Notes: a model not told the origin generated them from the sequence alone. Numbered from the stretch's first letter, positions 1 through 64,000 are shown. The stretch is DNA of 64,000 nucleotides from an uncultured Lentisphaeria bacterium (GCA_949282305.1 CASDPB010000055.1:27324-91323), one strand, 5' to 3'. Made by a program: numbers and translations.

Positions 1-54
1 CGGTTTGTCATTGACATAATAGATCGGTGTGGTTACATAATAATTTTCAGACAT
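1..54 (-). CDS. metG: methionyl-tRNA synthetase, first 18 codons only (gene runs off the left edge)
   Basis: Reverse complement of 1-54 reads MSENYYVTTPIYYVNDKP, the class I aaRS N-terminus that precedes the HIGH motif in MetRS. A gagaggag RBS lies at 61-68, 6 nt upstream. It is absent from the ORF track because it is truncated. Confidence 0.5.
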   Translation of the reverse strand, partial: MSENYYVTTPIYYVNDKP

Positions 55-192
55 GTTGGACTCCTCTCTTTTTTCATTGGGCCATAAGTGTTTAATATAC
101 TCCTCATTTTGTGCCGGAGCAAATGAAAATGCTTGAAGATTTTGAAACAAACGGTTATATTTCATGAAAAATAATCAGTAAACTAACGAAAG

Positions 193-1992
193 ATGGTGGA
201 AAATATGGAGCATACGGCAAAGACTCGCAATGAAATCGACCGGAATATGACATGGGATCTTTCCAGGCTTTATGCCGACGACGCCCAGTGGGAAAAGGAT
301 TTTACGGAAATCGACGACGAAGTGAAGGCGTTCCTGAAGTTCAAAGGCCGTCTTGCAGAAAGCCCGGAGACTCTGCTTGCGGCGTTTCAGGCGGATGACG
401 AGCTTGGACTCGTGCTGGAACGTCTCTACGTATACGCTCATCTGAAGGCGGACGAGGATACCGGGAACTCCGCAAATCGGGCGCGGCTTGACCGCATCAG
501 CGCCAAACATGCCTGGATCGGAGGCGAATGCGCCTGGTTCCAGCCGGAGCTGATCGCGATGGACGAAAAGGTGTTTGAGCGTTACTGCAACTCGCCAGTG
601 CTGGCGTTTTACAAACGCACTCTCGATGAAATCGGCAAGGAGCGCAGACATACTCTTTCCGCCGCCGAAGAACGGATTCTCAGTATGAGTTCGGATGTGC
701 TCGGCACGCCGTATAAGACTTTTTCCCTGCTGAATGATGCGGATCTCCGTTTCGGAGAGATTACCGGCGAGGATGGCAGAAGGGCGGAACTGACTCACGG
801 CAACTACATCAAGTTTCTGGAATCGCCGAATCGCGAAGTCCGCAAGGCGGCTTTTGAAGCAACCTATGACACCTATGCCGGACTGAAAAATACGTTTTCC
901 GCTCTGCTTGATGCGAATTTCAAGACCGCCGCCCTGAATGCGGAACTTCATAAGTTCCCGTCGGCTCTGGAGGCGTCGCTGTTTGAGGACAATGTGCCGC
1001 TTTCCGTTTACAACGGACTGATTGACACGGTTCATGAGAATCTGGAGTCGATTCATAAGTATTTCCGCCTGCGCGCCGGAAAGCTCGGTCTGGAAAAGCT
1101 GGACATGTACGACATTCATACGCCGCTCCTGCCGGAATGCAAGATGGAGGTCGAATGGAAGGATGCCGTTCAATATGTGAAGGATTCCCTGACGGTGCTC
1201 GGGGAAGAGTATCATTCCGCGATCGACAACGCCTTTGAACAGCGCTGGATTGACATTCCCGAATGCCGCGGCAAGCGTTCCGGCGCCTATTCCAGCGGAT
1301 GTTACGGGAAACCGCCCTATATCCTGCTGAATTATTCCGGCACGCTGGACAGCGTTTTCACGCTGGCGCATGAGCTCGGACACTCCATGCACTCCTATTT
1401 CTCCGACCGCAGTCAGGCGTTTCATTACGCTTCCTACAAGATCTTTGTCGCGGAGGTCGCATCGACCACGAATGAACTGCTGCTGCATCATCACCTGATG
1501 GAAAAGGCGCCGGACGACAGTATCCGCGCGTATCTGCTGAACCATCTTGCCGACGAGGTGAGGGGAACGGTGTTCCGGCAGACCATGTTCGCGGAATTCG
1601 AGCGGGACATGTCCGCTCTCGCCGAGGCGGGCACACCGCTGACCGCCGATCTCCTGTCCGAGAAATATTTTGCGCTGAACTCTCTGTATCACGGCGATGC
1701 CGTCTGCCCGGATGACCGGATCCGCTGGGAATGGGCGCGCATCCCTCATTTCTACTATGATTTCTATGTTTACAAGTATGCGACCGGATTTTCCGCCGCC
1801 GTTGCGTTGTCGAAAAAGATTCTCGCCGGAGAGATCGAACCTTACATGGGATTCCTGAAAGCCGGTGATTCCAAGGATGTTCTCGACATCATGAAGGATG
1901 CCGGGGTCGATTTCTGCACGGGGAAACCGGTTGAGGCGTGTATGCGCTTCTTCGACGGGACGGTTGACCGGCTTGCAGAGATCATAAAATGA
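193..1992 (+). CDS. pepF: oligoendopeptidase F (M3B metallopeptidase)
   Basis: 599 aa with the zinc motif HELGH (AHELGHSMHS) and typical PepF length and N-terminal helical region. Confidence 0.85.
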   Translation: MVENMEHTAKTRNEIDRNMTWDLSRLYADDAQWEKDFTEIDDEVKAFLKFKGRLAESPETLLAAFQADDELGLVLERLYVYAHLKADEDTGNSANRARLDRISAKHAWIGGECAWFQPELIAMDEKVFERYCNSPVLAFYKRTLDEIGKERRHTLSAAEERILSMSSDVLGTPYKTFSLLNDADLRFGEITGEDGRRAELTHGNYIKFLESPNREVRKAAFEATYDTYAGLKNTFSALLDANFKTAALNAELHKFPSALEASLFEDNVPLSVYNGLIDTVHENLESIHKYFRLRAGKLGLEKLDMYDIHTPLLPECKMEVEWKDAVQYVKDSLTVLGEEYHSAIDNAFEQRWIDIPECRGKRSGAYSSGCYGKPPYILLNYSGTLDSVFTLAHELGHSMHSYFSDRSQAFHYASYKIFVAEVASTTNELLLHHHLMEKAPDDSIRAYLLNHLADEVRGTVFRQTMFAEFERDMSALAEAGTPLTADLLSEKYFALNSLYHGDAVCPDDRIRWEWARIPHFYYDFYVYKYATGFSAAVALSKKILAGEIEPYMGFLKAGDSKDVLDIMKDAGVDFCTGKPVEACMRFFDGTVDRLAEIIK

Positions 1993-2037
1993 AATCTGCG
2001 TTTTGTCCCCTAATAAAACTGCGGCGGAATCGTCTGA

Positions 2038-2571
2038 ATGAATAGAGGCACTTACAGCGAAGAAGAGATTGAAGCGTTGATCGCCGGAACGGAACGCGGG
2101 CTGATCCGTTTTGCCATGCGTTACCTGAAAGACCATGCAGGCGCATGCGATGCGGTGCAGGATGCCTATATCAGGTATGTGAGATTTCTGCAGGGACCGC
2201 CGCCGGGAGTCGTGGCAAATCCCGGCGCATGGCTCTTCCGGACGACGCGGAATATTTGCCTGGACATTCTCAAATCGGCGCGGATGCGGCTGAACGTGAG
2301 TCTGGAAGCCGCGCCGGACTCCGCCGGGCATTCAGCGGTTCCCGGCGCGGATGCGGCATCCGTCCGGAAGGATGATGTCGCGCTGGCACGTTCCCTGTTT
2401 GAATTGCTGAATGAGCGGGAACGGGAAATTGTCATCCTGAAGATGGAACATGAAAAGTCATATAAGGAAATTGCGGAGATTATGGATCTGACTGTTTCAA
2501 ATGTCGGCTTCATTCTTCACGGAGCTTTGAAAAAACTGCGGAACGCTTACAGGGAGAAGGGACTTCTATGA
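2038..2571 (+). CDS. ECF-type RNA polymerase sigma-70 family factor
   Basis: 177 aa. Region 2-like WLFRTTRNICLDILKS and region 4 HTH EREIVILKMEHEKSYKEIAEIMDLTVSNVGFILHGALKKLR. Confidence 0.8.
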   Translation: MNRGTYSEEEIEALIAGTERGLIRFAMRYLKDHAGACDAVQDAYIRYVRFLQGPPPGVVANPGAWLFRTTRNICLDILKSARMRLNVSLEAAPDSAGHSAVPGADAASVRKDDVALARSLFELLNEREREIVILKMEHEKSYKEIAEIMDLTVSNVGFILHGALKKLRNAYREKGLL

Positions 2572-3371
2572 AGGAGTGCGGGAAAATCAGAGAGCAGATG
2601 GCGGCATATCTTGCCGGAGAGCTTTCACCGGAGGGGACGGCGGCTCTGCGCGTTCATCTGGAGTCATGCCCGGCGTGCCGTGAAGAACTGGAGGAACTGT
2701 CCGCCGCATGGAATCTGACAAAGTCGATGCTGGATTCGACTGCGCACGACGGGACTTTGCCGGATGAGAGCAGGGCGGAGATCCGCCGTGCGATGAATCC
2801 CCGCAGAAGGTTCCGTGTCGCACCGGCACTCTGGAAGATCGCCGCGATGTTTCTTGTTTGCGGAGCGATCCTGGCTGTTGTAGTGCATTCCGGAAGGAAA
2901 AGCGAAGTTCCGCGCATGAAAATGAACGTGTTCATGAGTGCCGAAGAGGTGAAGGAAAATGTCGCGGCGGCAAAAACGGCGGCTTTGAACAGACCGGGAG
3001 CACCCGCTCCTGTTTTGAAGACAAAGCGGGAGGCGGTGAAAGTCAGAGCCGGTTCCGCCGAGCCGATGAAGCCGCAAAGCTGCGACTTCGCATTGCGGCA
3101 GGAGGCGTTCCTCGCGGTGAGTGCGGAAGCCGTTGAATTGAAGGAAAGCCGAACCGCGCCGGAAATCCTGACGCTGTATTTCAGAGATTTTCCGGAAATT
3201 TCCCGAAAAGACAATGTCGGCGTATCGGTTTTCTTCGGAACAATGGGAATTGAGTTGAAAACGGAAGAAATCACCGTAACGGGGGATTCTTTTGAAATCC
3301 GTTCGTCTCCTGAAAAACGCCGGAAGATGGAAGCGCTTCTGGAAAAAAGACGGAGCGGAATGCGTCTGTGA
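2568..3371 (+). CDS. putative anti-sigma factor (zf-HC2 type, single-pass membrane protein)
   Basis: ATGA start/stop overlap with the sigma gene. N-terminal H-x3-C-x2-C motif (HLESCPACREE) and a hydrophobic helix WKIAAMFLVCGAILAVVV. Confidence 0.65.
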   Translation: MKECGKIREQMAAYLAGELSPEGTAALRVHLESCPACREELEELSAAWNLTKSMLDSTAHDGTLPDESRAEIRRAMNPRRRFRVAPALWKIAAMFLVCGAILAVVVHSGRKSEVPRMKMNVFMSAEEVKENVAAAKTAALNRPGAPAPVLKTKREAVKVRAGSAEPMKPQSCDFALRQEAFLAVSAEAVELKESRTAPEILTLYFRDFPEISRKDNVGVSVFFGTMGIELKTEEITVTGDSFEIRSSPEKRRKMEALLEKRRSGMRL

Positions 3372-3435
3372 CGGACTGCCCGCCGGGTGCCGTCGGAAGT
3401 TTTGAATTTCCGTTTTTCACCTCTGTGCAGTAAAC

Positions 3436-3471
3436 GAAAAAACTCCGCGCCTTTTCAGGTGCGGAGTTTTG
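3436..3471. terminator. bidirectional intrinsic terminator between the anti-sigma gene and rpsT
   Basis: Stem actccgc (3442-3448) pairs with gcggagt (3461-3467). An A-run lies upstream and a T-run downstream, so it can work in both directions. Confidence 0.55.
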
Positions 3472-3492
3472 CAAAGATCACTTTTCCCCTGT

Positions 3493-3798
3493 TCAGGAAG
3501 CGGGAGCCTCGACCTTTTTTGCGGCGCTGTTGACAAGAGAAGCAAGACGGGATTTCTTTCTGTTCGCCTTGTTCTTGTGGAAAGTGCCGGATTTCACAGC
3601 TTTGTCGAGAGCCGCATACTGGGTTTTGAGGAGTTCCGCTGCGGCATTCTTGTCTCCGGCTTCGACGGCTGTGCGGAGCTTCTTTTCCATTGTGCTGATC
3701 GCGTTTCTGCGAGATTTATGTCTGACGCGAGCCTTTTCACTCTGCTTGTGGGTTTTGACTGCAGACTTTCTCACAAGTACTTTCTTCTTTTCTGCCAT
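3493..3798 (-). CDS. rpsT: 30S ribosomal protein S20
   Basis: 101 aa, very basic. The stretch KSAVKTHKQSEKARVRHKSRRNAISTMEKK...YAALDKAVKSGTFHKNKANRKKSRL is a typical S20 sequence. Confidence 0.9.
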   Translation of the reverse strand: MAEKKKVLVRKSAVKTHKQSEKARVRHKSRRNAISTMEKKLRTAVEAGDKNAAAELLKTQYAALDKAVKSGTFHKNKANRKKSRLASLVNSAAKKVEAPAS

Positions 3799-3825
3799 TT
3801 AAAGATCCTTTCAATTATGATAAGA

Positions 3826-3854
3826 TTGCATTTTGCCATTTCAAAATATATAAT
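3826..3854 (+). promoter_or_regulatory. sigma-70-like promoter upstream of the nusA operon
   Basis: TTGCAT (3826-3831), a 17-nt spacer, then TATAAT (3849-3854), inside an AT-rich intergenic tract. Confidence 0.35.
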
Positions 3855-4040
3855 ATAACTTGCAGTGGCACTGCTTTTCAAGTCATAAAGATCAAATTTT
3901 GCGGAAAAAAAGTTCCGTATTTCCATGATAAAGCATAAAATCCCTCTAAAAGTGCTTGAAGAAAATGCGGAAAGGATGTAGATTATCATCAGTAATTTTA
4001 TTGGTTGCCTGTCTCCGTCTGCTGAATACGGAGAGGATCA

Positions 4041-4074
4041 GGCGGGTTTCGCCAAAAGACCCGCCTTATTTTTT
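4041..4074 (+). terminator. terminator-like hairpin with U-tract in the nusA leader
   Basis: Stem ggcgggt (4041-4047) pairs with acccgcc (4059-4065), followed by ttatttttt. A second hairpin tctccgt/acggaga lies just upstream. The element sits 45 nt before the nusA ATG. Confidence 0.4.
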
Positions 4075-4118
4075 GGCAGCGTTTGGATGAAAAAATTAAC
4101 AGCCTGGAGGCGGTAATT

Positions 4119-5396
4119 ATGAATAATGAACTTCTGGCAACTCTTGAGTATATCGAACAGGAACGCGGAATCAGTAAAGAGCAGCTTGTTGACGCCGTCG
4201 AGAAGGCTATTCTGACAGCGTCGCGCAAAAGCATTCACCCTGCTTCCAATCTGGCTGTAAAGCTGGACCGCCAGACCGGAGAGATCAGGGCCTGGGCGAA
4301 GCTCGAAGTCGTTGACACGTTCCCGAACAATGACCAGATCACGATTGAGAAGGCGCGGGAGAAATATCCCGATGTCCAGCTCGGCGACGTGGTGGAGTGG
4401 GAAGTGACACCGAAAAACTTCGGACGCATTGCCGCTCAGACCGCGCGCCAGGCGATCCTTCAGCAGTTGCGCAAGGCGGAAAAAGCCATTGTGAAGGAGG
4501 AGTATGACGAGAAGGTCGGAGAGATTGTCCACGGCACCGTGAAACGCATCGAAGCCGGCGCGATCATCGTTGATCTTCAGAAATCCGAAGGCATTATTGC
4601 CGCGAAGGACAAAGTCCCCGGGGAACAGTACATGGTCGGCGAGCGCATCAATGCGCTGCTGGTCAAAGTGGATACGCTGGTTTCCGGTCCGAGCTTGATT
4701 CTGTCCCGCTCGAATCCGGTGTTTGTCAAAAAGCTCTTTGAACGCGAGGTTTCCGAGATTCATGACGGCGTCGTTGAGATTGCCGGAATTGCCCGTGAAG
4801 CCGGAATGCGTACGAAAATCGCGGTGAGGAGCAATGACCCGCGCATCGACCCCGTCGGCGCATGCGTCGGAATGCGCGGCATGAGAGTCCGCAATATTAC
4901 AAGCGAACTCGGGAATGAGCGTGTTGACATCATCCGCTATGAGGATGACATCAAGGTCTATGCCGCGAATGCCCTGCATCCGGCGAAACTTGAATCCATC
5001 AGCGTGGATGAGAACCGCAGGATGCTGACGATCCGCGTCAATTCCGAGAATTCCCGTCTGGCATTCGGCAAAAAGGCGCAGAACGTGCGTCTCGCGCAGA
5101 AGCTGATCGGATGGAATATCAATTTCGTGACGGATGACGCCGCCAGGGAGGATTCTTTCGAGGAAAAGAAGACGCAGTGCATTTCGCAGTTGTCTTCCGA
5201 ACTCTCCATTTCTCCTGCGCAGGCGGAAATCCTGGTGAATAACGGTTATCTGACGGTGGATGGATTGAAGAGCGCGGGAATTTCCGATATTGCCGCGATC
5301 AAGGGGCTGGATGAAGAGACTGTGAATGCGATTTCGGAATGCCTGGAGAAGAACAGTCAGGCATCGGACGGAGCTTCCGCCGGGGAGCAGCAGTAA
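4119..5396 (+). CDS. nusA: transcription termination/antitermination factor NusA
   Basis: N-terminus MNNELLATLEYIEQERGISKEQLVDAVEKAIL, followed by S1 and KH regions. GGAGG lies 8 nt upstream of the ATG at 4119. The ORF track start at 4083 is a TTG and less likely. Confidence 0.9.
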   Translation: MNNELLATLEYIEQERGISKEQLVDAVEKAILTASRKSIHPASNLAVKLDRQTGEIRAWAKLEVVDTFPNNDQITIEKAREKYPDVQLGDVVEWEVTPKNFGRIAAQTARQAILQQLRKAEKAIVKEEYDEKVGEIVHGTVKRIEAGAIIVDLQKSEGIIAAKDKVPGEQYMVGERINALLVKVDTLVSGPSLILSRSNPVFVKKLFEREVSEIHDGVVEIAGIAREAGMRTKIAVRSNDPRIDPVGACVGMRGMRVRNITSELGNERVDIIRYEDDIKVYAANALHPAKLESISVDENRRMLTIRVNSENSRLAFGKKAQNVRLAQKLIGWNINFVTDDAAREDSFEEKKTQCISQLSSELSISPAQAEILVNNGYLTVDGLKSAGISDIAAIKGLDEETVNAISECLEKNSQASDGASAGEQQ

Positions 5397-5467
5397 TCGT
5401 CAGCCGGACAGATTGCCGCACATTTCGATTCAGATCCGGCAGAAAGTGAATTGTCAAAGGGATTTTC

Positions 5468-7510
5468 ATGGGAACAAAAAGTGTAAAAGTCAAGACTCTT
5501 GCGGATCAGTATGGCGTTTCCGCAAAAGAGATTATTAAGGAATTGGAGTCACAGGGATTCGGAGAGGACGTGAAAAGCGCCAATTCCGTGATCCCGCCGG
5601 ATGCTGTTGAGCTTGTGAAATCTTATTTTGACGAACTGATGGCAAAGAAAGGCAGGAACTCAAAGGGCGGCGCGGGGAAAAAGGCGCCGGCAGGCGGAAC
5701 TGCGGTTCCCGGAGGCAAGCAGGAGGTCCATATCAAGGGACCGATCATTGTCAAGAGTCTTGCCGAGGCACTGGGCAGACGGCCGAATGAAGTCATCACC
5801 AATCTCATGATGATGAATGTCCTTGCAAGCATCAATCAGATTCTTGATCCCGCCGTGGCTGTCGAACTGGCGGCGAAGATGGGATTCACGCTTGTGATTG
5901 ACAAGCGGGAGAAGGACGAGCATATTCAGAAGGAGGCGGACAGTCAGGGAGGCAGTGCGCCGGAGGAAATTGAATTTGAGGACAACCCGGAAGATATTAT
6001 TACCCGGCAGCCGATCGTGACGTTCATGGGGCATGTCGACCATGGCAAGACCTCCCTGCAGGATGCGATTCGCAAGACGCGCGTCGCGGCGGGGGAGGCC
6101 GGCGGAATCACGCAGCATATCGGTGCGTCAATCGCCCATTGCGGGGACAAATCGGTGACGTTTGTCGACACCCCCGGGCATGAAGCGTTTACCGCAATGC
6201 GTGCCCGCGGCGCGAATGTGACGGATATTGTCGTGCTTGTCGTCGCAGCGGACGACGGTTTCATGCCGCAGACGATTGAGGCGATGAACCATGCCAAGGC
6301 GGCAAAGGTGCCGATTATTGTGGCGATGAACAAAATTGATCTGCCGAACGCCAATCCGGACAAGGTGCTTCTGAATATGCAGCAGCACGGACTGATGCCC
6401 GAAGACTGGGGCGGAACGGTCGGCGTGGTCAGGGTTTCCGCAAAGACCGGGCAGGGAATTGACGATCTTCTGGAACGCATCCTGCTGGAAGCGGAGATGC
6501 TGGAGCTCAAGGGAAATCCGAAACGCCCCGCCGAGGCGTTCGTTCTGGAGTCCCAGCTTGAACAGGGGTATGGACCGACCGCCAGCATTGTGGTGAAGAA
6601 CGGCACGCTTCATGTGGGCGATCCCGTCATCTGCGGTGAATATTACGGCAAGGTCAAAGGACTGATCGACCATCGCGGACAGCGTGTCAAATCCGCTGGT
6701 CCCAGCACTCCGGTAAAGATTGTCGGTCTGAGCGGGGTGCCGGATGCGGGAACGAAACTTGTGGTCTGCAAGAGCGAGAAGGAAGCCAAGGAGATTGGAG
6801 AAGCGAGAAGTGCCAGCAAGCGTGTGGAGGCTCTTTCCGGAAAAGGAGGCGGCATGACGCTTGACGATCTGTTCTCCCAGATGGAAAACGGCAAGCGCAA
6901 TACGCTGAAGGTTGTCGTGAAAACCGATGTCTGCGGTTCATCCGAGGCGATTGTGGAGTCTCTCAAGAAATTGCCGTCTGAGAAAATCAGCGTGGAAGTG
7001 CTTCATACCGGTGTCGGTGCCATTACGGAAAACGATGTTCTGCTGGCGGCTTCCTCGGACGCGATTGTCATCGGTTTTCACGTGCGGGTCAATCCGGGCG
7101 TGAATGACCTTGCGAAGAAGGAGAATGTCGAAATCCGTCTTTACAGTATCATTTATGAGCTGCTGGAAGATATCAAAGATGCAATGGCGGGACGGCTTGA
7201 GCCGGACAAGCGCGAGAAGGAGCTCGGAGTGGCTCATATCCTGAAAATTTTCGAGCTTTCCAAAGGTCCGAAGATTTGCGGCTGCATGGTGGACAAGGGG
7301 GTTGTCAAGGTCGGAAGCAAATCAAGGGTATTCCGGAAAGGCGAGTTGATCTTTAACGGAGAAGTGCGTTCTCTCCGCCGTTTCCAGGACGATGTCAAAG
7401 AGGTGCGTCAAGGCATGGAATGCGGCATCAAACTGGACAACTTCCTTGATTTTGACGTAGGGGATGTGATCCAGTTCTATGAAATTGAGCTGAAAAAAGC
7501 GACACTTTGA
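5468..7510 (+). CDS. infB: translation initiation factor IF-2
   Basis: 680 aa with G-domain motifs [14 protein letters not shown] and NKID, and the conserved C-terminal domains. Confidence 0.95.
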
Positions 7511-7619
7511 TCTGTTGTCATCGAACATTTGCCTGCCGGCGCGATTCTATGGAAATGCCGGCGGGCGACGAGAAACCTGTTCCGGAAATGCCGGAAAATC
7601 CTAAAACGGAGGTGTGCAA

Positions 7620-7973
7620 ATGGCTCAGTCACACGATAGAATAGCCCGTGTCAACGAAATCCTGAAACGGGAAATTGCGGATGTCATTGAAAAATGCGGA
7701 GTGGGAGGCGGGGATACCCTTGTCTCCGTGACCAAAGTCCATGCGTCGGAATCGCTCCGCAATGCGACGGTATATGTCAGTGTTTTCGGCTCGAAGCGGC
7801 CGGAGGAGATTCTGCGGGCATTGAACAAGCTCCGCCCGGATATTCAGCACAACATTTCCAGGCATGTGATCCTGAAATATACGCCGGTGCTTCATTTCGT
7901 TCATGATATGAACCTCGAGGAAGGCGACAAAGTGCTTTCCCTGATTCGGGAACTGGAAGAAAATGAGCAATGA
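7620..7973 (+). CDS. rbfA: ribosome-binding factor A
   Basis: About 117 aa with RIARVNEILKREIADVI and a KH-like fold signature. The position after infB is typical. GGAGG lies 8 nt before the ATG at 7620. Confidence 0.85.
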   Translation: MAQSHDRIARVNEILKREIADVIEKCGVGGGDTLVSVTKVHASESLRNATVYVSVFGSKRPEEILRALNKLRPDIQHNISRHVILKYTPVLHFVHDMNLEEGDKVLSLIRELEENEQ

Positions 7974-8961
7974 CATTACTCTTGCCGAGGTAAAGAACCG
8001 TCTTGAGCAGCTTCGCGGCAAAGGACGGATTCTGCTGATGACCCATGAGCGTCCCGACGGCGACGCGGTCGGTTCGCTCTGCGGCATGTATTTCATTCTG
8101 CGCGAGAACGGATTTTTCGTGGATGCGCTGATTCCGGAATCGGTTCCTGACATGTATCAGGATTTTGTGCCGAGCGGTTTGATTACCTCCATTACGACGC
8201 TTGGAGTCGGGTGCTATTCCCTTCTGATTACGCTGGACGCCTCGACCAGAATGCGTGTGTCCGCCCCCTGCATCCGGGAGGACGGCATTGCGATTCCATG
8301 CCTGAATATTGATCACCATCCGGACAATGAGCGTTACGGCGATGCCAGCTATGTGGTTTCGACGGCATGTTCAACTGCCGAGATTGTGCTTTCGATTGCG
8401 AAGGCTGCGAACCTGATGATCAGTCCTGTTTCCGCGACTCTGCTGCTTCTGGGAATCACTACGGATTCCGGTTGTTTCAGGTTCGACAACACAACGCCGG
8501 AAGCTCTGCGTGCCGCGGCGCGTCTGCTGGAACTTGGCGCGGACCGTCGGCACATCATCAGGAACTGTTTCCTTTCCAAACCGGAAAACATGGCGCGTTT
8601 TGAAGCGGAACTGCTTTGCAGCCGCATGAAAAAAGAGTTCGGGGGTAAATTCGCCTGGTTTTATCTGGACCCTGAACTGCTGAAGAAATATGAGGTGGAT
8701 TTGCGCAATACGGAGCAGGTTATCGAGTCCTTGCGTGCGATTGACGGTGTTGTCGTCGCCGCTGTGATCCGGAAGGAAAAGGAAGGCTTCAAGGTCTCGC
8801 TCCGTTCCAAAGCGAAACAAATATCCGTCGGCAGGATTGCGAGACGGTTGAACGGAGGCGGCCATGAGATGGCGGCGGGCTGTTCGATCTCCGCGCCGAC
8901 GATTGAAGAAGCGGAAAAGATACTTGCAAACAACGTGGAGATGGAGCTCAATGAGAAATAA
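7963..8961 (+). CDS. nrnA: DHH/DHHA1 phosphoesterase (NrnA-like oligoribonuclease/pAp phosphatase)
   Basis: Motifs HERPDGDAVGS, NIDHHPDN and GGGHEMAAG, with the conserved rbfA-truB neighbourhood. Confidence 0.75.
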   Translation: MSNDITLAEVKNRLEQLRGKGRILLMTHERPDGDAVGSLCGMYFILRENGFFVDALIPESVPDMYQDFVPSGLITSITTLGVGCYSLLITLDASTRMRVSAPCIREDGIAIPCLNIDHHPDNERYGDASYVVSTACSTAEIVLSIAKAANLMISPVSATLLLLGITTDSGCFRFDNTTPEALRAAARLLELGADRRHIIRNCFLSKPENMARFEAELLCSRMKKEFGGKFAWFYLDPELLKKYEVDLRNTEQVIESLRAIDGVVVAAVIRKEKEGFKVSLRSKAKQISVGRIARRLNGGGHEMAAGCSISAPTIEEAEKILANNVEMELNEK

Positions 8962-9712
8962 TCCCGCCAGGCACCGCCTGCCGATTTTCGACCGCAGCGG
9001 CGTGCTGCTTGTCAACAAACCGATGGAATGGACGAGTCACGATGTCGTGGCGTTTGTCCGTTCCCGTTTCAATGTCCCGAAGGTGGGACACTGCGGAACA
9101 CTGGACCCTGCCGCAACCGGGCTTCTTGTTGTTGTCCTCGGAAAGTTTACAAAACTGAGTCAGAAGTTCAGCGGCGAGGACAAAGTCTACGAAGGGACGA
9201 TTCTGCTCGGCAGAGAGACCGATTCGCAGGATATGGACGGCAATGTGATCCGTGAAAGCGATCTTTCCGGCGTGACGGAACAGATGCTGCGCGATACTTT
9301 CGCGGGATTTGTCGGTGACATCGAACAGATTCCGCCGATGGTGTCCGCGGTGAAAAAAGGCGGAGAGCGTCTTTACGAGCTTGCGCGCAAGGGGCAGGAG
9401 ATCGAGCGTGAAGCGAAACCGATCACGATTCATTCCATCACGATGAACCGGATTGAACTGCCCTATGCCGATTTTACTGTCTCCTGTTCCAAAGGGACTT
9501 ACATCCGCACTCTTTGCGCGGATGTCGGCGCAAAGCTCGGATGCGGCGCGTGTCTCTATCGGCTGAACCGGATTAAAAGCGGCGAGTTCGACCTGGAAAA
9601 CGCCGTGACGATTGAGGAGATGAAGACCTGGACGCAGGACGATCTGAACGATTATATTTCCGATTTTCTGCACCGGAAGCTGGCGCAGATGAATCGTTTT
9701 ACCAATTTTTGA
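8951..9712 (+). CDS. truB: tRNA pseudouridine(55) synthase TruB
   Basis: GVLLVNKPMEWTSHDVV and the catalytic motif GHCGTLDPAATGLL. The ATG at 8951 overlaps the nrnA stop. The ORF track start at 8864 would add a basic tail that does not look like TruB. Confidence 0.9.
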   Translation: MRNNPARHRLPIFDRSGVLLVNKPMEWTSHDVVAFVRSRFNVPKVGHCGTLDPAATGLLVVVLGKFTKLSQKFSGEDKVYEGTILLGRETDSQDMDGNVIRESDLSGVTEQMLRDTFAGFVGDIEQIPPMVSAVKKGGERLYELARKGQEIEREAKPITIHSITMNRIELPYADFTVSCSKGTYIRTLCADVGAKLGCGACLYRLNRIKSGEFDLENAVTIEEMKTWTQDDLNDYISDFLHRKLAQMNRFTNF

Positions 9713-9735
9713 CGGAAGAAAGGACGGGGGTGTGT

Positions 9736-11328
9736 ATGCCGGAGCAGGTCAGTGTAAGCGTGATAGAGGATGCCGTCGGGAAATTTCTGAAATCCGTGGA
9801 GAACGCGGAATCGTTTTCCGTGAATGACGTGATTGCTTTCGTGAATCGGAATGCGGCTCTTCCACCTTCCGAGCGCAAGGAACGGATCGAGCGTGATATC
9901 GAGCTGATTCTGGAAGGGCGTTCGGATATTTTCTTCAACTCCAACACCCATAATGCCGTCTGCTGGAACCGTGCGCCCTTTTTCAAGGGGACGAAAATCA
10001 AAATCCTGCCGTCCAGACTTGAAATCAAGGACGGCGTCCTGCTCTACGGCGCACGTTTCGCCCCGTTTTGTTCCGATGAACTTTTTGCGGACGAGTATCT
10101 GCTTTCCGTGAAGGGCGGAAAGGGAGAACTTCCGGTCGTTTCCTATACTGCCCAGCTGGGGCAGATCGCACGGACTTTCATGTTGCTCGGACGTTCGGTC
10201 ATGATTGATTGCATCGTCGCCGAATCGTCGGAAAATTATGAAGCTCTGAAACGTGCGTCCAGCCCTGAAATGGCGATGGTCTCCGTTTCCGCTTTTGACC
10301 TGAGCGCATTCTACAAGGAAAATCACTTTTCCGAAGGTGATGCGGTCATCGCGACAGTTGAAGACTGGCGCAGCGGAGTTTTTTCTCTGGAATACTGTTC
10401 AAAGGATGAACTGCCGGATAAATTTGCACTGGATGAGTATCTGGGATATTTCGAGGAGGCGGTCATTCAGACTTATGAGGATTACGGAGAATATCTGGAG
10501 ATACCGGATCAGATCGCACATGCCTATCTTTGCGCCCTGACGGCGGGGCATGACCTCCGCCGGAAACCTTATCTTTCGCTTGACGAGTATCCTTACATGA
10601 TGCGCGATGTGGCGATCCGCCGCGACGATGCAGACTGGGTGCTGGTTCCGCTGGACGATCTCGCCACCGCGGGTGAGTCCGGGGAGGCGGAGCATCACCA
10701 TGAGCATGACAGCCATGAGTGCTGCGGGCATCATCATGAACATTCTCATGAGAAGCCGGAGAAAGTCAAGGAACTGCGCCCCGAAGATTTTTCCGCTTCC
10801 GCCGGAAAGCTGGATTCCGTCGATTCGATTCTGGAAGAAGTGAATGCGCCTCTGAGCCATACCGAAATTTATGCGATGATCGTGGACGATATCGCCAACG
10901 GGCAGGACTCTTTCGAGACGTTCTACAAAAAGCTCCGGGACATTATGGGCGTGAAATTTGTCGATGATGCGCAGGAGACCACTTTCCTGAACTTTGTCGA
11001 GGACAACTGGGAGGAGGCGTCTGAACATTTCAATCCGGTGGCGGAAGAAGCGAAGACTCCTTTGCGGACACGTCTTCTTGATGTCAATGACCAGCGTATC
11101 GAGTTTTCCCGTTCCCTGCTGGAGCGCAGTCAGGGCAGAGAGATTCCCGCGCATATTGTCCATAAGATGAAGTCTTTCCATGCCCAGATATTGAATACGC
11201 TGGGGCTCCTGAATGCCGATTCCGAACTGCCGGAGGGAGACGAATACGACATGCTTGAACTTCGGGTCGGAGACATTGAGGAGGCGTGGGAAAATTTTGT
11301 GGAAGATCAGGAAAAGGCGCGGGATTAA
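9736..11328 (+). CDS. hypothetical acidic protein with an internal His/Cys-rich cluster
   Basis: About 530 aa. I recognise no family. It contains GEAEHHHEHDSHECCGHHHEHSHE and follows truB directly on the same strand. Confidence 0.6.
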   Translation: MPEQVSVSVIEDAVGKFLKSVENAESFSVNDVIAFVNRNAALPPSERKERIERDIELILEGRSDIFFNSNTHNAVCWNRAPFFKGTKIKILPSRLEIKDGVLLYGARFAPFCSDELFADEYLLSVKGGKGELPVVSYTAQLGQIARTFMLLGRSVMIDCIVAESSENYEALKRASSPEMAMVSVSAFDLSAFYKENHFSEGDAVIATVEDWRSGVFSLEYCSKDELPDKFALDEYLGYFEEAVIQTYEDYGEYLEIPDQIAHAYLCALTAGHDLRRKPYLSLDEYPYMMRDVAIRRDDADWVLVPLDDLATAGESGEAEHHHEHDSHECCGHHHEHSHEKPEKVKELRPEDFSASAGKLDSVDSILEEVNAPLSHTEIYAMIVDDIANGQDSFETFYKKLRDIMGVKFVDDAQETTFLNFVEDNWEEASEHFNPVAEEAKTPLRTRLLDVNDQRIEFSRSLLERSQGREIPAHIVHKMKSFHAQILNTLGLLNADSELPEGDEYDMLELRVGDIEEAWENFVEDQEKARD

Positions 11329-11346
11329 ACAGAGGAGGTTTCCTGT

Positions 11347-11670
11347 ATGGAGGAGTTCCGTGAAATACTTTCGTTCTGCGTTCAGGTTTTGTTTACCGCC
11401 GGTGTTCTGTGGTCTGCGCTGAAGATTACGAAAACGCAGGGGGATTTCTCCGGTATGCTGCTGATCGCTTTCATCTGCGGACTGTTGGGGCTGCATCCCG
11501 AACCGTGGGGCATGATTGCGTCTCTGGTGGTGATGTTCCTGCTGATTGCGAAATTTACTTCCGCAAAGTTTTTCCCGGAAACAGTCATCATTGTGCTGCT
11601 GTCATGGATTCTGGGTTTCATTTCCAAATTCGGGCTTGAGTTTGCCGCAAAGATTCTGGTGGAGCGGTAA
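11347..11670 (+). CDS. small hypothetical membrane protein
   Basis: 107 aa with 3-4 hydrophobic helices, 18 nt downstream of the preceding gene. Confidence 0.45.
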   Translation: MEEFREILSFCVQVLFTAGVLWSALKITKTQGDFSGMLLIAFICGLLGLHPEPWGMIASLVVMFLLIAKFTSAKFFPETVIIVLLSWILGFISKFGLEFAAKILVER

Positions 11671-11857
11671 AGACCGGAAAGACAGTTTCTATGGAATACC
11701 TGAATGCTTTTTCCGCAACTGTTTCTTTCCCGACAGAGTTTTTCCGCAAAGCCGCCGTTTTGTTCAAAATCTGCACTGAGCCGTGAGCTTGCCGGAAGAA
11801 TGCAGGCGTCAGCGGCGCCATTTTTTAATGAAACTCACAGTGGTGTCCTTCCCGTCT

Positions 11858-13300
11858 TTATCTTCTGCGCCTGTCCACGGGATTGACATAAGTCTCTTCA
11901 AGAGAAATGTAATCATTGCTCTGAGCGGCAATGCGCATTCGTCTGGAATAGATGCACTCCCTGCTGGTGTGTTCGCACTCTCCATTGGCTTTCGACGCGC
12001 CGCAGGGACCGTTTGCCATTCCTTTCGGGCAGGTTTCAGGACACACGAATGCCGTGAATGGGAGGCGGCAGACGGGGCATCCGCGGCAGGAGACCAGAAG
12101 TTTTTTGGTCAGGTACCGTTCCGATGCGGGAAGCCTGTCCGCGTTTGCAAGAAGTTTGTGCGCAAGGTTCAGCCTGAATTTTTCTCCGTCTTCCAACGGG
12201 GGAATTTCCGCATTCGCCATACGCGGCATTTCGGACGGATGCGCTTTCGAGAACAGGTCTTCAAATTCGTAAAAACGATAGGGATAGGGAGCCATGTCAA
12301 GGCGCGCGTAATATTCCAGATAGGCGGTCCGCCATTCTTCAAACCCGGCGAATTCGTTCAGTGCCTCCTTGATCCGGTTCAGCATGATATTGATCTGATC
12401 GGGGCGTTCCAGACCTGCAATCTGGATGCCGCTGTAACCGAGGAAACGGGCTCCCGCTGCATGAATCTGGATTCTGCGCCATTGCGCCGCCTCGAACTGC
12501 GCCATGGAGTGCATGGTTTCGCGGCGGAGCATCGCCTGAAAGTCCGGTGAAATGTGAACACCTGGCAGTTTTCCGGAACAGATTTCTTCGGCTTTATCGG
12601 GGGTCAGCACCAGGAAACGTGCGATTGACGGAACATGGAGCGATCGCCGGAACAGGGACCAGCGCAGTTCCTGAAGTTTCAGCATGTCCCATCCGAACTG
12701 TGTCACGATGAACGACGCCCCCAGATTGATTTTCTTAATCAGCTTGAAATACTGCGGGAAGCAGGTGCAGGGGGTATATTTGTATGGATTGACGGCGCAT
12801 CCGGCGAACAGAACCTGATGGAATTTTTCATGAACGCTTTTGAGCGTATGGACGCTTTCCGTGAAGAGACGCGACTGAACCTGCTTCAGAGTGTCGCCTT
12901 TTACGCTTTCCCCGGAGACCGCGATAATGTTTTTAAATCCTTCATTGGCTGCGTGCCCGAGGATTTTCTCCAGTTCGGAGACCGTGCGGTCTCGCCCGCT
13001 GACGCAGATCAGATGCCTGTCTCGGTCTGTTTTGCAGAGTGCCGCGGCAAACTGAATGTTGTCGAGGGAGTTCGGATACGCATAACGGTCGGTGAATGTC
13101 AGGGCGGCGTTGATCTCCTGCCTTGCCGAAACCAGATATTCGATTTCGGAAAATCGTGCGACGGCATCGGCGAGCTTTGTTTCAGACGGCGGAGCGTTGA
13201 TCTCCACCAGAACTTGAAAGTTGCCGTTGTCGAGCTTTTCCTTGAAACGGTTGCCCAACGCGCCATCGAAATTCATTTCCAACTGTATGCCGCCGTCCAT
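11858..13300 (-). CDS. methylenetetrahydrofolate reductase-like protein fused to a Cys-rich MTHFR_C/MetV-like domain
   Basis: 480 aa. The N-terminal two thirds look like a MetF-type TIM barrel (VEINAPP, ALTFTD, CVSGRDR, VNPYKY). The C-terminus carries CRGCPVCRLPFTAFVCPETCPKGMANGPCGASKANGECEH. Confidence 0.55.
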   Translation of the reverse strand: MDGGIQLEMNFDGALGNRFKEKLDNGNFQVLVEINAPPSETKLADAVARFSEIEYLVSARQEINAALTFTDRYAYPNSLDNIQFAAALCKTDRDRHLICVSGRDRTVSELEKILGHAANEGFKNIIAVSGESVKGDTLKQVQSRLFTESVHTLKSVHEKFHQVLFAGCAVNPYKYTPCTCFPQYFKLIKKINLGASFIVTQFGWDMLKLQELRWSLFRRSLHVPSIARFLVLTPDKAEEICSGKLPGVHISPDFQAMLRRETMHSMAQFEAAQWRRIQIHAAGARFLGYSGIQIAGLERPDQINIMLNRIKEALNEFAGFEEWRTAYLEYYARLDMAPYPYRFYEFEDLFSKAHPSEMPRMANAEIPPLEDGEKFRLNLAHKLLANADRLPASERYLTKKLLVSCRGCPVCRLPFTAFVCPETCPKGMANGPCGASKANGECEHTSRECIYSRRMRIAAQSNDYISLEETYVNPVDRRRR

Positions 13301-13311
13301 TTTTCACCTTG

Positions 13312-14166
13312 TCATAAATCGTTTTCTTCCAGGAAGTCACGCATGGTTTCATTGATTTTTTCCGGAGCGTCCTCCTGAATGTATCTGCCTGCATTCGGAA
13401 GCGTGTACACGTCCGCGTTCGGCAGATAATGTTCCCAGAGTTTCAGGGATTTCGGAGTGTAGAGCCAGTCGCGCATCGCCCAGATGATGCATGCCGGTTT
13501 GCTGTTGAACATCCAGAGTCCTGTTTCAATTGTGAGAATGGTCTGTGCGGAATCCGCCTCCGGAGCCACCGGGATGTCCTCAATGAAGCGGAGCAGGGGA
13601 ACCCGGCTCTCTTTGCTTTGAAAGGGATACCGGTATGCGTCCGCAATTTCCTTCGGGAGCCTGTTGACTCCGAACTGAAGCATTTTGAGATCCAGAATGA
13701 TTTTGGAACCCAGCCACGGTGCGCGGCATGGGTAAAGACGCCACGGAAGCGGAAAATCGGAAAATGCCATGGAATTGAAAATCACCAGTCCCGTGATCAG
13801 ATTCGGATGCCGGACCGCGAATCCCATTCCGATTGTTCCGCCCCAGCCGTGCATGACCAGCGTGATGTTCCTGAGATCCAGCGCCGCGATCAGGGTTTCC
13901 GTCAGATTGATGTGCCCTGTCAGCGTGTAATCAAAATCGCGGGGCTTGTCGGAGAGCCCGAAGCCGAGCATGTCAAACGCGATGACACGGTGATCTCTGG
14001 AAAATTCCTGAATCTGTCTGCGGTAGGCAAAAGACCACATCGGGCACGCATGAAACATCAGAAGAACATTTCCCTTGCCCTCGTCGATATAATGGATTCT
14101 GTTCTGATTGATCGTGATGTAACGATGCTTGAACGGGAATAGTTTTTCTAGTTCCTGATAGTTCAT
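13312..14166 (-). CDS. alpha/beta hydrolase, haloalkane-dehalogenase/epoxide-hydrolase-like fold
   Basis: The stretch RIHYIDEGKGNVLLMFHACPMWSFAYR...FDMLGFGLSDKP...LVMHGWGGTIG parallels HLD family sequences. Start chosen at MNYQELEKLF; the ORF track start at 14244 is the alternative. Confidence 0.7.
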   Translation of the reverse strand: MNYQELEKLFPFKHRYITINQNRIHYIDEGKGNVLLMFHACPMWSFAYRRQIQEFSRDHRVIAFDMLGFGLSDKPRDFDYTLTGHINLTETLIAALDLRNITLVMHGWGGTIGMGFAVRHPNLITGLVIFNSMAFSDFPLPWRLYPCRAPWLGSKIILDLKMLQFGVNRLPKEIADAYRYPFQSKESRVPLLRFIEDIPVAPEADSAQTILTIETGLWMFNSKPACIIWAMRDWLYTPKSLKLWEHYLPNADVYTLPNAGRYIQEDAPEKINETMRDFLEENDL

Positions 14167-14335
14167 TGATGCCTCTGGGTAATCTCCTGACCGGGACACT
14201 TTCCCGGCAACAGGTAACTTAGCATGATTCCACTTTTTCATCAAGTCATATTTCCCGAATATCGGCGGGCAATTTAGTTATATAATTAAATTATTTGGAA
14301 GCTATAATTTTTTTGGTTTTTTTTCCGGATAACGC

Positions 14336-14363
14336 TTTACATCTTCCGTTTCCGGTGTATATT
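14336..14363 (+). promoter_or_regulatory. candidate promoter of the V-ATPase operon
   Basis: TTTACA (14336-14341), a 16-nt spacer, then TATATT (14358-14363), in AT-rich divergent intergenic DNA. Confidence 0.3.
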
Positions 14364-14452
14364 CTCTACTTAAACTCGGAGAAAATCAAAAAAATTATCA
14401 TATACAATACAGGCAAATGCGTCTGCATTTCCAAAAAGATGGAGAGGTAACC

Positions 14453-15058
14453 ATGGCGGAAGATCTACAGGGATTGCTGAACAAGATTCATACAGATGGA
14501 ATTCAGAAAGCCGAAGAGGAAAAAGCCGCGATCATCGCGGATGCGAAGAAAGAAGCGGCGAAAATCATCGCCGACGCGAAGGCGCAGGCGGAAGCCGATT
14601 CGGAAAAGGCAAGGGCATTTGCCGCCGCGGAGCAGGACAAGGCATTCAAGGCGATTCAGCAGGCATCACGCGATGCCGTAATCGCTCTCAAGGCGGATCT
14701 GCTTGCAAAACTCAATGCGGTCGCCAAGGACTGCGCCGCGAAGGCGATGACGCCGGAACTGATGGGGAAGATCATCCTTGAAATGGCGAAGGCATACCGG
14801 AAGAATCCGTCTTCCGATGCCGGGCTTGAACTGCTTCTTCCGCAGAAGGAGCAGGGAGAAGTGGAAGGCATCCTCAAGGCTGCGCTTCTGGCGGATCTCA
14901 AGGAGAAGCCGAAGGTCAATCTGACGAATGAGTTCGGAGCCGGGCTTCAGATTTCCTTCAGGGACGACGAGGTTTTCTTCGATTTCAGCGATGAGGCGCT
15001 TGCCGACATTCTCTGCAAATTCGTCGGTCCCAAACTTGCCGCGGTCATCAAGGGCTGA
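14453..15058 (+). CDS. ntpE: V-type ATPase subunit E (peripheral stalk)
   Basis: Lys/Ala/Glu-rich coiled N-terminus (AEEEKAAIIADAKKEAAKIIADAKAQAEAD) and a globular C-terminus. It is the first gene of the V-ATPase operon. A GGAGAGG RBS precedes the ATG at 14453. Confidence 0.75.
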   Translation: MAEDLQGLLNKIHTDGIQKAEEEKAAIIADAKKEAAKIIADAKAQAEADSEKARAFAAAEQDKAFKAIQQASRDAVIALKADLLAKLNAVAKDCAAKAMTPELMGKIILEMAKAYRKNPSSDAGLELLLPQKEQGEVEGILKAALLADLKEKPKVNLTNEFGAGLQISFRDDEVFFDFSDEALADILCKFVGPKLAAVIKG

Positions 15059-15090
15059 CCCCTGTCGGCAGGATAGGAGTTTTCCGGATC

Positions 15091-15660
15091 ATGAAGAAGA
15101 AATATTATGCTTTGAAGGCTTCCCTGCCGCTGCTTCTGTTCGACGGGCAGCCGCCGTTTTCCAGAGAGACTTTTCTGGATTACTGTTCGGCTTATTTTTC
15201 CGGGCGGCAGATGGAGATACTGGGATCCCTGAAAGCGGCTCCGCACAAGCTGCCGGAGGGAATTGCGGCGGACTCTCCGACGGGGGAATACATTCTCTGG
15301 GAAATCTGTCTGCGGAATACGCTCGGCGCGCTGCGGGCGGGGAAACTCGGCGTCGACGCGGAGCCGTATCTGGTGAAGTTCGCCGGATTCGAGAGCGAGG
15401 CATACCGGACCGCGAATGAGATATTCACTTCGCAGATGAATCCCTATGACCGTGAACGGGCTTTGGACGCCGCGCGCTGGTACAAGCTGGATTCCGTGGA
15501 AGGAAGGCACACTTTCGATTTCGACGCTTTCTGTCTTTATCTTTTGCGCCTGATGATCCTCGAAAAATGGGCGGCGCGAAGTGAAAAGGACGCTCCGGCA
15601 AATCTGGACAAAGCCGCCGACCGTGCGGAACATGCGGAAAAAGATTTAAAACAATCATAA
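15091..15660 (+). CDS. DUF2764-like V-ATPase operon protein
   Basis: 189 aa. It occupies the position between E and A that DUF2764 holds in Bacteroidetes/Chlamydia-type V-ATPase operons. I cannot verify family membership directly. Confidence 0.5.
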   Translation: MKKKYYALKASLPLLLFDGQPPFSRETFLDYCSAYFSGRQMEILGSLKAAPHKLPEGIAADSPTGEYILWEICLRNTLGALRAGKLGVDAEPYLVKFAGFESEAYRTANEIFTSQMNPYDRERALDAARWYKLDSVEGRHTFDFDAFCLYLLRLMILEKWAARSEKDAPANLDKAADRAEHAEKDLKQS

Positions 15661-15688
15661 TACATATCATAACAGCAGGAGTGTTTTC

Positions 15689-17425
15689 ATGCTTGAAAAC
15701 AACACAGGACACATAGTCGGCGTCAACGGCAACATGTTGACCGTCGAGTTCGAGACCGCTGTCACGCAGAATGAAGTTGCGTTTGCGGTGCTCGGCGACA
15801 TCCGGCTCAAAGCCGAAGTCATTCGTGTAAGGGGGCGGCGTGCCGACCTTCAGGTTTACGAGAATACCGCGGGACTTAAAGTCGGCGATACTGTCGAGTT
15901 TACCAACGACCTTCTCAGCGTCGAGCTTGGTCCGGGGCTTCTGACACAGGTCTTTGACGGGCTTCAGAATCCCTTGAACAAACTTGCCGAAAAATCCGGG
16001 TTCTTCCTTCAGCGCGGCGTTTACATCGGCGCTTTGGATTATGAACGCCAGTGGGATTTCACGCCGCTGGCGAAGATCGGCGACCGCCTCACCGCGGGAA
16101 GTTATATCGGATATGTCCCGGAAGGCATTTTCAAGCATTACATCATGCTGCCTTTCCTGTTCCGCGGCACATGGGAGCTGGTCGACGTCGCCGCTCCCGG
16201 CTCTTACAAGCTGCGCGACTGCATTGCAAAGGCGAAAAATGAAAAGGGCGAAGTCCGCGAAATCACGATGGTTCAGAAATGGCCGGTCAAGATTCCGATC
16301 TCCTGTTACAAGGAGAAACTGATGCCGGAAAAACCGCTGACGACGCAGATCCGGAGCATTGACACGTTCTTCCCGGTGGCTCAGGGCGGAACCTTCTGCA
16401 CGCCGGGACCGTTCGGCGCGGGCAAAACCGTTCTTCAGCATGCGATCAGCCAGCACGCGGAAGCGGATGTGGTGATTATCGCCGCCTGCGGAGAGCGTGC
16501 CGGTGAAGTCGTGGAAATTCTTCGCGAGTTCCCCCACCTTGAGGACCCGCGGACCGGAAAGAGCCTGATGGACCGTTCGATTATTATCTGCAACACCAGT
16601 TCGATGCCTGTGGCGGCGCGTGAAGCTTCCGTATATACCGCAGTGACTCTCGCGGAATATTACCGCCAGATGGGATTGAACTGTCTGCTTCTCGCCGACT
16701 CGACTTCCCGTTGGGCGCAGGCTCTCCGCGAGATGTCCGGACGTCTTGAGGAGATTCCCGGAGAAGAGGCGTTCCCCGCATATCTGGAATCCCTGATTGC
16801 GAGTTTCTATGAGCGCGCCGGGCTTGTCCGGCTCAACGACGGCGGACAGGGCTCCATTACGATCGGCGGCTCCGTCAGTCCCGCCGGCGGCAACTTTGAA
16901 GAGCCGGTGACGCAGGCGACGCTGAAAGTCGTGGGCGCGTTTCTGGGACTTTCCCGTGAGCGTTCCTCCGCCCGCCGTTTCCCCGCGATTCATCCGCTGG
17001 ACAGCTGGAGCAAATACAGGAGCATCGTGGCGCCGGAGAAACTTGCCTGTGCGAGAAATATTTTGCGCCGGGGCAATGAAGTCAATCAGATGATGAAGGT
17101 GGTCGGCGAGGAAGGAACCCATATCGACGACTTTGTGGTTTATCTCAAAAGCGAGTTCGTCGACTTTGTGTATCTTCAGCAGAACACCTTTGACAAGGTG
17201 GACGGAGCAACCAGCCGCGAACGTCAGGTCTATACGTTCGACAAGGTCATTGATGTCCTTGAGTCAACGTTCAAATTCGAGGATAAGGATGTCGCCCGCC
17301 GTTACTTCCTTGAACTCCGTCTTGCCTTTACCAACCTGAATTATGCGGAATACCAGTCCGATAAGTTCAAGGAGCTTGAGAAGGCCGTGGATGAAAAAAT
17401 CAGTGAAAGGAAGGAAAATGCGTAA
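15689..17425 (+). CDS. ntpA: V-type ATPase catalytic subunit A
   Basis: 578 aa with Walker [10 protein letters not shown], the non-homologous insert typical of A subunits, and [16 protein letters not shown]. Confidence 0.95.
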
Positions 17426-18719
17426 GGTATATCATAAAATCATTCAGATTGCCGGCAACGTCATTACGGTCGAGGCCGACAATGTAGGTTACAACGACCT
17501 TGCGGAGGTTACAAGTGCGCGCGGAACTTCTCTCGCGCAGGTGATCCGCCTTCAGGATGACAAGGTGTTTCTGCAGGTCTTTACCGGGTCGCGCGGCATC
17601 AGCACAGGTGACGAAGTACGTTTTCTCGGACATCCGATGCAGGTGTCCGCCTCCGAAAACCTGCTGGGCAGAATCTTTACCGGTGCCGGCCGCCCCCGTG
17701 ACTCCCGCCCGGCGATCAGCGACGACATGATCGACATCGGCGGTCCCTCCGTGAATCCTGCGAAGCGCATTATTCCCCGCAAGATGATCCGCACGGGGAT
17801 TCCGATGATCGACGTGTTCAATACACTTGTCGAATCCCAGAAGCTGCCGATTTTCTCGGTTGCCGGCGAGCCTTACAACGAACTGCTTTCCAGAATTGCC
17901 ATGCAGGCGGAAGTCGACGTCATCATTCTCGGCGGCATGGGACTGAAATATGACGATTATCTCGCGTTCCGCAATACGCTGGATGAACACGGGGCGCTTT
18001 CCCGTTCGGTGCTCTTCATTCACACCGCGTCCGACCCGATTGTGGAATGTATGCTGGTGCCGGATATGTGCCTTGCGGTCGCGGAACAGTATGCGCTCCA
18101 GAACAAGCGCGTGCTTGTGCTTCTGACCGACATGACGAACTTTGCGGACGCTCTGAAGGAAATTGCGATCACGATGGAGCAGATTCCTTCCAACCGCGGT
18201 TATCCCGGCGACCTTTACAGCCAGCTTGCCGCGCGTTATGAGAAAGCGGTCGATTTCGACGGCGCCGGTTCGATCACGATTCTTGCCGTGACCACGATGC
18301 CCGGCGACGACGTGACGCACCCCGTTCCCGATAACACCGGGTACATCACTGAGGGACAGTTCTACCTGAAGAACGGGCGCATTGAGCCGTTCGGTTCGCT
18401 GAGCCGCCTGAAACAGCAGGTCAACGGAAAGACCCGTGCCGACCATCGTGTCATCATGGATACGATGATCCGTTTTTATGCGGACTACAAGGAGACCATT
18501 GAAAAGCAGTCGATGGGTTTCCAGATGAGTTCCTGGGACCAGAAGCTGCTGAAATTCGGCAAACTCTTCGAGGAGAAAATGATGGATCTTTCCGTCAACA
18601 TTCCTCTGGAAGAGGCGCTTGACCTCGGCTGGAAGATTCTGGCGGAATGTTTCGACAAAACGGAAACCGGTATCAAGTCGGATATGATTGACGAATTCTG
18701 GCCGAAAGACAAGAACTGA
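17418..18719 (+). CDS. ntpB: V-type ATPase subunit B
   Basis: [34 protein letters not shown] and [12 protein letters not shown]. The ATG at 17418 overlaps the subunit A stop by 8 nt. Confidence 0.95.
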
Positions 18720-18736
18720 TCTGAGAGGCGGTCATT

Positions 18737-19345
18737 ATGGCAAAAGTCAAATTGACGAAAACGGCATTGAAACAGCAGCGGGACAACTTGAAACAGTTCC
18801 AGCGCTTCCTGCCGACGCTTCAGCTTAAGAAGCAGCAGCTCCAGATGGAGATGCGGTCCTGCCTTGAACGCATCCACCGCAATGAGGAACGCGAGAAGGA
18901 GAGCAAGGATTCGCTGTCCTCCTGGCTGGTGCTGTTCGGTGCTGAAGCCGATGCAATGCGCGTTGCGGATACGGTTCGTGTGGAACGGGTCGAAACCGAT
19001 ACGCTGAACATTGCCGGTGTTGATGTTCCCCGCTTCAAAGGAGTGGTGTTCGAGAAACACGACTACGATATTTATACGGAGGCTCTCTGGTTTGACGACG
19101 CGGTTGCGGCGTTGAAAAAAATTGTGGAGCTCCGCATGGAGCGCGAAGTCATCAGAAAGCAGTATGAACTCATTGAAAATGAATTGAGAGTGACGACGCA
19201 GCGTGTCAATCTCTTTGAAAAGGTAAAGATTCCGGAGTGCAAGGAGAATATCCGCACCATCCAGATCTATCTCGGCGACATGGACACCAGCGCGGTTGCG
19301 CGGTCGAAAATCGCCAAGAAGAAACTTCAGGAGACGGCAGCATGA
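18737..19345 (+). CDS. ntpD: V-type ATPase subunit D (central stalk)
   Basis: 202 aa. KLTKTALKQQRDNLKQFQRFLPTLQLKKQQLQ and the C-terminal coiled coil are typical of subunit D. Confidence 0.85.
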   Translation: MAKVKLTKTALKQQRDNLKQFQRFLPTLQLKKQQLQMEMRSCLERIHRNEEREKESKDSLSSWLVLFGAEADAMRVADTVRVERVETDTLNIAGVDVPRFKGVVFEKHDYDIYTEALWFDDAVAALKKIVELRMEREVIRKQYELIENELRVTTQRVNLFEKVKIPECKENIRTIQIYLGDMDTSAVARSKIAKKKLQETAA

Positions 19346-21192
19346 TAGTGAAAATGAAAGATGTGACTCTGCTCTGTCTGGAGCGGAACAGGAGTGAAGC
19401 GCTGGAAGCCCTGCGCGATCTCGGCGTCATGCACGTTAAACAGCTCGGGCGCGTGGAGTCCGACGATGTGGCAGGTCTTACCCAGAAGATTACGGATGCG
19501 GTCAAGGTCTACAATATCCTCAGCGGGCGCAAGGTTTCCGGCGAACCCGGAGAAAGCATTGCTCCGGAGAAGCTGGTTTCCGAAGCTCTGAAGCTGCTGG
19601 ATGAAGAGGCTTCGGTCACGAAACAGCGCGAGAATCTGCTCAAGGAGATGGAGAAACTGGCTCCGTGGGGCAATTTCGAGCCGGAGACGGTCCGGAAGCT
19701 TCGTGAGTCCGGTGTGTATGTCTATTTGTGCAGCTCTTTCAAGAGCGACTTCCCGAATCTGTCGTTTCCTGCGGATGTCGCGGTCAAGGTGATCAACCGG
19801 GGCAGAAACGATGTCTGCTACATGGTGGTGTCGCAGGCTCCGATTGATCCTGCGGAACTGCAGACGGTCCAGCTTCCCGATATTTCGCTCGTGAAATTGC
19901 AGGCTCTTGTCCGGAAAAGTGACGACCGGCTGTCCGATATTTCAAGGCAACTGGACGTGCTTGCGCTTTCCTGCAAGTGTCTGCGCGAATATAAGGAGTC
20001 GCTGGAAAAGGACCTTGAGTTTGCGCAGAACCGTGACGGCATGACCGAGGAGGGCGAGATTGCTTATCTTCAGGGATATGTCCCCGTGACGGAAGTGGAG
20101 AAACTCCGTGCGGAGGCGCTGAAACAGGGCTGGGCGCTAAAAATCGAAGACCCCGCAGAAGATGACGCGAAAGTGCCGACTTACATCAAAAAGCCGAAAT
20201 GGATGAGGATTATTGATCCGCTGTTCGACTTCATCGGCATTGCCCCGGGATATCGTGAAAACGACGTTTCGCTGTTTTTCCTGATTGCGTTTCCGATCTT
20301 TTTCGGAATGCTGATCGGTGATTTTGCCTACGGAGTGCTGTTCATGACGACGGCGTTTCTCTGCAAGTATCTGTTCCGTAAGAAAGAAGCGGCGCAGATG
20401 CCCTTGAACCTGCTGATTCTGCTTTCCGCGTTTTCCATTATTTTCGGGCTTCTCCAAGGGGCATGCCTTGGACTGCCGCGCGAGATTCTTCCGGCGCCTT
20501 TGAAAGGGCTGGACTTCCTTGCCGATCCGAAGAACAGTCCGTCGGCGTGCGAACTTGCCGAAAAGCTGAATATCGCGGACCCGATGGATCTGAAGGACAA
20601 GTTTATTCAGTGGTTCTGCTTTCTGCTTGCCGCCCTGCATCTTTCCTCGGCGCGTCTTTACAAGACGATTACCGAGATCCGGAACTGGCGCAGCTGGGGC
20701 AACCTCGGGTGGGCGTTCCTGATCTGGGGCAATTTCTTCACTGCCGTGAACCTGATTGTGTTTCCCGGGACGTTTCCGCTTTATTTCGGACTGGGATTGT
20801 ACGTGGTAGGAGTCCTGCTGATTGTCTTCACGATCTCCGGAGAGGCGGCGTTGAATCTGCCTTTCTCGATCATCGGCAGTTTCGTGGACGTGCTTTCCTA
20901 TATCCGTCTGTTTGCGGTGGGGCTCTCCGGGGTATACGTCGGAACCTGCTTCAATGATATGGGGGGCATGGTGATGGATTCCCTGCCGCAGCAGCTGGTG
21001 GTGGTCGGAATTGCAGGTCTGATTCTTGTCGCGGTCTGCGGACACGCACTGAACATTCTGCTGGGCATCATGGGCGTGATGGTTCATGCGATCCGTCTGA
21101 ATACGCTGGAATTCTCGAATCACATTGATATGCAGTGGGCGGGCATCAAATACCGTCCTTTCGCCAAAGAAGATAAATCGGAAATTCAATAA
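19342..21192 (+). CDS. ntpI: V-type ATPase subunit I (a-subunit, stator/proton channel)
   Basis: MIVKMKDVTLLCLERNR start with an ATGA overlap onto subunit D. Soluble N-terminal half, a multi-TM C-terminal half, and the conserved IRLFAVGLSG (essential Arg). Confidence 0.85.
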   Translation: MIVKMKDVTLLCLERNRSEALEALRDLGVMHVKQLGRVESDDVAGLTQKITDAVKVYNILSGRKVSGEPGESIAPEKLVSEALKLLDEEASVTKQRENLLKEMEKLAPWGNFEPETVRKLRESGVYVYLCSSFKSDFPNLSFPADVAVKVINRGRNDVCYMVVSQAPIDPAELQTVQLPDISLVKLQALVRKSDDRLSDISRQLDVLALSCKCLREYKESLEKDLEFAQNRDGMTEEGEIAYLQGYVPVTEVEKLRAEALKQGWALKIEDPAEDDAKVPTYIKKPKWMRIIDPLFDFIGIAPGYRENDVSLFFLIAFPIFFGMLIGDFAYGVLFMTTAFLCKYLFRKKEAAQMPLNLLILLSAFSIIFGLLQGACLGLPREILPAPLKGLDFLADPKNSPSACELAEKLNIADPMDLKDKFIQWFCFLLAALHLSSARLYKTITEIRNWRSWGNLGWAFLIWGNFFTAVNLIVFPGTFPLYFGLGLYVVGVLLIVFTISGEAALNLPFSIIGSFVDVLSYIRLFAVGLSGVYVGTCFNDMGGMVMDSLPQQLVVVGIAGLILVAVCGHALNILLGIMGVMVHAIRLNTLEFSNHIDMQWAGIKYRPFAKEDKSEIQ

Positions 21193-21224
21193 ACAAATCA
21201 AATAGTAAAAAGGAGAATGTCAAG

Positions 21225-21770
21225 ATGTTTCTTGAAATGATCGCAAACACAACGGCGGCAGCTGCCGCGACAACGGGCATGAGCGAACAGGCGAAGTTCA
21301 CCATGCAGCACCTTCAGTATCTGTTTCAGGCGCTGACTTACGCCGGAGCCTTTGCCGCAATCGGCTTTGCGGCAATGGGTTCCGCCTATGGATGCGGAAC
21401 CGCGTGTTCCGCCGCAGTCGGAGCGTGGAAGAAGTGCTACTCTCAGAACAAACCGGCTCCGTTCCAGCTGCTGGTTTTTGCGGGTGCTCCTCTTTCGCAG
21501 GTCATTTACGGCATGATTATCATGTTTGTCATCATGGGCAAGCCGGAAGTGACACAGGCCGCATGGGTTGTCTACCTGCTGGTCGGCGTTATCAGCGGTA
21601 TCGCGATGGGGATTTCCGCCGCATGGCAGGGAATTGCCGGAGCCGCCGCCTGCGATGCGTTTGCGGAAAACGGCAAGGGCTTTACCAACCAGCTGATGGT
21701 GCTCGGTATCGTTGAAACCGTTGCGATTTTCGTGATGGCTTTCTCTATCGTGCTTCTCGGCAAGATCTGA
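21225..21770 (+). CDS. ntpK: V-type ATPase proteolipid subunit K (double-hairpin c subunit)
   Basis: 181 aa, four TM helices, with a single carboxylate in the last helix (LGIVETVAIF). Confidence 0.85.
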   Translation: MFLEMIANTTAAAAATTGMSEQAKFTMQHLQYLFQALTYAGAFAAIGFAAMGSAYGCGTACSAAVGAWKKCYSQNKPAPFQLLVFAGAPLSQVIYGMIIMFVIMGKPEVTQAAWVVYLLVGVISGIAMGISAAWQGIAGAAACDAFAENGKGFTNQLMVLGIVETVAIFVMAFSIVLLGKI

Positions 21771-21780
21771 GTCGTATTGC

Positions 21781-21813
21781 AACTGCCGTATCTTGTGATA
21801 CGGCAGTTTTTTT
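21781..21813 (+). terminator. intrinsic terminator of the V-ATPase operon
   Basis: Perfect 12-bp stem aactgccgtatc/gatacggcagtt, 4-nt loop, then a T7 run. Confidence 0.85.
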
Positions 21814-21841
21814 GTCTCCTCATTAAAAACAGGTGGTTTTC

Positions 21842-22762
21842 ATGAAGATCATGGTTTTCGGCGGTACCGGATGGCTCGGGCATAACATCGCACTGGACTT
21901 CGTCAGGGGCGGATATGATGTGACAATCTGTTCCCGCGGCAGGAAAAATACATTTTTGGAAGAGGTCGCTTCCGTGAGAACTGTGTCGGCGGACAAAAGC
22001 GACGAGGCGGCGATGAAAGAGATTCTCTCCGCCCGTTACGATGTTGTAATTGACACTGTTCCGACGCTCCAGTCCATTGAACTGGTTTCCAGATATGCCG
22101 TCAGTGTGAAGCATTACATTCACTGTTCCTCTACGGGCGGCTATGCGCCGCTTCCTTTCATTCCCTGTGATGAAACGGCGCCCTACGGCGGTTTTGAAGG
22201 CGCTTCCGGCTGGAAGGCGAAGGCTGATTACGACCATGCCGCGCTTTCCCTTTTCACAAGCATCGGATTTCCCGTGACTGTGATCCGTCCCTGCTACATT
22301 ACGGGACCGGGCATGCTTCCTCTGGACAATCTCGGCGGCCGCCGCACGGATTTCATTCCGGATGTCCTCGCGGAAAAGACACTGGATCTGCCGGACAACG
22401 GTCTGGCGCTGCTTCAGCCGGTTCATGTAAAGGATCTGGCGCACTCTTTCCGTCTTGCCGTGGAGAATCGCCGTAGCATCGGGCAGATTTACAACATCTG
22501 TCTTTCCCATGCGGTCACTTTGAACCGGTATCTTGAGATAACGGCAGCCGCGCTCGGAAAGAAAGCGCACATCAATCATATTCCTCTGAATGAGATGCTG
22601 GAAAAATACGGAGATACGATCTATCCGATCGGCCTGCGTTTCCTTGCGACGCACATGTGCTTCAGCATTGAGAAAGCGCAGCGCGATCTCGGTTACGTGC
22701 CTCACTGCACGCCGGAGGAGGCGATTGAGGAGACGGCTGTCTGGGCAGCCGGGCTCAAATAA
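21842..22762 (+). CDS. NAD-dependent epimerase/dehydratase family protein (extended SDR)
   Basis: MKIMVFGGTGWLGHNIA Rossmann motif; about 306 aa. Confidence 0.75.
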   Translation: MKIMVFGGTGWLGHNIALDFVRGGYDVTICSRGRKNTFLEEVASVRTVSADKSDEAAMKEILSARYDVVIDTVPTLQSIELVSRYAVSVKHYIHCSSTGGYAPLPFIPCDETAPYGGFEGASGWKAKADYDHAALSLFTSIGFPVTVIRPCYITGPGMLPLDNLGGRRTDFIPDVLAEKTLDLPDNGLALLQPVHVKDLAHSFRLAVENRRSIGQIYNICLSHAVTLNRYLEITAAALGKKAHINHIPLNEMLEKYGDTIYPIGLRFLATHMCFSIEKAQRDLGYVPHCTPEEAIEETAVWAAGLK

Positions 22763-22826
22763 ATTGATTGCGGGGGGATTTTCTTCCCCCCTGTTTTCAG
22801 ACTGACACGGTTTCATCCCGGATTTT

Positions 22827-24947
22827 TCAAAGCGGCATGTTCCCGCATTCCCCGCAATCTTTGCCGGAGTATGCCGTGAACTTGTCTTCCTGTTTTTGAA
22901 GTTCCAGGATTTCGCCGTTTTCAAGACGGGGAATCTCGAAGCTCAGCAGTCCGTTTTCCTGCCGGAACGCGACTTCCTGGCCGTCGGAGGCGCGGATTAT
23001 CTTCCGGATGTTGTCCTGTTTCCCCAGACGGATTGTCATGCGGATGTCGTGCAGCGGAATATTCGGGAGTTCCTCCTGATAATTGACGATGCCGAGGAGC
23101 AGGGAAGCGGATGTCGTGCTTTTCAGCAAGGTGATCTCCGTGGAGTTCGGCAGATTTTCCGATTCCGTCACGAATGCCGGCAGGTGAGTCCGCAGAAAAT
23201 TCCTGCCGAATTCCTGCTGGCTGTGCCGGCGTATTCCGAGCAGATTGGAATAGAAGCGGAAACATGTTCCCCTGCCGTATTGATGTTCCGTCATGCCGGC
23301 GAAGACGGTTGTTTTTCCCGGCGGGTTGGAATGGATTGATGCGTAATGAACCGGATCGTTTACGGGAAAATCCGGCAGGTTGACGAATGCGTGAACCTTT
23401 GCCGTCGAAGCCGTGGCGAGCGGCGAGATGCCGTCCGACGAGAGAAAACGGTCCGGCAGCGCCAGATAACTGCATGTTTCCGTATCCCTGCCGCTGTCAT
23501 TCACACCGAATACATCCGCCAGAATGAAGTTCCCGCTGTATTGCCCCCCGCTGTTGAAGCGTGATGTGCTGCCCGTTGCGATGAAGAGTCCGCCGGAAGC
23601 CGTGAATCTGCGGAATTTCTCATATTCCGTATCCGGAAGGTAGTCCGCATTGGCGGCGATGAGCGCTTTCAGTCCGGAATAGTCCTCCGTGCGTTCCGTG
23701 ACGATCCGATAGGGAATATGGAGACTCTGGAGCAGATCCGCAATGCCGAGCAGTTCTTCGACTACGTCATTTTTGCGGAGTTCCATGTTGCCGCCGCCCT
23801 CTTTCAGTTCGCGCAGGCTGGTGCCGCTGCTCTGGCGGCTGACGCAGGAGTTCATGGAAAAGTAGACTCCGACTTCCGCGACCGGAACGGGATGATGGGA
23901 GGCGATCATGTTTTTGAACGGCGCCAGTTTTCCGTTCAGCACATGGAGGCGTCGGTAAAAGGATTCTTCCAGCGTGCCGTCCGGGTTGATTGCATCAATG
24001 AAGAAGTAGGCGCCGCCGTTTGCGAGTGTGGTCAGAGCATGAAGAAAAAGCTCGTCGTCCGATTTTTCTGAAGTGTGATCGTACAGCGTGACACAGCGCG
24101 AAGTCATGAATTCGAACGGCTTTTTTGTGGAATAGGCGTCGAACACTTTGACCGCCAGCCTCTGCTGACGTCTGCCGCCGTAGAAATCGCCCGAAGCATA
24201 ATCGGAAGCCTCTGCAATGCCGGCTGTCTGCCCCAGATACCAGCCGTGGAGCACCGGCGAAAACTGATGTGTCACGGTTGCATCCGGGCGTATTTGACGC
24301 ACTGTCCGCGTAAGTTCCTTTGCAAAATCAGCCAGCGAATTTTCACGAAAATGCTGGAATGCCAGCCATTGAGGCTCCTTCCAGTCGATTTTCTCGGGAA
24401 TTTCCATTCCGGATGTGCTGCGGAACTTCGCGCGGCACGCATCACAGCAGCAGATCATCGGCCAGAAAGTCATGTCGATGAAGATTCCGTCGACGGGGTA
24501 GTGCAGAATTTCCGCAAGCTGTTTCCGGTAGAATTCAAGGATGCGGGGATGGTTCGGACAGGAGAAATGGTAGCGCCCGCTGTGCGTTTCCCCGTTGATG
24601 TCGCGCATGGAGCATTCGGGAAACCTCTGCACGGAGTCGTTGTGGTAATTGACTGTGTAATAGGCAATCGGGACGATTCTCGCCGCTTTCAGACCGCGTA
24701 CCGTTTCACCGAATCCGTCGCGTCCTCCGAGTCCCCCGTGCATGTGCCCGGTCTGCGTCGGGTAATAGCAGTTGCCGTTGTGGTCGCAGGCGTAAACCAT
24801 GGCGGATTCCACGCCGGAAAGTTTCACGAGCCGGACATACTCTTCCGGGTTGAAACGACTCATGTATTCAGGTTTCTGATCCGTGATATGATTGTCGACC
24901 AGCAGTCTGGAATAGCATGTATCAATCCATGACATGATAATTTTCAT
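22827..24947 (-). CDS. putative glycoside hydrolase (GHL6 / GH42-like TIM barrel plus C-terminal domains)
   Basis: 706 aa. The N-terminal region (LVDNHI..., VESAMVYACDHNGNCYYPT, GIFIDMTFWP, CCCDACRAKF) resembles the hypothetical glycosyl hydrolase 6 family. This assignment is from memory and not verified. Confidence 0.45.
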   Translation of the reverse strand: MKIIMSWIDTCYSRLLVDNHITDQKPEYMSRFNPEEYVRLVKLSGVESAMVYACDHNGNCYYPTQTGHMHGGLGGRDGFGETVRGLKAARIVPIAYYTVNYHNDSVQRFPECSMRDINGETHSGRYHFSCPNHPRILEFYRKQLAEILHYPVDGIFIDMTFWPMICCCDACRAKFRSTSGMEIPEKIDWKEPQWLAFQHFRENSLADFAKELTRTVRQIRPDATVTHQFSPVLHGWYLGQTAGIAEASDYASGDFYGGRRQQRLAVKVFDAYSTKKPFEFMTSRCVTLYDHTSEKSDDELFLHALTTLANGGAYFFIDAINPDGTLEESFYRRLHVLNGKLAPFKNMIASHHPVPVAEVGVYFSMNSCVSRQSSGTSLRELKEGGGNMELRKNDVVEELLGIADLLQSLHIPYRIVTERTEDYSGLKALIAANADYLPDTEYEKFRRFTASGGLFIATGSTSRFNSGGQYSGNFILADVFGVNDSGRDTETCSYLALPDRFLSSDGISPLATASTAKVHAFVNLPDFPVNDPVHYASIHSNPPGKTTVFAGMTEHQYGRGTCFRFYSNLLGIRRHSQQEFGRNFLRTHLPAFVTESENLPNSTEITLLKSTTSASLLLGIVNYQEELPNIPLHDIRMTIRLGKQDNIRKIIRASDGQEVAFRQENGLLSFEIPRLENGEILELQKQEDKFTAYSGKDCGECGNMPL

Positions 24948-25054
24948 CCTGTTTTTTCTGTATTGTTTTCTGTTTCGCGCTTGCTGCGGCAGCGTTATTC
25001 CTCTACATTATTATAGATTCAGTTCTGGAAAATAACTAGAGGAGAAAATCATCA

Positions 25055-25960
25055 TTGGCAGCACAAAACATGCTTTCGGAACGATTCGGAGTGCTGAATA
25101 TTACGCCGGGGACGACTTATCACGGAAACTGGGTGTCCGGGAGAATAGAGCGCAACCGCCGGATTTACGATTATGAGTTTGTCTACTTTTCCGGCGGAAA
25201 CGGGCGTTTCATAACCGGGAATGCCGTTTATTACTGCCGGGCGGGGACGGTAATCATCGTTCCTCCGCAGACGGTGCATTGCACGATTGCCGATTCCGCC
25301 GTGGAGCGCTGGTGCATTCATTTCGACTGGTACGGCAATTGCCGCGCCCACCGTGAAAAGGAGCGTGTCTGGGTGTTTCTTGACGAGGAGGAGTCATTCG
25401 ACCCGGAACTTGCGGCGGCGCCTCCGGCGGAGAGTCTCGGCATGGTGTTTCCGTTTCATAATACGCTGCATGAGAAGGAGCGTGCGGTTCTGTCGGATCT
25501 ACTTGAACGTTTTTTCAATACGGTTCCCGACTCTCTGCCCGATTTTCTGCGGAGACGCGGTCTTTTTCTGGAAATCCTTGCCCTTGCCATGCAACGGGAG
25601 CAGCATCAGCTTCCCGTCAATGAGAAACTGAATCCGCGTTTTTTCCAGGCAAAGAGCATCATGGACGCCTCATTCGAGAATCCGCGCCTGACGATCCGGC
25701 AGGTCGCGGAGCGGCTCAGGATTACGCCGAATCATCTGACGAAACTTTTCCGGCATGAGACGGGCATGAGCGCTCTGGATTATGTTCAGAATCTGCGTTT
25801 GCAGCGTGCCGCGGAACTCCTGCGGGAGAATTCGCTGAACATTCAGGAGGTCGCGCTGGAATCGGGCTTTGGGGACCCGAATTATTTCACGCGCCTTTTC
25901 CGTCAGCGTCGCGGCATGACTCCGACTCATTTCCGGCGTATTCTGCAGAATATGAAGTGA
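25055..25960 (+). CDS. AraC family transcriptional regulator
   Basis: Cupin-like N-terminal domain and a C-terminal double HTH (IRQVAERLRITPNHLTKLFRHETGMS...GFGDPNYFTRLFRQRRGMTP). The TTG at 25055 lies 10 nt after GGAG; the ATG at 25070 is the alternative. Confidence 0.85.
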   Translation: MAAQNMLSERFGVLNITPGTTYHGNWVSGRIERNRRIYDYEFVYFSGGNGRFITGNAVYYCRAGTVIIVPPQTVHCTIADSAVERWCIHFDWYGNCRAHREKERVWVFLDEEESFDPELAAAPPAESLGMVFPFHNTLHEKERAVLSDLLERFFNTVPDSLPDFLRRRGLFLEILALAMQREQHQLPVNEKLNPRFFQAKSIMDASFENPRLTIRQVAERLRITPNHLTKLFRHETGMSALDYVQNLRLQRAAELLRENSLNIQEVALESGFGDPNYFTRLFRQRRGMTPTHFRRILQNMK

Positions 25961-25966
25961 ATTTGC

Positions 25967-26728
25967 TCACCGTTCATTCTCCGCAAGATACTGCGCGATG
26001 CTTTCCGATGCTTTTTTCAAATGGGCGAGAATGAGACGGTCCTGTTTTTCATTTGCATGTTCGGGAAGGGTGTAGACCCCCAGCGCTCCGGCGATTTCTC
26101 CGCCGGGGGCAAAGACCGGAACACTGTAGCTGTAAGTCCGGTAACGTTTGCGCAGTGTAATGCAATATCCCTGTCTGCGAATTCGTTTCACATCGTTTTC
26201 ATAATCCTCCCAGTAAAATTCCGGCATGCCGTTTTCTTCCATGAGGAGCTGCTGCCGTTCCGGCGGGGAAAAAGAGAAAATGACCCGTCCCGTGGCGGTT
26301 TCATAAAGGTAAAATCTGCGGACGGGATCCGTTCCGACACGGTAGATATCACCTCCGGGGCCGACGTTTACAAAAGTGGTCCAGACATTGTTTTCCAGGA
26401 TGATGTAGGTCATGCCCTCCTTGATCTTCTTTACATGCCGCAGCAGAATATCGGTCACATACGACTGGAAATGACAGGTCGCGGTCTGATTGCGGTAGGC
26501 GATCTTCCTGCACAGATAGCCGCTGGTGTAATGCCCGAAACCGTCTTTTTCCGCATAACCGCAATATACCATTGTCTTCAGCAGGTTATGAGCCGTTTTT
26601 ACGGAGAGTCCCTGTTTCTGCGCAAGCGTCTTCAGGCGCGCTCCCTGCGGGCTTTCAAACAGGAGAACCGACAGCAGATCCAGGGCTTTCTTCACAGCTT
26701 TGACCGGCACTTCGTTTTTTTTCCGCAT
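25967..26728 (-). CDS. IclR family transcriptional regulator
   Basis: Winged-helix N-terminus (VKKALDLLSVLLFESPQGARLKTLAQKQGLSVKTAHNLLKTM) plus an IclR-type effector domain. Start taken at MRKKNEV. Confidence 0.7.
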   Translation of the reverse strand: MRKKNEVPVKAVKKALDLLSVLLFESPQGARLKTLAQKQGLSVKTAHNLLKTMVYCGYAEKDGFGHYTSGYLCRKIAYRNQTATCHFQSYVTDILLRHVKKIKEGMTYIILENNVWTTFVNVGPGGDIYRVGTDPVRRFYLYETATGRVIFSFSPPERQQLLMEENGMPEFYWEDYENDVKRIRRQGYCITLRKRYRTYSYSVPVFAPGGEIAGALGVYTLPEHANEKQDRLILAHLKKASESIAQYLAENER

Positions 26729-26910
26729 AATCTCTCCCTGCTGTTTTTTGTCTACAATATTCCCTGAACGCTGTTTTTCAAGAACCCGATTTCCCATAAT
26801 AAGGGAAAATCTTCTTCCGGAATTGCTTTTGGCGGAAGACCGGAAATATTAAATACAGAGCAGGAAGATCGTTTGCAAATCAACCGGAAACAAAAGCGAG
26901 GCGACTGGAT

Positions 26911-29244
26911 ATGTTCAAGATTCTGATCCCGGAAACAACGGGAATTCACCGGACGGCGGCGGAAATTTTCGCCGGGTACTCACGGAAAATCACGGGACGG
27001 ACACCTGAGATCATTACGGCGGACGATGGGACAAGCGACCTTGTCGTACTGGGCAATGATGCGGAACATCCGTTCGTGCTGGAACTTCTTCTGGCGGGGA
27101 AGGCGGATTCGCTCGGGATCCGTTATGACAGCGATGACTATTCACTGACGAGCCTTCGTGAAAATGAGCGGAATCTTCTGCTGATCGCGGGGGGCAGGGG
27201 GCGTGCCCTGCTTTACGGCGTTTACGATTATCTGGAACGGTGCGGCTGTTCCTGGTTCTGGGATGAGGATTTTGTCCCGGAGCTGGACGAGCTGCCGCTG
27301 ACAGGTTTTTCCGTGAAGGAAAGTCCCCGTTTTGAATATCGGGGTCTGCGCTATTTCGCGCACCGCAGTCTCCATCGTTTCCAGGCGGAACATTGGAATC
27401 TGGAGGACTGGAAACGCGAAATTGACTGGATCGTGAAAAAACGTTTGAATTTCTTCATGCTCCGCATCGGCATGGACGACATTTTTCAGAAGGCGTTTCC
27501 GGAAACTGTGCCTTATCCCGACCCGGACCGGAGCACACCCACCGACATTCCCCGTTCCTTCAACGACCGCACGCAGTTCTGGTCTTTGGAAGAACGGGGA
27601 AAACTGCGTGCCGCGTTGCTGCAGTATGCCCGTGAGCGGGATCTCATGCACCCCGAAGATACCGGAACCATGAGCCACTGGTACAGCCGGACGCCGCAGG
27701 AGTTTCTGGACTCGGTCCAGCCGGAATTCATGCCGCAGGCGAACATGACGCAGTATGGAGAACCTTCCGGACTGGTCTGGGACATCCGTCAGCAGAAACA
27801 TCTCGACAACTATTTCAAGTTGACGGAAGCGCATATCGAACACTACGGTTCGCCGGAATTGTTTCATACCATCGGTCTTGCGGAACGCCTCTGCTACCGG
27901 GATCATGCGCGGAATCATCTGATGAAGCTCTATACTTACCGCAGGATCATCGGGAAACTGCGTTCCAGATATTCCTCCGCGCCTCTGATGCTCGCAACAT
28001 GGGATTTTATATGCCACTGGACGCCGGAGGAGGTGCGCAGTCTTGTCCGTGAACTGAATCCCCGGAACACTCTGATTCTTGATTATACTTCCGACAGCTG
28101 TGATGAACTGAATAATTTTCAGAACTGGAATCTGATCGGTAATTTTCCGTGGACGTTCGGCATTTTCCATGCGTTCGAGGCGAATACGGAGATGCGCGGC
28201 AATTACAATGTGATTGAACGGCGCCTTCCGGTCGCGGCGGAGGATCCGATGTGCAAGGGAATGATTTACTGGCCGGAAAGTTCCCACACAGACACCCTCA
28301 TGCTGGAATATTTTGCGGCGAACAGCTGGAATCCGGGGAATTTCCGCATTTCGGAGTTTCTGGAGGTCTTCTGCCGGAAGCGCTATCGGCAGGAGAGGGA
28401 ATACGCCGGGATGACTCCGGTATGGCGCGCCATGCTGCCGCTGATCCGGAGCAATTACTGGCGGCAGAATCAGCAGATGCCGATGAGAGGCTGTCTTTAC
28501 GTGGATTACTTTTTCCGGATTCTGGAACACACGATGACCGATCTGAATTTACGGCTGCTGGAAAATCATGAGGCAATCACAAAGGAGCTGAACGGGACGG
28601 TCCGGATTGCACCGGTGTGCATCCGGATGCTTGGCAGTCTGGATTATGCCTGCCTGAGCCGTCATGCGAAACGGGACTGGATGGATCTTGCGCGCTGTGC
28701 CGTTTCCCGGCTGTCCAACTTCGCGTGCGGGGTTCTTGCCTTGCGCATGGAGGCATGGCGGAATGGAGAGGAGGACGGCGCTTCGGTTTTGAAATATGCG
28801 GAACTGATCGGCGGGCTGCTCGAAAATGAAAAAATGCTTCTTGGCGCACATGAGGACTTTTCGCTTTATGCAAGCCTGCTCCGAATGCGGGAGAGTTACC
28901 GGACCAATCCCGGTTTCGAGTCGACTCTGAAGGGCAACGCGGAAAATATTTACTGCCGCAGTTTCATCTATGAACTGTTTGACGGTTGCTACATTCCGGA
29001 ATTCGGATGTTACCGCAGGTGGCTGGCATCCGGGATCTCCTCGGGAGACCGTTCCCCGTGGCGTTGTCCGGAGGCTCTTTTCCGCAGGGAAAAGAAACGG
29101 ATCGCCGACAGGTTTTACAATACTCCGCTTGCCTCGCTTGCGCCGGACCGGGAACATTGCATTGCCGCGCTGCCGAAAACGCTTGCTGAATTGGCGACAA
29201 TTGCGGACGAGCTGATCGCAGGTTCGGAAAAGATTCTTGCCTGA
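26911..29244 (+). CDS. GH89-like alpha-N-acetylglucosaminidase
   Basis: 777 aa. Segments LILDYTSD..., FPWTFGIFHAFEANTEMRGNY, GMIYWPESSHTDTLMLEYFAANSW and FLEVFCRKRY run colinear with NAGLU blocks ([58 protein letters not shown]). Confidence 0.65.
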   Translation: MFKILIPETTGIHRTAAEIFAGYSRKITGRTPEIITADDGTSDLVVLGNDAEHPFVLELLLAGKADSLGIRYDSDDYSLTSLRENERNLLLIAGGRGRALLYGVYDYLERCGCSWFWDEDFVPELDELPLTGFSVKESPRFEYRGLRYFAHRSLHRFQAEHWNLEDWKREIDWIVKKRLNFFMLRIGMDDIFQKAFPETVPYPDPDRSTPTDIPRSFNDRTQFWSLEERGKLRAALLQYARERDLMHPEDTGTMSHWYSRTPQEFLDSVQPEFMPQANMTQYGEPSGLVWDIRQQKHLDNYFKLTEAHIEHYGSPELFHTIGLAERLCYRDHARNHLMKLYTYRRIIGKLRSRYSSAPLMLATWDFICHWTPEEVRSLVRELNPRNTLILDYTSDSCDELNNFQNWNLIGNFPWTFGIFHAFEANTEMRGNYNVIERRLPVAAEDPMCKGMIYWPESSHTDTLMLEYFAANSWNPGNFRISEFLEVFCRKRYRQEREYAGMTPVWRAMLPLIRSNYWRQNQQMPMRGCLYVDYFFRILEHTMTDLNLRLLENHEAITKELNGTVRIAPVCIRMLGSLDYACLSRHAKRDWMDLARCAVSRLSNFACGVLALRMEAWRNGEEDGASVLKYAELIGGLLENEKMLLGAHEDFSLYASLLRMRESYRTNPGFESTLKGNAENIYCRSFIYELFDGCYIPEFGCYRRWLASGISSGDRSPWRCPEALFRREKKRIADRFYNTPLASLAPDREHCIAALPKTLAELATIADELIAGSEKILA

Positions 29245-29248
29245 AGAT

Positions 29249-29289
29249 AAAAAAGACACGAAGAGCTGGAAAACCGGTTCTTCGTGTCT
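29249..29289 (-). terminator. intrinsic terminator after the CBM9-like lipoprotein gene
   Basis: 11-bp stem agacacgaaga (29254-29264) pairs with tcttcgtgtct (29279-29289). The T-run appears when read on the minus strand. Confidence 0.6.
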
Positions 29290-29307
29290 CTGCAGCAGGG
29301 GAAGGAG

Positions 29308-30102
29308 TTATTTGAGAACAAGTTCTCCATAGTATTCGATCAGATGGTAGTTCCCCTGCGGAAGCTGTGGAATTGTGCTCAGCTGACAGCTTTTCTGCCC
29401 GAAGTTGTAGTTGTATCGTCCGAGAAGGATCGTCCATTTTCCGTTGTTGTCAAAGTCTACGCCGGTCAGATCCCTGAGCATTTTCAGGGGAATTGCAACT
29501 TCCACGGTCCAGCTTTTATCCTTGTCATTGTAGTTGTTGATTGTGCCCTGAACGACTGCCGCGGTCTGGAATGACGGGTCAAGCGTGCCCCAGTCGGCAC
29601 GGGCGTAACCGCGGGATTCAAAAAGGAACGTCGTCTTCCTGCCGTTCGGCGCGGCATAAAGCTCCCAGTATTTCGGTGATTTTTCGGATTTGATGAAGAT
29701 TTCAAAGAGGTCGCCCTGAAGATAGAGATGCTCCTGATCTTCCTTGCCGTATTGAACGACGTCGGAATCCTGCAGCACTGCGCCGATATACAGATAACTG
29801 CCGTCATAAACCAGCTTTGCCATGCCGGGCTCAAATGCGTCCGGGTTTTTCGCGACTTTCGGCATTACCACGCCGTAATCGCGCGCCGGAAGCTGAAATG
29901 CGTAAGCGGGAGTTTTCGCCCATGCCTCTTCATTCAGATTGCCGTCCAGCGTGATCTTGCCTGCGGCTTTCGACGCAGTGATCTTCTCACGCGGAGCATC
30001 GGCTCCGAAACGTTTTTCAAAATCGTCGTGCGCGCAGGAAGCGAGCAGAACGACCGCGAGTGCCGGAACGAGTCCGCGGAACAGCAGTGTAAATGCTTTC
30101 AT
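29308..30102 (-). CDS. CBM9-like (DOMON-type) carbohydrate-binding lipoprotein
   Basis: Lipobox signal MKAFTLLFRGLVPALAVVLLASC. ITLDGNLNEEAWAKTPAYAF and YLYIGAVLQD are typical of family 9 CBM-like proteins. The ATG is at 30102. Confidence 0.6.
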   Translation of the reverse strand: MKAFTLLFRGLVPALAVVLLASCAHDDFEKRFGADAPREKITASKAAGKITLDGNLNEEAWAKTPAYAFQLPARDYGVVMPKVAKNPDAFEPGMAKLVYDGSYLYIGAVLQDSDVVQYGKEDQEHLYLQGDLFEIFIKSEKSPKYWELYAAPNGRKTTFLFESRGYARADWGTLDPSFQTAAVVQGTINNYNDKDKSWTVEVAIPLKMLRDLTGVDFDNNGKWTILLGRYNYNFGQKSCQLSTIPQLPQGNYHLIEYYGELVLK

Positions 30103-30343
30103 GGATATGTCTCCCTTTTTGATGTGTGAAAAAACTAATATACACAGGGAAATGCTTTTGTCAAACCTTGGACGGTACTCGGATGGGGAAAAAGTCTCTT
30201 CCGGCACCGTCTGCCGGTTGTTCGGGAGGAACTGCATGTGCGGGAGACTTCCGCACGGCGAAATTCTTTCCCCGGCACCTTCGGGCTTTTCGTATGAAAT
30301 GTTACTATCGTACAAAAAAAACGGCAAAAAGATATTTTATCGT

Positions 30344-30372
30344 TTGACATTTCCGGAAAGTGCCTGTAATAA
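30344..30372 (+). promoter_or_regulatory. candidate promoter of the secretin/ABC operon
   Basis: TTGACA (30344-30349), a 17-nt spacer, then TAATAA (30367-30372), about 55 nt upstream of the secretin ATG. Confidence 0.35.
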
Positions 30373-30428
30373 TAAGGTTCATCGACAAAACAACAATACG
30401 CCTTTAAGATGGGAAAATAGGATTTAAG

Positions 30429-32066
30429 ATGTTCATGCTGTCTGCTAGAACTGCCGGACAATTTGCGGCTGTACTGTGTACATTTGCATTTGTTTCCGCC
30501 GGACAAGATAACAAAACACAGTCACAGCCGCCGCAGCCGGTGTCTCCTCCGGCTGAGGCTGTCGCCGCCGAAGCGCCCCCTGATTCCGCGGGCGGAAGCG
30601 ATTTGGAACAGGCGGCTTCCGGCTTTACCGGCTCGACCGGGAAACTGACCGTCATCAAGCGGCTGGAAGCCTTGTTCAAAGGTTCGGCAAAGCCGATTGT
30701 CCAGACAAAAACGTTTGAACCGGTGAAGCCTTATATCGCAATGCATGAGATCCCGGCGCGGGATGAGCTGACTCCCGCCCGCATGATTATCGTCTACCGT
30801 CTGCGTTTCGTCAACGCCAAGAAGGCACAGGACGCGATCGAAGGGATTGTGGGAGAGAGCGGGACGGTCGAAATCTCGGAGAATCAGAACACTGTAATCA
30901 TCAATACGGAAAAGGAGAAGGCCGATGCCATCCGGGGCGCCCTGCTTTCCCTGGATCAGCCGCAGCCGCAGATTCTGGTGGAGGCACAGATCATTGAAGT
31001 GCAGCTGGAGCAGGGGGAGGTGCGCGATGTGCAGGCGCAGTATTCGCAGAAGGACGGCAAGACCGGCACGATTGACACCTATGGCTTCAAGCTGGACAGT
31101 CCCGGGCAGAAGAACAACATCGACCAGAATTCAGGATTCAATTTTTTCCCGGTTTCCACATCGGATTCCGACGGCGGATTCAAGAAACTGCAGATTGCCT
31201 TGAATTGGCTGAGCACCAGTACGGACGCAAAGATCCTCGCCTCTCCGAACATCATTGCCGATCTCGGTTCCGAAGCGACCATGACGACCGGTGAAGAGAT
31301 TCCGTACGCCGAGGCGAATATGACGAATGTGGGCGTTGCGCAGAACATCAAGTTCAAGAAGACTGGCGTGAATCTGCGGATCAAGCCGGTTATCATTAAC
31401 AAGGATACGGTAAGGCTTGAGATCAAACCGGAAATCATTCTGGCGGTGCGCTACCAGACCTTTTCCCAGAAGGACAGCGAAGGAAACGTGACAAGCGAGA
31501 GCAGCATCCCCGTCGTTTCCGTCCGCAATATCGAAACGACCCTGACTGCCGCTGACGGCGAAATCATCATGCTCGGCGGACTGTATTCCAGCGAGGCCAC
31601 GGAGCGCCTGCGGAAAACCCCCTTCTTCAGTGATTTGCCTGTCGTCGGCGATCTCTTTACCGCGAAGGATGCAACCATCTATGACAAACAGCTTCTGTTT
31701 TTCATGAAGATTCATATTCTGCCTTCGCCTTATTCCGTGGTGCTTGATCCGGAAGCGAATGCCGCCATGATTCAGGATATCGGGCGCTCCGTGCGTGATT
31801 CCGGCACGCTGTTCCGGGAGAAGAGCAAGCCGGAAATCAAGGATCAGGAAACGCTTTTCAGGATTGACTCCCTCTGGAACCCGAAACCGGTGATCCTGAA
31901 AAAGGTCGGAAACGAGGCGGGAGAAGAGAAACGGGTTCCGCCGCGGCAGTTTCTGAATCCGAAGCCGGCCGCTCCCGGAAAGGATTCCGGCGCATCGAAG
32001 AAGCCTGCTCCGGAAAATGCTGTTTCAGACAGGAGTGCCGAAACAGAGAAAAACGGGCAGAAGTAA
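30429..32066 (+). CDS. short secretin (GspD/PilQ superfamily outer-membrane channel)
   Basis: Signal peptide, a Pro-rich linker and one secretin_N-like domain (IIVYRLRFVNAKKAQDAIEGIV...NTVIINTEKEKADAIRGALLSLD). The C-terminal secretin domain reads ILASPNIIADLGSEATMTTGEEIPY...VSVRNIETTLTAADGEIIMLGGLY...PFFSDLPVVGDLF. Confidence 0.85.
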   Translation: MFMLSARTAGQFAAVLCTFAFVSAGQDNKTQSQPPQPVSPPAEAVAAEAPPDSAGGSDLEQAASGFTGSTGKLTVIKRLEALFKGSAKPIVQTKTFEPVKPYIAMHEIPARDELTPARMIIVYRLRFVNAKKAQDAIEGIVGESGTVEISENQNTVIINTEKEKADAIRGALLSLDQPQPQILVEAQIIEVQLEQGEVRDVQAQYSQKDGKTGTIDTYGFKLDSPGQKNNIDQNSGFNFFPVSTSDSDGGFKKLQIALNWLSTSTDAKILASPNIIADLGSEATMTTGEEIPYAEANMTNVGVAQNIKFKKTGVNLRIKPVIINKDTVRLEIKPEIILAVRYQTFSQKDSEGNVTSESSIPVVSVRNIETTLTAADGEIIMLGGLYSSEATERLRKTPFFSDLPVVGDLFTAKDATIYDKQLLFFMKIHILPSPYSVVLDPEANAAMIQDIGRSVRDSGTLFREKSKPEIKDQETLFRIDSLWNPKPVILKKVGNEAGEEKRVPPRQFLNPKPAAPGKDSGASKKPAPENAVSDRSAETEKNGQK

Positions 32067-32069
32067 AAG

Positions 32070-33578
32070 ATGAATATCAGGAAACACTGGAAAAAGATTC
32101 TGTTGGCAGTTGCCGGAGTTCTTGTCGCGGCGGGAGCAGTGCTTTATTTTGCCGCTCCGGAGCTGTTCCGCGGCGGAAGGAGCGGGAAGAGCGAATCCAA
32201 GGCGCCTGACAGGATTTACCCGGTGAAACGGGGAGACATGGTGATCGGGATCATGCTCAAGGGCAGCGTGAATGCGAAAACCAAGCACAAACTCGCTTTG
32301 GAAGCTCCCTGGGGCACGAAACTGATCCGGGTCGTCGATGAAAACAAGCGCGTGAAAAAAGGGGACATCGTCGCCGAATTCGAGGCATCGGATCTGATCC
32401 TGAAAATTGACGACTATAGACTGACGATTGAACAGACGAAGAAAGACCTTGCGATTGCTCTGGAAGAACGAGCCGTGCTGATCAGCACCAACAAGGCGGA
32501 CATCCGTGCCGCGCGGGACAAGGTGACGGACTGCGAGGACGCTTACAGCAAGTATGTGCGCCTGGAGGGACCGCGCGACCGTGACAGCGCGGAACTGAAA
32601 GTTTCCGATGCGGAAACCGAACTTTCCGAGGCGGAAGACGCCGTGACAACGGCGAAGAGCGACTATGAATCGACTGTTTTTGCCGACGAAGCGGAGGAAA
32701 AGAAGGCGAAACAGGCGATTGTCGATGCCGAGAAGAAACGTGAAAGCGCCGAAACGAAACTGAATTCCGCCATGCTGGAACGGAAATTGTTCAAACGCTA
32801 TACCTATCCGAACAAACTTAAAACGCTGCGGAACAATCTGGCGCAGGCGAAACTGGATTACGAGAAAACAAAGGTCCGGACGCAGTCTCTGCTGACGCAG
32901 AAGAACAATCAGATTTACCGTTATGAAATCACGATCCGCAACAACGAGCGCCAGTTGAAACGCCACACCTCGTGGCTGCCGATGCTGACACTGATCGCGC
33001 CGGTCGATGGAATCGTGACTTATGGAGATCCGGACCGTCTGTGGGGCAATCCCGAAGTCAAAGTCGGCATGGACGGACGCAGGAAGCAGGTCATCATCAC
33101 GATTCCCGACATGAGCAAGATGATTGTCGATGTGAATCTGCCGGAGCAGTACCGCTCGAAAGTCATGGTCGGGGACCCCGTCATCATTACGCCGGAGTCG
33201 ATCCAGACCATCAAGATCAAGGGCAGAATCGCCTCCATTGCGTCGCTTCCGGTCAATATCATTCCGTGGGACAAGAGCACGCCGAAAATTTACCGGACGG
33301 TGGTGGATTTCTCCGACGACAACCCGAAGATTGTAAGCGGTATGAGTGTTCAGGTGGAAGTGGTGTCCAAGATACTGAAAGACGTGATTTCAATTCCGAT
33401 TGAGGCGGTATTTGAGGAAGGCGGGCAGCTTCTGGTTTACCGCAAGACGCTTTCGGGTCCGGAAAAGGTCAATGTCAGGATCGGGGCGACCAGCGACAGC
33501 GCCGTGGAAGTGACCGACGGGCTTGAGGAGGGCGATGAAGTCTACCTTTACCGTCCGTTCCAGGCGACAAAGAAGTGA
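32070..33578 (+). CDS. HlyD/MacA-type periplasmic adaptor (membrane fusion protein)
   Basis: N-terminal TM anchor, lipoyl-like halves (VKKGDIVAEFE ... LIAPVDGIVTY), a long coiled-coil hairpin and beta-barrel/MP domains. The start lies 3 nt after the secretin stop. Confidence 0.85.
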   Translation: MNIRKHWKKILLAVAGVLVAAGAVLYFAAPELFRGGRSGKSESKAPDRIYPVKRGDMVIGIMLKGSVNAKTKHKLALEAPWGTKLIRVVDENKRVKKGDIVAEFEASDLILKIDDYRLTIEQTKKDLAIALEERAVLISTNKADIRAARDKVTDCEDAYSKYVRLEGPRDRDSAELKVSDAETELSEAEDAVTTAKSDYESTVFADEAEEKKAKQAIVDAEKKRESAETKLNSAMLERKLFKRYTYPNKLKTLRNNLAQAKLDYEKTKVRTQSLLTQKNNQIYRYEITIRNNERQLKRHTSWLPMLTLIAPVDGIVTYGDPDRLWGNPEVKVGMDGRRKQVIITIPDMSKMIVDVNLPEQYRSKVMVGDPVIITPESIQTIKIKGRIASIASLPVNIIPWDKSTPKIYRTVVDFSDDNPKIVSGMSVQVEVVSKILKDVISIPIEAVFEEGGQLLVYRKTLSGPEKVNVRIGATSDSAVEVTDGLEEGDEVYLYRPFQATKK

Positions 33579-33602
33579 GTTCCGGCAAAAGGCGGTGCTG
33601 TT

Positions 33603-34337
33603 ATGGAACAGACGAAGGAAAAACGTATGGAGGCGCTTCATCTCGGCGATATCCGCAAGACCTATCATGCCGGTTCGTTCGATGTGCCGGTTCTCAAGGG
33701 CGTGAATTTCGACGTTATGCGCGGGGAATTCATCGGCATCATGGGTTCTTCCGGCTCGGGAAAATCCACGCTGCTGAACATTCTCGGCACGCTGGACAAA
33801 CCCACCTCCGGGGAATACCGGCTTGACGGAATCAATGTGGAAACCCTTTCCGACAGAGAACTTACGACGATCCGGAATATCAAGATCGGGTTTGTCTTCC
33901 AGGCATTCAACCTGTTTCCGCATCTGACCGTTCAGGAGAATATTGAAGTGCCGATGCTTTATGCCGGCGTGCCAAAGCATATCCGGCGCAGGATCGCCGC
34001 GGAAATGGCGGAAAAAGTCAAACTTGCGCACCGTCTGGATCACCGCCCCACCCAGCTTTCCGGCGGAGAGTGCCAGCGCGTTGCCGTTGCCCGCTCACTG
34101 GTGAACAATCCGACTTTCATTCTGGCGGATGAACCGACCGGAAATCTGGACGAGAAAACCGGGATTGAGATCATGAAGCTGTTCCATGAGCTTCATGCCG
34201 CGGGAACGACTCTGGTGATGGTGACGCACAATCCGCAGTATGAACCGGAATATGACCGGGTGATTTATCTCCGCAACGGGCGGAAATGGCGCGTGGTCGA
34301 TAATATCAACCACAAGACCGAGGAGTTTGAAACATGA
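33603..34337 (+). CDS. ABC transporter ATP-binding protein (MacB/LolD-type)
   Basis: Walker [10 protein letters not shown], signature LSGGECQR and Walker [12 protein letters not shown]. Confidence 0.9.
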
Positions 34338-35599
34338 AGCTCGGCGATCAGCTATGGCTTTCCTTTCACAACCTGATGCTTCATAAGATCCGGTCGGTGC
34401 TGACTTCTCTGGGCATTATTTTCGGTGTCGGCAGCGTGATTGCGATGCTTTCCATTTCCGAGGGAGCGAAACGGGAAGCGCTGGCGCAGATTGAATCCAT
34501 GGGGGTGGACAAGATCATTGTTTCGACAAGAAAGCCGCCGCCGACCGGCAAGGACGTGTCCGAGAATACGACGAACAGCAACCTGGAGACGTTCGGGCTG
34601 ACGCAGGCGGATCATGACCATATTCTGCACATGGACAATGTGAAGTCCATCGCCACGGCGCGGAACTCCCGGAAAAGCATCCTGCGGGGAACGACTCAGC
34701 TTGACCTGTCACTGTTCGGAGTGACGCTGGATTTTCTGGAGGAGAGCCGTTCCGTGATCACGCAGGGACGCTGGCTGTCGCCTCTGGACAAGGATCGCAA
34801 TGTCTGTGTGCTCGGAATTGATGCGAAGCGTGCGCTCTTTTCCCTTGCAGAGCGGGACATCATCGGGAAGGTGATCTCCATCGACGACGATGCGTTCCGG
34901 ATCGTCGGCGTGCTGGAAAACCAGAAGGGAACCACGATTGAAGGCGTCGGCAGTCCGAACAGCGCCATTTTCATCAGCAAGGAGGCTTCGGAGTCGATTT
35001 ACGGCAGAACTTCCGTGACACGGGTCAGCGGCAGGACTTCCATCGAGGTCGTTGATTATGACTGCTTCATTGTGAAGGTGCTGGATGTGAGTTATATTGA
35101 TTTCACGTCCAAGAGAATTGCCGCGTATCTTGCCAAGATGCACAATGATGTGAAGGACTGGGAAATGGTGGTGCCGCTGGATCTCCTGAAGCAGCGGGAG
35201 CAGACGCAGAACATCTTTACGGTCGTCATGAGTTCGATAGCGGGAATTTCCCTGCTGGTCGGCGGGATCGGCATTATGAACATCATGCTGGCGAACGTTT
35301 ACGAGCGGCGGAAAGAGATCGGCACACGGCGCGCTCTCGGTGCACAGAAGGGGGATATTATCCGCCAGTTCCTGTTTGAGACGATCTTCCTGACTTCGAT
35401 CGGCGGTTCGATCGGTGTCGGGCTGGGGTTGTGCATTGCGAAAATTGTGACGAAGTATGCGAACTGGCCCGTGGCGTTTTCGATCTGGTTCATCATTCTC
35501 GCCCTTGTGATTTCCGCCGTGATCGGGATCATTTTCGGCACGTATCCCGCCTGGAAAGCCGCACAGCAGAATCCCATCGACGTGCTCCGCGCGGAGTAG
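34334..35599 (+). CDS. ABC transporter permease, MacB/FtsX family
   Basis: ATGA overlap with the ATPase gene. One TM helix, a large periplasmic domain, then three TM helices. The C-terminal FtsX-like block reads GIGIMNIMLANVYERRKEIGTRRALGAQ...YPAWKAA. Confidence 0.9.
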   Translation: MKLGDQLWLSFHNLMLHKIRSVLTSLGIIFGVGSVIAMLSISEGAKREALAQIESMGVDKIIVSTRKPPPTGKDVSENTTNSNLETFGLTQADHDHILHMDNVKSIATARNSRKSILRGTTQLDLSLFGVTLDFLEESRSVITQGRWLSPLDKDRNVCVLGIDAKRALFSLAERDIIGKVISIDDDAFRIVGVLENQKGTTIEGVGSPNSAIFISKEASESIYGRTSVTRVSGRTSIEVVDYDCFIVKVLDVSYIDFTSKRIAAYLAKMHNDVKDWEMVVPLDLLKQREQTQNIFTVVMSSIAGISLLVGGIGIMNIMLANVYERRKEIGTRRALGAQKGDIIRQFLFETIFLTSIGGSIGVGLGLCIAKIVTKYANWPVAFSIWFIILALVISAVIGIIFGTYPAWKAAQQNPIDVLRAE

Positions 35600-35824
35600 A
35601 ACTGGAACGGCGTATCTGCACAGAGCGATCTCCTGCCTCATGGAAAGTCCATTCAAAAAAAGGCTGTCCGGCGGGGACGCAAAGAGAATCCCTCCATATT
35701 GACCTGCTCCGTCCCCGCGGAAAGAATCCGGCGGAGGAATGGCTGACGGGATGCCGTTGCCGGTTTGCCTTTTGAAAGACAAGAGTGTATATTATAAAGA
35801 TTTGTGAATAAAAGGAAAAAGATT

Positions 35825-38008
35825 ATGTCTGTACAATTTATTGAAAACAAAAATCTATTTATTTTATCCTGTGCAAAACTTTCCTATGCTTTTTACGTTG
35901 ACGCCAACAGGCGGCTGGTTCATCTGCATTTCGGGGGAAAGGTTTTCGGGGAGGAAGGACTGATCCAGCAGGAAATCCGCAAAAGCCATTCCTCCTTTTC
36001 GCCGTGGGCGGCGGGAGAAAAGCCGGAGGATTCCGTTGATGCCCTTCAGCTGGAGTTTTCCGGATTCAATACGGGGGATTTCCGTGTGAATTCGGCTGCG
36101 GTGCAAACCTGCAACGGTTCCCGGATTACGGACGCGCTCTATGTGTCGCACCGGATTTACAAGGGGAAGAAACGCCTTGCAGGGCTGCCTTCCGCTTTTG
36201 CCGGAGATCATGACAGCGTGGAGACGCTTGAGATTACGATGCGCGACACCGCATGCGAGCTTGAATTCATACTCTCTTACTCCGTATTTGAAGAGTGCAG
36301 CACGATTGTTCGTTCCGTAAAAGCCGTCAACGGAACTGCGTCTCCCCTTGTGCTGGAACGTCTGATGAGCGCACAGCTCGACTTGCCGCATACGGGTTTC
36401 GACTTTGTCCAGCTGAGCGGTTCGTGGACGCGCGAACGTCATCCGGAGCGGACTTCTCTGCGTTCTGGAATTCAGGCGATCCGCAGTGTCCGCGGTGCCT
36501 CCGGACACCAGAACAGCCCGGCGGTAGCCCTGATGGCGCATGATGCCACCGAATATTCCGGCGACGTCTACGGTGCGGTTCTGGCTTACAGCGGCAATTT
36601 CCTGATCGAGGTGGAGTGCGAACAGTATGGAACGGCACGGCTTTGCGCGGGGATCAATCCTGAGAATTTCTCATGGAGGCTCGCGCCGGGGGAATCGTTT
36701 GAAACGCCGGAAGTGTATCTGACTTATTCCGGGGAAGGGCTCGGCGGCATGTCCCGCAATCTGCATGATTTCATGCGCCGGCATCTGATCCGCGACGGCT
36801 GGGCATACAGGAAGCGTCCGCTTCTTGTGAACAGCTGGGAAGCTGCCTACTTTGATTTCGACTCCGCGAAGCTGCTCGGAATTGCCGAAAGCGCCGCCAG
36901 GCTCGGCATTGAGATGCTGGTTCTTGACGATGGCTGGTTCGGTGTCCGCAACGATGACACGACATCGCTTGGCGACTGGTTTGTAAATACGGAAAAGATC
37001 GGTGATCTCGGTGAGCTGGTGCGGAAAATCAATGCGCTCGGAATGAAGTTCGGGCTCTGGTTCGAGCCGGAGATGATTTCCGAGAAGAGCGAGCTGTACC
37101 GGAAGCATCCGGAGTGGGTTCTGCACGAACCGGGACGCAGACGTTCCATCGGGCGGGAGCAGATGCTGCTGGATATGTCGCGCCCCGAAGTGGTGCAGTA
37201 TCTTTTTGAAACGATTTCCAATATCCTGCATTCCGCGAACATCGAATATTTGAAATGGGATATGAACCGGAATCTGACCGAAGTCTATTCGGATGTGCTT
37301 CCCCCGGAGCGGCAGGGAGAGGTTTCGCACCGGTATATGCTTGGTGTCTACCGCCTGCATGAAATGCTCCTCAAGGAGTTCCCCGGACTCCTGATTGAAG
37401 GATGTTCCGGCGGCGGAGGGCGTTTCGACGCCGGAATGCTGGGGTATGTCCCGCAGATCTGGTGCAGTGACGATACGGATGCGATGGAACGTATTCTGAT
37501 TCAGCTCGGAACCTCTTATTTTTATCCCGTCAGCGCGATCGGCGCCCATGTTTCCGTCTGCCCGAACCATATTACCGGACGGATTACGCCGTTTGCCACA
37601 AGGGGAGATATTGCGCTTTCCGGCACTTTCGGTTATGAACTTGACCTGACGAAACTTTCCGAGGAGGAACAGGCGCTGGTAAGGAAGCAGGTCGCGGATT
37701 ATCATAAATACCATCATATTATTGCCGGAGGAGATCTTTACCGTCTGTCGGACTCTTTCAAGGTCAATGCTTTTGACGCATGGATGTATGTTTCCAGGGA
37801 TCGCAGGGAAGCTCTGATTACGGCTGTCTGCCGTTTCTGCCGGCCGAACGACGGTGTCCGCTTTGTGCGTCCCCGCGGGCTGGATCCGGAGATGATTTAT
37901 GAAGTGGACGGGATGCAGATTTCCGGTGCAACCCTGATGTCCGTCGGGATTCAGGTGAGACTGAATTCTGACGGCGCCAGCCGCATTTATTATCTGAAGG
38001 CTTTGTAA
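35825..38008 (+). CDS. alpha-galactosidase, GH36
   Basis: LVLDDGWFGVRNDDTTSLGDW, EYLKWDMNR, EGCSGGGGRFD and WCSDDTDA are canonical GH36 (AgaA/MelA-type) blocks. Confidence 0.85.
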   Translation: MSVQFIENKNLFILSCAKLSYAFYVDANRRLVHLHFGGKVFGEEGLIQQEIRKSHSSFSPWAAGEKPEDSVDALQLEFSGFNTGDFRVNSAAVQTCNGSRITDALYVSHRIYKGKKRLAGLPSAFAGDHDSVETLEITMRDTACELEFILSYSVFEECSTIVRSVKAVNGTASPLVLERLMSAQLDLPHTGFDFVQLSGSWTRERHPERTSLRSGIQAIRSVRGASGHQNSPAVALMAHDATEYSGDVYGAVLAYSGNFLIEVECEQYGTARLCAGINPENFSWRLAPGESFETPEVYLTYSGEGLGGMSRNLHDFMRRHLIRDGWAYRKRPLLVNSWEAAYFDFDSAKLLGIAESAARLGIEMLVLDDGWFGVRNDDTTSLGDWFVNTEKIGDLGELVRKINALGMKFGLWFEPEMISEKSELYRKHPEWVLHEPGRRRSIGREQMLLDMSRPEVVQYLFETISNILHSANIEYLKWDMNRNLTEVYSDVLPPERQGEVSHRYMLGVYRLHEMLLKEFPGLLIEGCSGGGGRFDAGMLGYVPQIWCSDDTDAMERILIQLGTSYFYPVSAIGAHVSVCPNHITGRITPFATRGDIALSGTFGYELDLTKLSEEEQALVRKQVADYHKYHHIIAGGDLYRLSDSFKVNAFDAWMYVSRDRREALITAVCRFCRPNDGVRFVRPRGLDPEMIYEVDGMQISGATLMSVGIQVRLNSDGASRIYYLKAL

Positions 38009-38018
38009 ACGGTTCCGG

Positions 38019-38043
38019 GTTTCCCGGAGATGTTCCGGGAAAC
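38019..38043 (+). terminator. hairpin after the GH36 gene (no U-tract)
   Basis: 10-bp stem gtttcccgga/tccgggaaac with a 5-nt loop, 11 nt after the stop codon. Confidence 0.3.
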
Positions 38044-38182
38044 TGCCGCTGGAGAGTCTTCATTTTTTTACGTGAAAATGTTTTTTATAAAAAACTTTTT
38101 CCACTCCTTGAAAAAAGATGGAACCGGGTATTATATTGGAATCAGTCCGTTTTTTACAAAAAAACAAAAGAAGGAGTGCCAC

Positions 38183-39007
38183 ATGAAAGAATTCAGCAAA
38201 TGCAAATGGTTTGCGGCGGCTTTGGCTGCAACAGCGGGGACGGGGCTGCTTTTCGGAGCGGAAGTCATTAGAATCGAAAAAGTGGCGGATCTTCCTGGCG
38301 CGAAGAAACTTGTGGAAAACGCCGCGGAGAAGTCCATTACTGCAAGCGGACGCTGGGCAAAAGCCACCAGCAAACCGTTCCCGGTTGACCCGGCAAAGAA
38401 ATACAAACTTTCCGGAAAGATCCGGGCTGTTCCCGGGACGGTTGGCGAAAACTTTTATTTCGGATTCATTCCGCTGGATGCGAAGGGCAGGCAGATTGCT
38501 TCCGAACAGGTCAATGTAAAGACCAAAGGCACGGATACCGAACTTGCGGCTCCGGTGAAAGCGGGTGATACGGTGGTGAAGGTGAAAGATGCTTCCAAAT
38601 GGGATGCCGCGTCCCCCTGGTTCGTAATTGCCTTCAATACGAAAGACGACTATTCCGATCTTCCGAACAGAGAGTTGGCGCAGATTGTGGAAAAGAAAAT
38701 TGAGAAGAAGGGGGACGTCTGGGAAGTTACCCTGAAGAAACCTGCGGCAAAGGATTATCCCGCGGGCACCAAGGTTCGTCAGCAACGTTACGGCGCAACC
38801 TATATGTATACTGCCGGCGCCGCGAAGAAAGCTCCCGCCGACTGGCAGGAGTTCTCCGGTGTGGTGCAGGGAATTGCGCCGATCGGAAATCCTGCCCGTC
38901 AATGGTGGAATGGTACAAAACAGGCACAGGTTCTGCTGATTATGAATTTCGAATCCAAAGACGGCAAGACCGAGTTCAAGGATATTGTTCTTGAGACAAT
39001 CGACTGA
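38183..39007 (+). CDS. hypothetical secreted protein (beta-rich, possibly CBM/jelly-roll-like)
   Basis: Signal peptide MKEFSKCKWFAAALAATAGTGLLFGA. AAGGAG RBS before the ATG at 38183, and its own terminator downstream. No family recognised. Confidence 0.6.
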   Translation: MKEFSKCKWFAAALAATAGTGLLFGAEVIRIEKVADLPGAKKLVENAAEKSITASGRWAKATSKPFPVDPAKKYKLSGKIRAVPGTVGENFYFGFIPLDAKGRQIASEQVNVKTKGTDTELAAPVKAGDTVVKVKDASKWDAASPWFVIAFNTKDDYSDLPNRELAQIVEKKIEKKGDVWEVTLKKPAAKDYPAGTKVRQQRYGATYMYTAGAAKKAPADWQEFSGVVQGIAPIGNPARQWWNGTKQAQVLLIMNFESKDGKTEFKDIVLETID

Positions 39008-39028
39008 TCCTGTTTCCGGTTTGAGAAA

Positions 39029-39065
39029 ACGGGCATTCCGCAAAACGGAATGCCCTGTTTTTTTG
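39029..39065 (+). terminator. intrinsic terminator
   Basis: Stem gggcattccg/cggaatgccc, loop caaaa, followed by a T8 run. Confidence 0.8.
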
Positions 39066-39218
39066 TACCGGATTGAGAAATCTTCTGATACTTTTCTGAA
39101 ACCGTTCTGACACCTTAAAGTGTCAGAAAATATTGCTGTTTTTCCATTATTTTCCGTTTTTCCTATTGCGTTCGATTTCCTTTTATTTATAATATATAAC
39201 AAAGGGAAAGTGGATTTT

Positions 39219-40268
39219 ATGGAAATTACAGTGGCGCAGAAAAAGAAAAAACTGCAAATGATTGCAAGGCGGAATGGGGTTTCCCTGTCTACGGTTTACC
39301 GGATTCAGCGTGGAGACGGCAGCCGGAGAAATCCGAAATTCCAGGCTGTAAAGCAGGAACTTCGCCTTTTGGATGAATGCGGGGAGGGAATTCCCGGCGC
39401 CCCGGTCATGATGGTCACAGAGAATTCCTTGTCTTCCCATGCGCTGGAATTTTACGAGCAGATGAAACGGCTCTGCATGGAGCGGAAGATTGAACTGGTG
39501 CTGACTCTGGAAAAGTCCGTAAAGGAGGATTTGAGGAGACGCTGTTTTGCCGGGATCATCACCCTGACGCCGATTTCCGTTCCGGATGAGATACCTGTTG
39601 TTTACCTGAACCGCCGTTCCCCGTCCGGCAGGGAGTCTTCCGTATGCGTGGATGGAATGATGAACTGGGCGAGAATGCTGATTCATCTGAAGGAGCACGG
39701 GGCAAGGAGAGTCGGCATTTTTAACGGTGTTTCCGAAAGAAACCTTTCCTATTACCTGACTGCCGGTATTCTGTCCGGAGAAGTGCTTCTGAGCCTTGCG
39801 GGACTGCCTTCCGATCCTGAGCTGATCTGCCCTGTCACTCTTTCCCCTGAGACTCATGCGGAGGGGTTGAAGCAGGCGGCGGATTATTTCTGTTCGCTGA
39901 AAAAACTTCCCGACACACTGCTGGTCAATTCCGACTTTTACATTCCGAGGATGAGCCGCCGTTTCCGGGAACATGGTGTCCGTGTCCCGGAAGACCTTCT
40001 GATTGCCGGTGTCCACAGCTATTTGCAGACGGTTCCATCCGCCTCTCATCCGACTGCTTATACTTTAATGGAAGAGTATCAGGAAGTGGAGTCCAGCCCC
40101 TGTATCTGCGGGGTCCATTGCTTTCAGGAAATGGCGGGAGCCGCTCTTGATCTTTTACTGGAGAAAATCAATCAGGCGGATTCCATTCCGAGACAAATCT
40201 GTTTCAGCCTGAAGATACAGGATTACCGTTTTGAGAGAGAAGAAATAAAATATGAAACACACAGATGA
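39219..40268 (+). CDS. LacI/GalR-like transcriptional regulator
   Basis: N-terminal HTH IARRNGVSLSTVYRIQRG plus a periplasmic-binding-protein-like core (VGIFNG..., PDTLLVNSDFYIPRMSRRFREHGVRVPEDLLIAGV, compare LacI). Confidence 0.6.
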   Translation: MEITVAQKKKKLQMIARRNGVSLSTVYRIQRGDGSRRNPKFQAVKQELRLLDECGEGIPGAPVMMVTENSLSSHALEFYEQMKRLCMERKIELVLTLEKSVKEDLRRRCFAGIITLTPISVPDEIPVVYLNRRSPSGRESSVCVDGMMNWARMLIHLKEHGARRVGIFNGVSERNLSYYLTAGILSGEVLLSLAGLPSDPELICPVTLSPETHAEGLKQAADYFCSLKKLPDTLLVNSDFYIPRMSRRFREHGVRVPEDLLIAGVHSYLQTVPSASHPTAYTLMEEYQEVESSPCICGVHCFQEMAGAALDLLLEKINQADSIPRQICFSLKIQDYRFEREEIKYETHR

Positions 40269-40283
40269 GAAGGAGGAGGAAAA

Positions 40284-41048
40284 ATGGGCAGAGGCAGACA
40301 AACTTTTACACTGATTGAGCTTCTTGTTGTAATAGCGATCATTGCGATTCTGGCAGGGATGCTTCTGCCGGCGTTGAACAACGCCCGCGAAAAGGCGCGC
40401 ATGATTTCATGCACCGGCAATATGAAACAACTGGGAATTGCCATGGGAATGTATACTTCGCAGTATGAAGACTATTTTCCCAATACGGGTGTCTATACGA
40501 TCAACGGAACAGTATGCTATCCGATGAGCGTTTTAGCACATTCAACCGGTCTCGGGGGAAAGGTCTTCATCTGCCCGTCTTTCCGCGTTAACAAAAGTTC
40601 AGATGTTACAGTTCAGAAAATACAATCGTTTTCACCGCAATATCTTGGCGAGAAAATGACGAATGGCGCAGGAGAAATGACCTATGTGCATTATGGGATC
40701 AACCGTATTACCTATAACACCGGTCTGGGGATTGCAGGAAAAGTCACCCGGGTGAAGATGCCTGCCCGGTATCTGAACATGGGGGAGTCGGCATTCAATA
40801 CGAACCGCGACAGGGGATTTGCGATTCTTGCCGAGAATTATTATGAGACGGGTGCATGGGGGATGGTCGACATCCGGCACAACACTTCTTCCAACGTTCT
40901 TTTTGCCGACGGACACGTGAACGGGCTCAATACGAATATGAAGATTTCCCGTTATGTCTACAACTCTTCGCTGAATCCTTACCGAAGTGCGGCTTTTACG
41001 GGAAACAGCACCGTCGGGCTCTGGAATGCCGCATTGACGAAATTTTAA
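40284..41048 (+). CDS. prepilin-type N-terminal cleavage/methylation protein with H-X9-DG (DUF1559) domain
   Basis: [28 protein letters not shown] class III signal and a C-terminal [13 protein letters not shown] motif. Confidence 0.85.
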
Positions 41049-41066
41049 AGAAACAGAGGTGATGAT

Positions 41067-44000
41067 ATGAAAAAGGAATGGATTCTCGGGGCGCTTGTCG
41101 TTGCCGGAGGGACGCTTCATGCCGCGCAGACGCTTTCCCTGACCTTTGACAGGGAGAAGATGATGGAGCTTGAGGGGAAGGAGTATCGGATACCGGCAGG
41201 CAGAGACGGGTTTCTTGAGGTAGGGAAGACTGGTTTGTCGCTTCCCGCGCAATCTCTCGTCGGTGAGCGGGGAACGATTCTGCTTCAGTTCAAACTGCAG
41301 GCTCCTACTGAGGAAAAGATGAGTCCCCGTTATATTCTGACTCTCCGCTGCAAATCGCGGATGAGCGCCGGATTGTATATTATCGAAGGCCCGAAGTATT
41401 TCCGTTTTTCCTTCGGCGATCGCACCGGTCAGATTTACCATGTGATGAAGGAGGAATTCCAGTATGGACAGCTCTATCATGCGGGAATCGCGTGGGATGG
41501 TTCCAGAGTCCGTTTTTATCTGGACGGCAAACTTGTAGGTGATTATAAGCAGCCGGTCGGGATGGAGAAGATCTCCATGCTGAATCTGGGACCTTATCGC
41601 GACGGGTGGATGGCGCCGAAACCCTGGGGAAACGATGTGTTCATAAAGAGTGTCAGGACATTCGATACGATGCTGACTTCGCAGGATGTTGCAAAAGAAA
41701 GCGGAGTTGTTCTGAAAACCGCAGGAGAACTTGCGCCGCCGCTTCTGACTGTGCCTCTGAATCCGGAAAAGGCACCGGTCATAAACGGAGAGCTTACGGA
41801 AACCTTCTGGCGGTATGGTGCTTCGCTTCCCGTGCTGATAAATCTCGGAAAACCGCTTGAAAGTTTTCAGGCTCCTCAGGGGAAGTTCCTGCTTTCTTAT
41901 GATGCCAAGAATCTGTACGTCGGTTTTTCCTATCATATTCCAGCCGGAAATCCAGTCAATGCGGGCAGTCTGCGCACGAAGGACTCGGAACCGGAAGTGT
42001 GGGGAACAGAATCCTTTGAGCTGTATCTGGCCGTCAACGGAAATCTGTTCCGTTTCGCGGGGAATGCGGCGGGCGGCTATACGGAATGGAAAAACAACGG
42101 TGTGGAGTGGAACGGAAAATGGGATTACCGTTCCCAGGTCAGGATGCGGATCGACAACAGTTCCGTATGGCAGGGAGAGGCGGCGATTCCGTGGAAGACA
42201 CTTGGGTTGGACGGGATACCGGAAAAGCCGCTGTCTTTCAACTTCTGCCGGACCTGGTGTCTGCCGGACTATTCCGGAGCGACTTCGCTGATCGAAGGGA
42301 AAAGCTATTCCCGCAAGGAAGATTTTATCACTCTGGCATTCGACAGGAAGGCTCCGGCAGTCCAGGTCATGGAGCAGAATAACCCATGCAAAGGAGTGTT
42401 CCGGCAGAAAGTCCGTATCATTTCCCCGGTAGATCAGGCGGTTGCTTATGAGGCTGCACTGTTGAACCGGGATGGTTCAGCCGAGCCGTTTACCATCGTT
42501 GAGAAGAAGGCGGAGCTGAAAGGCGGAGTTCCGCGGGAGATCGAGCTTGAGGCGAGAATCACTGCTCCCGCCTATGATACAATCCGTTATACATTGAAGC
42601 GGAATGACGGAGCTGTCGCACGCATCCTGGTTCCTTTCAAGCTGAACGAGAGCTATCTGGACGCCAAACCGCGTTTTCTGTCCGGTAAAATTGACTTTGA
42701 TATTCAGTCGGGACTTCTTGCCGCAAAGTTCGGAGAAGACTGTTCGCCTGTTCTTGTGTTGAAGGATGTGTCGGGCAGGGAAATATTTCGGCAGAAGGTA
42801 AGCGGGGATGTGATGACGGTTCCTTTCAGCGGCAGGAATCCGCCGGGAAATTATACCGCGGCAATCCTCGGACGTGACGGCAGTGTCCTGTCCTCGCTTG
42901 CAATTCATTTTCCGGGAATTGGAAAATGGGCGGAAATGAAGTTCGATAAAACGGTAATCCTGCCGCCTTTCACCCCGCTCAAGGTAAATGGAACGGACTG
43001 CAGCATGTGGGGACGTACTTATTCTTATCGGAATTCGCTTCTTCCATGCCGGATTCAGTCTCAGGGCGTTGAGCTGCTGAATGCTCCCAGTGAAATCGTG
43101 GCGAACGGCAGGACACTTGGAAATGGAAAAACGGAACCGGTAAGTGCGGAACCGCACCGCGCGGAATTCAAAGGACGCGCAGGGAATCCGGATTGCAGCG
43201 TCACGGCGGATTCCTGGGTGGAATATGACGGCGTGGCTTACAGCAGGTTTACGGTCCGGACGAAAAAAGATCTGAAGGATTTGAAACTGCGTTTCACCCT
43301 GCCGGCGGAACTTGTCAAATATCTGCATACCAGCGAGGGCGGCTCCTGGGGGACGAAACTGACAGTGCCGGTGAAGGGCGGCAGAACAGTGTTCCGCTTT
43401 TATCCGATGGTATGGATCGGAATGGAAGACAAGGGCATCTGTTTCTTCACTGAAACACGAAACGGCTGGACCGTTCCCGCCGGAGAAACTTACAGTATTA
43501 TGAAAAAAGACGGCAAGGCGATTCTGGAAGTGGCGATGCGCGAGAAACTCAAAGCCGGTGAAAAATTTGAATTCGAGTTCGGTTTTATCGCAACACCGGT
43601 GAAACCGCTGCCGGAGAATTATCCGCTGAATATCTTCGGGGATTCTCATTGTCCCCTGATGCGCCGTCCCGGACGCACACCGGTTAATGCCCTGTTCGTC
43701 GGCTCGGCGCCGTATCCAAACGAGATTTCCAGTTATTTCTGCGATCTGCCGAATGAAAAGGAGTCTCCCGCGGTTGCACCGGTCACGCAGCTGCTGAAAC
43801 GCCGCGATGCCGCCGGAAACAAAATGGTGGTTTATATGGATGCGCGTTATCTTTCGGATGAGTATCCGGAAATGGCGGCGTTCAAGGACGAGTGGAAATT
43901 CTCGCCGGAACGTACGTTGAACTATACCCGCGACGGCAGGAAGTACATGCTGTATGACTGTTGTCCCGTCACTGGCGCAAGCGCGTTTTTCCACATGCAC

Positions 44001-44945
44001 CAGAAACGTTTTCTGGAGCGCTTCAAGGCGGATGGCATTTACTATGATTTCGGGACATTCGGCATTTGCAGCAATCCGCTCCATGGATGCCGGGAGCGTT
44101 ATCCGATTCTTGCCATGCGCGAATTCTACCGCCGTACGGCACTGGTTCAGTACCAGAGCGGAATCAGGGAGCCGCTGATCGTCCTTCACAATACGGACAG
44201 TGTGCAGATTCCGGCGATGACCTTTGCCACACATTTGTTCAACGGAGAGCATATCCGGCAGTCCAGCAGCACCATCATGCACAACGGCAAAGACATTCAG
44301 GATACCTATTCCATAGAAATGTTTGCCAGTGAGCTTGGCTCCATGCCGTTCGGACTGACCAACGCCGTTTACCAGTCGAATGACGTCCTGCTTCCGCAGT
44401 TCGGCGGAGGCAAGGAGGATCCGGAACTTTACAAGTTCCGCATTACCCAGGCGTTCCTTGCCGGAACCCTGCCGCATAATACGATCGTCGCCCAGTCGCG
44501 CTGTCATTACGGCATACTGGATAAAATCGTGCGCATTTATGATGAATTCCGCGTGCCGGAAGCCGGGTTCATCGGTTACTGGAATTCCCCCGCCGCAGTA
44601 AAAGGCGCGGAAAATATCTACGTGAGTGTCTATAAACATCCCGAGGAAAAGAAGGCGCTTGCCGTAATATCGCATATCGGCAAGGCGCATGAGAACCAGG
44701 AATTTGAAGTCGTATTCAATTCTGGACTGCTGGGCTTCACTCCGCAGAAGGCGGTTGATAAAATGACCGCTCCTGATCCGGAGTATGACGAACTTTACAA
44801 AATACAGGCGGAAAACCGGATTCCCCGGGACCGGGCTCCCTTAAAACTCGGGGATTTCGGTTCCAAAGTGGACGGCATCAGGGACGGAAAACTGAAAATG
44901 AGCCTGAAATATCATACATTCGCATTGGTCGAGCTGAGCGAGTAA
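41067..44945 (+). CDS. large secreted LamG/CBM9-like multidomain protein, putative glycan-active
   Basis: 1292 aa. Signal peptide MKKEWILGALVVAGGTLHA, a LamG-like block (YHAGIAWDGSRVRFYLDGKLVGDY) and a CBM9-like block (INGELTETFWRYGASLPVL...KNLYVGFSYH). The C-terminal half is unassigned. Confidence 0.6.
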   Translation: MKKEWILGALVVAGGTLHAAQTLSLTFDREKMMELEGKEYRIPAGRDGFLEVGKTGLSLPAQSLVGERGTILLQFKLQAPTEEKMSPRYILTLRCKSRMSAGLYIIEGPKYFRFSFGDRTGQIYHVMKEEFQYGQLYHAGIAWDGSRVRFYLDGKLVGDYKQPVGMEKISMLNLGPYRDGWMAPKPWGNDVFIKSVRTFDTMLTSQDVAKESGVVLKTAGELAPPLLTVPLNPEKAPVINGELTETFWRYGASLPVLINLGKPLESFQAPQGKFLLSYDAKNLYVGFSYHIPAGNPVNAGSLRTKDSEPEVWGTESFELYLAVNGNLFRFAGNAAGGYTEWKNNGVEWNGKWDYRSQVRMRIDNSSVWQGEAAIPWKTLGLDGIPEKPLSFNFCRTWCLPDYSGATSLIEGKSYSRKEDFITLAFDRKAPAVQVMEQNNPCKGVFRQKVRIISPVDQAVAYEAALLNRDGSAEPFTIVEKKAELKGGVPREIELEARITAPAYDTIRYTLKRNDGAVARILVPFKLNESYLDAKPRFLSGKIDFDIQSGLLAAKFGEDCSPVLVLKDVSGREIFRQKVSGDVMTVPFSGRNPPGNYTAAILGRDGSVLSSLAIHFPGIGKWAEMKFDKTVILPPFTPLKVNGTDCSMWGRTYSYRNSLLPCRIQSQGVELLNAPSEIVANGRTLGNGKTEPVSAEPHRAEFKGRAGNPDCSVTADSWVEYDGVAYSRFTVRTKKDLKDLKLRFTLPAELVKYLHTSEGGSWGTKLTVPVKGGRTVFRFYPMVWIGMEDKGICFFTETRNGWTVPAGETYSIMKKDGKAILEVAMREKLKAGEKFEFEFGFIATPVKPLPENYPLNIFGDSHCPLMRRPGRTPVNALFVGSAPYPNEISSYFCDLPNEKESPAVAPVTQLLKRRDAAGNKMVVYMDARYLSDEYPEMAAFKDEWKFSPERTLNYTRDGRKYMLYDCCPVTGASAFFHMHQKRFLERFKADGIYYDFGTFGICSNPLHGCRERYPILAMREFYRRTALVQYQSGIREPLIVLHNTDSVQIPAMTFATHLFNGEHIRQSSSTIMHNGKDIQDTYSIEMFASELGSMPFGLTNAVYQSNDVLLPQFGGGKEDPELYKFRITQAFLAGTLPHNTIVAQSRCHYGILDKIVRIYDEFRVPEAGFIGYWNSPAAVKGAENIYVSVYKHPEEKKALAVISHIGKAHENQEFEVVFNSGLLGFTPQKAVDKMTAPDPEYDELYKIQAENRIPRDRAPLKLGDFGSKVDGIRDGKLKMSLKYHTFALVELSE

Positions 44946-44962
44946 GAAGATCGGAAAAACGG

Positions 44963-44996
44963 CACGGGACTGCCGGGGGATCCCCGCAGTCCCGTG
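44963..44996 (-). terminator. terminator hairpin between convergent genes
   Basis: 11-bp stem cacgggactgc/gcagtcccgtg. A U-tract (gtttttcc) follows when read on the minus strand after the radical SAM gene. Confidence 0.55.
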
Positions 44997-45020
44997 AAGG
45001 AATGCGCAGGTATCCTGAAA

Positions 45021-45914
45021 TCAGCAGATGTTGCCGAGATAGACATTCGGGAATTTCCGGTCGACGAGAGCATGGTTCTGGATCTTGTAAAGCAGCTCAA
45101 GCGGAGTGCGCGGACTTGCCGAATATTTGTAATCCGGATGATATGCCGTGAAATGCAGCGGGGTGTCGATTCCGAGCTTTGTCTCAACCCAGTCCAGATA
45201 ATCGTCGATCATCTGATCGGAATCATTTTTTCCGGGAATGACCAGATAGGTCAGCTCGACATGTCCGCCGATCTCATTTTTATAGAATTCAACAGCGTCC
45301 GTGACAGGCTTCAGGGAACCACCGCACATTTCCCTGTAATACTCCTCCGAAAAACCTTTGACATCAATATTTGCGGCATCCATCAGGGGATAGATATCCT
45401 TTGCCGCCTCCCGGTTGATGTAGGCATTGGATACGAGAACAGTCTTGAGCCCGATTTCATGCGCGGCATTTGCGGCGTCGATCACGTATTCCCCGAAAAC
45501 TGTCGGCTCGTTATAGGTGAAAGAGAGCGAGGCGCAGCCATGCCGCTTTGCCAGTTCCGCAATCTGGCAGGGGTCGAAATAGCGGTAGGTCAGACGCTCC
45601 TGATAGGCGGCGCGGGAGAGGTGGTGATTCTGGCAGAAGACGCATTTCAGATTGCATCCGAGCGTTCCGATGGAAAAAGTGCCCGTCCGCGGCAGAAAAT
45701 GGCGCAGCGGCTTTTTCTCGATCGGATCAATCTGAAGCGCAACCGGATAACCGTAGGCTTGTGAAACCAGTTCGCCTCCACGGTTCAGCCTGACTGCGCA
45801 TACGCCTGCGCCTCCGTCCGGGATCAGGCATTTTCTCGGGCAAAGCAGGCATCTTGTTTTCAGTTCTTTCTCTTTTTCCCACCATTGGGCGGCATGGACT
45901 TTCAACTGCATCAT
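45021..45914 (-). CDS. AmmeMemoRadiSam-system-type radical SAM enzyme (PflA-like activase family)
   Basis: CLLCPRKCLIPDGGAGVC auxiliary Cys cluster, DPIEKKPLRHFLP, CxxxCxxC as GCNLKCVFCQN, NEPT, DAANIDVKGF, LVIPGKNDS, YHPDYK, YLGN. Confidence 0.8.
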   Translation of the reverse strand: MMQLKVHAAQWWEKEKELKTRCLLCPRKCLIPDGGAGVCAVRLNRGGELVSQAYGYPVALQIDPIEKKPLRHFLPRTGTFSIGTLGCNLKCVFCQNHHLSRAAYQERLTYRYFDPCQIAELAKRHGCASLSFTYNEPTVFGEYVIDAANAAHEIGLKTVLVSNAYINREAAKDIYPLMDAANIDVKGFSEEYYREMCGGSLKPVTDAVEFYKNEIGGHVELTYLVIPGKNDSDQMIDDYLDWVETKLGIDTPLHFTAYHPDYKYSASPRTPLELLYKIQNHALVDRKFPNVYLGNIC

Positions 45915-45930
45915 GTTCCTCTGTCAAACT

Positions 45931-47109
45931 CTATTTCCGTTCTTTTTCCGCGGCCTGGCGTTCCGCTTCGTAACGCCGCCGCATTGCTTCGCGCTTTCTG
46001 CCGGCGTCGAAATCCTCATCGCTCATGTTCAGCAAAGCAAACATGGCGGGCTGTTTTCCCGTGACGATGGCAAGTTCCACACCGGAGCCGTATTTCAGGA
46101 CATAACCTTCCGGATCAAGCTCGACCTCAACCGGATACAGGGTTGTGGCTGTCTGCTGCGTCGATTGAAGCGGAATGTCTCCGATCCACTTGACGACACC
46201 GGTGAAGTTGCCGTATTGCAGCTTGTTGTAAACATCGCTTGTAACCCGGACCCGCTGTCCCGGCTTGACTTTGCGCACAACTCTGGCATCCACTCTGGCA
46301 ATTGCGCGTATCCGGTTTCCGGAAGCGATCTTCGCTGCGACTTTGCCGCGCTCGACATACCATGTATTTTTGCAGTCCAGTTCGACGAGACGGCCCGTCG
46401 CGGGAGCTATGAGCTTGCATTCGTCGATCTGTTTCTGCAGAAATGCCAGTTCCGCTTTTTTTCCTTCCAGTTTTGCGGCGACCAGCCCCACGTCACGTTT
46501 CGCCTTTTCAATATACTGCTGTCCGAGCCCTTCGTCAACCCTTCTTGCGTTTTCTTTTGCACGTGCGAGTTCGGCTTCGCTCGCAATGGCTTCCAGCTCC
46601 GCTTTTTCAAACTCAACCTTGGAAATGGCACTGACCAGCTGGAGTTTCTTGGAACGGTCAAGACGGTCACGCGCGCGCTCGACTTTTTCCTGAGACTCTT
46701 TCAGGTTCGTCTTGGAGTACCAGAGTTCCTTCGGCAGAGGTTCCTTTTCGAGAATGCGCAGTTCCGCTTTCTTGACTTCAAGCTCCGCCGTCAGTTCCTT
46801 GACAGCCGCATCCGCCGCAATTGCTGCGGCTTCATAAGCACGGGAATCGAGTTCCGCAATCACTTCTCCCTCTTTGACGTCGTCGCCGGTCCGGAAGTTG
46901 AACTTCTTGACATGGGCGTCCACATGCCCCACGAGCTCAAAGGTGTGTTCCGGGATGATGACGCCGTCCGCATAAATGGTATCTTCGATCTCGAACAGGA
47001 ACAGCGAGAGCAGCGCGGCGAGGATCGCCACGGCTCCCACGATTGTCAGGATGATGAAGACTCTGATTTTTGCACGCAGATTTGAATTCCGGTTTCCGCT
47101 TTTTGACAT
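45931..47109 (-). CDS. HlyD family secretion adaptor (type I secretion / peptide-export type)
   Basis: N-terminal TM anchor, VKEGEVIAELD lipoyl motif, a long coiled coil and LIAPATGRLVEL. It begins 19 nt after the ABC gene and ends 16 nt before the radical SAM gene. Confidence 0.85.
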   Translation of the reverse strand: MSKSGNRNSNLRAKIRVFIILTIVGAVAILAALLSLFLFEIEDTIYADGVIIPEHTFELVGHVDAHVKKFNFRTGDDVKEGEVIAELDSRAYEAAAIAADAAVKELTAELEVKKAELRILEKEPLPKELWYSKTNLKESQEKVERARDRLDRSKKLQLVSAISKVEFEKAELEAIASEAELARAKENARRVDEGLGQQYIEKAKRDVGLVAAKLEGKKAELAFLQKQIDECKLIAPATGRLVELDCKNTWYVERGKVAAKIASGNRIRAIARVDARVVRKVKPGQRVRVTSDVYNKLQYGNFTGVVKWIGDIPLQSTQQTATTLYPVEVELDPEGYVLKYGSGVELAIVTGKQPAMFALLNMSDEDFDAGRKREAMRRRYEAERQAAEKERK

Positions 47110-47128
47110 GAATGGTCTCCCGTATGGA

Positions 47129-48910
47129 TCAGAGGTTTTTCAGATTGAGTTGTTGATCGCCGACAGCGAAAAGTTCACTGCCTTTGGCGGATTCCTTAAG
47201 CTGCATCGCATAAAGGTCGCGGTAGACACCCTTCTCAAGAAGGAGGTCCGCGTGTTTGCCTTTCTGCGCAATAACGCCGTCCTGAAGAACGACGATCAAA
47301 TCGGAGTTGCGTACGGTGGAAAGACGATGCGCGATGATGATGGTCGTGCGCTTTTTCATCAGGGTGTCCAGCGCCTCCTGTACCGAGGCTTCGGAGACGG
47401 TGTCCAGTGCGGATGTCGCTTCGTCCAGCACCAGGACGCGCGGATTTTTGAGGATTGCCCGGGCGATGGCGATCCGCTGCTTCTGTCCGCCGGAGAGACT
47501 TACCCCGTTTTCCCCGACTTCGGACTTGTAGCCTTTGGGGAGCTCCATGATGAACTCGTGCGCATTCGCCATCTTTGCCGCTTCGACGACCTGCGCATGC
47601 ATGGCGTGTTCACAGCCGTATTTGATGTTGTCTTCCACCGTGCCGCTGAAAAGGAACGATTCCTGAAGCACGATGCCGACGTTCTGGCGGAGCGATTCCA
47701 TGCTCATGTCCCGCAGATCCACTCCGTCGATTTCGATGCTGCCGGAAGTCACGTCGAAGAAACGCATCAGCAGACTGGCGATTGTCGATTTGCCCGAACC
47801 GGACGGGCCGACGAGCGCGACTTTGAGTCCCGGCTCCACTTCAAGGGAGAAATCCCGCAGAACCGGCTTGTTCGGAGTATAGCCGAAACTGACGTTTGTG
47901 AATTTGAGATGCCCCTTTGCAAATTCCAGTTCGCGCGGCGATTCCGACTCCTTGATCTCCGGAATGGAGTCGAACAACACGCCGATGCGGTCGATGCTGG
48001 TCATGCCGTCAGAAATTGCGGAGGAGAGACCGCTCAGCTGATTCAGCGGCCCGGTCAGCATTGTGAGATACGTGTAATACGCCACAAGATCGCCGATGCT
48101 CATTTCCCCCTTGACTGTCATGAGTCCGCCCCAGCCGAGCGCCAGGATGATGCAGGTGATGTTGATGCCTTCGGCGATCATCCACGTGTAAACGCCCTTC
48201 ATATTGAGTGAGAGCGACGCATCGAAGGTCGGACGGAGCATCTCCGCGAACTCGCGGCTTTCCGTACGCTCCTTGCCGAAGGACTTGACGACTTTGATTC
48301 CGTTGATCGTTTCCGCAAGACTTGCCGAAACTTCCGACATCCGTTCCCGGAGATTCATGGCGACCTTCTTCATGGAACGCCGGAAATAGGTGAAGTTCAG
48401 GGTTTGAAGCGGGACGAGAATCAGGCAGATCAGCGAAAGTTTCGGGCTCATGGCGATCAACGCAATGATGATGCAGGTGATCGTGAACAGGTGAATGACA
48501 AGATTCACGAGAACTGTGCTGATCATGCCGTTGAGCATGGAAACATCGGTCAGGATGTTGGAGATCAGCTTGCCGGTCCGGTATTCCTGATAGAAGCGCA
48601 GCGAGAGACTCTGAAGATGTTTGAAGAGTTTCACGCGCACGCCGAACAGAATCCGGTTGCCTGTGTAGTAGAACAGGTAGTGGCTGATGTAGAAAAAGAT
48701 TTCCCGGAGAATGTAAATGACGAGAATGCCGCCGAGCAGAAGGCACAGCAAACCGAGATTGGAACTCCCCAGAGCCCTGTCGATGATTACTTTCAGAAAC
48801 CACGGCATCGGCATGCCCAGTGCCGTGAAAATTAAAAGACTTATGCCTGATACCACGCAAAGTCCCCAATACGGTTTGATGAAACCAAGTAATCTTGTCA
48901 AGCCTTTCAT
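47129..48910 (-). CDS. ABC exporter, fused permease/ATPase (MsbA/ABCB type)
   Basis: 593 aa with six TM helices then an NBD: Walker [24 protein letters not shown] and LVLDEATSALD. There is no N-terminal C39 peptidase domain. Confidence 0.9.
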   Translation of the reverse strand: MKGLTRLLGFIKPYWGLCVVSGISLLIFTALGMPMPWFLKVIIDRALGSSNLGLLCLLLGGILVIYILREIFFYISHYLFYYTGNRILFGVRVKLFKHLQSLSLRFYQEYRTGKLISNILTDVSMLNGMISTVLVNLVIHLFTITCIIIALIAMSPKLSLICLILVPLQTLNFTYFRRSMKKVAMNLRERMSEVSASLAETINGIKVVKSFGKERTESREFAEMLRPTFDASLSLNMKGVYTWMIAEGINITCIILALGWGGLMTVKGEMSIGDLVAYYTYLTMLTGPLNQLSGLSSAISDGMTSIDRIGVLFDSIPEIKESESPRELEFAKGHLKFTNVSFGYTPNKPVLRDFSLEVEPGLKVALVGPSGSGKSTIASLLMRFFDVTSGSIEIDGVDLRDMSMESLRQNVGIVLQESFLFSGTVEDNIKYGCEHAMHAQVVEAAKMANAHEFIMELPKGYKSEVGENGVSLSGGQKQRIAIARAILKNPRVLVLDEATSALDTVSEASVQEALDTLMKKRTTIIIAHRLSTVRNSDLIVVLQDGVIAQKGKHADLLLEKGVYRDLYAMQLKESAKGSELFAVGDQQLNLKNL

Positions 48911-49120
48911 GAGTCCAAGACTTTATTTAGTTCCGTATTTCCTGCGACATGCGGTTTACTTTACAGTCCGTTCAGAGAAATGCAACAGTCTTTTTCGCCG
49001 CAGAGCATGAAAAGTAAAAGATGGCATTCCATTACTTTCTGATAGAAAAAGAGTTATGGCAAATGACCGTTGAAATACTTTTTATACTCTTTTTTTGAGG
49101 CAGACTATTTTATGTTTTAA

Positions 49121-49228
49121 TCAGGCTGTGATCGCTCCAATGAAAATAAGGATGATTGCACAGACAATGACGAAGAGCCATTGCTGCAGTTTTGCATGTT
49201 TGAACGGTTCTTTTCTGTCGTTTCCCAT
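49121..49228 (-). CDS. candidate 35-aa small membrane protein (not in the ORF track)
   Basis: Reverse complement reads MGNDRKEPFKHAKLQQWLFVIVCAIILIFIGAITA then a stop. An AAGGGAG RBS lies about 8 nt upstream of the ATG. It has one clear TM helix and sits between obg and the ABC exporter. Confidence 0.35.
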   Translation of the reverse strand: MGNDRKEPFKHAKLQQWLFVIVCAIILIFIGAITA

Positions 49229-49453
49229 GATCCATTACTCCCTTCTTGAATTTGGAACTGTCAGTAAACATAATCTCCGGCATCGTCATTGCAAGCCCTT
49301 AAACAATATCTTTTTGAGAAAAATCAGGTTTTCTGCCGCATTCCGGTTTCCGGGGAGCTCCGGAGGAGGAAATTTTCTTTTGTCCTGTTCCGATGGGGGA
49401 GGGCGTTTCCGAGGAGCAGACCGTCTTTTGGAAAGACGGCTGCGCGTCTTGGT

Positions 49454-50449
49454 TCACCGGACTGCTGAAAGGGCGGAACGGATGGCATCCTTTACTTTGT
49501 CGAAAGAGTGATCCGCAACGGCGCTGATCGGAATGATCTTGATGCCGCGGACTTTTTTTCTGAGCTGTTTCAGGTTCTCTTCGCTTTCCGGAAGATCCAT
49601 CTTGTTGGCGATGATCAGACATGCCCGTTTGCTGAGGTTCTTCATGTAAAGCTCAAGTTCCTTCTTGAGCGTTTTGAGGTCGTCGCACGGATTCCGTCCG
49701 TCGACTCCCGCCATGTCGAGAACGTAAACCAGAATTTTCGTCCGTTCGATGTGACGCAGAAAGGAGTGTCCGAGCCCGACATTGCGGTGTGCACCGTCAA
49801 GCAGCCCCGGAACGTCCGCCACCAGCAGATTTTTGAAGTCCGGGTAATCCACCACGCCGACTACGGGATGCAGAGTGGTAAACGGGTAGGGCGCCACTTT
49901 GGGTTTAGCATTGGAGATGGCGGAAAGCAGGGTGGATTTGCCGGCGTTCGGAAAGCCAACCAGTCCGACGTCCGCGATCATCTTGAGTTCCAGCTCGACG
50001 GGAATCGGCTCTGTTTTTTCTCCCGGCTCATGTTCGCGGGGCGCGCGGTTGACGCTGGTAGCGAAACGGGTGTTGCCGCGTCCTCCTCTGCCGCCGTAGG
50101 CAACGATGACTTCCTTGTCGACCGCGTCAATGTCCGCCATGATCTCTCCGGTTTCGGCATTTCTGACGATGGTTCCCGGCGGCACCTTGATCTTGAGGTC
50201 CTTTCCGCGGCGTCCGTGCATGTCCTTGCCTTTGCCGGGAATGCCGTTTTCCGCGGCGAATCTGCGTGTGTAAAGGAAATCCTGCAGAGTCTGTTCTCCG
50301 GGAGCCGCAACAAAAATGACATTTCCGCCGTTTCCGCCGTCGCCGCCGTTCGGGCCGCCTTTGGGGATGAACGCTTCACGCCGGAAACTGCAGCAGCCGT
50401 TGCCGCCGTTTCCCGCCTTGATTGTAATCTGGGCTTTGTCTACGAACAT
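49454..50449 (-). CDS. obg: GTPase Obg/CgtA
   Basis: MFVDKAQITIKAGNGGNGCCSFRRE...GGPNGGDGGNGGNV glycine-rich Obg fold, then G motifs GFPNAGKST, DVPG and NKMD. Confidence 0.95.
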   Translation of the reverse strand: MFVDKAQITIKAGNGGNGCCSFRREAFIPKGGPNGGDGGNGGNVIFVAAPGEQTLQDFLYTRRFAAENGIPGKGKDMHGRRGKDLKIKVPPGTIVRNAETGEIMADIDAVDKEVIVAYGGRGGRGNTRFATSVNRAPREHEPGEKTEPIPVELELKMIADVGLVGFPNAGKSTLLSAISNAKPKVAPYPFTTLHPVVGVVDYPDFKNLLVADVPGLLDGAHRNVGLGHSFLRHIERTKILVYVLDMAGVDGRNPCDDLKTLKKELELYMKNLSKRACLIIANKMDLPESEENLKQLRKKVRGIKIIPISAVADHSFDKVKDAIRSALSAVR

Positions 50450-50546
50450 GATTCATACTCCGGATAAGATATTGCGGAAAGTCCAAAAAAAAGCCCGGAG
50501 CACAGGTTCCGGGCCGACCAATACAAAAAGATGCAACAGTGTCCTG

Positions 50547-50807
50547 TTATTCCGCGGCAGCTTCCGCCGGGATGACTTCCACCATGCGTTTCGGTTTGGA
50601 GAATTTCACCGTGCCGTCCGCGAGAGCGAACAGGGTGAAGTCTCTGCCGCATCCGACGTTTTTGCCGGGACGGTATCTGGTTCCGCGCTGGCGGATGATG
50701 ATGCTGCCTGTCGTTACGAATTCACCGCCGAACGCCTTGACGCCGAGCATCTTCGGCTGGCTGTCGCGTCCGTTTTTGCTGCTGGACTGACCTTTTTTAT
50801 GTGCCAT
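50547..50807 (-). CDS. rpmA: 50S ribosomal protein L27
   Basis: [39 protein letters not shown] is a canonical L27 sequence. Confidence 0.95.
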
Positions 50808-50963
50808 GATATATCTCCTTGAAATTATAATTTCGCACTTGATACAAACATAAGCAGATAATATATCCGTTCCTCTTTTTTTTGCAACTGCTTTTTCCGA
50901 GAAATATCGGATTTTTTCCGACTTTCGGGCAACGAGTCCGGAAAAAACATGCCCGCTCCGCCG

Positions 50964-52460
50964 TCAGGTTCTTTCCGGTGAAACTTCCGCATCGGGTTTT
51001 CCCTCGTCCGGGGAAGGGGGCAGGTCGATGACGCTGATGTGTTTCCACGCGCCGCTTTTCCTGCGCCAGAGCATGAAGAATGCGTCAACGGCGATATAGA
51101 CCGTAATGAAGAGCCAGACCGTGCCGACGGAAGCGTGGGCGAAATAAACCAGGTAGACCGTTCCGGGGATCTGGATCAGCCAGGATGTGCCGAGTCCGAT
51201 CAGGAGAGGGACGAAGGTGTCTCCGGCTCCGCGCAGGCTTCCCATTGTGATGAACCGGGTGGCGTCCAGCAGGTTGAAGATCACGGCAAGCCGCAGGATT
51301 GTGATGATGTATTCCGTCACCAGAGCGTTGTCCATGTTGGTCGTTCCCTGATTCTGCGAATCGAAAATCCGGATCAGGAGCTGGGGCCAGCAAAGGTAGA
51401 TGACGGAAATGGAAAGCATCCAGAGAAACAGGATTCTGATGGATCTTCCGGCAATCCGGTCGGCGACGAGCAGACGGCGTTTGCCGATGTATTGCCCGGT
51501 AATGATGCTGGTCGCGTCCATCAGTCCGATCATGGGCATGTTTCCGATCATGTTGATGGAGAGTGCGATGCTGGTTGCCGCCAGCGGTTCGTTGCCGAGC
51601 CGTCCGATCATGATGATGACGCAGGCGAATGCGGCGTTGCGCAGGAAAGTCTGGAATCCCGCCGGCGTTCCGAAGCAAAGCAGCTTCCGGATGTATTCCA
51701 GGTGAAAACGCTTGTGTCTGCGCGTTTCATATTCCTTCTGATTCACGAGCAGGAAGCAGGAGGCGGAAATACAGAGGGAGCAAAGACTTGCGATGGAGCT
51801 GGCGAGTCCCGCACCGAGAATCCCGAGCGGCGGAAGCCCGAGTTTGCCGAACACGAAAATATAGTTCAGGGGGACGGAGATCAGACAGCCGATGATTTTG
51901 ATCGCGGCGACGATCTGTGTCCTGCCGCGCCCCGTGAAGAACGAAAGAAACGGCGTTTCCATGCAGATCAGTCCCGCGCAGGGAGAGAGCGCGATGAAGT
52001 ATTCCGCCTCGTAGACCGCAATCCGCGGGTCATGACCGTTGTGGGTCAGAATCCAGGCGCCGCCGAGCGGCAGCGTGTAGGCAAGAACTGCGGCGACGAT
52101 CGCCCCGAAGTAAAAGCCGTTCCATGTCGCCCGGATGCACCCCTCGCGATTGTCCGACCCGTGGTGCTGCGCCACAATGGTAGCCGTAAAGGAGGTCGTA
52201 ATCAGGAAGAACGCCATCAGGGTGAAGAACATCTGCGACGCCGGCATGGACGCCGCGACTTCGTCTTTGGAATCCCACGCCAGGAAGACGCGGTTCGTAA
52301 TCATCATGACGGTGTTGCTGGCGCTGAGAATGATCAGCGGCCATGCGATGCGCCAGATTTCGGCATATCCGCCCGGCTCGTAAAACTGACGTTTGCTGAA
52401 ATAACCGGTAAATGTGTTCCATACAGGAAGAATCAGTCTGCTGAACATAATCTCTCTCAA
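50964..52460 (-). CDS. MATE family efflux transporter
   Basis: 498 aa, about 12 TM helices in two homologous halves, with a typical N-terminus (EIWRIAWPLIL..). Confidence 0.7.
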   Translation of the reverse strand: MREIMFSRLILPVWNTFTGYFSKRQFYEPGGYAEIWRIAWPLIILSASNTVMMITNRVFLAWDSKDEVAASMPASQMFFTLMAFFLITTSFTATIVAQHHGSDNREGCIRATWNGFYFGAIVAAVLAYTLPLGGAWILTHNGHDPRIAVYEAEYFIALSPCAGLICMETPFLSFFTGRGRTQIVAAIKIIGCLISVPLNYIFVFGKLGLPPLGILGAGLASSIASLCSLCISASCFLLVNQKEYETRRHKRFHLEYIRKLLCFGTPAGFQTFLRNAAFACVIIMIGRLGNEPLAATSIALSINMIGNMPMIGLMDATSIITGQYIGKRRLLVADRIAGRSIRILFLWMLSISVIYLCWPQLLIRIFDSQNQGTTNMDNALVTEYIITILRLAVIFNLLDATRFITMGSLRGAGDTFVPLLIGLGTSWLIQIPGTVYLVYFAHASVGTVWLFITVYIAVDAFFMLWRRKSGAWKHISVIDLPPSPDEGKPDAEVSPERT

Positions 52461-52716
52461 TCAAAACATGGATTAAGCGGTATTACCGTCCGCCCGGCGG
52501 GAGTTTTCCCGCACCGGAAAACTTTAAGTTACAGGAATGGGAAATATAATCATGAATTGCATGATTTCCAGTGCGGATGCTGAAAAATTTGATTTTTAAA
52601 TTATTATGAAGGAAAACAGCGAAGGAACCGGCGCGGGAAAAGTCCGGGGGGCGCAGGGGATTCCCGCCGTGCGCCCCGCCGCGGACGGCAGTTTCGCCGT
52701 CGGAGCCGTTCTGTTT

Positions 52717-54942
52717 TCACTCGAGTGCGACAATTCCCCGCCGAGGCACGCGGAACGTGACCTTCACATTGTTTTTTCCGCTTTCCGCCTTGAACGGCAG
52801 GGGGGCGCCATGGAACAGAAGCCTTGACGGAGCTTTTGTCATGATCAGTTCCGCATCGCCGGCATAGTCGAACTCGACGGCTTTTTCCGTGCATGAATTG
52901 ATCCGCATATTGGCGTCGAGGAGCATGGCTTTCTCCGCGCATGAAACGGCGAAGAGACGGCTGCCGTGCGGTTCGACTTCGACCGTATGGGCGGCATGGA
53001 AAGGAACGGTTTCATTGCTCCATACATTGGTCAGCAGGTAGTTTCCCGCGGGGAGCCCGAGCGTTTCCGGCGAGAATGTGATTTTCAGCGGTTCGTCTTC
53101 GATGTTGAACAGTCCGGCGGTGCGCAGCGGCAGAAGCGGATTGTTTTCCCCGGTGCAGAAATGCGGCGTTCTGAAATAGAGGATGCGCGGGATCAGGTTC
53201 CGGCTGTCGCGGTAATTGTAACCGCCGAGGAAGACTTCCTGTCCGTTGTTGGGATTGCAGACCGCCTTTTTCAGAGTTTTGAAACGCGGAGATTCCGGAT
53301 CGGCTTCGCTGAGTCTTCCTGCAATCTCCACCATGGAATGCGAGGCGAGGCAGTAGTTCAGGCAGAACATCGCCTCCGTGTCGTTGAGCCCGGGAAAGAG
53401 TCCGACCGAGTCGCTGTTCGGCACGAAAAGATCGCCGGTGTGAGTTGCGAAACATGCCGCGCCCCAGAGGAAATTGGTTTTGACGTGATCCCAGTTGCCG
53501 CTGCCGATGTCGATGCCGTAACGGTAGTTCGTGAAATATTCCCCGAGGAAGGGGTTGCCCATGACAATGTCGCAGCCGGTCTGAAGATAGGCGTCCGCGG
53601 GAAGGCGTCTGCGGATTTCCCCGAGCCACCAGGCGCGCCATTCGTAGCCGGAGGCGTCATTGTTCTTCAGCAGGTTGTGGCTGTCCTCGAACGCATAGCT
53701 CCAAAAGTCGTGCTTCATGCCTTCAAAGGCGTAGTCGCCGAAGAACACGTCCAGCGCGTGTTCCATATAGGCGCGGACTTCCGGCAGGCTGACGTCCAGC
53801 GGCGCGGAGGACTTCACGCGGTAGTCGTAATTGATGAACCATTCCGGATGGTCTTTGAAGATCGGGGTGTGTTTGGGGCAGAACCCGCCGATCCATACCG
53901 CGGGGCGGAGTCCCGTCTCGCGGATTTTGTCGGTGAAGGCGCGCAGACCATCCGGGAATTTCCGGGGATCCACCCCGGCTTCCCCCTCATAGGGCATGCC
54001 GAGTCCGTGCGCGGGCGGCACATTGGCGGCATAGCCGTCATCCACCTGAATCCAGCGGACGGCGGGGAAGTGTTCCTTCAGGAAACGTGCCTCCCTGACA
54101 AGCATCTCTTCGGAGATGTCGCGGAAGATGCCGTCGTTCCAGGAACCCCACACCATGTTGTCGCGGTTGATTTTCGTCGCTCCGTACATCGGCGGGAGAT
54201 GCCTGCGGAGTTCCGCCGTATATCGTTGGAAAATAAGTTCGAGGTCGTCTGCGTGATCCGTTGTGCCAAGATACCATTCGTCCGTCAGGGTTCTTCCCGG
54301 GGCGCAGTGAAGCGCGCCGACGCCTTTGAATCCGGAGAAAATGTCGAGGCGGATTCTGCCGTTTTCATGCGAAACCAGATAGTTGTGGTAGAACAGCTTC
54401 TGGCTGAGCGTTCCGTGGACCAGCCCTGTTTTCTTCTTGCTGTTGCTGAGGAGAATTGCCGGAAACGGCTGATAGGGAGAGCGTCCGATCCGTTCGCAGA
54501 CCACGCCCGGATCCGCCCAGCGGTTCCCCGCCTGTTCGTCGAAGCCGGTGTCTTTCAGATCGCCGGAGCCGACACGGTCATAGTCCACGGGAATCGACAT
54601 CTTCTCGTAGACGCGCGGGTTTTCGTTGTGATAGAAGTAATCGTCTCCGGGCTCTCCCCCGAATGTGATGCCGTTCAGTTCCACTCCGAGTTCGCAAATG
54701 TCTCGCTCCTGCCCCCCCAGCCGGAACAGGCGTCTGCAGGTGAGCTCCCCGTCTTTCAGTGTGAAATAGAAGTCGTCCCGGATTCCGTCCGGATAAAGCG
54801 CCGTGAGCTGAAGCGTCTCTCCGCCTTCCGTGATCCGGATGGACTGCGGCTCTGTTCTGCCTCCCTCTTCTGCTGAGAAAAAAGGACGGAATGTGACTGC
54901 GCCGCCATGACGGGCGGACAAGATTTCCTCTATCTTGTTCAT
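52717..54942 (-). CDS. alpha-galactosidase-like glycoside hydrolase (clan GH-D, GH36-related)
   Basis: 741 aa. WIQVDDGY (compare DDGW), GMKHDFW (compare the KWD nucleophile block) and VPNSDSVG (acid/base-like), with N- and C-terminal beta domains. Confidence 0.55.
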   Translation of the reverse strand: MNKIEEILSARHGGAVTFRPFFSAEEGGRTEPQSIRITEGGETLQLTALYPDGIRDDFYFTLKDGELTCRRLFRLGGQERDICELGVELNGITFGGEPGDDYFYHNENPRVYEKMSIPVDYDRVGSGDLKDTGFDEQAGNRWADPGVVCERIGRSPYQPFPAILLSNSKKKTGLVHGTLSQKLFYHNYLVSHENGRIRLDIFSGFKGVGALHCAPGRTLTDEWYLGTTDHADDLELIFQRYTAELRRHLPPMYGATKINRDNMVWGSWNDGIFRDISEEMLVREARFLKEHFPAVRWIQVDDGYAANVPPAHGLGMPYEGEAGVDPRKFPDGLRAFTDKIRETGLRPAVWIGGFCPKHTPIFKDHPEWFINYDYRVKSSAPLDVSLPEVRAYMEHALDVFFGDYAFEGMKHDFWSYAFEDSHNLLKNNDASGYEWRAWWLGEIRRRLPADAYLQTGCDIVMGNPFLGEYFTNYRYGIDIGSGNWDHVKTNFLWGAACFATHTGDLFVPNSDSVGLFPGLNDTEAMFCLNYCLASHSMVEIAGRLSEADPESPRFKTLKKAVCNPNNGQEVFLGGYNYRDSRNLIPRILYFRTPHFCTGENNPLLPLRTAGLFNIEDEPLKITFSPETLGLPAGNYLLTNVWSNETVPFHAAHTVEVEPHGSRLFAVSCAEKAMLLDANMRINSCTEKAVEFDYAGDAELIMTKAPSRLLFHGAPLPFKAESGKNNVKVTFRVPRRGIVALE

Positions 54943-55280
54943 AAGATGTTTTCTCCCCTTGAATGAAAACGGTTTCGGGAAAAATACATTCCGGTTTTCC
55001 CTTTTGCAACCGCCGGACGGAGAAATAACGGGGATTTTTTCCGTTTTTTCCTTGACACCCTTCTGAACTCATTTTCACCCGGAATCACGGCTTTTCCGCC
55101 GCATTTTGTTTGACGCTTTCCGAACTGTGGAGAAGGCGGATAAGGGATCCGCCGGAGGAATTGCGCTCCCGGGAAGCGGGAGCTGAACTGAAAAGCATCG
55201 CATGATGCGGAAAGGATCAGAAAATGATCGGACATTGCGGCGAAGGAATCTACAGGATTGAGCCGGGGAGAAAAAACAGA

Positions 55281-56003
55281 ATGACGGAAAAACAGCTGCG
55301 GCAGCTTGCCGCGTCCGGGGAGTTCCAGGAACTTCTGCGGAATGACAGACAAATCAAACGCCTGGAGGCGCTGAAGTACAATCCCAGGGACGAGTTCCTC
55401 TCTATCTGCGAAGTTCTGGGAATGAAACTCCGTTTCAGGCACCTGGAGCTGAATCTGCTGACGCCGGCGGTATGGACGTATCTCTGGACGATCCGGAGCC
55501 CTTACACCGGAAACATCGAAAAGGCGGATGAACTGGATACGGACATCTTCCTCTACCTGCTTGCCGTGGATCTGCGGAAACTGGGCGATATATCGCCGGA
55601 GAGGATCGCGGGAGACGCCGACGGCTTCTGCCGGAGGAACGCGATCGTGTGGGAGGAGGCGAAACTGTGGCTCACGGAGAGAATCTACTTCGCCTTCCGG
55701 CCCTTCGAGATGCTGCCCGACCAGCAGCGGGAGAGCCGCGGTTCAACCGAAATCCGCTGTGACATGGACTGGATGACGCGCTTCTGTTCGATTGTCGCAA
55801 GGGAGACATGCGAGCCTGTTGCAACGGTTATGTTTGACATGGGGCTCGGATGCTGCTGCGCCTATCTGATTCAGGCTTTGCGCAGAAAGGACAGAAAACA
55901 TCTGATCTACAGGAGAACCGATCCGGAACTCTGCAAACAGATCTATGAACATACGCTCCTGCTTGCAGAGCAATTCCTTGCCGGAAAGGAGAAAGCGCAC
56001 TAA
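55281..56003 (+). CDS. hypothetical 240-aa helical protein, paralog 1 (paralog of 59988-60710)
   Basis: Aligns end to end with the 59988 protein: TEKQL..LAAS.EFQ.LL, TPAVW.YLW, DTDIFLYL, AFRP..MLP, DW.TR.C.IV.RET, CC.Y.IQALR. GGGGAG RBS before the ATG at 55281. Both copies have the same length. Confidence 0.7.
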   Translation: MTEKQLRQLAASGEFQELLRNDRQIKRLEALKYNPRDEFLSICEVLGMKLRFRHLELNLLTPAVWTYLWTIRSPYTGNIEKADELDTDIFLYLLAVDLRKLGDISPERIAGDADGFCRRNAIVWEEAKLWLTERIYFAFRPFEMLPDQQRESRGSTEIRCDMDWMTRFCSIVARETCEPVATVMFDMGLGCCCAYLIQALRRKDRKHLIYRRTDPELCKQIYEHTLLLAEQFLAGKEKAH

Positions 56004-56172
56004 CATGCCGGCGCGCGGGGAATCCGTTTCGGCGGGAGCATGTTCAGGCTGAGTGCCGAGCCTGTGCGCCGGGAGAGGAATCACTGCCGGCATGTTCGCC
56101 CGGTCCGGGGACCGGCAGTGACTCCGCAAGGCGTTTCCGGGGGTGTCCTGACATGACAAATCCCGCTGAAAT

Positions 56173-56691
56173 TTATCTGATGGAAAAATACGATATAATG
56201 AAATGGGAAGATGTCAAGCCGATGTATTCCAATACAAGCTGTCGTATTTCCTGAATGCGGATGTTTTCATCGGAATATACCAGATAGCAGTATTTCCGGA
56301 TATTCACCATGATGATATTTGCCATAATCATATTGGCGAACCCCAGAGCAAGGGGGACGACAACACTGCAAATGAGCCAGCACAATCCCAGCGCACCAAT
56401 GGAAGGGAAAAAATCGGACTCCGTCAGAACCAGATAGGGGAAAACTATACAACTTAAAAGGCAGATCCAGACTGCGAGATGGCAAGCCAGGTTTGCGAAG
56501 AATGATAGCCATTTGATCCGTTTCATGTAGACCTCCGGGGAAGGGGAATCCTCTTCTTCCTCCTGCGGCATGTCTTCATAAGAAATGATGGCGTAGTCTT
56601 CAGGAAACGACGCATCCTCTTCTTGAGAACAGTCTGGAACAGGTTGGGCTGTCTGCTCCTCCTCCTGCCATTCTTGTCTCCTTGCTGACAT
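56173..56691 (-). CDS. small membrane protein, tandem copy 1
   Basis: 172 aa from MSARRQEW with a GGAG RBS. Acidic N-terminal region, then 3-4 TM helices and a conserved C-terminal tail NIRKYCYLVYSDENIRIQEIRQLVLEYIGLTSSHF. Confidence 0.65.
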   Translation of the reverse strand: MSARRQEWQEEEQTAQPVPDCSQEEDASFPEDYAIISYEDMPQEEEEDSPSPEVYMKRIKWLSFFANLACHLAVWICLLSCIVFPYLVLTESDFFPSIGALGLCWLICSVVVPLALGFANMIMANIIMVNIRKYCYLVYSDENIRIQEIRQLVLEYIGLTSSHFIISYFSIR

Positions 56692-56912
56692 GATATTCTC
56701 CGGATTTCGTATTTGTGAATATTTTTTTATTCTCAAACAGTAAAATACAGCTGCAATAAAAAAAAGCAAACAGTTTTCTGCGGCTGTTCTTAATTTATTC
56801 TTCAAGTTGGAGGAAGGAAAAATGTGAAGAGAGATACTTTTCCGTAACTTTCACAGGGCAGAGGCATAAAGAAAGAAAACGGATGATCTGGTTTTGCCGA
56901 TTCCGCTGAAAT

Positions 56913-57434
56913 TTATCTGATGGAAAAATACGACGTAATGAAATGGGAAGATGTCAAGCCGATGTATTCCAATACAAGCTGTCGTATTTCCTGAATGCGG
57001 ATGTTTTCATCGGAATATACCAGATTGCAGTATTTCCGGATATTCACCATGATGATATTTGCCATGATCATATTGGCGAACCCCAGAGAAAGGGGGGTGA
57101 CAACACAACTTAAAAATGCAAAGTTATAGCAAGCATTTGGTGAAGAAAAGAACTGAGGGTCTTTCACACATACAATTGCAAGAAATATTAAACTTAAAAT
57201 GAGGATCCAGACTGCGAGATGGCAAGCCAGGTTTGCGAAGAATGATAGCCATTTGATCCGTTTCATGTAGACCTCCGGGGAAGGGGAATCCTTCTCCTCT
57301 TCCTCCTGCGGCATGTCTTCATAAGAAATGATGGCGTAGTCTTCAGGAAACGACGCATCCTCTTCTTGAGAACAGTCTGGAACAGATTGGGCTGTCTGCT
57401 CTTTCTGATGCCGTTTTCGTCTCCTTTTTGACAT
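56913..57434 (-). CDS. small membrane protein, tandem copy 2
   Basis: 173 aa. Near-identical to copy 1 in the acidic region, first TM helix and C-terminal tail. Divergent at the extreme N-terminus and in the central TM segment. Confidence 0.65.
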   Translation of the reverse strand: MSKRRRKRHQKEQTAQSVPDCSQEEDASFPEDYAIISYEDMPQEEEEKDSPSPEVYMKRIKWLSFFANLACHLAVWILILSLIFLAIVCVKDPQFFSSPNACYNFAFLSCVVTPLSLGFANMIMANIIMVNIRKYCNLVYSDENIRIQEIRQLVLEYIGLTSSHFITSYFSIR

Positions 57435-57670
57435 GGTATCCTCCGGATTTCGTGTTTGTGAATATTTTTTATTCTCTAGCAGTAAAATACAGCTGCAATG
57501 AAAAAAAGCAAACAGTTTTCTGCGGCTGTTCTTAATTTATTTTTCAAATTGGAGGAAAGAAAAATGTGAAGAGAGATATTTTTCCGTAACTTTCACAGGG
57601 CAGAGGCATAAAGAAGGAAATGTCTTGCCGAACTTATAATTTTTAATTTTTACATGGGAGAATTTTCACG

Positions 57671-59242
57671 ATGAGCAGAAAAAAAAACAGAAGAATGGTT
57701 GGTGACACTCGGGAGAATCGGGCAAGAAAACTGGCGGCGGCAAGAAATCGTTCCGGCGAGGGACAAATAGCCGCGGGGGATGATGGAATGGGGAACAATG
57801 CGACGCCGAACCGCAATCAACCGCAAAATGCGGGAACGGCGGCGGAGGATGCCTCGTCTTCCCGCAATCCAGCCGGCAATTCCAAAAGCAAAAAATCTTT
57901 CTTTTCCATGGGGAATGCCGCCAATATAGCGACGGTGGGAGGTATCGTTGTTCAAGGTGTGGAAGGGGGGATGAAAGTTATGGACTGGGTGCAAGAACGA
58001 CAAATATCTCCATATAAAGAGGACGCCGAGAGCTGGATGAACAGCGCCGTGGAGAAGGAAATTGCCATGGAGGAGATGGAGGAGCGGAATGCCGGCATCC
58101 ATGAAATCTTTGACGAGCTGGACGAACTCTCAAGGGAAGACTCCCTTTCCGGCAGTCAGAAGGAAAGAGCGCGCGAGCTGATCGAAAAGCTGAAAGGTTC
58201 CTATGACTCGAAGGATGTCAGCGTCAAGCTGGATGAGGAGACCGGGCGGATCACCGGTCTGGACAAGACGATCAGCGACCGGCTTCAGGTGGAGCATGAG
58301 AGGAAAATCAGGAATATGGAATCTCAGGTCAGCACCCTGAACACCGCGTCGCAGAAATACACCGAAGTGGCGACGAATGCGGGATGGGGAGGCGGTGGAA
58401 TCCAGTTCGGCGGCGAGGAGACCGCAAATGAGGCGAACGCGATGAAGGCGGACGTGGACAAGATTCTCAGGTCGAAGCGCAAGGAACTTCAGGCACTTCG
58501 GAAACAGGATCCCGCCGGAGATTTCAACAACCGGAGACGGCGCGAGAATGAAGAGCGGAAGGAGGAGGCGGAGAAGCGGCGGGAGGAATTCCGGCTGCGC
58601 AAAATGGAGGACGACTTCCAGTCGGAAACGGATCCGGAGAAGAAGATTGCGAACCGCCGTCAGCTGATCGAGGAGGAGGAGACGAAGCAGGCGGAGCTCC
58701 AGAAATCAATGGATGCCGCGAAAGCGGAAGTCGAGGAGCGCGCCGGGGCGAATGATGTTCCCGGACGCAATGAGGCGGAACGGCGGCTGCTGTCGCTTCA
58801 GGAGAAGATGGACGGGTCCCGGGAGAGGGTTCACGGACTGGAACAGCAGATCAGCAGTGTCCGGAGCGGACAGAACGCGCCGGGGAGCGCTGCTGCGGGA
58901 ACGGCGTCGTCTCCGTCTCCGGCTGCGTCTCCGATGGCGGCTCCGGCATCGTCTCCGTCTCCGATGGCGTCCCCGGTTCCGGCGAATCCCCGTCTGCAGG
59001 AATTTGCGTGTTTCAATTCCCCGGTTTCCTCGTTTCCTCCGGGTGCGGATGAGCAGATGCGGCAGGGGGTGGCGGCATCAATGTACGGCGGCGCCATGAA
59101 CGGCATATTTTCCGGAGGCGCCATGAATTCCGCCGGTGCGGAGGGCGGTTCGCAGATGGATATGATCGTGAAACAGCTTGGGGAGATCAAGGCGCAGATC
59201 CGGCATCTGGATGCGACCGTGTCGCAGGGCGGCGTGTTCTGA
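57671..59242 (+). CDS. coiled-coil protein, tape-measure-like (paralogous segment shared with 62660-64000)
   Basis: 523 aa. Basic disordered N-terminus, long Glu/Lys/Arg-rich helical regions, the motif LSGSQKERARELIEKLKGSYDSKDVSVKLDEETGRITGLD, an SP/A-rich stretch and a Gly/Met-rich C-terminus. Confidence 0.6.
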   Translation: MSRKKNRRMVGDTRENRARKLAAARNRSGEGQIAAGDDGMGNNATPNRNQPQNAGTAAEDASSSRNPAGNSKSKKSFFSMGNAANIATVGGIVVQGVEGGMKVMDWVQERQISPYKEDAESWMNSAVEKEIAMEEMEERNAGIHEIFDELDELSREDSLSGSQKERARELIEKLKGSYDSKDVSVKLDEETGRITGLDKTISDRLQVEHERKIRNMESQVSTLNTASQKYTEVATNAGWGGGGIQFGGEETANEANAMKADVDKILRSKRKELQALRKQDPAGDFNNRRRRENEERKEEAEKRREEFRLRKMEDDFQSETDPEKKIANRRQLIEEEETKQAELQKSMDAAKAEVEERAGANDVPGRNEAERRLLSLQEKMDGSRERVHGLEQQISSVRSGQNAPGSAAAGTASSPSPAASPMAAPASSPSPMASPVPANPRLQEFACFNSPVSSFPPGADEQMRQGVAASMYGGAMNGIFSGGAMNSAGAEGGSQMDMIVKQLGEIKAQIRHLDATVSQGGVF

Positions 59243-59513
59243 GCGCTTCCCGGAACCGGCTTTTCCGGAAACTGCGGAAGCCCCGGAAGCCCGGTTTTCA
59301 TTTGACGGCTTTTCTCTTTTTTTTCAACTCGAAATCTCATTTTTCCCCCGGTTTTCCCCCCGATTCTGTTTGACGCTCCGCGCAGGGTAAAGCAGTGAAA
59401 CGGAATCGGGCGGAAAACGGAATCAACAGCCGGAGAACGCCGTTCCGCACGGGGCGGGACGGCAGAGTTTACAAACCGCGTCGGAAACGATGCAAAAAGA
59501 AAGGATTGTCGGC

Positions 59514-59864
59514 ATGGCTAGACAGTTTGGTATCATTACAACGACAACAGGAATCTCGGGAATCGTGGTGAACTCCTTTTCCAGGAGCAAATCCGCGGAG
59601 ATCGCCGAGGCGCGCAATGAAAAAGGCGAAGTGACGGATCTCAAAGCCTACTCCAGGGGCGAAACCATTTCCGTGACCGGTCTGCTGGACACGGAATCCC
59701 TTACGATCGAACCGGGTTCCAAACTCACGCTCGGAGAGAAGGACTACATCATCGAAAGCGTGGAGCAGAGCGAGACCAACACCGGATATGCGGAGATCAC
59801 GCTTTCCGCACGCACCGCGGACAGTGCGCAGATCGACGCCTACGAAACAGAAGACGTGCCGTAA
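59514..59864 (+). CDS. hypothetical 116-aa beta-rich protein (possibly a tail-tube-like protein)
   Basis: MARQFGIITTTTGISGIVVNSF...ETISVTGLL...KLTLGEKDYIIESVEQSETNTGYAEITLSA. Alternating hydrophobic pattern and no TM helix. Alternative start at 59490. The functional label is a guess from size and gene order. Confidence 0.5.
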   Translation: MARQFGIITTTTGISGIVVNSFSRSKSAEIAEARNEKGEVTDLKAYSRGETISVTGLLDTESLTIEPGSKLTLGEKDYIIESVEQSETNTGYAEITLSARTADSAQIDAYETEDVP

Positions 59865-59987
59865 GGACGGCGCAGACAGAAACGCGGGAGCGGTGACGCC
59901 GGGGAAGCACCGCTCCGGGCTGTTGAAAAACGGCTTCCCGCTCCCGCACTTTTCCGTAAAAGAACATGCAGTCGAGGAGATTTATTC

Positions 59988-60710
59988 ATGTTTACAGAGA
60001 AACAGCTTCAAATCCTTGCCGCCTCCGATGAATTTCAGAAGCTGCTGGAGGAGGACGAACACCTCAGGGAGCTGGAGGCTTCCAAGTATGACAGACAGGA
60101 AGAGTTTGCCGGACTGATGGACGTCCTCTTCTTCCCTACCGTTATCGGACCGCTGACGGTCCGCCCGGTTACACCGGCGGTCTGGTCTTATCTCTGGGGA
60201 ATGGGAAACAGTTATACCGCGGACGTCCGGAAGGCGAATGACATGGACACCGATATTTTTCTCTATCTGGTGTCCCACGATCTGCGGGAGCTGAAATGCA
60301 CTCCGGCGGAAGTCGCCGCGGCGAGCATCGGCTACTGCGGGAAAAACGGCATCAGCCGCGAGGCCGCGGAAACGCTGCTCTGCGGAATGATCGCGCAGGC
60401 ATTCCGTCCGCTGCGGATGCTCCCGGAAACCCGCTTCAAGGGGGACGGTCCGAATGTGTTCGACGAAGACTGGCTGACGAGGCTCTGCGCAATCGTCACG
60501 CGGGAAACCCAGGAAAGGGCATCTTATGTGATGTTTGAAATGAGCCTGCACGCCTGCTGCTGTTACTTCATCCAGGCATTGAGGAAAACGGATGTGAACA
60601 ACACCATCCGCAGACGAAGCGGCGCGGAACTTTGCAGGATGATTTATGAATACACAATGAAACTCGCGGAGGGATTTCTCCGGAAGAAAGGATATGCCGT
60701 CGAAAAATGA
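59988..60710 (+). CDS. hypothetical 240-aa helical protein, paralog 2
   Basis: See 55281-56003; colinear similarity over the full length. Confidence 0.7.
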   Translation: MFTEKQLQILAASDEFQKLLEEDEHLRELEASKYDRQEEFAGLMDVLFFPTVIGPLTVRPVTPAVWSYLWGMGNSYTADVRKANDMDTDIFLYLVSHDLRELKCTPAEVAAASIGYCGKNGISREAAETLLCGMIAQAFRPLRMLPETRFKGDGPNVFDEDWLTRLCAIVTRETQERASYVMFEMSLHACCCYFIQALRKTDVNNTIRRRSGAELCRMIYEYTMKLAEGFLRKKGYAVEK

Positions 60711-60777
60711 AAACAGGGGGCAGGGCGCTTTCCGGAACTTTTTTCTTCCTCCTGCCCCCGTTGTTTTTCAGTGTCGA

Positions 60778-61230
60778 TTATCGTTTTTCAGACTGGATTT
60801 TCAGAAGTTGTCTTGTGTTGAACGCCGTTTCGGAGATGGCTTTGACAAGCTCCGAAAGCCCGAACATGATGAGAGCGTTCAGAAGTGTGGCGAAGATTAG
60901 GGGAAGCAGAGACATTCCCGCAAATATGTTTTCCTTCTGGATGCTCATCAGCACCGCGCCTGCAATGCAGAAGAGGGTCCCGGCGACGCTGAGTCCGCCG
61001 AACACGTTGAAAATGTGGGTGAGAAGCGGAACCTTGAACACTGCGGCTCCGGTTTTCGCCGGTGCCGGCGCGGGTGCGGGTGCGGGAGGAACCGGGGAGC
61101 TTTCCTGCCGCGGCTCCTGCGATTGCCCGATTGTGAATTCACGTTTGCATTTCTGGCATTCGATCTGCCGCCCGAGGTACTGCTCTTCCACTTCATAAGT
61201 CTGTTTACAGAACGGACATGTTGTGAGCAT
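60778..61230 (-). CDS. zinc-ribbon membrane protein
   Basis: 150 aa. N-terminal CPFC-x17-CQKC zinc ribbon (MJ0042-like), a PAPAPAPAPA linker and 2-3 TM helices. GGGAG RBS. Confidence 0.6.
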   Translation of the reverse strand: MLTTCPFCKQTYEVEEQYLGRQIECQKCKREFTIGQSQEPRQESSPVPPAPAPAPAPAKTGAAVFKVPLLTHIFNVFGGLSVAGTLFCIAGAVLMSIQKENIFAGMSLLPLIFATLLNALIMFGLSELVKAISETAFNTRQLLKIQSEKR

Positions 61231-61424
61231 GATTTTGTCTCCCTTTTTTTGAGTTTGTAAAATAATATAGGAGATTTATTGGAGAAAGTCAAATCTTTTT
61301 TTTGCGGGAATGTAAAAAATCTGCGGATTCCGGATTGCAATGCCGCAGCCGGGCAGACCGCGGAACGAATGGATGCCGGGTGAGGTGATTATGAAAATGA
61401 GATTGCAGTTTCTCAAACAAGGAA

Positions 61425-61901
61425 TTATAATGGTATTTCCTGGTTGTAGCGTTCCAGGATTTCATTTGCCTTATTATGGTAATTCTGCCAGAAGAGAATG
61501 GAAAACAGGCAGATGATGGCGCACAGGACACAAATGCCAAGTACAGACATTATGAAATTTTCAGCGGTGCCCCAGGGCCATCCCCAGAAATGTTCATAGG
61601 CGACCGACACGACAGGGAGGGCAAGGGCAGAGAGTCCGGTGAAGATTGCAATCTTCCGGAGGAACCATCCTTTGGCGAAATATCGGAATGCCTGGTCCAT
61701 GTCGGCTTTCCTCTCAGCGTCAGTCTGTCTTGTCATTTCTGCGATCATTTCGTTATTGACCTGAAACGGAGAGGACGTTTGCTGTTCAGGAAGGTTTTGC
61801 CGGGGACTTTTCGGCGAAACATGAAGATTAACATCGTCCGCATTGACGATGATATAATCCGTTTGTGAGATATTTTCGTTTGTAACTTTCAACTCATTCA
61901 T
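61425..61901 (-). CDS. small hypothetical membrane protein
   Basis: 158 aa. Soluble N-terminal half and two TM helices. AGGAG RBS 7 nt upstream. AT-rich. Confidence 0.55.
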   Translation of the reverse strand: MNELKVTNENISQTDYIIVNADDVNLHVSPKSPRQNLPEQQTSSPFQVNNEMIAEMTRQTDAERKADMDQAFRYFAKGWFLRKIAIFTGLSALALPVVSVAYEHFWGWPWGTAENFIMSVLGICVLCAIICLFSILFWQNYHNKANEILERYNQEIPL

Positions 61902-61994
61902 AAAATACTCCTGTTTTACTCAAAAGTAAAATAGAATGAGAAATCAAAAAATCAAGGGGCTTTGATTATGAAAAAAAATGAAAGGGAAAGTTTT

Positions 61995-62504
61995 CTACTC
62001 CTTCTGCTTTCCTGAAATTGTAATGTCGGGCGGAATGTCTTCATTGACGATGTATTTCGGTTCGCTGATGCGTTCCTCATACTCATCAATGAGGTATGGG
62101 ATCAGTGCTTTGAGACGAACATGGAACATGACGAAAAACATGGTCATTGTCAGGAAGACGCCGATCGTCAGGAATGTCGGGTTGAAGGCTTTTGCCGGTT
62201 CAAATTGTTTCCCGACGTAAATTCCCGCAGGAGCAGAAGCAATGAAAGCCAGTAAAGCGAGCCATGCCCAGAAATCCGCCCATCTGCGGCGTCTTCTGAT
62301 TCTCCGCTTCAGCTTGTAAAGTTCCGGTTCCTCAGAACCGTCGAACTCAAGATATTGGCGTGGAATCGGAGGGGGAAAGACATCATCATGATACATAATT
62401 ACGAGCAGTATGGACATGAGAAATCCGGTTGCCGGTGCAATGCACAGGAATACAACAATGATGATAAATTTCCAGGGCTGTCGGTGATACCAGCTGACTT
62501 CCAT
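61995..62504 (-). CDS. small hypothetical membrane protein
   Basis: 169 aa from MEVSWYHRQPW with an AGGAG RBS. Three to four TM helices and an RRIRRRRRW loop. The ORF track start at 62606 is less likely. Confidence 0.55.
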   Translation of the reverse strand: MEVSWYHRQPWKFIIIVVFLCIAPATGFLMSILLVIMYHDDVFPPPIPRQYLEFDGSEEPELYKLKRRIRRRRRWADFWAWLALLAFIASAPAGIYVGKQFEPAKAFNPTFLTIGVFLTMTMFFVMFHVRLKALIPYLIDEYEERISEPKYIVNEDIPPDITISGKQKE

Positions 62505-62659
62505 TACAGATTCTCCTGTGCAATGACGGTTGATTTGAAGAACGCAGATTAATATAATTCTTGATTGCGGCAACTTCAATCGGAAAAGTAAGGAAACAGA
62601 AAACATTGATCGAAAAGATGTAATAGTTTGGAAAATAAAAACATTGAAAGGAATTTAAA

Positions 62660-64000
62660 ATGGCAAACATGGATTTGGAATCCATTGTCGCCCGGTATCG
62701 CAAGGCATTGGAAAGTGTTGCCGACATTACCGGGAAAGTGGTGAGCAGGATTGCCGGAGTGACTCAAGTTCTCGGGAGAAGTATCAAAAACTTCCTGCCG
62801 AAAGGGATGAATGCCGTGTCCGGCATGGCTCGGAAGGTCGGTGGCGGTATGAAAGGGGCTTCCGGAAAGATGAAAGGGGGATTTGGAAAACTCCCGAATT
62901 ATGGAAAGGATGCCGTAGCTGGTGCCTTGATTGAACATGGCATTGAGGGTGCCAAAAAAGCGGGAAACGCTATTGCAGATATGACTGTGAATAAACCGCT
63001 CCAGGATAAATCGGACAGTCTGGCGGAGAATGTGCGCACTTCGGAAGCGATGTATGAAGCGAACGAGAAGAGGCGCAAGTCTGAAAGCGACCTGCTGAAT
63101 CAGCTTCAGGCTCTGTCATCCGAGGAGATGCTTTCCAGCAGCCAGAAGTCGGAAGCCGCCAAACTCATTGAGAAACTCGGGGAATCCTATTCGGATCTTG
63201 GCGTCAGCATTGATGAAACGACCGGCAAGATCACCGGGCTTGACGAGGCGATGCTGAAAGTCGGCAGGAAACAGCACAAGGAAGAGGTGGGAGATCTGGA
63301 ACGTCAGTTGAAAGATATGCGCGCCCAGTATGATTCCTATAATGAAATCATCAATGCGGACAGTTTCTGGAACAATCTTTTCTCCGGCGGGAAGTCCAGC
63401 GACGCGGCGATGAAAGCCGCGCAGGATCAGGCGGCGTTGACTGAGAAAATGATGGCGGTTCAGAAGAAACTGCATGATCTGAAAAAGAAGGATCCGGAAA
63501 AGGAGTTTGCCGCAAAAAAGCGGGAAACGGAAAAAAAGCAGTTCAATGCGAAATATTATGACCGGGAACATGGCGTATCCGAGGCGATCGCCAGAGCGGA
63601 ACAATCCGGTTTGTATTCGGATGAACAGCTCAGAGCCATGAAAAAATATGCCGCGGGTTACATTTCAAAGAAGAATGCGGGGGATCCGGCTTCCGAAGCC
63701 GCCTATCGGGATCTTGACAATGCCATGAAGGAAGTCGGACTTGGCGGCATGGCACGCACCGGGACGGGAGACCGGCAGTTTGATTCGAGCAGGGATCAGA
63801 TTTCCAGGCGTGAAGCGAAGTCGGAAGAAAAGGCGAATGCGTTTTTGAAGAATGAGGAGTTCAACAACAGGTATCAGGAACTCATCAACAAGGGGTTGAC
63901 CGATGAGGCGGAGCGTCTGAAACTCATCAATGAGCTTGAACAAAAAGGAATCAGGCTCAAGAAGGAGAAAATTGACGCAATCCTTGCCGAACGGAAGAAT
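62660..64000 (+). CDS. tape-measure-like coiled-coil protein, 5' part (open at the right edge; absent from the ORF track)
   Basis: An ATG at 62660 opens 447 codons with no stop up to the window end. The protein starts MANMDLESIVARYRKALESVADITGKVV and continues GGMKGASGKMKGGFGKL. It also contains LSSSQKSEAAKLIEKLGESYSDLGVSIDETTGKITGLDEAML, with long helical Lys/Glu-rich sequence thereafter. Confidence 0.65.
   Translation, partial: MANMDLESIVARYRKALESVADITGKVVSRIAGVTQVLGRSIKNFLPKGMNAVSGMARKVGGGMKGASGKMKGGFGKLPNYGKDAVAGALIEHGIEGAKKAGNAIADMTVNKPLQDKSDSLAENVRTSEAMYEANEKRRKSESDLLNQLQALSSEEMLSSSQKSEAAKLIEKLGESYSDLGVSIDETTGKITGLDEAMLKVGRKQHKEEVGDLERQLKDMRAQYDSYNEIINADSFWNNLFSGGKSSDAAMKAAQDQAALTEKMMAVQKKLHDLKKKDPEKEFAAKKRETEKKQFNAKYYDREHGVSEAIARAEQSGLYSDEQLRAMKKYAAGYISKKNAGDPASEAAYRDLDNAMKEVGLGGMARTGTGDRQFDSSRDQISRREAKSEEKANAFLKNEEFNNRYQELINKGLTDEAERLKLINELEQKGIRLKKEKIDAILAERKN

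Follow-up and report, generated by a model that had tools for sequence, protein, structure and literature searches.

A minimal secretin as the putative outer-membrane duct of a MacAB-type ABC exporter in gut and sediment bacteria

We analyzed a 64,000-nucleotide stretch of DNA from an uncultured Lentisphaeria bacterium (hereafter the window) and found four genes that probably encode a single envelope-spanning tripartite ABC exporter of the MacAB type, with a minimal secretin and not a TolC-family protein as its putative outer-membrane duct. The co-inheritance of the four genes, carried by a group of gut and sediment bacteria, is near-obligatory, and comparison of adaptor sequences indicates that the distal hairpin of the adaptor is remodelled in a partner-specific way. 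Searchable full-text literature gave no earlier description of a MacAB-type pump paired with a secretin, in agreement with a previous sequence-only reading of the window, which knew of none.

That reading had described four packed genes on the same strand, and all four open reading frames (ORFs) were re-found with the same spacing: 3 nt, 24 nt, and a 4-nt ATGA overlap between the permease start and the ATPase stop (Table 1). Its promoter candidate was recovered at the same site, the best plus-strand one within positions 29200-36200 (11 of 12 matches, 56 nt upstream of the secretin start), although the elements read as TTGACA-18-AATAAT and not as N17-TAATAA. Public gene calls place the secretin start at the second ATG (30435, 543 aa); an AGGA 7 nt before 30429 favours the longer form, which starts there.

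Table 1. Positions, in window coordinates, of the cassette features and the evidence for each
Feature	Coordinates	Strand	Evidence
Sigma-70-like promoter candidate (TTGACA, 18 nt, TG-n-AATAAT)	30344..30373	+	Consensus match alone
Minimal secretin, 545 aa	30429..32066	+	Pfam, NCBIfam, family alignment, AF2 model, PDB profile and fold matches
N3-like ring-building domain, secretin residues 100-180	30726..30968	+	Secretin_N and AF2 model
Secretin pore domain, residues 261-431	31209..31721	+	PF00263, 2.4e-34
Periplasmic adaptor (membrane fusion protein), 502 aa	32070..33578	+	HlyD_D23 and HlyD_3 (Pfam), NCBIfam, AF2
Alpha-hairpin of the adaptor	32388..32972	+	AF2 (helices 107-201 and 207-301), length and conservation statistics
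ABC ATPase, MacB/LolD type, 244 aa	33603..34337	+	ABC_tran, 3.9e-35
MacB-type (type VII ABC) permease with large periplasmic domain, 421 aa	34334..35599	+	MacB_PCD, FtsX

The secretin consists of a signal peptide, a low-complexity linker, a conserved short helix (residues 72-84), the N3-like domain (~100-180), the pore domain (261-431), a conserved C-terminal helix (441-457), and a disordered Lys/Pro tail. The earlier assignment of a signal peptide, one Secretin_N-like domain, and a pore domain holds, and the Lys/Pro-rich tail noted at the same time (~485-545) is real, unconserved, and modelled with low confidence. The pore domain scored 118.8 bits (PF00263; cut-off 27.5) and Secretin_N, at residues 122-181, 34.7 bits (2e-08; cut-off 28.2), giving the arrangement of the secretin superfamily, at least one N3-type domain ahead of the pore domain. 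In the AF2 model, the N3-like domain has a pLDDT of ~90 and a beta-alpha-beta-beta-alpha layout, and the YR.R of its first strand is conserved across both secretin clades. The family profile matched 22 solved secretins, among which the GspD chains of type II secretion systems (T2SS) were the best in sequence (e.g., 5wln at 1.2e-42) and also in fold, and Foldseek gave a probability of 1.0 for the secretin against GspD, PilQ, and InvG.

Domains N0, N1, and N2 are absent from the secretin, whose N-terminus holds only the signal peptide, the linker, and one short helix, and Pfam gave no PF21305 or STN match in the window secretin or in 107 family matches; such N0/N1/N2-type domains (PF21305/STN) are present in the nonfamily matches P0108-P0115. 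The NCBIfam scores fall below the family cut-offs of both GspD (TIGR02517, 151.5 vs. 351.35 bits) and PilQ (TIGR02515, 137 vs. 284.35 bits). Matches inside the family have E-values of 6e-41 or better, and the closest secretin outside it, P0108, has 2.7e-21. P0108 carries N0, and its gene follows those for T2SSF, pseudopilin, PilM, and T2SSM in an operon resembling those of type II secretion or type IV pili. The orthologous secretins of the family are found outside pil and gsp operons, a setting that the earlier reading would have counted against itself. N0 is the domain by which other secretins connect to the platforms of type II secretion or pili, and its absence fits a different inner-membrane partner.

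For the other three genes, Pfam, NCBIfam, and AF2 confirmed the previous identification of a MacA-like adaptor with a long hairpin, a MacB/LolD-type ATPase, and a separate FtsX-type permease. The adaptor (AF2 mean pLDDT 84) has an N-terminal transmembrane (TM) helix (residues 3-32), a lipoyl domain, an alpha-hairpin (107-301), and beta-barrel and membrane-proximal domains; its top structural matches in Foldseek are MacA chains of MacAB-TolC (9qgy_G and 5nik_D), placing it among the MacA-like adaptors. The hairpin is modelled as two 95-residue helices of ~140 Å, around twice the length of the hairpin helices of MacA. In the ATPase, for which the best NCBIfam matches are MacB (1e-71, N-terminal half) and LolD (1.4e-70), the Walker A, signature, Walker B, and H-loop motifs are intact (20 residues and VTHN, read from the translation). 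The permease matches MacB_PCD (1.1e-26, 94.8 bits) and FtsX (3.1e-24, 85.8 bits) in Pfam, as a MacB-type permease does, and aligns to MacB residues 257-647 at 9.3e-54, compared with 4.7e-10 for LolC/E (NCBIfam). Type I secretion of the HlyB/HlyD/TolC type was rejected, the permease being of the FtsX/MacB type and without the six-TM ABC_membrane domain of exporters that draw on the cytoplasm.

In the proposed exporter, a dimer of the ATPase would drive the presumed four-TM permease through MacB-like mechanotransmission. Cargo would enter the permease from the periplasm or from the inner membrane's outer leaflet and would not come from the cytoplasm. An oligomer of the adaptor would form a helical tube ~140 Å long, the distal end of which may meet the periplasmic N3 ring or the vestibule of the secretin multimer, and the cargo would exit via the secretin gate. 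Against the secretin as a duct, an adaptor hexamer and a 12- to 15-mer secretin would have no obvious match in symmetry or size, and for two members of the secretin family the next gene downstream encodes no adaptor but an M28 peptidase (L060) or Mfd (L092).

To place the cassette in its genomic surroundings, candidate ORFs of at least 200 aa over the window were scanned with Pfam (45 in total; a few of that size, mostly overlapping others, were left out). As noted in the earlier reading for the vicinity, none of the 45 matched GspE/F, PilB/C, PilMNOP, Tad, or OEP/TolC families. Approximately 12 had no Pfam match; of these, some are probably not coding, an annotated gene being present on the other strand instead. 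OEP had no match either in ORFs of at least 250 aa in the window and ~1.2 Mb of related loci, the search covering the loci only. The window also contains a separate and unrelated ABC_membrane exporter (47129-48910).

Our main sample consisted of 80 species-representative genomes from Lentisphaerota, Kiritimatiellota, and Sedimentisphaerales. The adjacency of secretin and adaptor, which would have lost its meaning for the earlier reading had it been unique to this genome, is not: the adaptor lies directly 3' of the secretin in 71 of the 72 loci with enough downstream DNA, and the order secretin, adaptor, ATPase, permease is complete in 56 of 57 with enough DNA. Nearly all loci have between -4 and +24 nt from the secretin stop to the start of the adaptor, and the identities of secretin and adaptor to those of the window co-vary across loci (Spearman 0.87). 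The flanks are unrelated between loci, with no recurring fifth gene and the commonest flank family seen in 8 loci only; the cassette is a self-contained module. It is also chromosomal and vertically inherited, with one locus per species representative among the 80 returned and housekeeping contexts in most genomes. In a second clade, probably Kiritimatiellota according to the source names of the secretin homologues, the secretin is followed by the adaptor in 18 of 18 metagenomic loci with upstream DNA. Six loci of this clade keep the secretin-adaptor pair with no ABC genes within 2-5 kb downstream, and the pair is, because of this persistence, the tightest unit of the cassette.

Outside the secretin-linked clade, an OEP/TolC-family gene occupies the slot of the secretin in all three related adaptor operons sampled. 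In each of them (P0300, P0350, and P0332), the adaptor is full length and the OEP gene upstream overlaps its start; in P0300 and P0350 the ATPase and permease genes follow, while the P0332 contig ends 187 nt past the adaptor. OEP genes were also found at the more distant loci L123, L124, and L126, the TolC-linked contexts thus comprising three look-ups and three distant loci. We classed adaptors as secretin type or OEP type by hairpin length, with the gene context checked in part of each group. The 67 secretin-type representatives have a hairpin segment of 205-209 residues, and the 49 OEP-type ones have one of 199-201. The distal hairpin, the part known to touch TolC, is the sole part that differs between secretin-linked and TolC-linked adaptors, and the eight-residue excess of the former lies wholly within it (residues 163-244). 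The OEP-type tip retains L.e.GFvT..evEe (majority frequency 0.45), whereas the secretin-type tip has lost this motif and is the least conserved part (0.29 vs. 0.39 for the rest). The P0332 adaptor groups with that of the window (40% identity) yet has an OEP-type tip, and its upstream gene is, as predicted, an OEP. In a neighbor-joining tree, the long-hairpin adaptors form a single clade (68 among 125 representatives), which suggests a single partner switch. Together, the conserved cassette, the OEP gene in the same slot of relatives, and the altered adaptor tip support the earlier proposal of a secretin in place of TolC.

Other features of the adaptor do not separate the partners. The long hairpin as such and the two proline-containing belts are uninformative, as OEP-linked relatives have both. 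The RLS motif is the hairpin-tip docking motif of adaptors according to PMC8277102; its strict pattern, R...L......S, occurs in none of the 67 family adaptors, but it also has no match in ~60 OEP-type and secretin-type representatives and is therefore non-discriminating.

Other explanations have to account for the same patterns. The secretin could be the pore of another machine, type II or pilus-like and built with DUF1559/N-methyl pseudopilin-like proteins, which the adaptor and the ABC transporter assemble, gate, or energize in an FtsEX-like manner and without forming a cargo conduit; we consider this unlikely. A DUF1559/N-methyl prepilin-like gene does lie 4.7 kb downstream of the cassette (40284-41048), and the family is the commonest in the flanks; however, the DUF1559 family has undergone strong expansion in these phyla, and adjacency in 8 of ~85 loci may thus be chance. 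The subclade with a secretin-adaptor pair and no adjacent ABC genes would fit a pore with other partners, but N0, through which secretins connect to the inner-membrane platforms of type II secretion or pili, is absent from this secretin, and no type II secretion or pilus platform, ATPase, or (pseudo)pilin assembly genes recur beside the cassette in the ~85 related loci. Moreover, the OEP gene in the same slot of homologous operons points to a duct role. MacB-type transporters can be mechanotransducers acting on periplasmic partners (PMC12646458), but a separate pilus secretin of a different family, the Amuc_1098 type, is reported for Lentisphaera araneosa in the same phylum (PMC4960237).

It is quite improbable, in our judgment, that the complex is built as proposed but serves envelope biogenesis, moving lipoproteins, glycolipids, or polysaccharide to the surface as in Lol, Aat, or MacAB-glycolipid systems. 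This alternative departs from the exporter described above in its cargo only. The presence of one locus per representative, mostly in housekeeping contexts, suggests a core function, and a few loci have glycosyltransferase and Wzy genes on their downstream side, but acyltransferase, glycosyltransferase, and other cargo-related genes are not conserved near the cassette. LolCDE, of the MacB family, handles lipoproteins and Aat reportedly handles acylated dispersin; the permease, however, is far nearer to MacB (9.3e-54) than to LolC/E (4.7e-10), and a lipobox-like signal is found in only 13 of the 91 family secretins. Glycolipid handling by the MacB family is described in a review (PMC8277102). 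Finally, an adjacency without mechanistic meaning, an orphan secretin beside an ordinary MacAB pump using a TolC encoded elsewhere, is strongly disfavoured: tripartite pumps often have their outer-membrane factor encoded away from the pump genes, according to the same review, but the pairing holds in 71 of 72 and 18 of 18 loci from three phyla with overlapping or nearly overlapping stop and start codons and unrelated flanks, the pair persists where the 2-5 kb downstream contain no ABC genes, the tip motif is lost exactly in the secretin-linked adaptor clade, and relatives have an OEP gene in the same slot.

If the secretin is the duct of the exporter, the cassette might represent an unnamed class of protein secretion in these PVC bacteria, powered by an ABC transporter and without a pseudopilus, that uses a MacB-type transporter, together with a long adaptor tube, to push folded periplasmic proteins through a secretin. 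We regard this extension as doubtful. The adaptor ring of such a class might be matched to the 12- to 15-fold secretin by a higher-order stoichiometry. These bacteria degrade polysaccharides, and their many glycoside hydrolases would be possible cargo. It would also be a further independent recruitment of a secretin, after those by type IV filament machines, type III secretion, and filamentous phage.

Among known systems, the proposed exporter resembles MacAB-TolC (type VII ABC; Escherichia coli, PDB 5NIK) in its ATPase and presumed four-TM permease with the MacB periplasmic core domain, in its MacA-like adaptor of four domains and an N-terminal TM helix, and in the layout of the operon, which in the sampled TolC-linked relatives likewise combines an outer-membrane gene with the adaptor and the ABC genes. 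It differs from it in that the outer-membrane gene encodes a secretin, with no OEP/TolC-family member at the loci searched, that the ATPase and permease are separate proteins while the E. coli MacB model NF007826 covers both, and that the adaptor tip lacks the conserved motif and is eight residues longer than in OEP-linked relatives. With GspD of T2SS and PilQ of the type IVa pilus, the secretin shares the N3-like domain and the C-terminal pore domain, but it lacks N0, N1, and N2, scores far below both family cut-offs, is without accompanying genes for GspC-M, PilMNOP, or secretion ATPases, and carries two conserved helices of its own, a short N-terminal one and a C-terminal one.

The Aat system of enteroaggregative E. 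coli (AatPABCD) reportedly combines a MacB-like ABC transporter, an adaptor, and an outer-membrane channel to export a periplasmic protein cargo, which makes it a precedent for protein export in this pump class. It is said to have a TolC-like outer-membrane component, a dedicated acyltransferase, and a known cargo gene, whereas our cassette has a secretin and no conserved acyltransferase or cargo gene nearby. Filamentous phage export (pIV secretin, pI/pXI) is a precedent for a minimal secretin joined to an inner-membrane ATPase machine other than a type IV filament system, and the pIV structure 7ofh matches the family profile at 8.1e-31. No phage genes or pI/Zot-like ATPase were found by Pfam among the called flanking genes in six contexts, and no flank family recurs. 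Unlike in the phage system, the secretin is here partnered by an ABC transporter and its membrane fusion protein, and the cassette is a chromosomal, vertically inherited locus present once per species representative.

We recovered the secretin, adaptor, ATPase and permease genes as four same-strand open reading frames (ORFs), with the boundaries and the spacing (3 nt, 24 nt and a 4-nt ATGA overlap) noted earlier from the sequence alone, and Pfam and NCBIfam upheld the domain assignments of all four products (table). The motifs of the ATPase were intact. The proposed promoter stood as the best consensus match of the region, and as a consensus match only.

Positions of features in the window and in related loci, and the gene upstream of three homologous adaptors (OEP, TolC-family outer-membrane protein)
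Feature	Sequence	Position	Strand	Assignment
Promoter candidate	window	30344-30373	+	
Secretin gene	window	30429-32066	+	Secretin_N + Secretin (Pfam, NCBIfam)
Adaptor gene	window	32070-33578	+	HlyD-type membrane fusion protein (Pfam, NCBIfam)
ABC ATPase gene	window	33603-34337	+	MacB/LolD type (Pfam, NCBIfam)
Permease gene	window	34334-35599	+	MacB_PCD + FtsX (Pfam, NCBIfam)
V/A-type ATPase genes	window	15689-21192		A + B subunits, D subunit, I-subunit-like protein
Three genes in a row	window	39120-44945		Peripla_BP_3 regulator-like; DUF1559/N-methyl prepilin-like (40284-41048); 1292-aa GH123_N/LamG protein
Second exporter, enzyme	window	45021-45914	-	radical SAM
Second exporter, adaptor	window	45931-47109	-	HlyD type
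Second exporter, transporter	window	47129-48910	-	ABC_membrane + ABC_tran
Secretin without adaptor next	L060	4476-6621		M28 peptidase
Secretin without adaptor next	L092	251-3529		Mfd
Region with overlapping secretin and adaptor genes	L116	2701-6398		
277-aa ORF	L116	2701-3534		PTS_EIIA_2 + zinc ribbon (Pfam)
277-aa ORF	L106	2687-3520		
Double-adaptor operon	L124	1326-7455		OEP, adaptor, ATPase, adaptor, permease
Gene directly upstream of adaptor	P0248 (second cluster)			secretin
Gene directly upstream of adaptor	P0300			OEP/TolC family, overlapping adaptor start
Gene directly upstream of adaptor	P0350			OEP/TolC family, overlapping adaptor start

In agreement with the sequence-only reading, components of type II secretion, pilus or Tad systems and members of the OEP/TolC family were absent from 45 candidate window ORFs of at least 200 aa scanned with Pfam, a set lacking a few such ORFs that mostly overlap others. 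The cassette is surrounded by glycoside hydrolases, regulators, housekeeping genes and DUF1559/N-methyl genes, the last being characteristic of PVC-group bacteria. Elsewhere the window holds V/A-type ATPase genes and, at 45021-48910, a second exporter with no adjoining outer-membrane factor gene; by its gene content, this cluster resembles those that export peptides or RiPPs. Between 55000 and 64000 the GC content swings from 0.45 to 0.58 and no ORF of at least 200 aa has a Pfam match; this stretch may be foreign or mobile DNA.

The cassette is conserved in related genomes. Secretin homologues down to 35% identity, one of them from the completely sequenced Sedimentisphaera salicampi, all lay within the same four-gene cassette among entirely different neighbours. 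When each species was represented by a single genome, a secretin scan gave 80 loci from Lentisphaeria and Victivallales (among them Victivallis vadensis DSM 14823 and strain zth2, the latter with a complete genome), Kiritimatiellota and Phycisphaerae. The adaptor directly followed the secretin in 71 of the 72 loci whose downstream sequence reached 800 nt, and the whole cassette was present in 56 of the 57 where it reached 4.3 kb, so that the adjacency is not unique to this genome; the sole exception in those counts was the locus L060. Among the loci compared, with ORF starts called naively, the secretin–adaptor gap was almost everywhere -4 to +24 nt. Identities to the window co-vary among the four proteins (rho 0.87 for secretin versus adaptor), and the cassette therefore appears to be inherited as a unit.

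Family secretins lacking an adaptor next to them were observed at L060, where the following gene encodes an M28 peptidase, and at a further locus, L092, where it encodes the transcription-repair coupling factor Mfd; these could represent genuine uncoupling, rearrangement or assembly artefacts. A fifth conserved gene for cargo, a pilotin or a regulator was sought and not found, the commonest flank family occurring in 8 loci. DUF1559 genes, one of which stands in the row of three window genes at 39120-44945, were seen around the cassettes of 8 related loci, and this recurrence is probably due to the strong expansion of the DUF1559 family.

To place the adaptor, we searched its profile against 1.84 billion representative proteins and obtained 1547 relatives at an E-value of 1e-30 or better; they formed several clusters, and most of the top 150 were full-length (480-640 aa). 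The gene directly upstream differed among these relatives (table), and the operons of P0300 and P0350 were otherwise the same as the cassette, with an OEP followed by adaptor, ATPase and MacB-type permease. Judged from gene content, with OEP-type contexts comprising three look-ups and three distant loci, the outer-membrane component has been displaced non-orthologously within one operon family. Using jackhmmer with an E. coli TolC sequence and two Pfam-verified OEPs as queries, we found no OEP/TolC-family ORF of at least 250 aa in the window and the flanks of L001-L090 (about 1.2 Mb), where only 1-3 such genes were expected. Among the relatives we also observed tandem double-adaptor fusions (P0283 and P0326, 1047 and 971 aa) and, at the distant OEP-linked loci L123 and L124, two adaptor genes per operon.

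In the predicted structure of the window adaptor, which was confident (pLDDT 84), two 95-residue helices form a hairpin that at 1.5 Å per residue would be about 140 Å long; the remaining parts are a TM helix and the lipoyl, beta-barrel and membrane-proximal domains. Between fixed anchors, the hairpin segment measured 205-209 residues in 67 secretin-type representatives versus 199-201 in 49 OEP-type ones, the classes being defined by this length and the gene context checked for only some members per group. All 8 extra residues of the secretin-type hairpin fall in its distal part (82 versus 74 residues), basal lengths being identical. Adaptors are reported to meet TolC at the hairpin tip, the site of the RLS motif (PMC8277102). 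A strict RLS regular expression matched none of the representatives listed, secretin-type or OEP-type, and does not discriminate; we compared the tips by conservation statistics instead. OEP-type tips carry a conserved L.e.GFvT..evEe and are as conserved as the rest of the hairpin (0.45 versus 0.43), whereas secretin-type tips are its least conserved part (0.29 versus 0.39). One homologous protein, P0332, clusters with the window adaptor at 40% identity yet has an OEP-type tip; as predicted from the tip, its upstream gene was an OEP (E-value 2.4e-47 to a Pfam-verified OEP), and the secretin signal was absent. The long-hairpin adaptors formed one clade (68 of 125) in a neighbour-joining tree with midpoint rooting, which is consistent with a single OEP-to-secretin switch.

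Two other ideas about the adaptor were rejected: the long hairpin as compensation for a missing TolC tunnel, since OEP-linked relatives are near-equal in length (199 versus 207 residues), and the proline belts EGPRDRD and FKRYTYPNK as secretin contacts, since OEP-linked adaptors keep equivalent belts.

A metagenome scan with a 10-sequence alignment of second-cluster adaptors returned 31 loci. The secretin lay directly 5' of the adaptor in all 17 loci with upstream DNA, as well as in L093, and the distant matches L123, L124 and L126 had an OEP in its place. In six loci of this second clade with 2-5 kb downstream (e.g., L106, L112 and L116), the secretin–adaptor pair occurred without following ABC genes, L116 being followed by unrelated genes on the opposite strand (Pfam), so that the pair is the most tightly linked unit. 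The second-clade secretins have named homologues from Kiritimatiellota and Lentisphaerae and share the same minimal architecture with a different conserved N-terminal helix, DYTRLLEQFLK. At L100-L103, L105-L107, L112, L116 and L121, the secretin and adaptor genes overlap and ABC genes do not follow; this metagenomic subclade is probably Kiritimatiellota. Just upstream of the secretin, at least two of the loci (L116 and L106) share the position and strand of a 277-aa ORF, with domains assigned in the L116 copy only.

The window secretin starts with a signal peptide, a low-complexity linker and a short conserved helix (residues 72-84), continues with a single N3-like domain (about residues 100-180, predicted at a pLDDT of about 90) and a pore domain (261-431), and ends with a conserved helix (441-457) and a disordered Lys/Pro tail. 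N0, N1 and N2 domains are absent from it, its score is far under the NCBIfam cut-offs for GspD and PilQ, and the monomer model as a whole was only moderate (pLDDT 64). The family boundary is sharp: members matched at an E-value of 6e-41 or better and the next match, P0108, at 2.7e-21. The P0108 secretin has N0 and STN domains and sits behind T2SSF, pseudopilins, PilM and T2SSM, so the orthologues of the window secretin lie outside gsp and pil operons and the nearest outsiders inside them. A lipoprotein nature of the secretin was rejected, a lipobox-like signal being present in only 13 of 91 sequences.

Gene order and predicted structures make it likely that the cassette encodes a tripartite pump of the MacAB type whose duct is a secretin. 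The MacB-type transporter would take its cargo from the periplasm or the membrane leaflet, the adaptor oligomer would form a long tube and the distal end of this tube would engage the N3 ring or the vestibule of the secretin. A secretin cut to the N3 and pore domains would have a periplasmic reach roughly equal to the 100 Å barrel of TolC, and this would explain a swap that took no more than about 4 additional residues in each helix. Such a pump would accord fully with a cargo of lipid, lipoprotein or glycan, and there is a minority chance that the cassette is a distinct protein secretion system. Under the main rival, the secretin serves another machine, and the role of the adaptor and ABC transporter is to assemble or gate it; given the missing N0 domain, the absence of platform genes by the cassette and the OEP-slot homology, we consider this reading improbable. 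Chance co-location of secretin and pump genes is very unlikely.

The sister operons provide a natural experiment, as the outer-membrane component and about 30 adaptor-tip residues are the main differences between them, and adaptor recognition of the outer-membrane partner thus becomes directly testable. The carriers degrade polysaccharides and are common in guts and sediments, and their export routes are barely studied. Automated surveys would arrive at wrong numbers of type II secretion systems and pumps for these phyla. The Lentisphaerota strain zth2 is among the carriers (L076), and an eLife paper on it mentions laminarin-induced "secretion system-related" genes without naming them in its text.

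We found no description of a secretin-ducted ABC pump in the full-text literature searched, where coverage of subscription journals is thin. The partners described for secretins are type II and type III secretion systems, type IV pili, Tad pili and filamentous phage. For tripartite pumps, an overview of the type VII ABC systems from 2025 gives only TolC-like partners (PMC12646458). A secretin in TolC's slot across a conserved operon family would break both generalisations. Among solved structures, the pore and N3 parts of the window secretin were closest to GspD, and the best structural matches of the window adaptor were the MacA chains of MacAB-TolC.

Follow-up and report, generated by a model that had tools for sequence, protein, structure and literature searches.

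A chromosomal siphovirus-type tail gene cluster without head genes in a human-gut Lentisphaeria bacterium

The locus described here was the proximal 9 kb of a siphovirus-type tail cluster on the chromosome of a human-gut Lentisphaeria bacterium, lying at the end of the window (the whole 64-kb stretch of DNA that was analysed). The cluster consists of non-contractile (siphovirus-type) tail genes without a head, kept on the chromosome, and is probably a domesticated F-type tailocin-like element, presumably one that produces particles. Taken as a whole, the locus is best explained as a headless-tail element with moron-like antisense genes and an old second chaperone/tape-measure pair, an explanation that we consider fairly likely.

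Tail genes of the main cluster and of the upstream pair

All open reading frames were present where the original prediction had placed them. Its description of the sequence as a three-part module present in two tandem copies was correct, whereas its biological framing was wrong, since the unit was not a free-standing module but the chaperone-position and tape-measure genes of a ~19-kb tail cluster. The features of the locus were as follows.

55092–55117, plus strand: upstream element of module 1, before A1, with core TGTTTGACGCT at 55107–55117 (from conservation)
55281–56003, plus strand: A1, 240-aa all-helical protein in tail-assembly-chaperone position, module 1 (46% identical to A2)
56173–56691, minus strand: S1a, acidic N-terminal part, two-helix membrane hairpin, conserved C-terminal tail (predicted helices)
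56719–56690, minus strand: promoter-like site of S1a (consensus scan, not validated for this phylum)
56913–57434, minus strand: S1b, tandem paralogue of S1a (77% identity)
57462–57433, minus strand: promoter-like site of S1b (consensus scan, not validated for this phylum)
57671–59242, plus strand: C1, tape-measure-like protein of module 1, 523 aa, divergent (partial homology to C2)
59352–59377, plus strand: second copy of the upstream element, before B, core at 59367–59377 (repeat D12)
59514–59864, plus strand: B, 116-aa major tail-tube protein (fold matches of a predicted model, phage gene position)
59988–60710, plus strand: A2, 240-aa chaperone-position protein, main tail cluster (homology, position)
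60778–61230, minus strand: S2a, N-terminal zinc ribbon, two membrane helices, conserved C-terminal helix (predicted)
61292–61232, minus strand: promoter-like sites of S2a (consensus scan, not validated for this phylum)
61425–61901, minus strand: S2b, two-helix membrane protein (predicted helices 80–98 and 119–137)
61995–62504, minus strand: S2c, three-helix membrane protein (predicted helices)
62579–62551, minus strand: promoter-like site of S2c (consensus scan, not validated for this phylum)
62660–64000, running off the window, plus strand: C2, main-cluster tape-measure protein (homology, shared motif, position)

The tail cluster began at B, and the genes for D, tail-tip and fibre proteins lay past the window. 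The original prediction had proposed extension beyond nt 64000; D and the tip and fibre genes did follow, and were seen in full only in a sister species, from which alone the right-hand end is known (84% nucleotide identity), every contig of the species itself breaking just after C2. In a sister species the complete element was ~19 kb long with host genes on either side, and the complete element L042 was bounded by a melibiase gene and a HAD hydrolase gene. In the sister species, D was followed by tip proteins, a collagen-like fibre, a fibre-assembly protein and lectin-domain proteins, and the cluster closed, before the host genes, with genes for a small membrane protein and a lipoprotein and with a terminator-like hairpin. 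No head, neck, terminase or integrase gene was present in the chromosomal element, and neither the window nor any Mel- or YicC-adjacent locus had a head or neck homologue; endolysin, holin family and regulator were likewise not recognisable in the element. Thus, it did not have the ordinary order of a standard prophage tail module, there being no head, neck or integrase genes and, in addition, antisense arrays and a second pair. As the original prediction had stated, no protein could be assigned to a named family, the curated thresholds of Pfam, PHROGs, NCBIfam and PADLOC being unmet for every one; the A, B, C and D families were absent from Pfam, PHROGs, NCBIfam, PDB and GenBank phages.

An origin from phage tails, suggested in the original prediction, was borne out by the predicted tail-tube fold of B and by phages in which homologues of B, A, C and D keep the same order downstream of terminase, portal and capsid genes. 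B was beta-rich in the predicted model, as had been anticipated. This model, built from 36 sequences, was of low confidence (pLDDT 61.6); its best 50 PDB matches were all (50/50) tail, neck or baseplate components of phages, tailocins, gene transfer agents or injection systems, including the named tube proteins of siphophage R4C (8gtb), lambda (V), monocin and SPP1, with a best E value of only ~1e-3, a probability of ~1.0 and a TM-score of ~0.5. The phage counterparts of B follow the head-tail joining genes and immediately precede A. B was the most conserved gene of the locus (93% amino acid identity to sister species, dN/dS 0.08–0.11), its conservation exceeding that of the flanking melibiase gene. 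The modelled fold marks B as the tail-tube protein.

A1 and A2, both 240 aa, aligned over their full length (E 2e-71) as predicted, and belong to a family of 221 clusters at 50% identity with lengths of ~235–250 aa. They occupy the tail-assembly-chaperone position, the phage A gene sitting between B and C. The predicted structure of A1 was all-alpha (pLDDT 79.8); in the structure search that the original prediction had proposed, B matched phage-tail assembly proteins and A1 had no fold match in PDB. Against a viral structure library, the A model matched uncharacterised phage proteins at the top (E 6e-5 to 5e-4) and, lower in rank and weakly, tail-assembly/tape-measure chaperones. Tail chaperones typically use a programmed frameshift; A is a single open reading frame without one. 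A2 shared 54% identity with A of phage L027 and 59% with that of a second headless lineage, and dN/dS of A1 was 0.28–0.48.

The similarity between C1 and C2, including the sequence block quoted in the original prediction, was likewise found (30% identity over ~160 aa, E 1e-14), and both are tape-measure-like proteins. C2, of which the window holds the first 447 of 592 aa and whose full length was taken from the identical contig L011, is the tape-measure protein: over its C-terminal 205 aa it had 58% identity with the protein at the tape-measure position in phage L027, a relative in L018 had a weak match to a tape-measure PHROG (E 1.4e-3), and the gene for D, the first tail-tip/distal-tail gene, followed directly outside the window. 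Its dN/dS was 0.11. Residues 72–233 of C1 aligned with C2 and with tape-measure-position proteins of other loci, and C1 further had an Arg/Lys-rich N-terminus and a Pro/Ala/Ser tract. The C-terminal motif GDLxIKTNxLTxRGGF was present in C2 and all phage homologues and missing from C1. C1 was intact in all sister species, with dN/dS of ~0.2.

Module 1 is thus an extra chaperone/tape-measure pair upstream of the main cluster, without a tube gene of its own. The recent duplication implied in the original prediction did not hold: judging from sequence relationships, the two modules are not recent tandem copies, because in a distance tree the A1 clade lay outside the group of A2, the A of another headless cluster and that of a real phage, with A2 nearer to a phage's A than to A1, and because C1 lacks the common C-terminal motif. 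Module 1 (A1, S1a/S1b and C1) may be an old, diverged second pair under the same control element, and would either supply an alternative lumen protein or have some accessory role.

The putative control element, a candidate promoter or operator, was recognised by its exact 11-mer core, which had only two occurrences in the 64-kb window, one ahead of A1 and one ahead of B, and was invariant before both genes in the sister species. A small conserved hairpin lay ~75 nt downstream of the module 1 copy. The second headless lineage carried the element upstream of B with 0–1 mismatch; lambda-like-head phage loci yielded no copy with zero or one mismatch, and some Mu-like-head loci had one-mismatch copies on the minus strand.

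Antisense membrane-protein genes

As predicted, the minus-strand (S) genes encoded small membrane proteins, each with 2–3 predicted membrane helices, and the sets of the two modules showed no mutual similarity. The AT-richness noted originally was genuine but confined to these antisense genes: GC content was 0.43–0.48 in S1a (0.46), S1b, S2b and S2c and 0.32–0.41 in the spacers upstream of them, versus 0.55–0.585 in the tail genes and 0.534 in the remaining window. Promoter-like sites, mostly on the minus strand before S genes, numbered 19 against 6.1 +/- 2.4 expected, for a consensus not validated for this phylum.

The helices of S1a were predicted at residues 72–90 and 98–116, and sister species carried one or two orthologous copies at this position. 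S1a and S1b arose by a 742-nt tandem duplication (56160–57620, 91–96% nucleotide identity) that included the upstream region, a duplication absent from the original prediction. In S2a (predicted helices 73–91 and 107–125), the N-terminal zinc ribbon was the sole recognisable piece among the proteins of the locus, matching Zn_ribbon_4 (E 2e-5) and MJ0042_CXXC, each under the curated cut-off; the gene was kept at the same place in both headless lineages at 55–76%. S2b weakly matched a SLATT-type two-helix effector model (PADLOC RTasSLATT, E 8.9e-4); some strains lacked the gene, and others had it once or in duplicate. S2c was kept in both headless lineages at 52–67%, often in two copies. Copy number of the S genes in general differed between strains.

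No S-type antisense gene was found in related phages with lambda-like heads or in most of those with Mu-like heads, one lineage of the latter having an unrelated zinc-ribbon membrane gene at the S position. No relatives of the S proteins were found in IMG/VR, and no similarity to known exclusion or immunity proteins was detectable.

The S genes may be independently transcribed add-ons ("morons") between chaperone and tape-measure genes. A close analogue is HK97 gene 15, which encodes an inner-membrane exclusion protein; this moron sits between the genes for chaperone and tape measure and has a base composition unlike its neighbours and apparently its own promoter (PMC3594210). Like it, the S genes are small membrane-protein genes exactly between chaperone and tape-measure genes, with deviant base composition and apparently their own (predicted) promoters; unlike it, they are antisense, form arrays of 2–5 from four unrelated families, and encode proteins of 150–170 aa whose N-terminal parts, either acidic or with a zinc ribbon, are cytoplasmic. 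The S proteins had no threshold match in Pfam, and therefore none was recognised as YebO/gp15-like. By analogy with gp15 at the same genomic position, they would most likely act at the inner membrane, blocking the entry of related phage tails or self-made particles.

Antisense defence genes within phage late operons are a described arrangement, and in the noncontiguous operon of phi80 Tai/Ati the opposite gene can be on while the late operon is silent and is damped upon its transcription (PMC11364771). The S genes would follow the same logic, being on while the tail operon is silent and damped upon read-through. In both cases a gene of opposite orientation interrupts a late structural operon, but the Tai proteins, which come with a paired counter-defence gene, prevent other phages from assembling their tails, and the operon position of Tai/Ati differs.

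Relatives, inheritance and exchange with phages

Phage loci L010 and L018 contained genes for a GpA terminase, a lambda-type portal, capsid and FII head-tail joining, then two genes, then B-A-C-D; L027 had the same order with a tyrosine integrase at the end. L023–26 and nine further loci had Mu-like heads followed by B-A-C-D. The second headless lineage began exactly at B, beside housekeeping genes.

Between species, dN/dS was 0.08–0.48 for every gene including those of module 1, and dS was 0.42–0.98 for tail genes, up to 1.3 for S1 and 0.69 for the flanking melibiase gene. The element is inherited with the chromosome, with which it has co-diverged (dS ~0.7), under purifying selection. Tip proteins of the chromosomal element L042 and of phage L027 were 95%, 99.6% and 97% identical, the two sharing a 4.8-kb tract of 89.8% nucleotide identity, and the gene for a 528-aa tip protein varied among strains. 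As these identities indicate, the element still exchanges tail-tip genes with real phages.

The whole locus might alternatively be a composite defective prophage remnant, two related prophages having decayed side by side so that no particle is made and only the membrane morons are useful (e.g., for superinfection exclusion) while the tail genes hitch-hike. The truncated relatives L038 (a tip-only cluster with host genes on both sides) and L018 (in which a recombinase follows a shortened tape-measure gene) show that decay occurs in this family, the A1 clade stands as far from A2 as phage copies do, which fits two separate acquisitions, and no lysis enzyme or regulator was recognised. Nevertheless, ~20 structural genes have stayed intact after dS of ~0.7, with dN/dS of 0.08–0.25 for B, A2 and C2 and B conserved more than the melibiase gene; two lineages have the same headless left boundary and upstream element, and phage recombination renews the tip genes, so that we regard a remnant as unlikely. 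Less probable still is the tail half of a split system, either a gene transfer agent with distant head genes or a supplier of tails for capsid-only elements. One tail module is joined to two unrelated heads, lambda-like and Mu-like, and heads and tails are therefore interchangeable; in L023–26, where head genes accompany the tail genes, the 2.4 kb seen ahead of the packaging genes contained no early phage genes, and the Rhodobacter gene-transfer-agent tube protein was among the best fold matches of B. However, the headless clusters miss the neck/terminator-position genes of both the lambda type (238/248-aa and 135/149-aa) and the Mu type (gp36 and a 137-aa gene), and 64 kb of flanking chromosome held no head genes.

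It is slightly more doubtful again that module 1, or else the entire locus, acts as a decoy against phages, its chaperone-like and tape-measure-like proteins being unable to dock to the tail tip and so poisoning tail assembly of infecting phages of this tail type. C1 is alone among the tape-measure homologues in lacking the C-terminal motif, phages whose tip genes are nearly identical circulate in these hosts, and tail-assembly-blocking defences are on record (PMC11364771, PMC10884400), but the idea is wholly inferential and had no PADLOC matches, and the upstream element common to module 1 and the tube gene suggests co-expression, in which case the poison would harm the element's own tails. 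An assembly artefact, raised in the original prediction, has a negligible chance of explaining the duplication. Contigs of the species itself did have breaks in or near the repeats, both at the S1a/S1b duplication and shortly past C2, and one contig end was chimeric; nevertheless, the same order recurred in at least 10 independent assemblies of three species (the same and sister species), and collapsed or expanded reads are implausible because the copies are too divergent (A1/A2 46%, C1/C2 30%), so that the artefact was rejected.

Comparison with tailocins and lambda-type tails

The lambda tail module (V, G/GT, H, M, L ...) has the same order of tube, chaperone, tape-measure and tip genes, and the phage relatives of the Lentisphaeria element carry, ahead of their tail genes, GpA terminase, portal and FII head-tail joining genes of lambda type. 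Unlike in lambda, A is one 240-aa open reading frame with no frameshift product, as opposed to G/GT, the tube protein has only 115–118 aa, and the chromosomal element has no Z- and U-position genes.

F-type pyocin clusters have no tail terminator and no candidate immunity gene (bioRxiv 10.1101/2021.02.16.431561); the terminator gene is absent from the Lentisphaeria element too. F-type tailocins (F-pyocins of P. aeruginosa and Listeria monocins) likewise have chromosomal tube, chaperone, tape-measure, distal-tail, tip, fibre and fibre-assembly genes without head, packaging, replication or integration genes, at a fixed site between housekeeping genes and with variable, recombining receptor-binding genes. 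F-pyocins and monocins have no sequence-level relation to the element, which, unlike them, has no recognisable lysis cassette or PrtN/PrtR-type regulators. No report of a tailocin from Lentisphaeria was found in the literature searched.

As a domesticated F-type tailocin-like element, the cluster would assemble headless tail particles that would serve as a bacteriocin-like weapon, with a target range set by exchangeable fibre and lectin genes. What makes the element unusual, and sets it apart from F-type tailocins, is the second chaperone/tape-measure pair together with the arrays of antisense membrane-protein genes carried in the operon within each pair.

Gene layout and assignment of the tail proteins

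The region is a domesticated, head-less, non-contractile tail cluster, almost certainly of phage-tail origin. All open reading frames of the original prediction were confirmed at their coordinates, and the abrupt start described after a glycosidase gene was also found, since the cluster began directly 3′ of a melibiase-family gene. The genes in the window were as follows.

55281-56003, plus strand: A1, chaperone-position gene of module 1
Between A1 and C1, minus strand: S1a and S1b, membrane-protein genes of module 1
57671-59242, plus strand: C1, tape-measure-like gene of module 1 (523 aa)
59514-59864, plus strand: B, located between the two modules
59988-60710, plus strand: A2, chaperone-position gene of module 2
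Between A2 and C2, minus strand: S2a, S2b (61425-61901) and S2c, membrane-protein genes of module 2
62660 to past the window end, plus strand: C2, tape-measure-like gene of module 2

The relationships noticed between the two modules were borne out. A1 and A2, of 240 aa each, shared 46% identity end to end (E 2e-71), and C1 and C2 shared 30% identity over ~160 aa (E 1e-14), including the LS.SQK...ITGLD block; the full length of C2, 592 aa, was taken from an identical contig of another sample. No family had been named for these proteins, and none of the 10 reached the curated threshold in Pfam, PHROGs, NCBIfam or PADLOC; no library tried has a name for the core families. When 42 diverse A members were searched against PHROGs, one match was obtained, for one member, with an E value barely below the 0.01 limit. 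No match was found in PDB sequences with the profiles of A, B and D (the gene following C2) and the single sequence of C2, or in GenBank phages by tblastn with A2, B, D and the 152-aa protein encoded at the end of the element (see below). The tRNA scan of the region detected none, and the Rfam scan gave only chance matches of microRNA models inside the S1 repeats.

The suggestion that the region could be phage-tail-derived was supported by the fold matches of B and by the same gene order in phages possessing head genes. Fold comparison, proposed as a check, placed B among known tail components of the PDB but left A without any PDB match. The B model, built from 36 input sequences with modest confidence (pLDDT 61.6), had tail, neck or baseplate components as all 50 of its 50 best PDB matches, from phage, tailocin, gene-transfer-agent or injection-system assemblies, with the tube proteins of siphophage R4C, lambda (V), monocin and SPP1 among those named. 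B was located just upstream of the chaperone-position gene A, a position kept in phages. These fold matches together with the gene position indicate that B is the major tail-tube protein, very small for a protein of this kind (115–118 aa).

The tail-assembly chaperone of siphoviruses, encoded between the tube and tape-measure genes, is usually made as two products, G and GT, by programmed -1 frameshifting. The A family comprised 221 clusters at 50% identity, nearly all of ~235–250 aa; a single ORF of ~240 aa was present in all 221 with no frameshift product seen, and in the phage loci C followed A directly with no overlapping extension. The A model was all-helical (pLDDT 79.8) and gave zero matches in the PDB fold search; in the viral structure library uncharacterised phage proteins ranked first, and weaker matches with a tail-assembly or tape-measure chaperone annotation came after them. 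On its gene position and these weak fold matches, A is a putative tail-assembly chaperone and is referred to as a chaperone-position protein. In the same library, A0A8S5N871 and A0A8S5N6Y5 (129 and 139 aa), separate proteins of one uncultured phage, Myoviridae sp. ct8ME27, each aligned with a portion of the A model (27% identity), which suggests that A was possibly fused from two smaller chaperone-like units.

The C homologues were long, helical proteins of variable length (380–724 aa) with internal repeats, encoded between the chaperone-position and distal-tail genes as expected of tape-measure proteins, and one of them had a weak tape-measure PHROG match. The C-terminal motif GDLxIKTNxLTxRGGF...G.F was present in all of them except C1, which had the tape-measure position but not the motif. 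D, located after C2 in a sister species, was 41% identical to the phage gene following the tape-measure gene.

In phage locus L010, a relative of A (39% identity) was located within a structural module with the order GpA-type terminase, lambda-type portal, capsid, FII head-tail joining protein, two more genes, B (118 aa), A, C (724 aa) and D (253 aa). L018 and L027 had the same order, and L027 terminated in a tyrosine integrase, thus being a temperate phage. The B-A-C-D order was found behind lambda-like heads in L010, L018, L027 and L028, and behind Mu-like heads in L023-26, L048-50, L055, L057, L066, L068-69 and L071. One tail module was thus combined with two unrelated head modules, the lambda-like one (GpA terminase, lambda-type portal and FII) and the Mu-like one (Mu portal, protease, gpT capsid and gp36). 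In L018, an IMG/VR contig, a large serine recombinase gene (13102-14379, minus strand) occupied the place of D after a shortened tape-measure homologue of 573 aa, reflecting either an insertion or a rearranged phage.

The chromosomal element, its age and its exchange with phages

The host is a human-gut Lentisphaeria known through metagenome-assembled genomes. No head or neck homologue was found anywhere in the 64-kb window. Extension beyond position 64000, proposed to see what follows, failed within the species, whose contigs all stopped no more than 630 nt past the window end, but succeeded in contig L042 of a sister species (84% nucleotide identity), in which the whole element of ~19 kb was present with the following order.

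Left border: melibiase gene (host flank)
Module 1: A1, S1, C1
Then: B, A2
Antisense array: S2a, S2c, S2b, second S2c
Then: C2, D
Following D: proteins of 229, 528 and 156 aa
Then: 765-aa collagen/Gp53-like fibre and fibre-assembly protein
Then: two lectin-type (laminin G) proteins and a galactose-binding-domain protein
19395-20256, end of the element: 152-aa protein, 83-aa membrane protein and 63-aa lipoprotein with a lipobox
Right border: terminator-like hairpin, then host HAD hydrolase gene

L042 thus possessed a complete non-contractile tail gene set, the first half of which lies in the window. No terminase, portal, capsid, neck, terminator-position or integrase gene was found in the ~19-kb element, no sheath gene was matched in the complete cluster, and no integration-site repeats were observed at its borders. 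The element was flanked by host genes, melibiase on the left in the window and HAD hydrolase on the right in L042, L041 and L045. No endolysin or regulator family was recognised in the cluster, and the three end proteins of 152, 83 and 63 aa had no family match; the 83-aa membrane protein and the 63-aa lipoprotein are possible lysis or spanin-like genes. The 152-aa protein was conserved and also occurred at the end of phage tail modules.

In a second lineage this head-less cluster was located elsewhere on the chromosome, starting exactly at B, which adjoined YicC-like and other housekeeping genes; its left flank had no synteny with the window. In addition, a tail-tip-only cluster of ~6 kb, consisting of D and roughly nine downstream genes, was observed at 10001-16316 of L038 (JGI 3300037512, Ga0400026_0000144), between polysaccharide-synthesis genes on one side and phosphate-transport genes and rpoZ on the other. 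Since it lacked B, A and C, genomes also retain truncated forms related to the element.

That the second module might be an assembly artefact can be dismissed, because the same arrangement recurred in at least 10 independent assemblies. Between the window and the sister species, the dS of the tail genes (0.42 to 0.98) bracketed that of the flanking melibiase gene (0.69), and in between-species comparisons dN/dS ranged from 0.08 to 0.48 for every gene, A1, C1 and the S genes among them; B (0.08 to 0.11) was more conserved than the housekeeping neighbour. The melibiase-like dS and the low dN/dS throughout indicate long chromosomal inheritance maintained by selection, and the cluster is very probably a long-maintained head-less element.

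The chromosomal element is evidently not isolated from phages, as tip genes were common to L042 and the temperate phage L027. Three tip proteins of L042 were 95%, 99.6% and 97% identical to those of L027, and a tract of 4.8 kb with 89.8% nucleotide identity (L027 9642-14427 versus L042 9641-14442) extended from the 3′-end of the tape-measure gene to the 5′-end of the fibre gene. The 528-aa tip protein was 99.6% identical between L042 and L027, yet only 35% to 66% identical between strains of the host species. It is probably because of such a tract shared with phages that the contigs of the window's species all break just past C2. The end of the contig identical to the window (L011 1-189, corresponding to 440–628 nt past the window end) was chimeric, running from the first 23 residues of D into sequence resembling a tape-measure C-terminus. 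This chimeric end and the common breakpoint suggest that the same samples contained another, related set of tail genes, probably that of a phage.

Antisense membrane-protein genes, module 1 and the upstream element

As described, the minus-strand genes encoded membrane proteins (2 to 3 predicted helices in 5 of 5), and the sets of the two modules had no mutual similarity. Within module 1, S1a and S1b were 77% identical, having arisen by a 742-nt tandem duplication that included the upstream regions, and S-gene copy number differed between strains. The AT-richness noticed in parts of the region was real for S1a, S1b, S2b and S2c (GC 0.43 to 0.48) and for their upstream spacers (0.32 to 0.41), but not for the plus-strand genes, which matched the host (0.55 to 0.585). 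Promoter-like sites, most of them on the minus strand in front of the S genes, numbered 19 versus 6.1 ± 2.4 expected. No S protein reached the Pfam threshold, hence none was recognised as YebO-like; no exclusion family was matched in PHROG or PADLOC, and no relatives of the S families were found in IMG/VR. S2b matched weakly the SLATT-type two-helix effector model RTasSLATT of PADLOC (E 8.9e-4, 16.9 bits).

The S genes behave like morons in their AT-richness, promoter-like sites, strain-dependent copy number and lack of IMG/VR relatives, and also in that the phage relatives with lambda-like heads, and most of those with Mu-like heads, do not carry them. HK97 gene 15, the first moron described, encodes a protein of the inner membrane that keeps other phages from injecting their genomes (PMC3594210); it occupies exactly the same genomic position, the gap between the chaperone and tape-measure genes, and the S genes share with it this position, membrane helices, GC deviation and promoter-like sites, although no sequence relation to gp15/YebO was recognised. 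An antisense gene inside a late operon, as found here, has also been described as the "noncontiguous operon" arrangement of phage defence genes (PMC11364771). By these two parallels, the S proteins would counter incoming tails of related type at the inner membrane, either those of phages or those of the cell's own particles. A lysis cassette, by comparison, is unlikely, given the antisense orientation of the S genes, their variable number and their absence from those phage relatives. The loci L023-26, with Mu-like heads, carried an unrelated antisense zinc-ribbon membrane gene between A and C.

The two modules had been described as tandem copies, of which the layout was real while a recent duplication was contradicted. 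In a distance tree, the A1 clade fell outside the group formed by A2, the A of the other head-less lineage and the A of phage L027, and C1 was without the shared C-terminal motif. Purifying selection acted on A1 and C1, neither of which was disrupted in any of the species, and the TGTTTGACGCT element upstream of B also preceded A1. Module 1 thus stems from either an old duplication or a second acquisition and has been kept and co-regulated. C1 differed further in its first 80 residues, which were Arg/Lys-rich and varied even between closely related strains (L004 versus L005), and in a Pro/Ala/Ser-rich tract encoded by imperfect 12/30-nt repeats at 58895-58978. Module 1 may provide an alternative lumen protein or a cargo, or may be a decoy that interferes with the tail assembly of phages. 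For module 1 and the S genes alike, the roles are proposed tentatively, at less than even probability.

The 11-mer TGTTTGACGCT was located upstream of both A1 (55107-55117) and B (59367-59377) and nowhere else in the window; further copies were observed at L042 1016-1026 and 4309-4319 and at L021 9851-9861. It was invariant, conserved across species and upstream of B in both head-less lineages, and was followed ~75 nt downstream by a small hairpin, CGCAyGGkGCGG, with weak covariation support. The lambda-like-head phage loci contained no copy, even with one mismatch, and some Mu-like-head loci contained it on the minus strand with one mismatch. A sigma-70 promoter was considered from a good -35-like hexamer, but no conserved -10 box followed; TGTTTGACGCT may therefore be a regulator site or an alternative-sigma promoter.

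Resemblance to F-type tailocins

In gene content, the element resembles an F-type tailocin: a full non-contractile set without sheath was present, head, packaging, replication and integrase genes were absent, and host genes lay on both sides. A lysis cassette and dedicated regulators would also be expected of a tailocin cluster; no lysis enzyme or regulator was recognised here, while a conserved upstream DNA element was present. A gene-transfer agent is unlikely, no head genes being found in the 64-kb window or the complete element. Selection on all structural genes, clean loss of the head, neck and integrase genes, the private upstream control element and ongoing renewal of the receptor-binding genes led us to infer that the cluster makes tailocin-like particles, a reading to which we give about an even chance. 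F-type pyocin clusters lack a tail terminator, as does this element, and encode no immunity candidate (bioRxiv 10.1101/2021.02.16.431561). Pyocins and monocins have no sequence relation to the element, and described tailocins are without a second chaperone/tape-measure pair and without antisense membrane-gene arrays, both of which are present here. In the literature searched, no tailocin was reported for Lentisphaeria.

It is conceivable, if improbable, that the S proteins make the cell immune to its own particles, whose tape-measure protein would attack the membrane, C1 and C2 being alternative "warheads", each with its chaperone (A1 or A2) and a linked, fast-turnover immunity set (S1; S2a/b/c). 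If true, the element would be the first case of a tailocin whose toxic part is an exchangeable lumen protein and which carries the matching immunity genes. Only a few bacteria are known to have domesticated flexible phage tails, and their mode of killing and the reason for producer immunity are unresolved in the literature; such an arrangement would bear on both questions for F-type tailocins.

On the plainest reading, structural or positional assignments are obtained for A, B, D and the C tape-measure group, three or four large families without a name, and a supposed novel module is thereby turned into a recognisable system. The element belongs to a poorly studied gut phylum, with protein families named in no database; it is old and conserved, and continues to exchange host-range genes with live phages. 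Should the S genes encode factors for immunity or exclusion, this would directly link the tape-measure protein to damage of the membrane.
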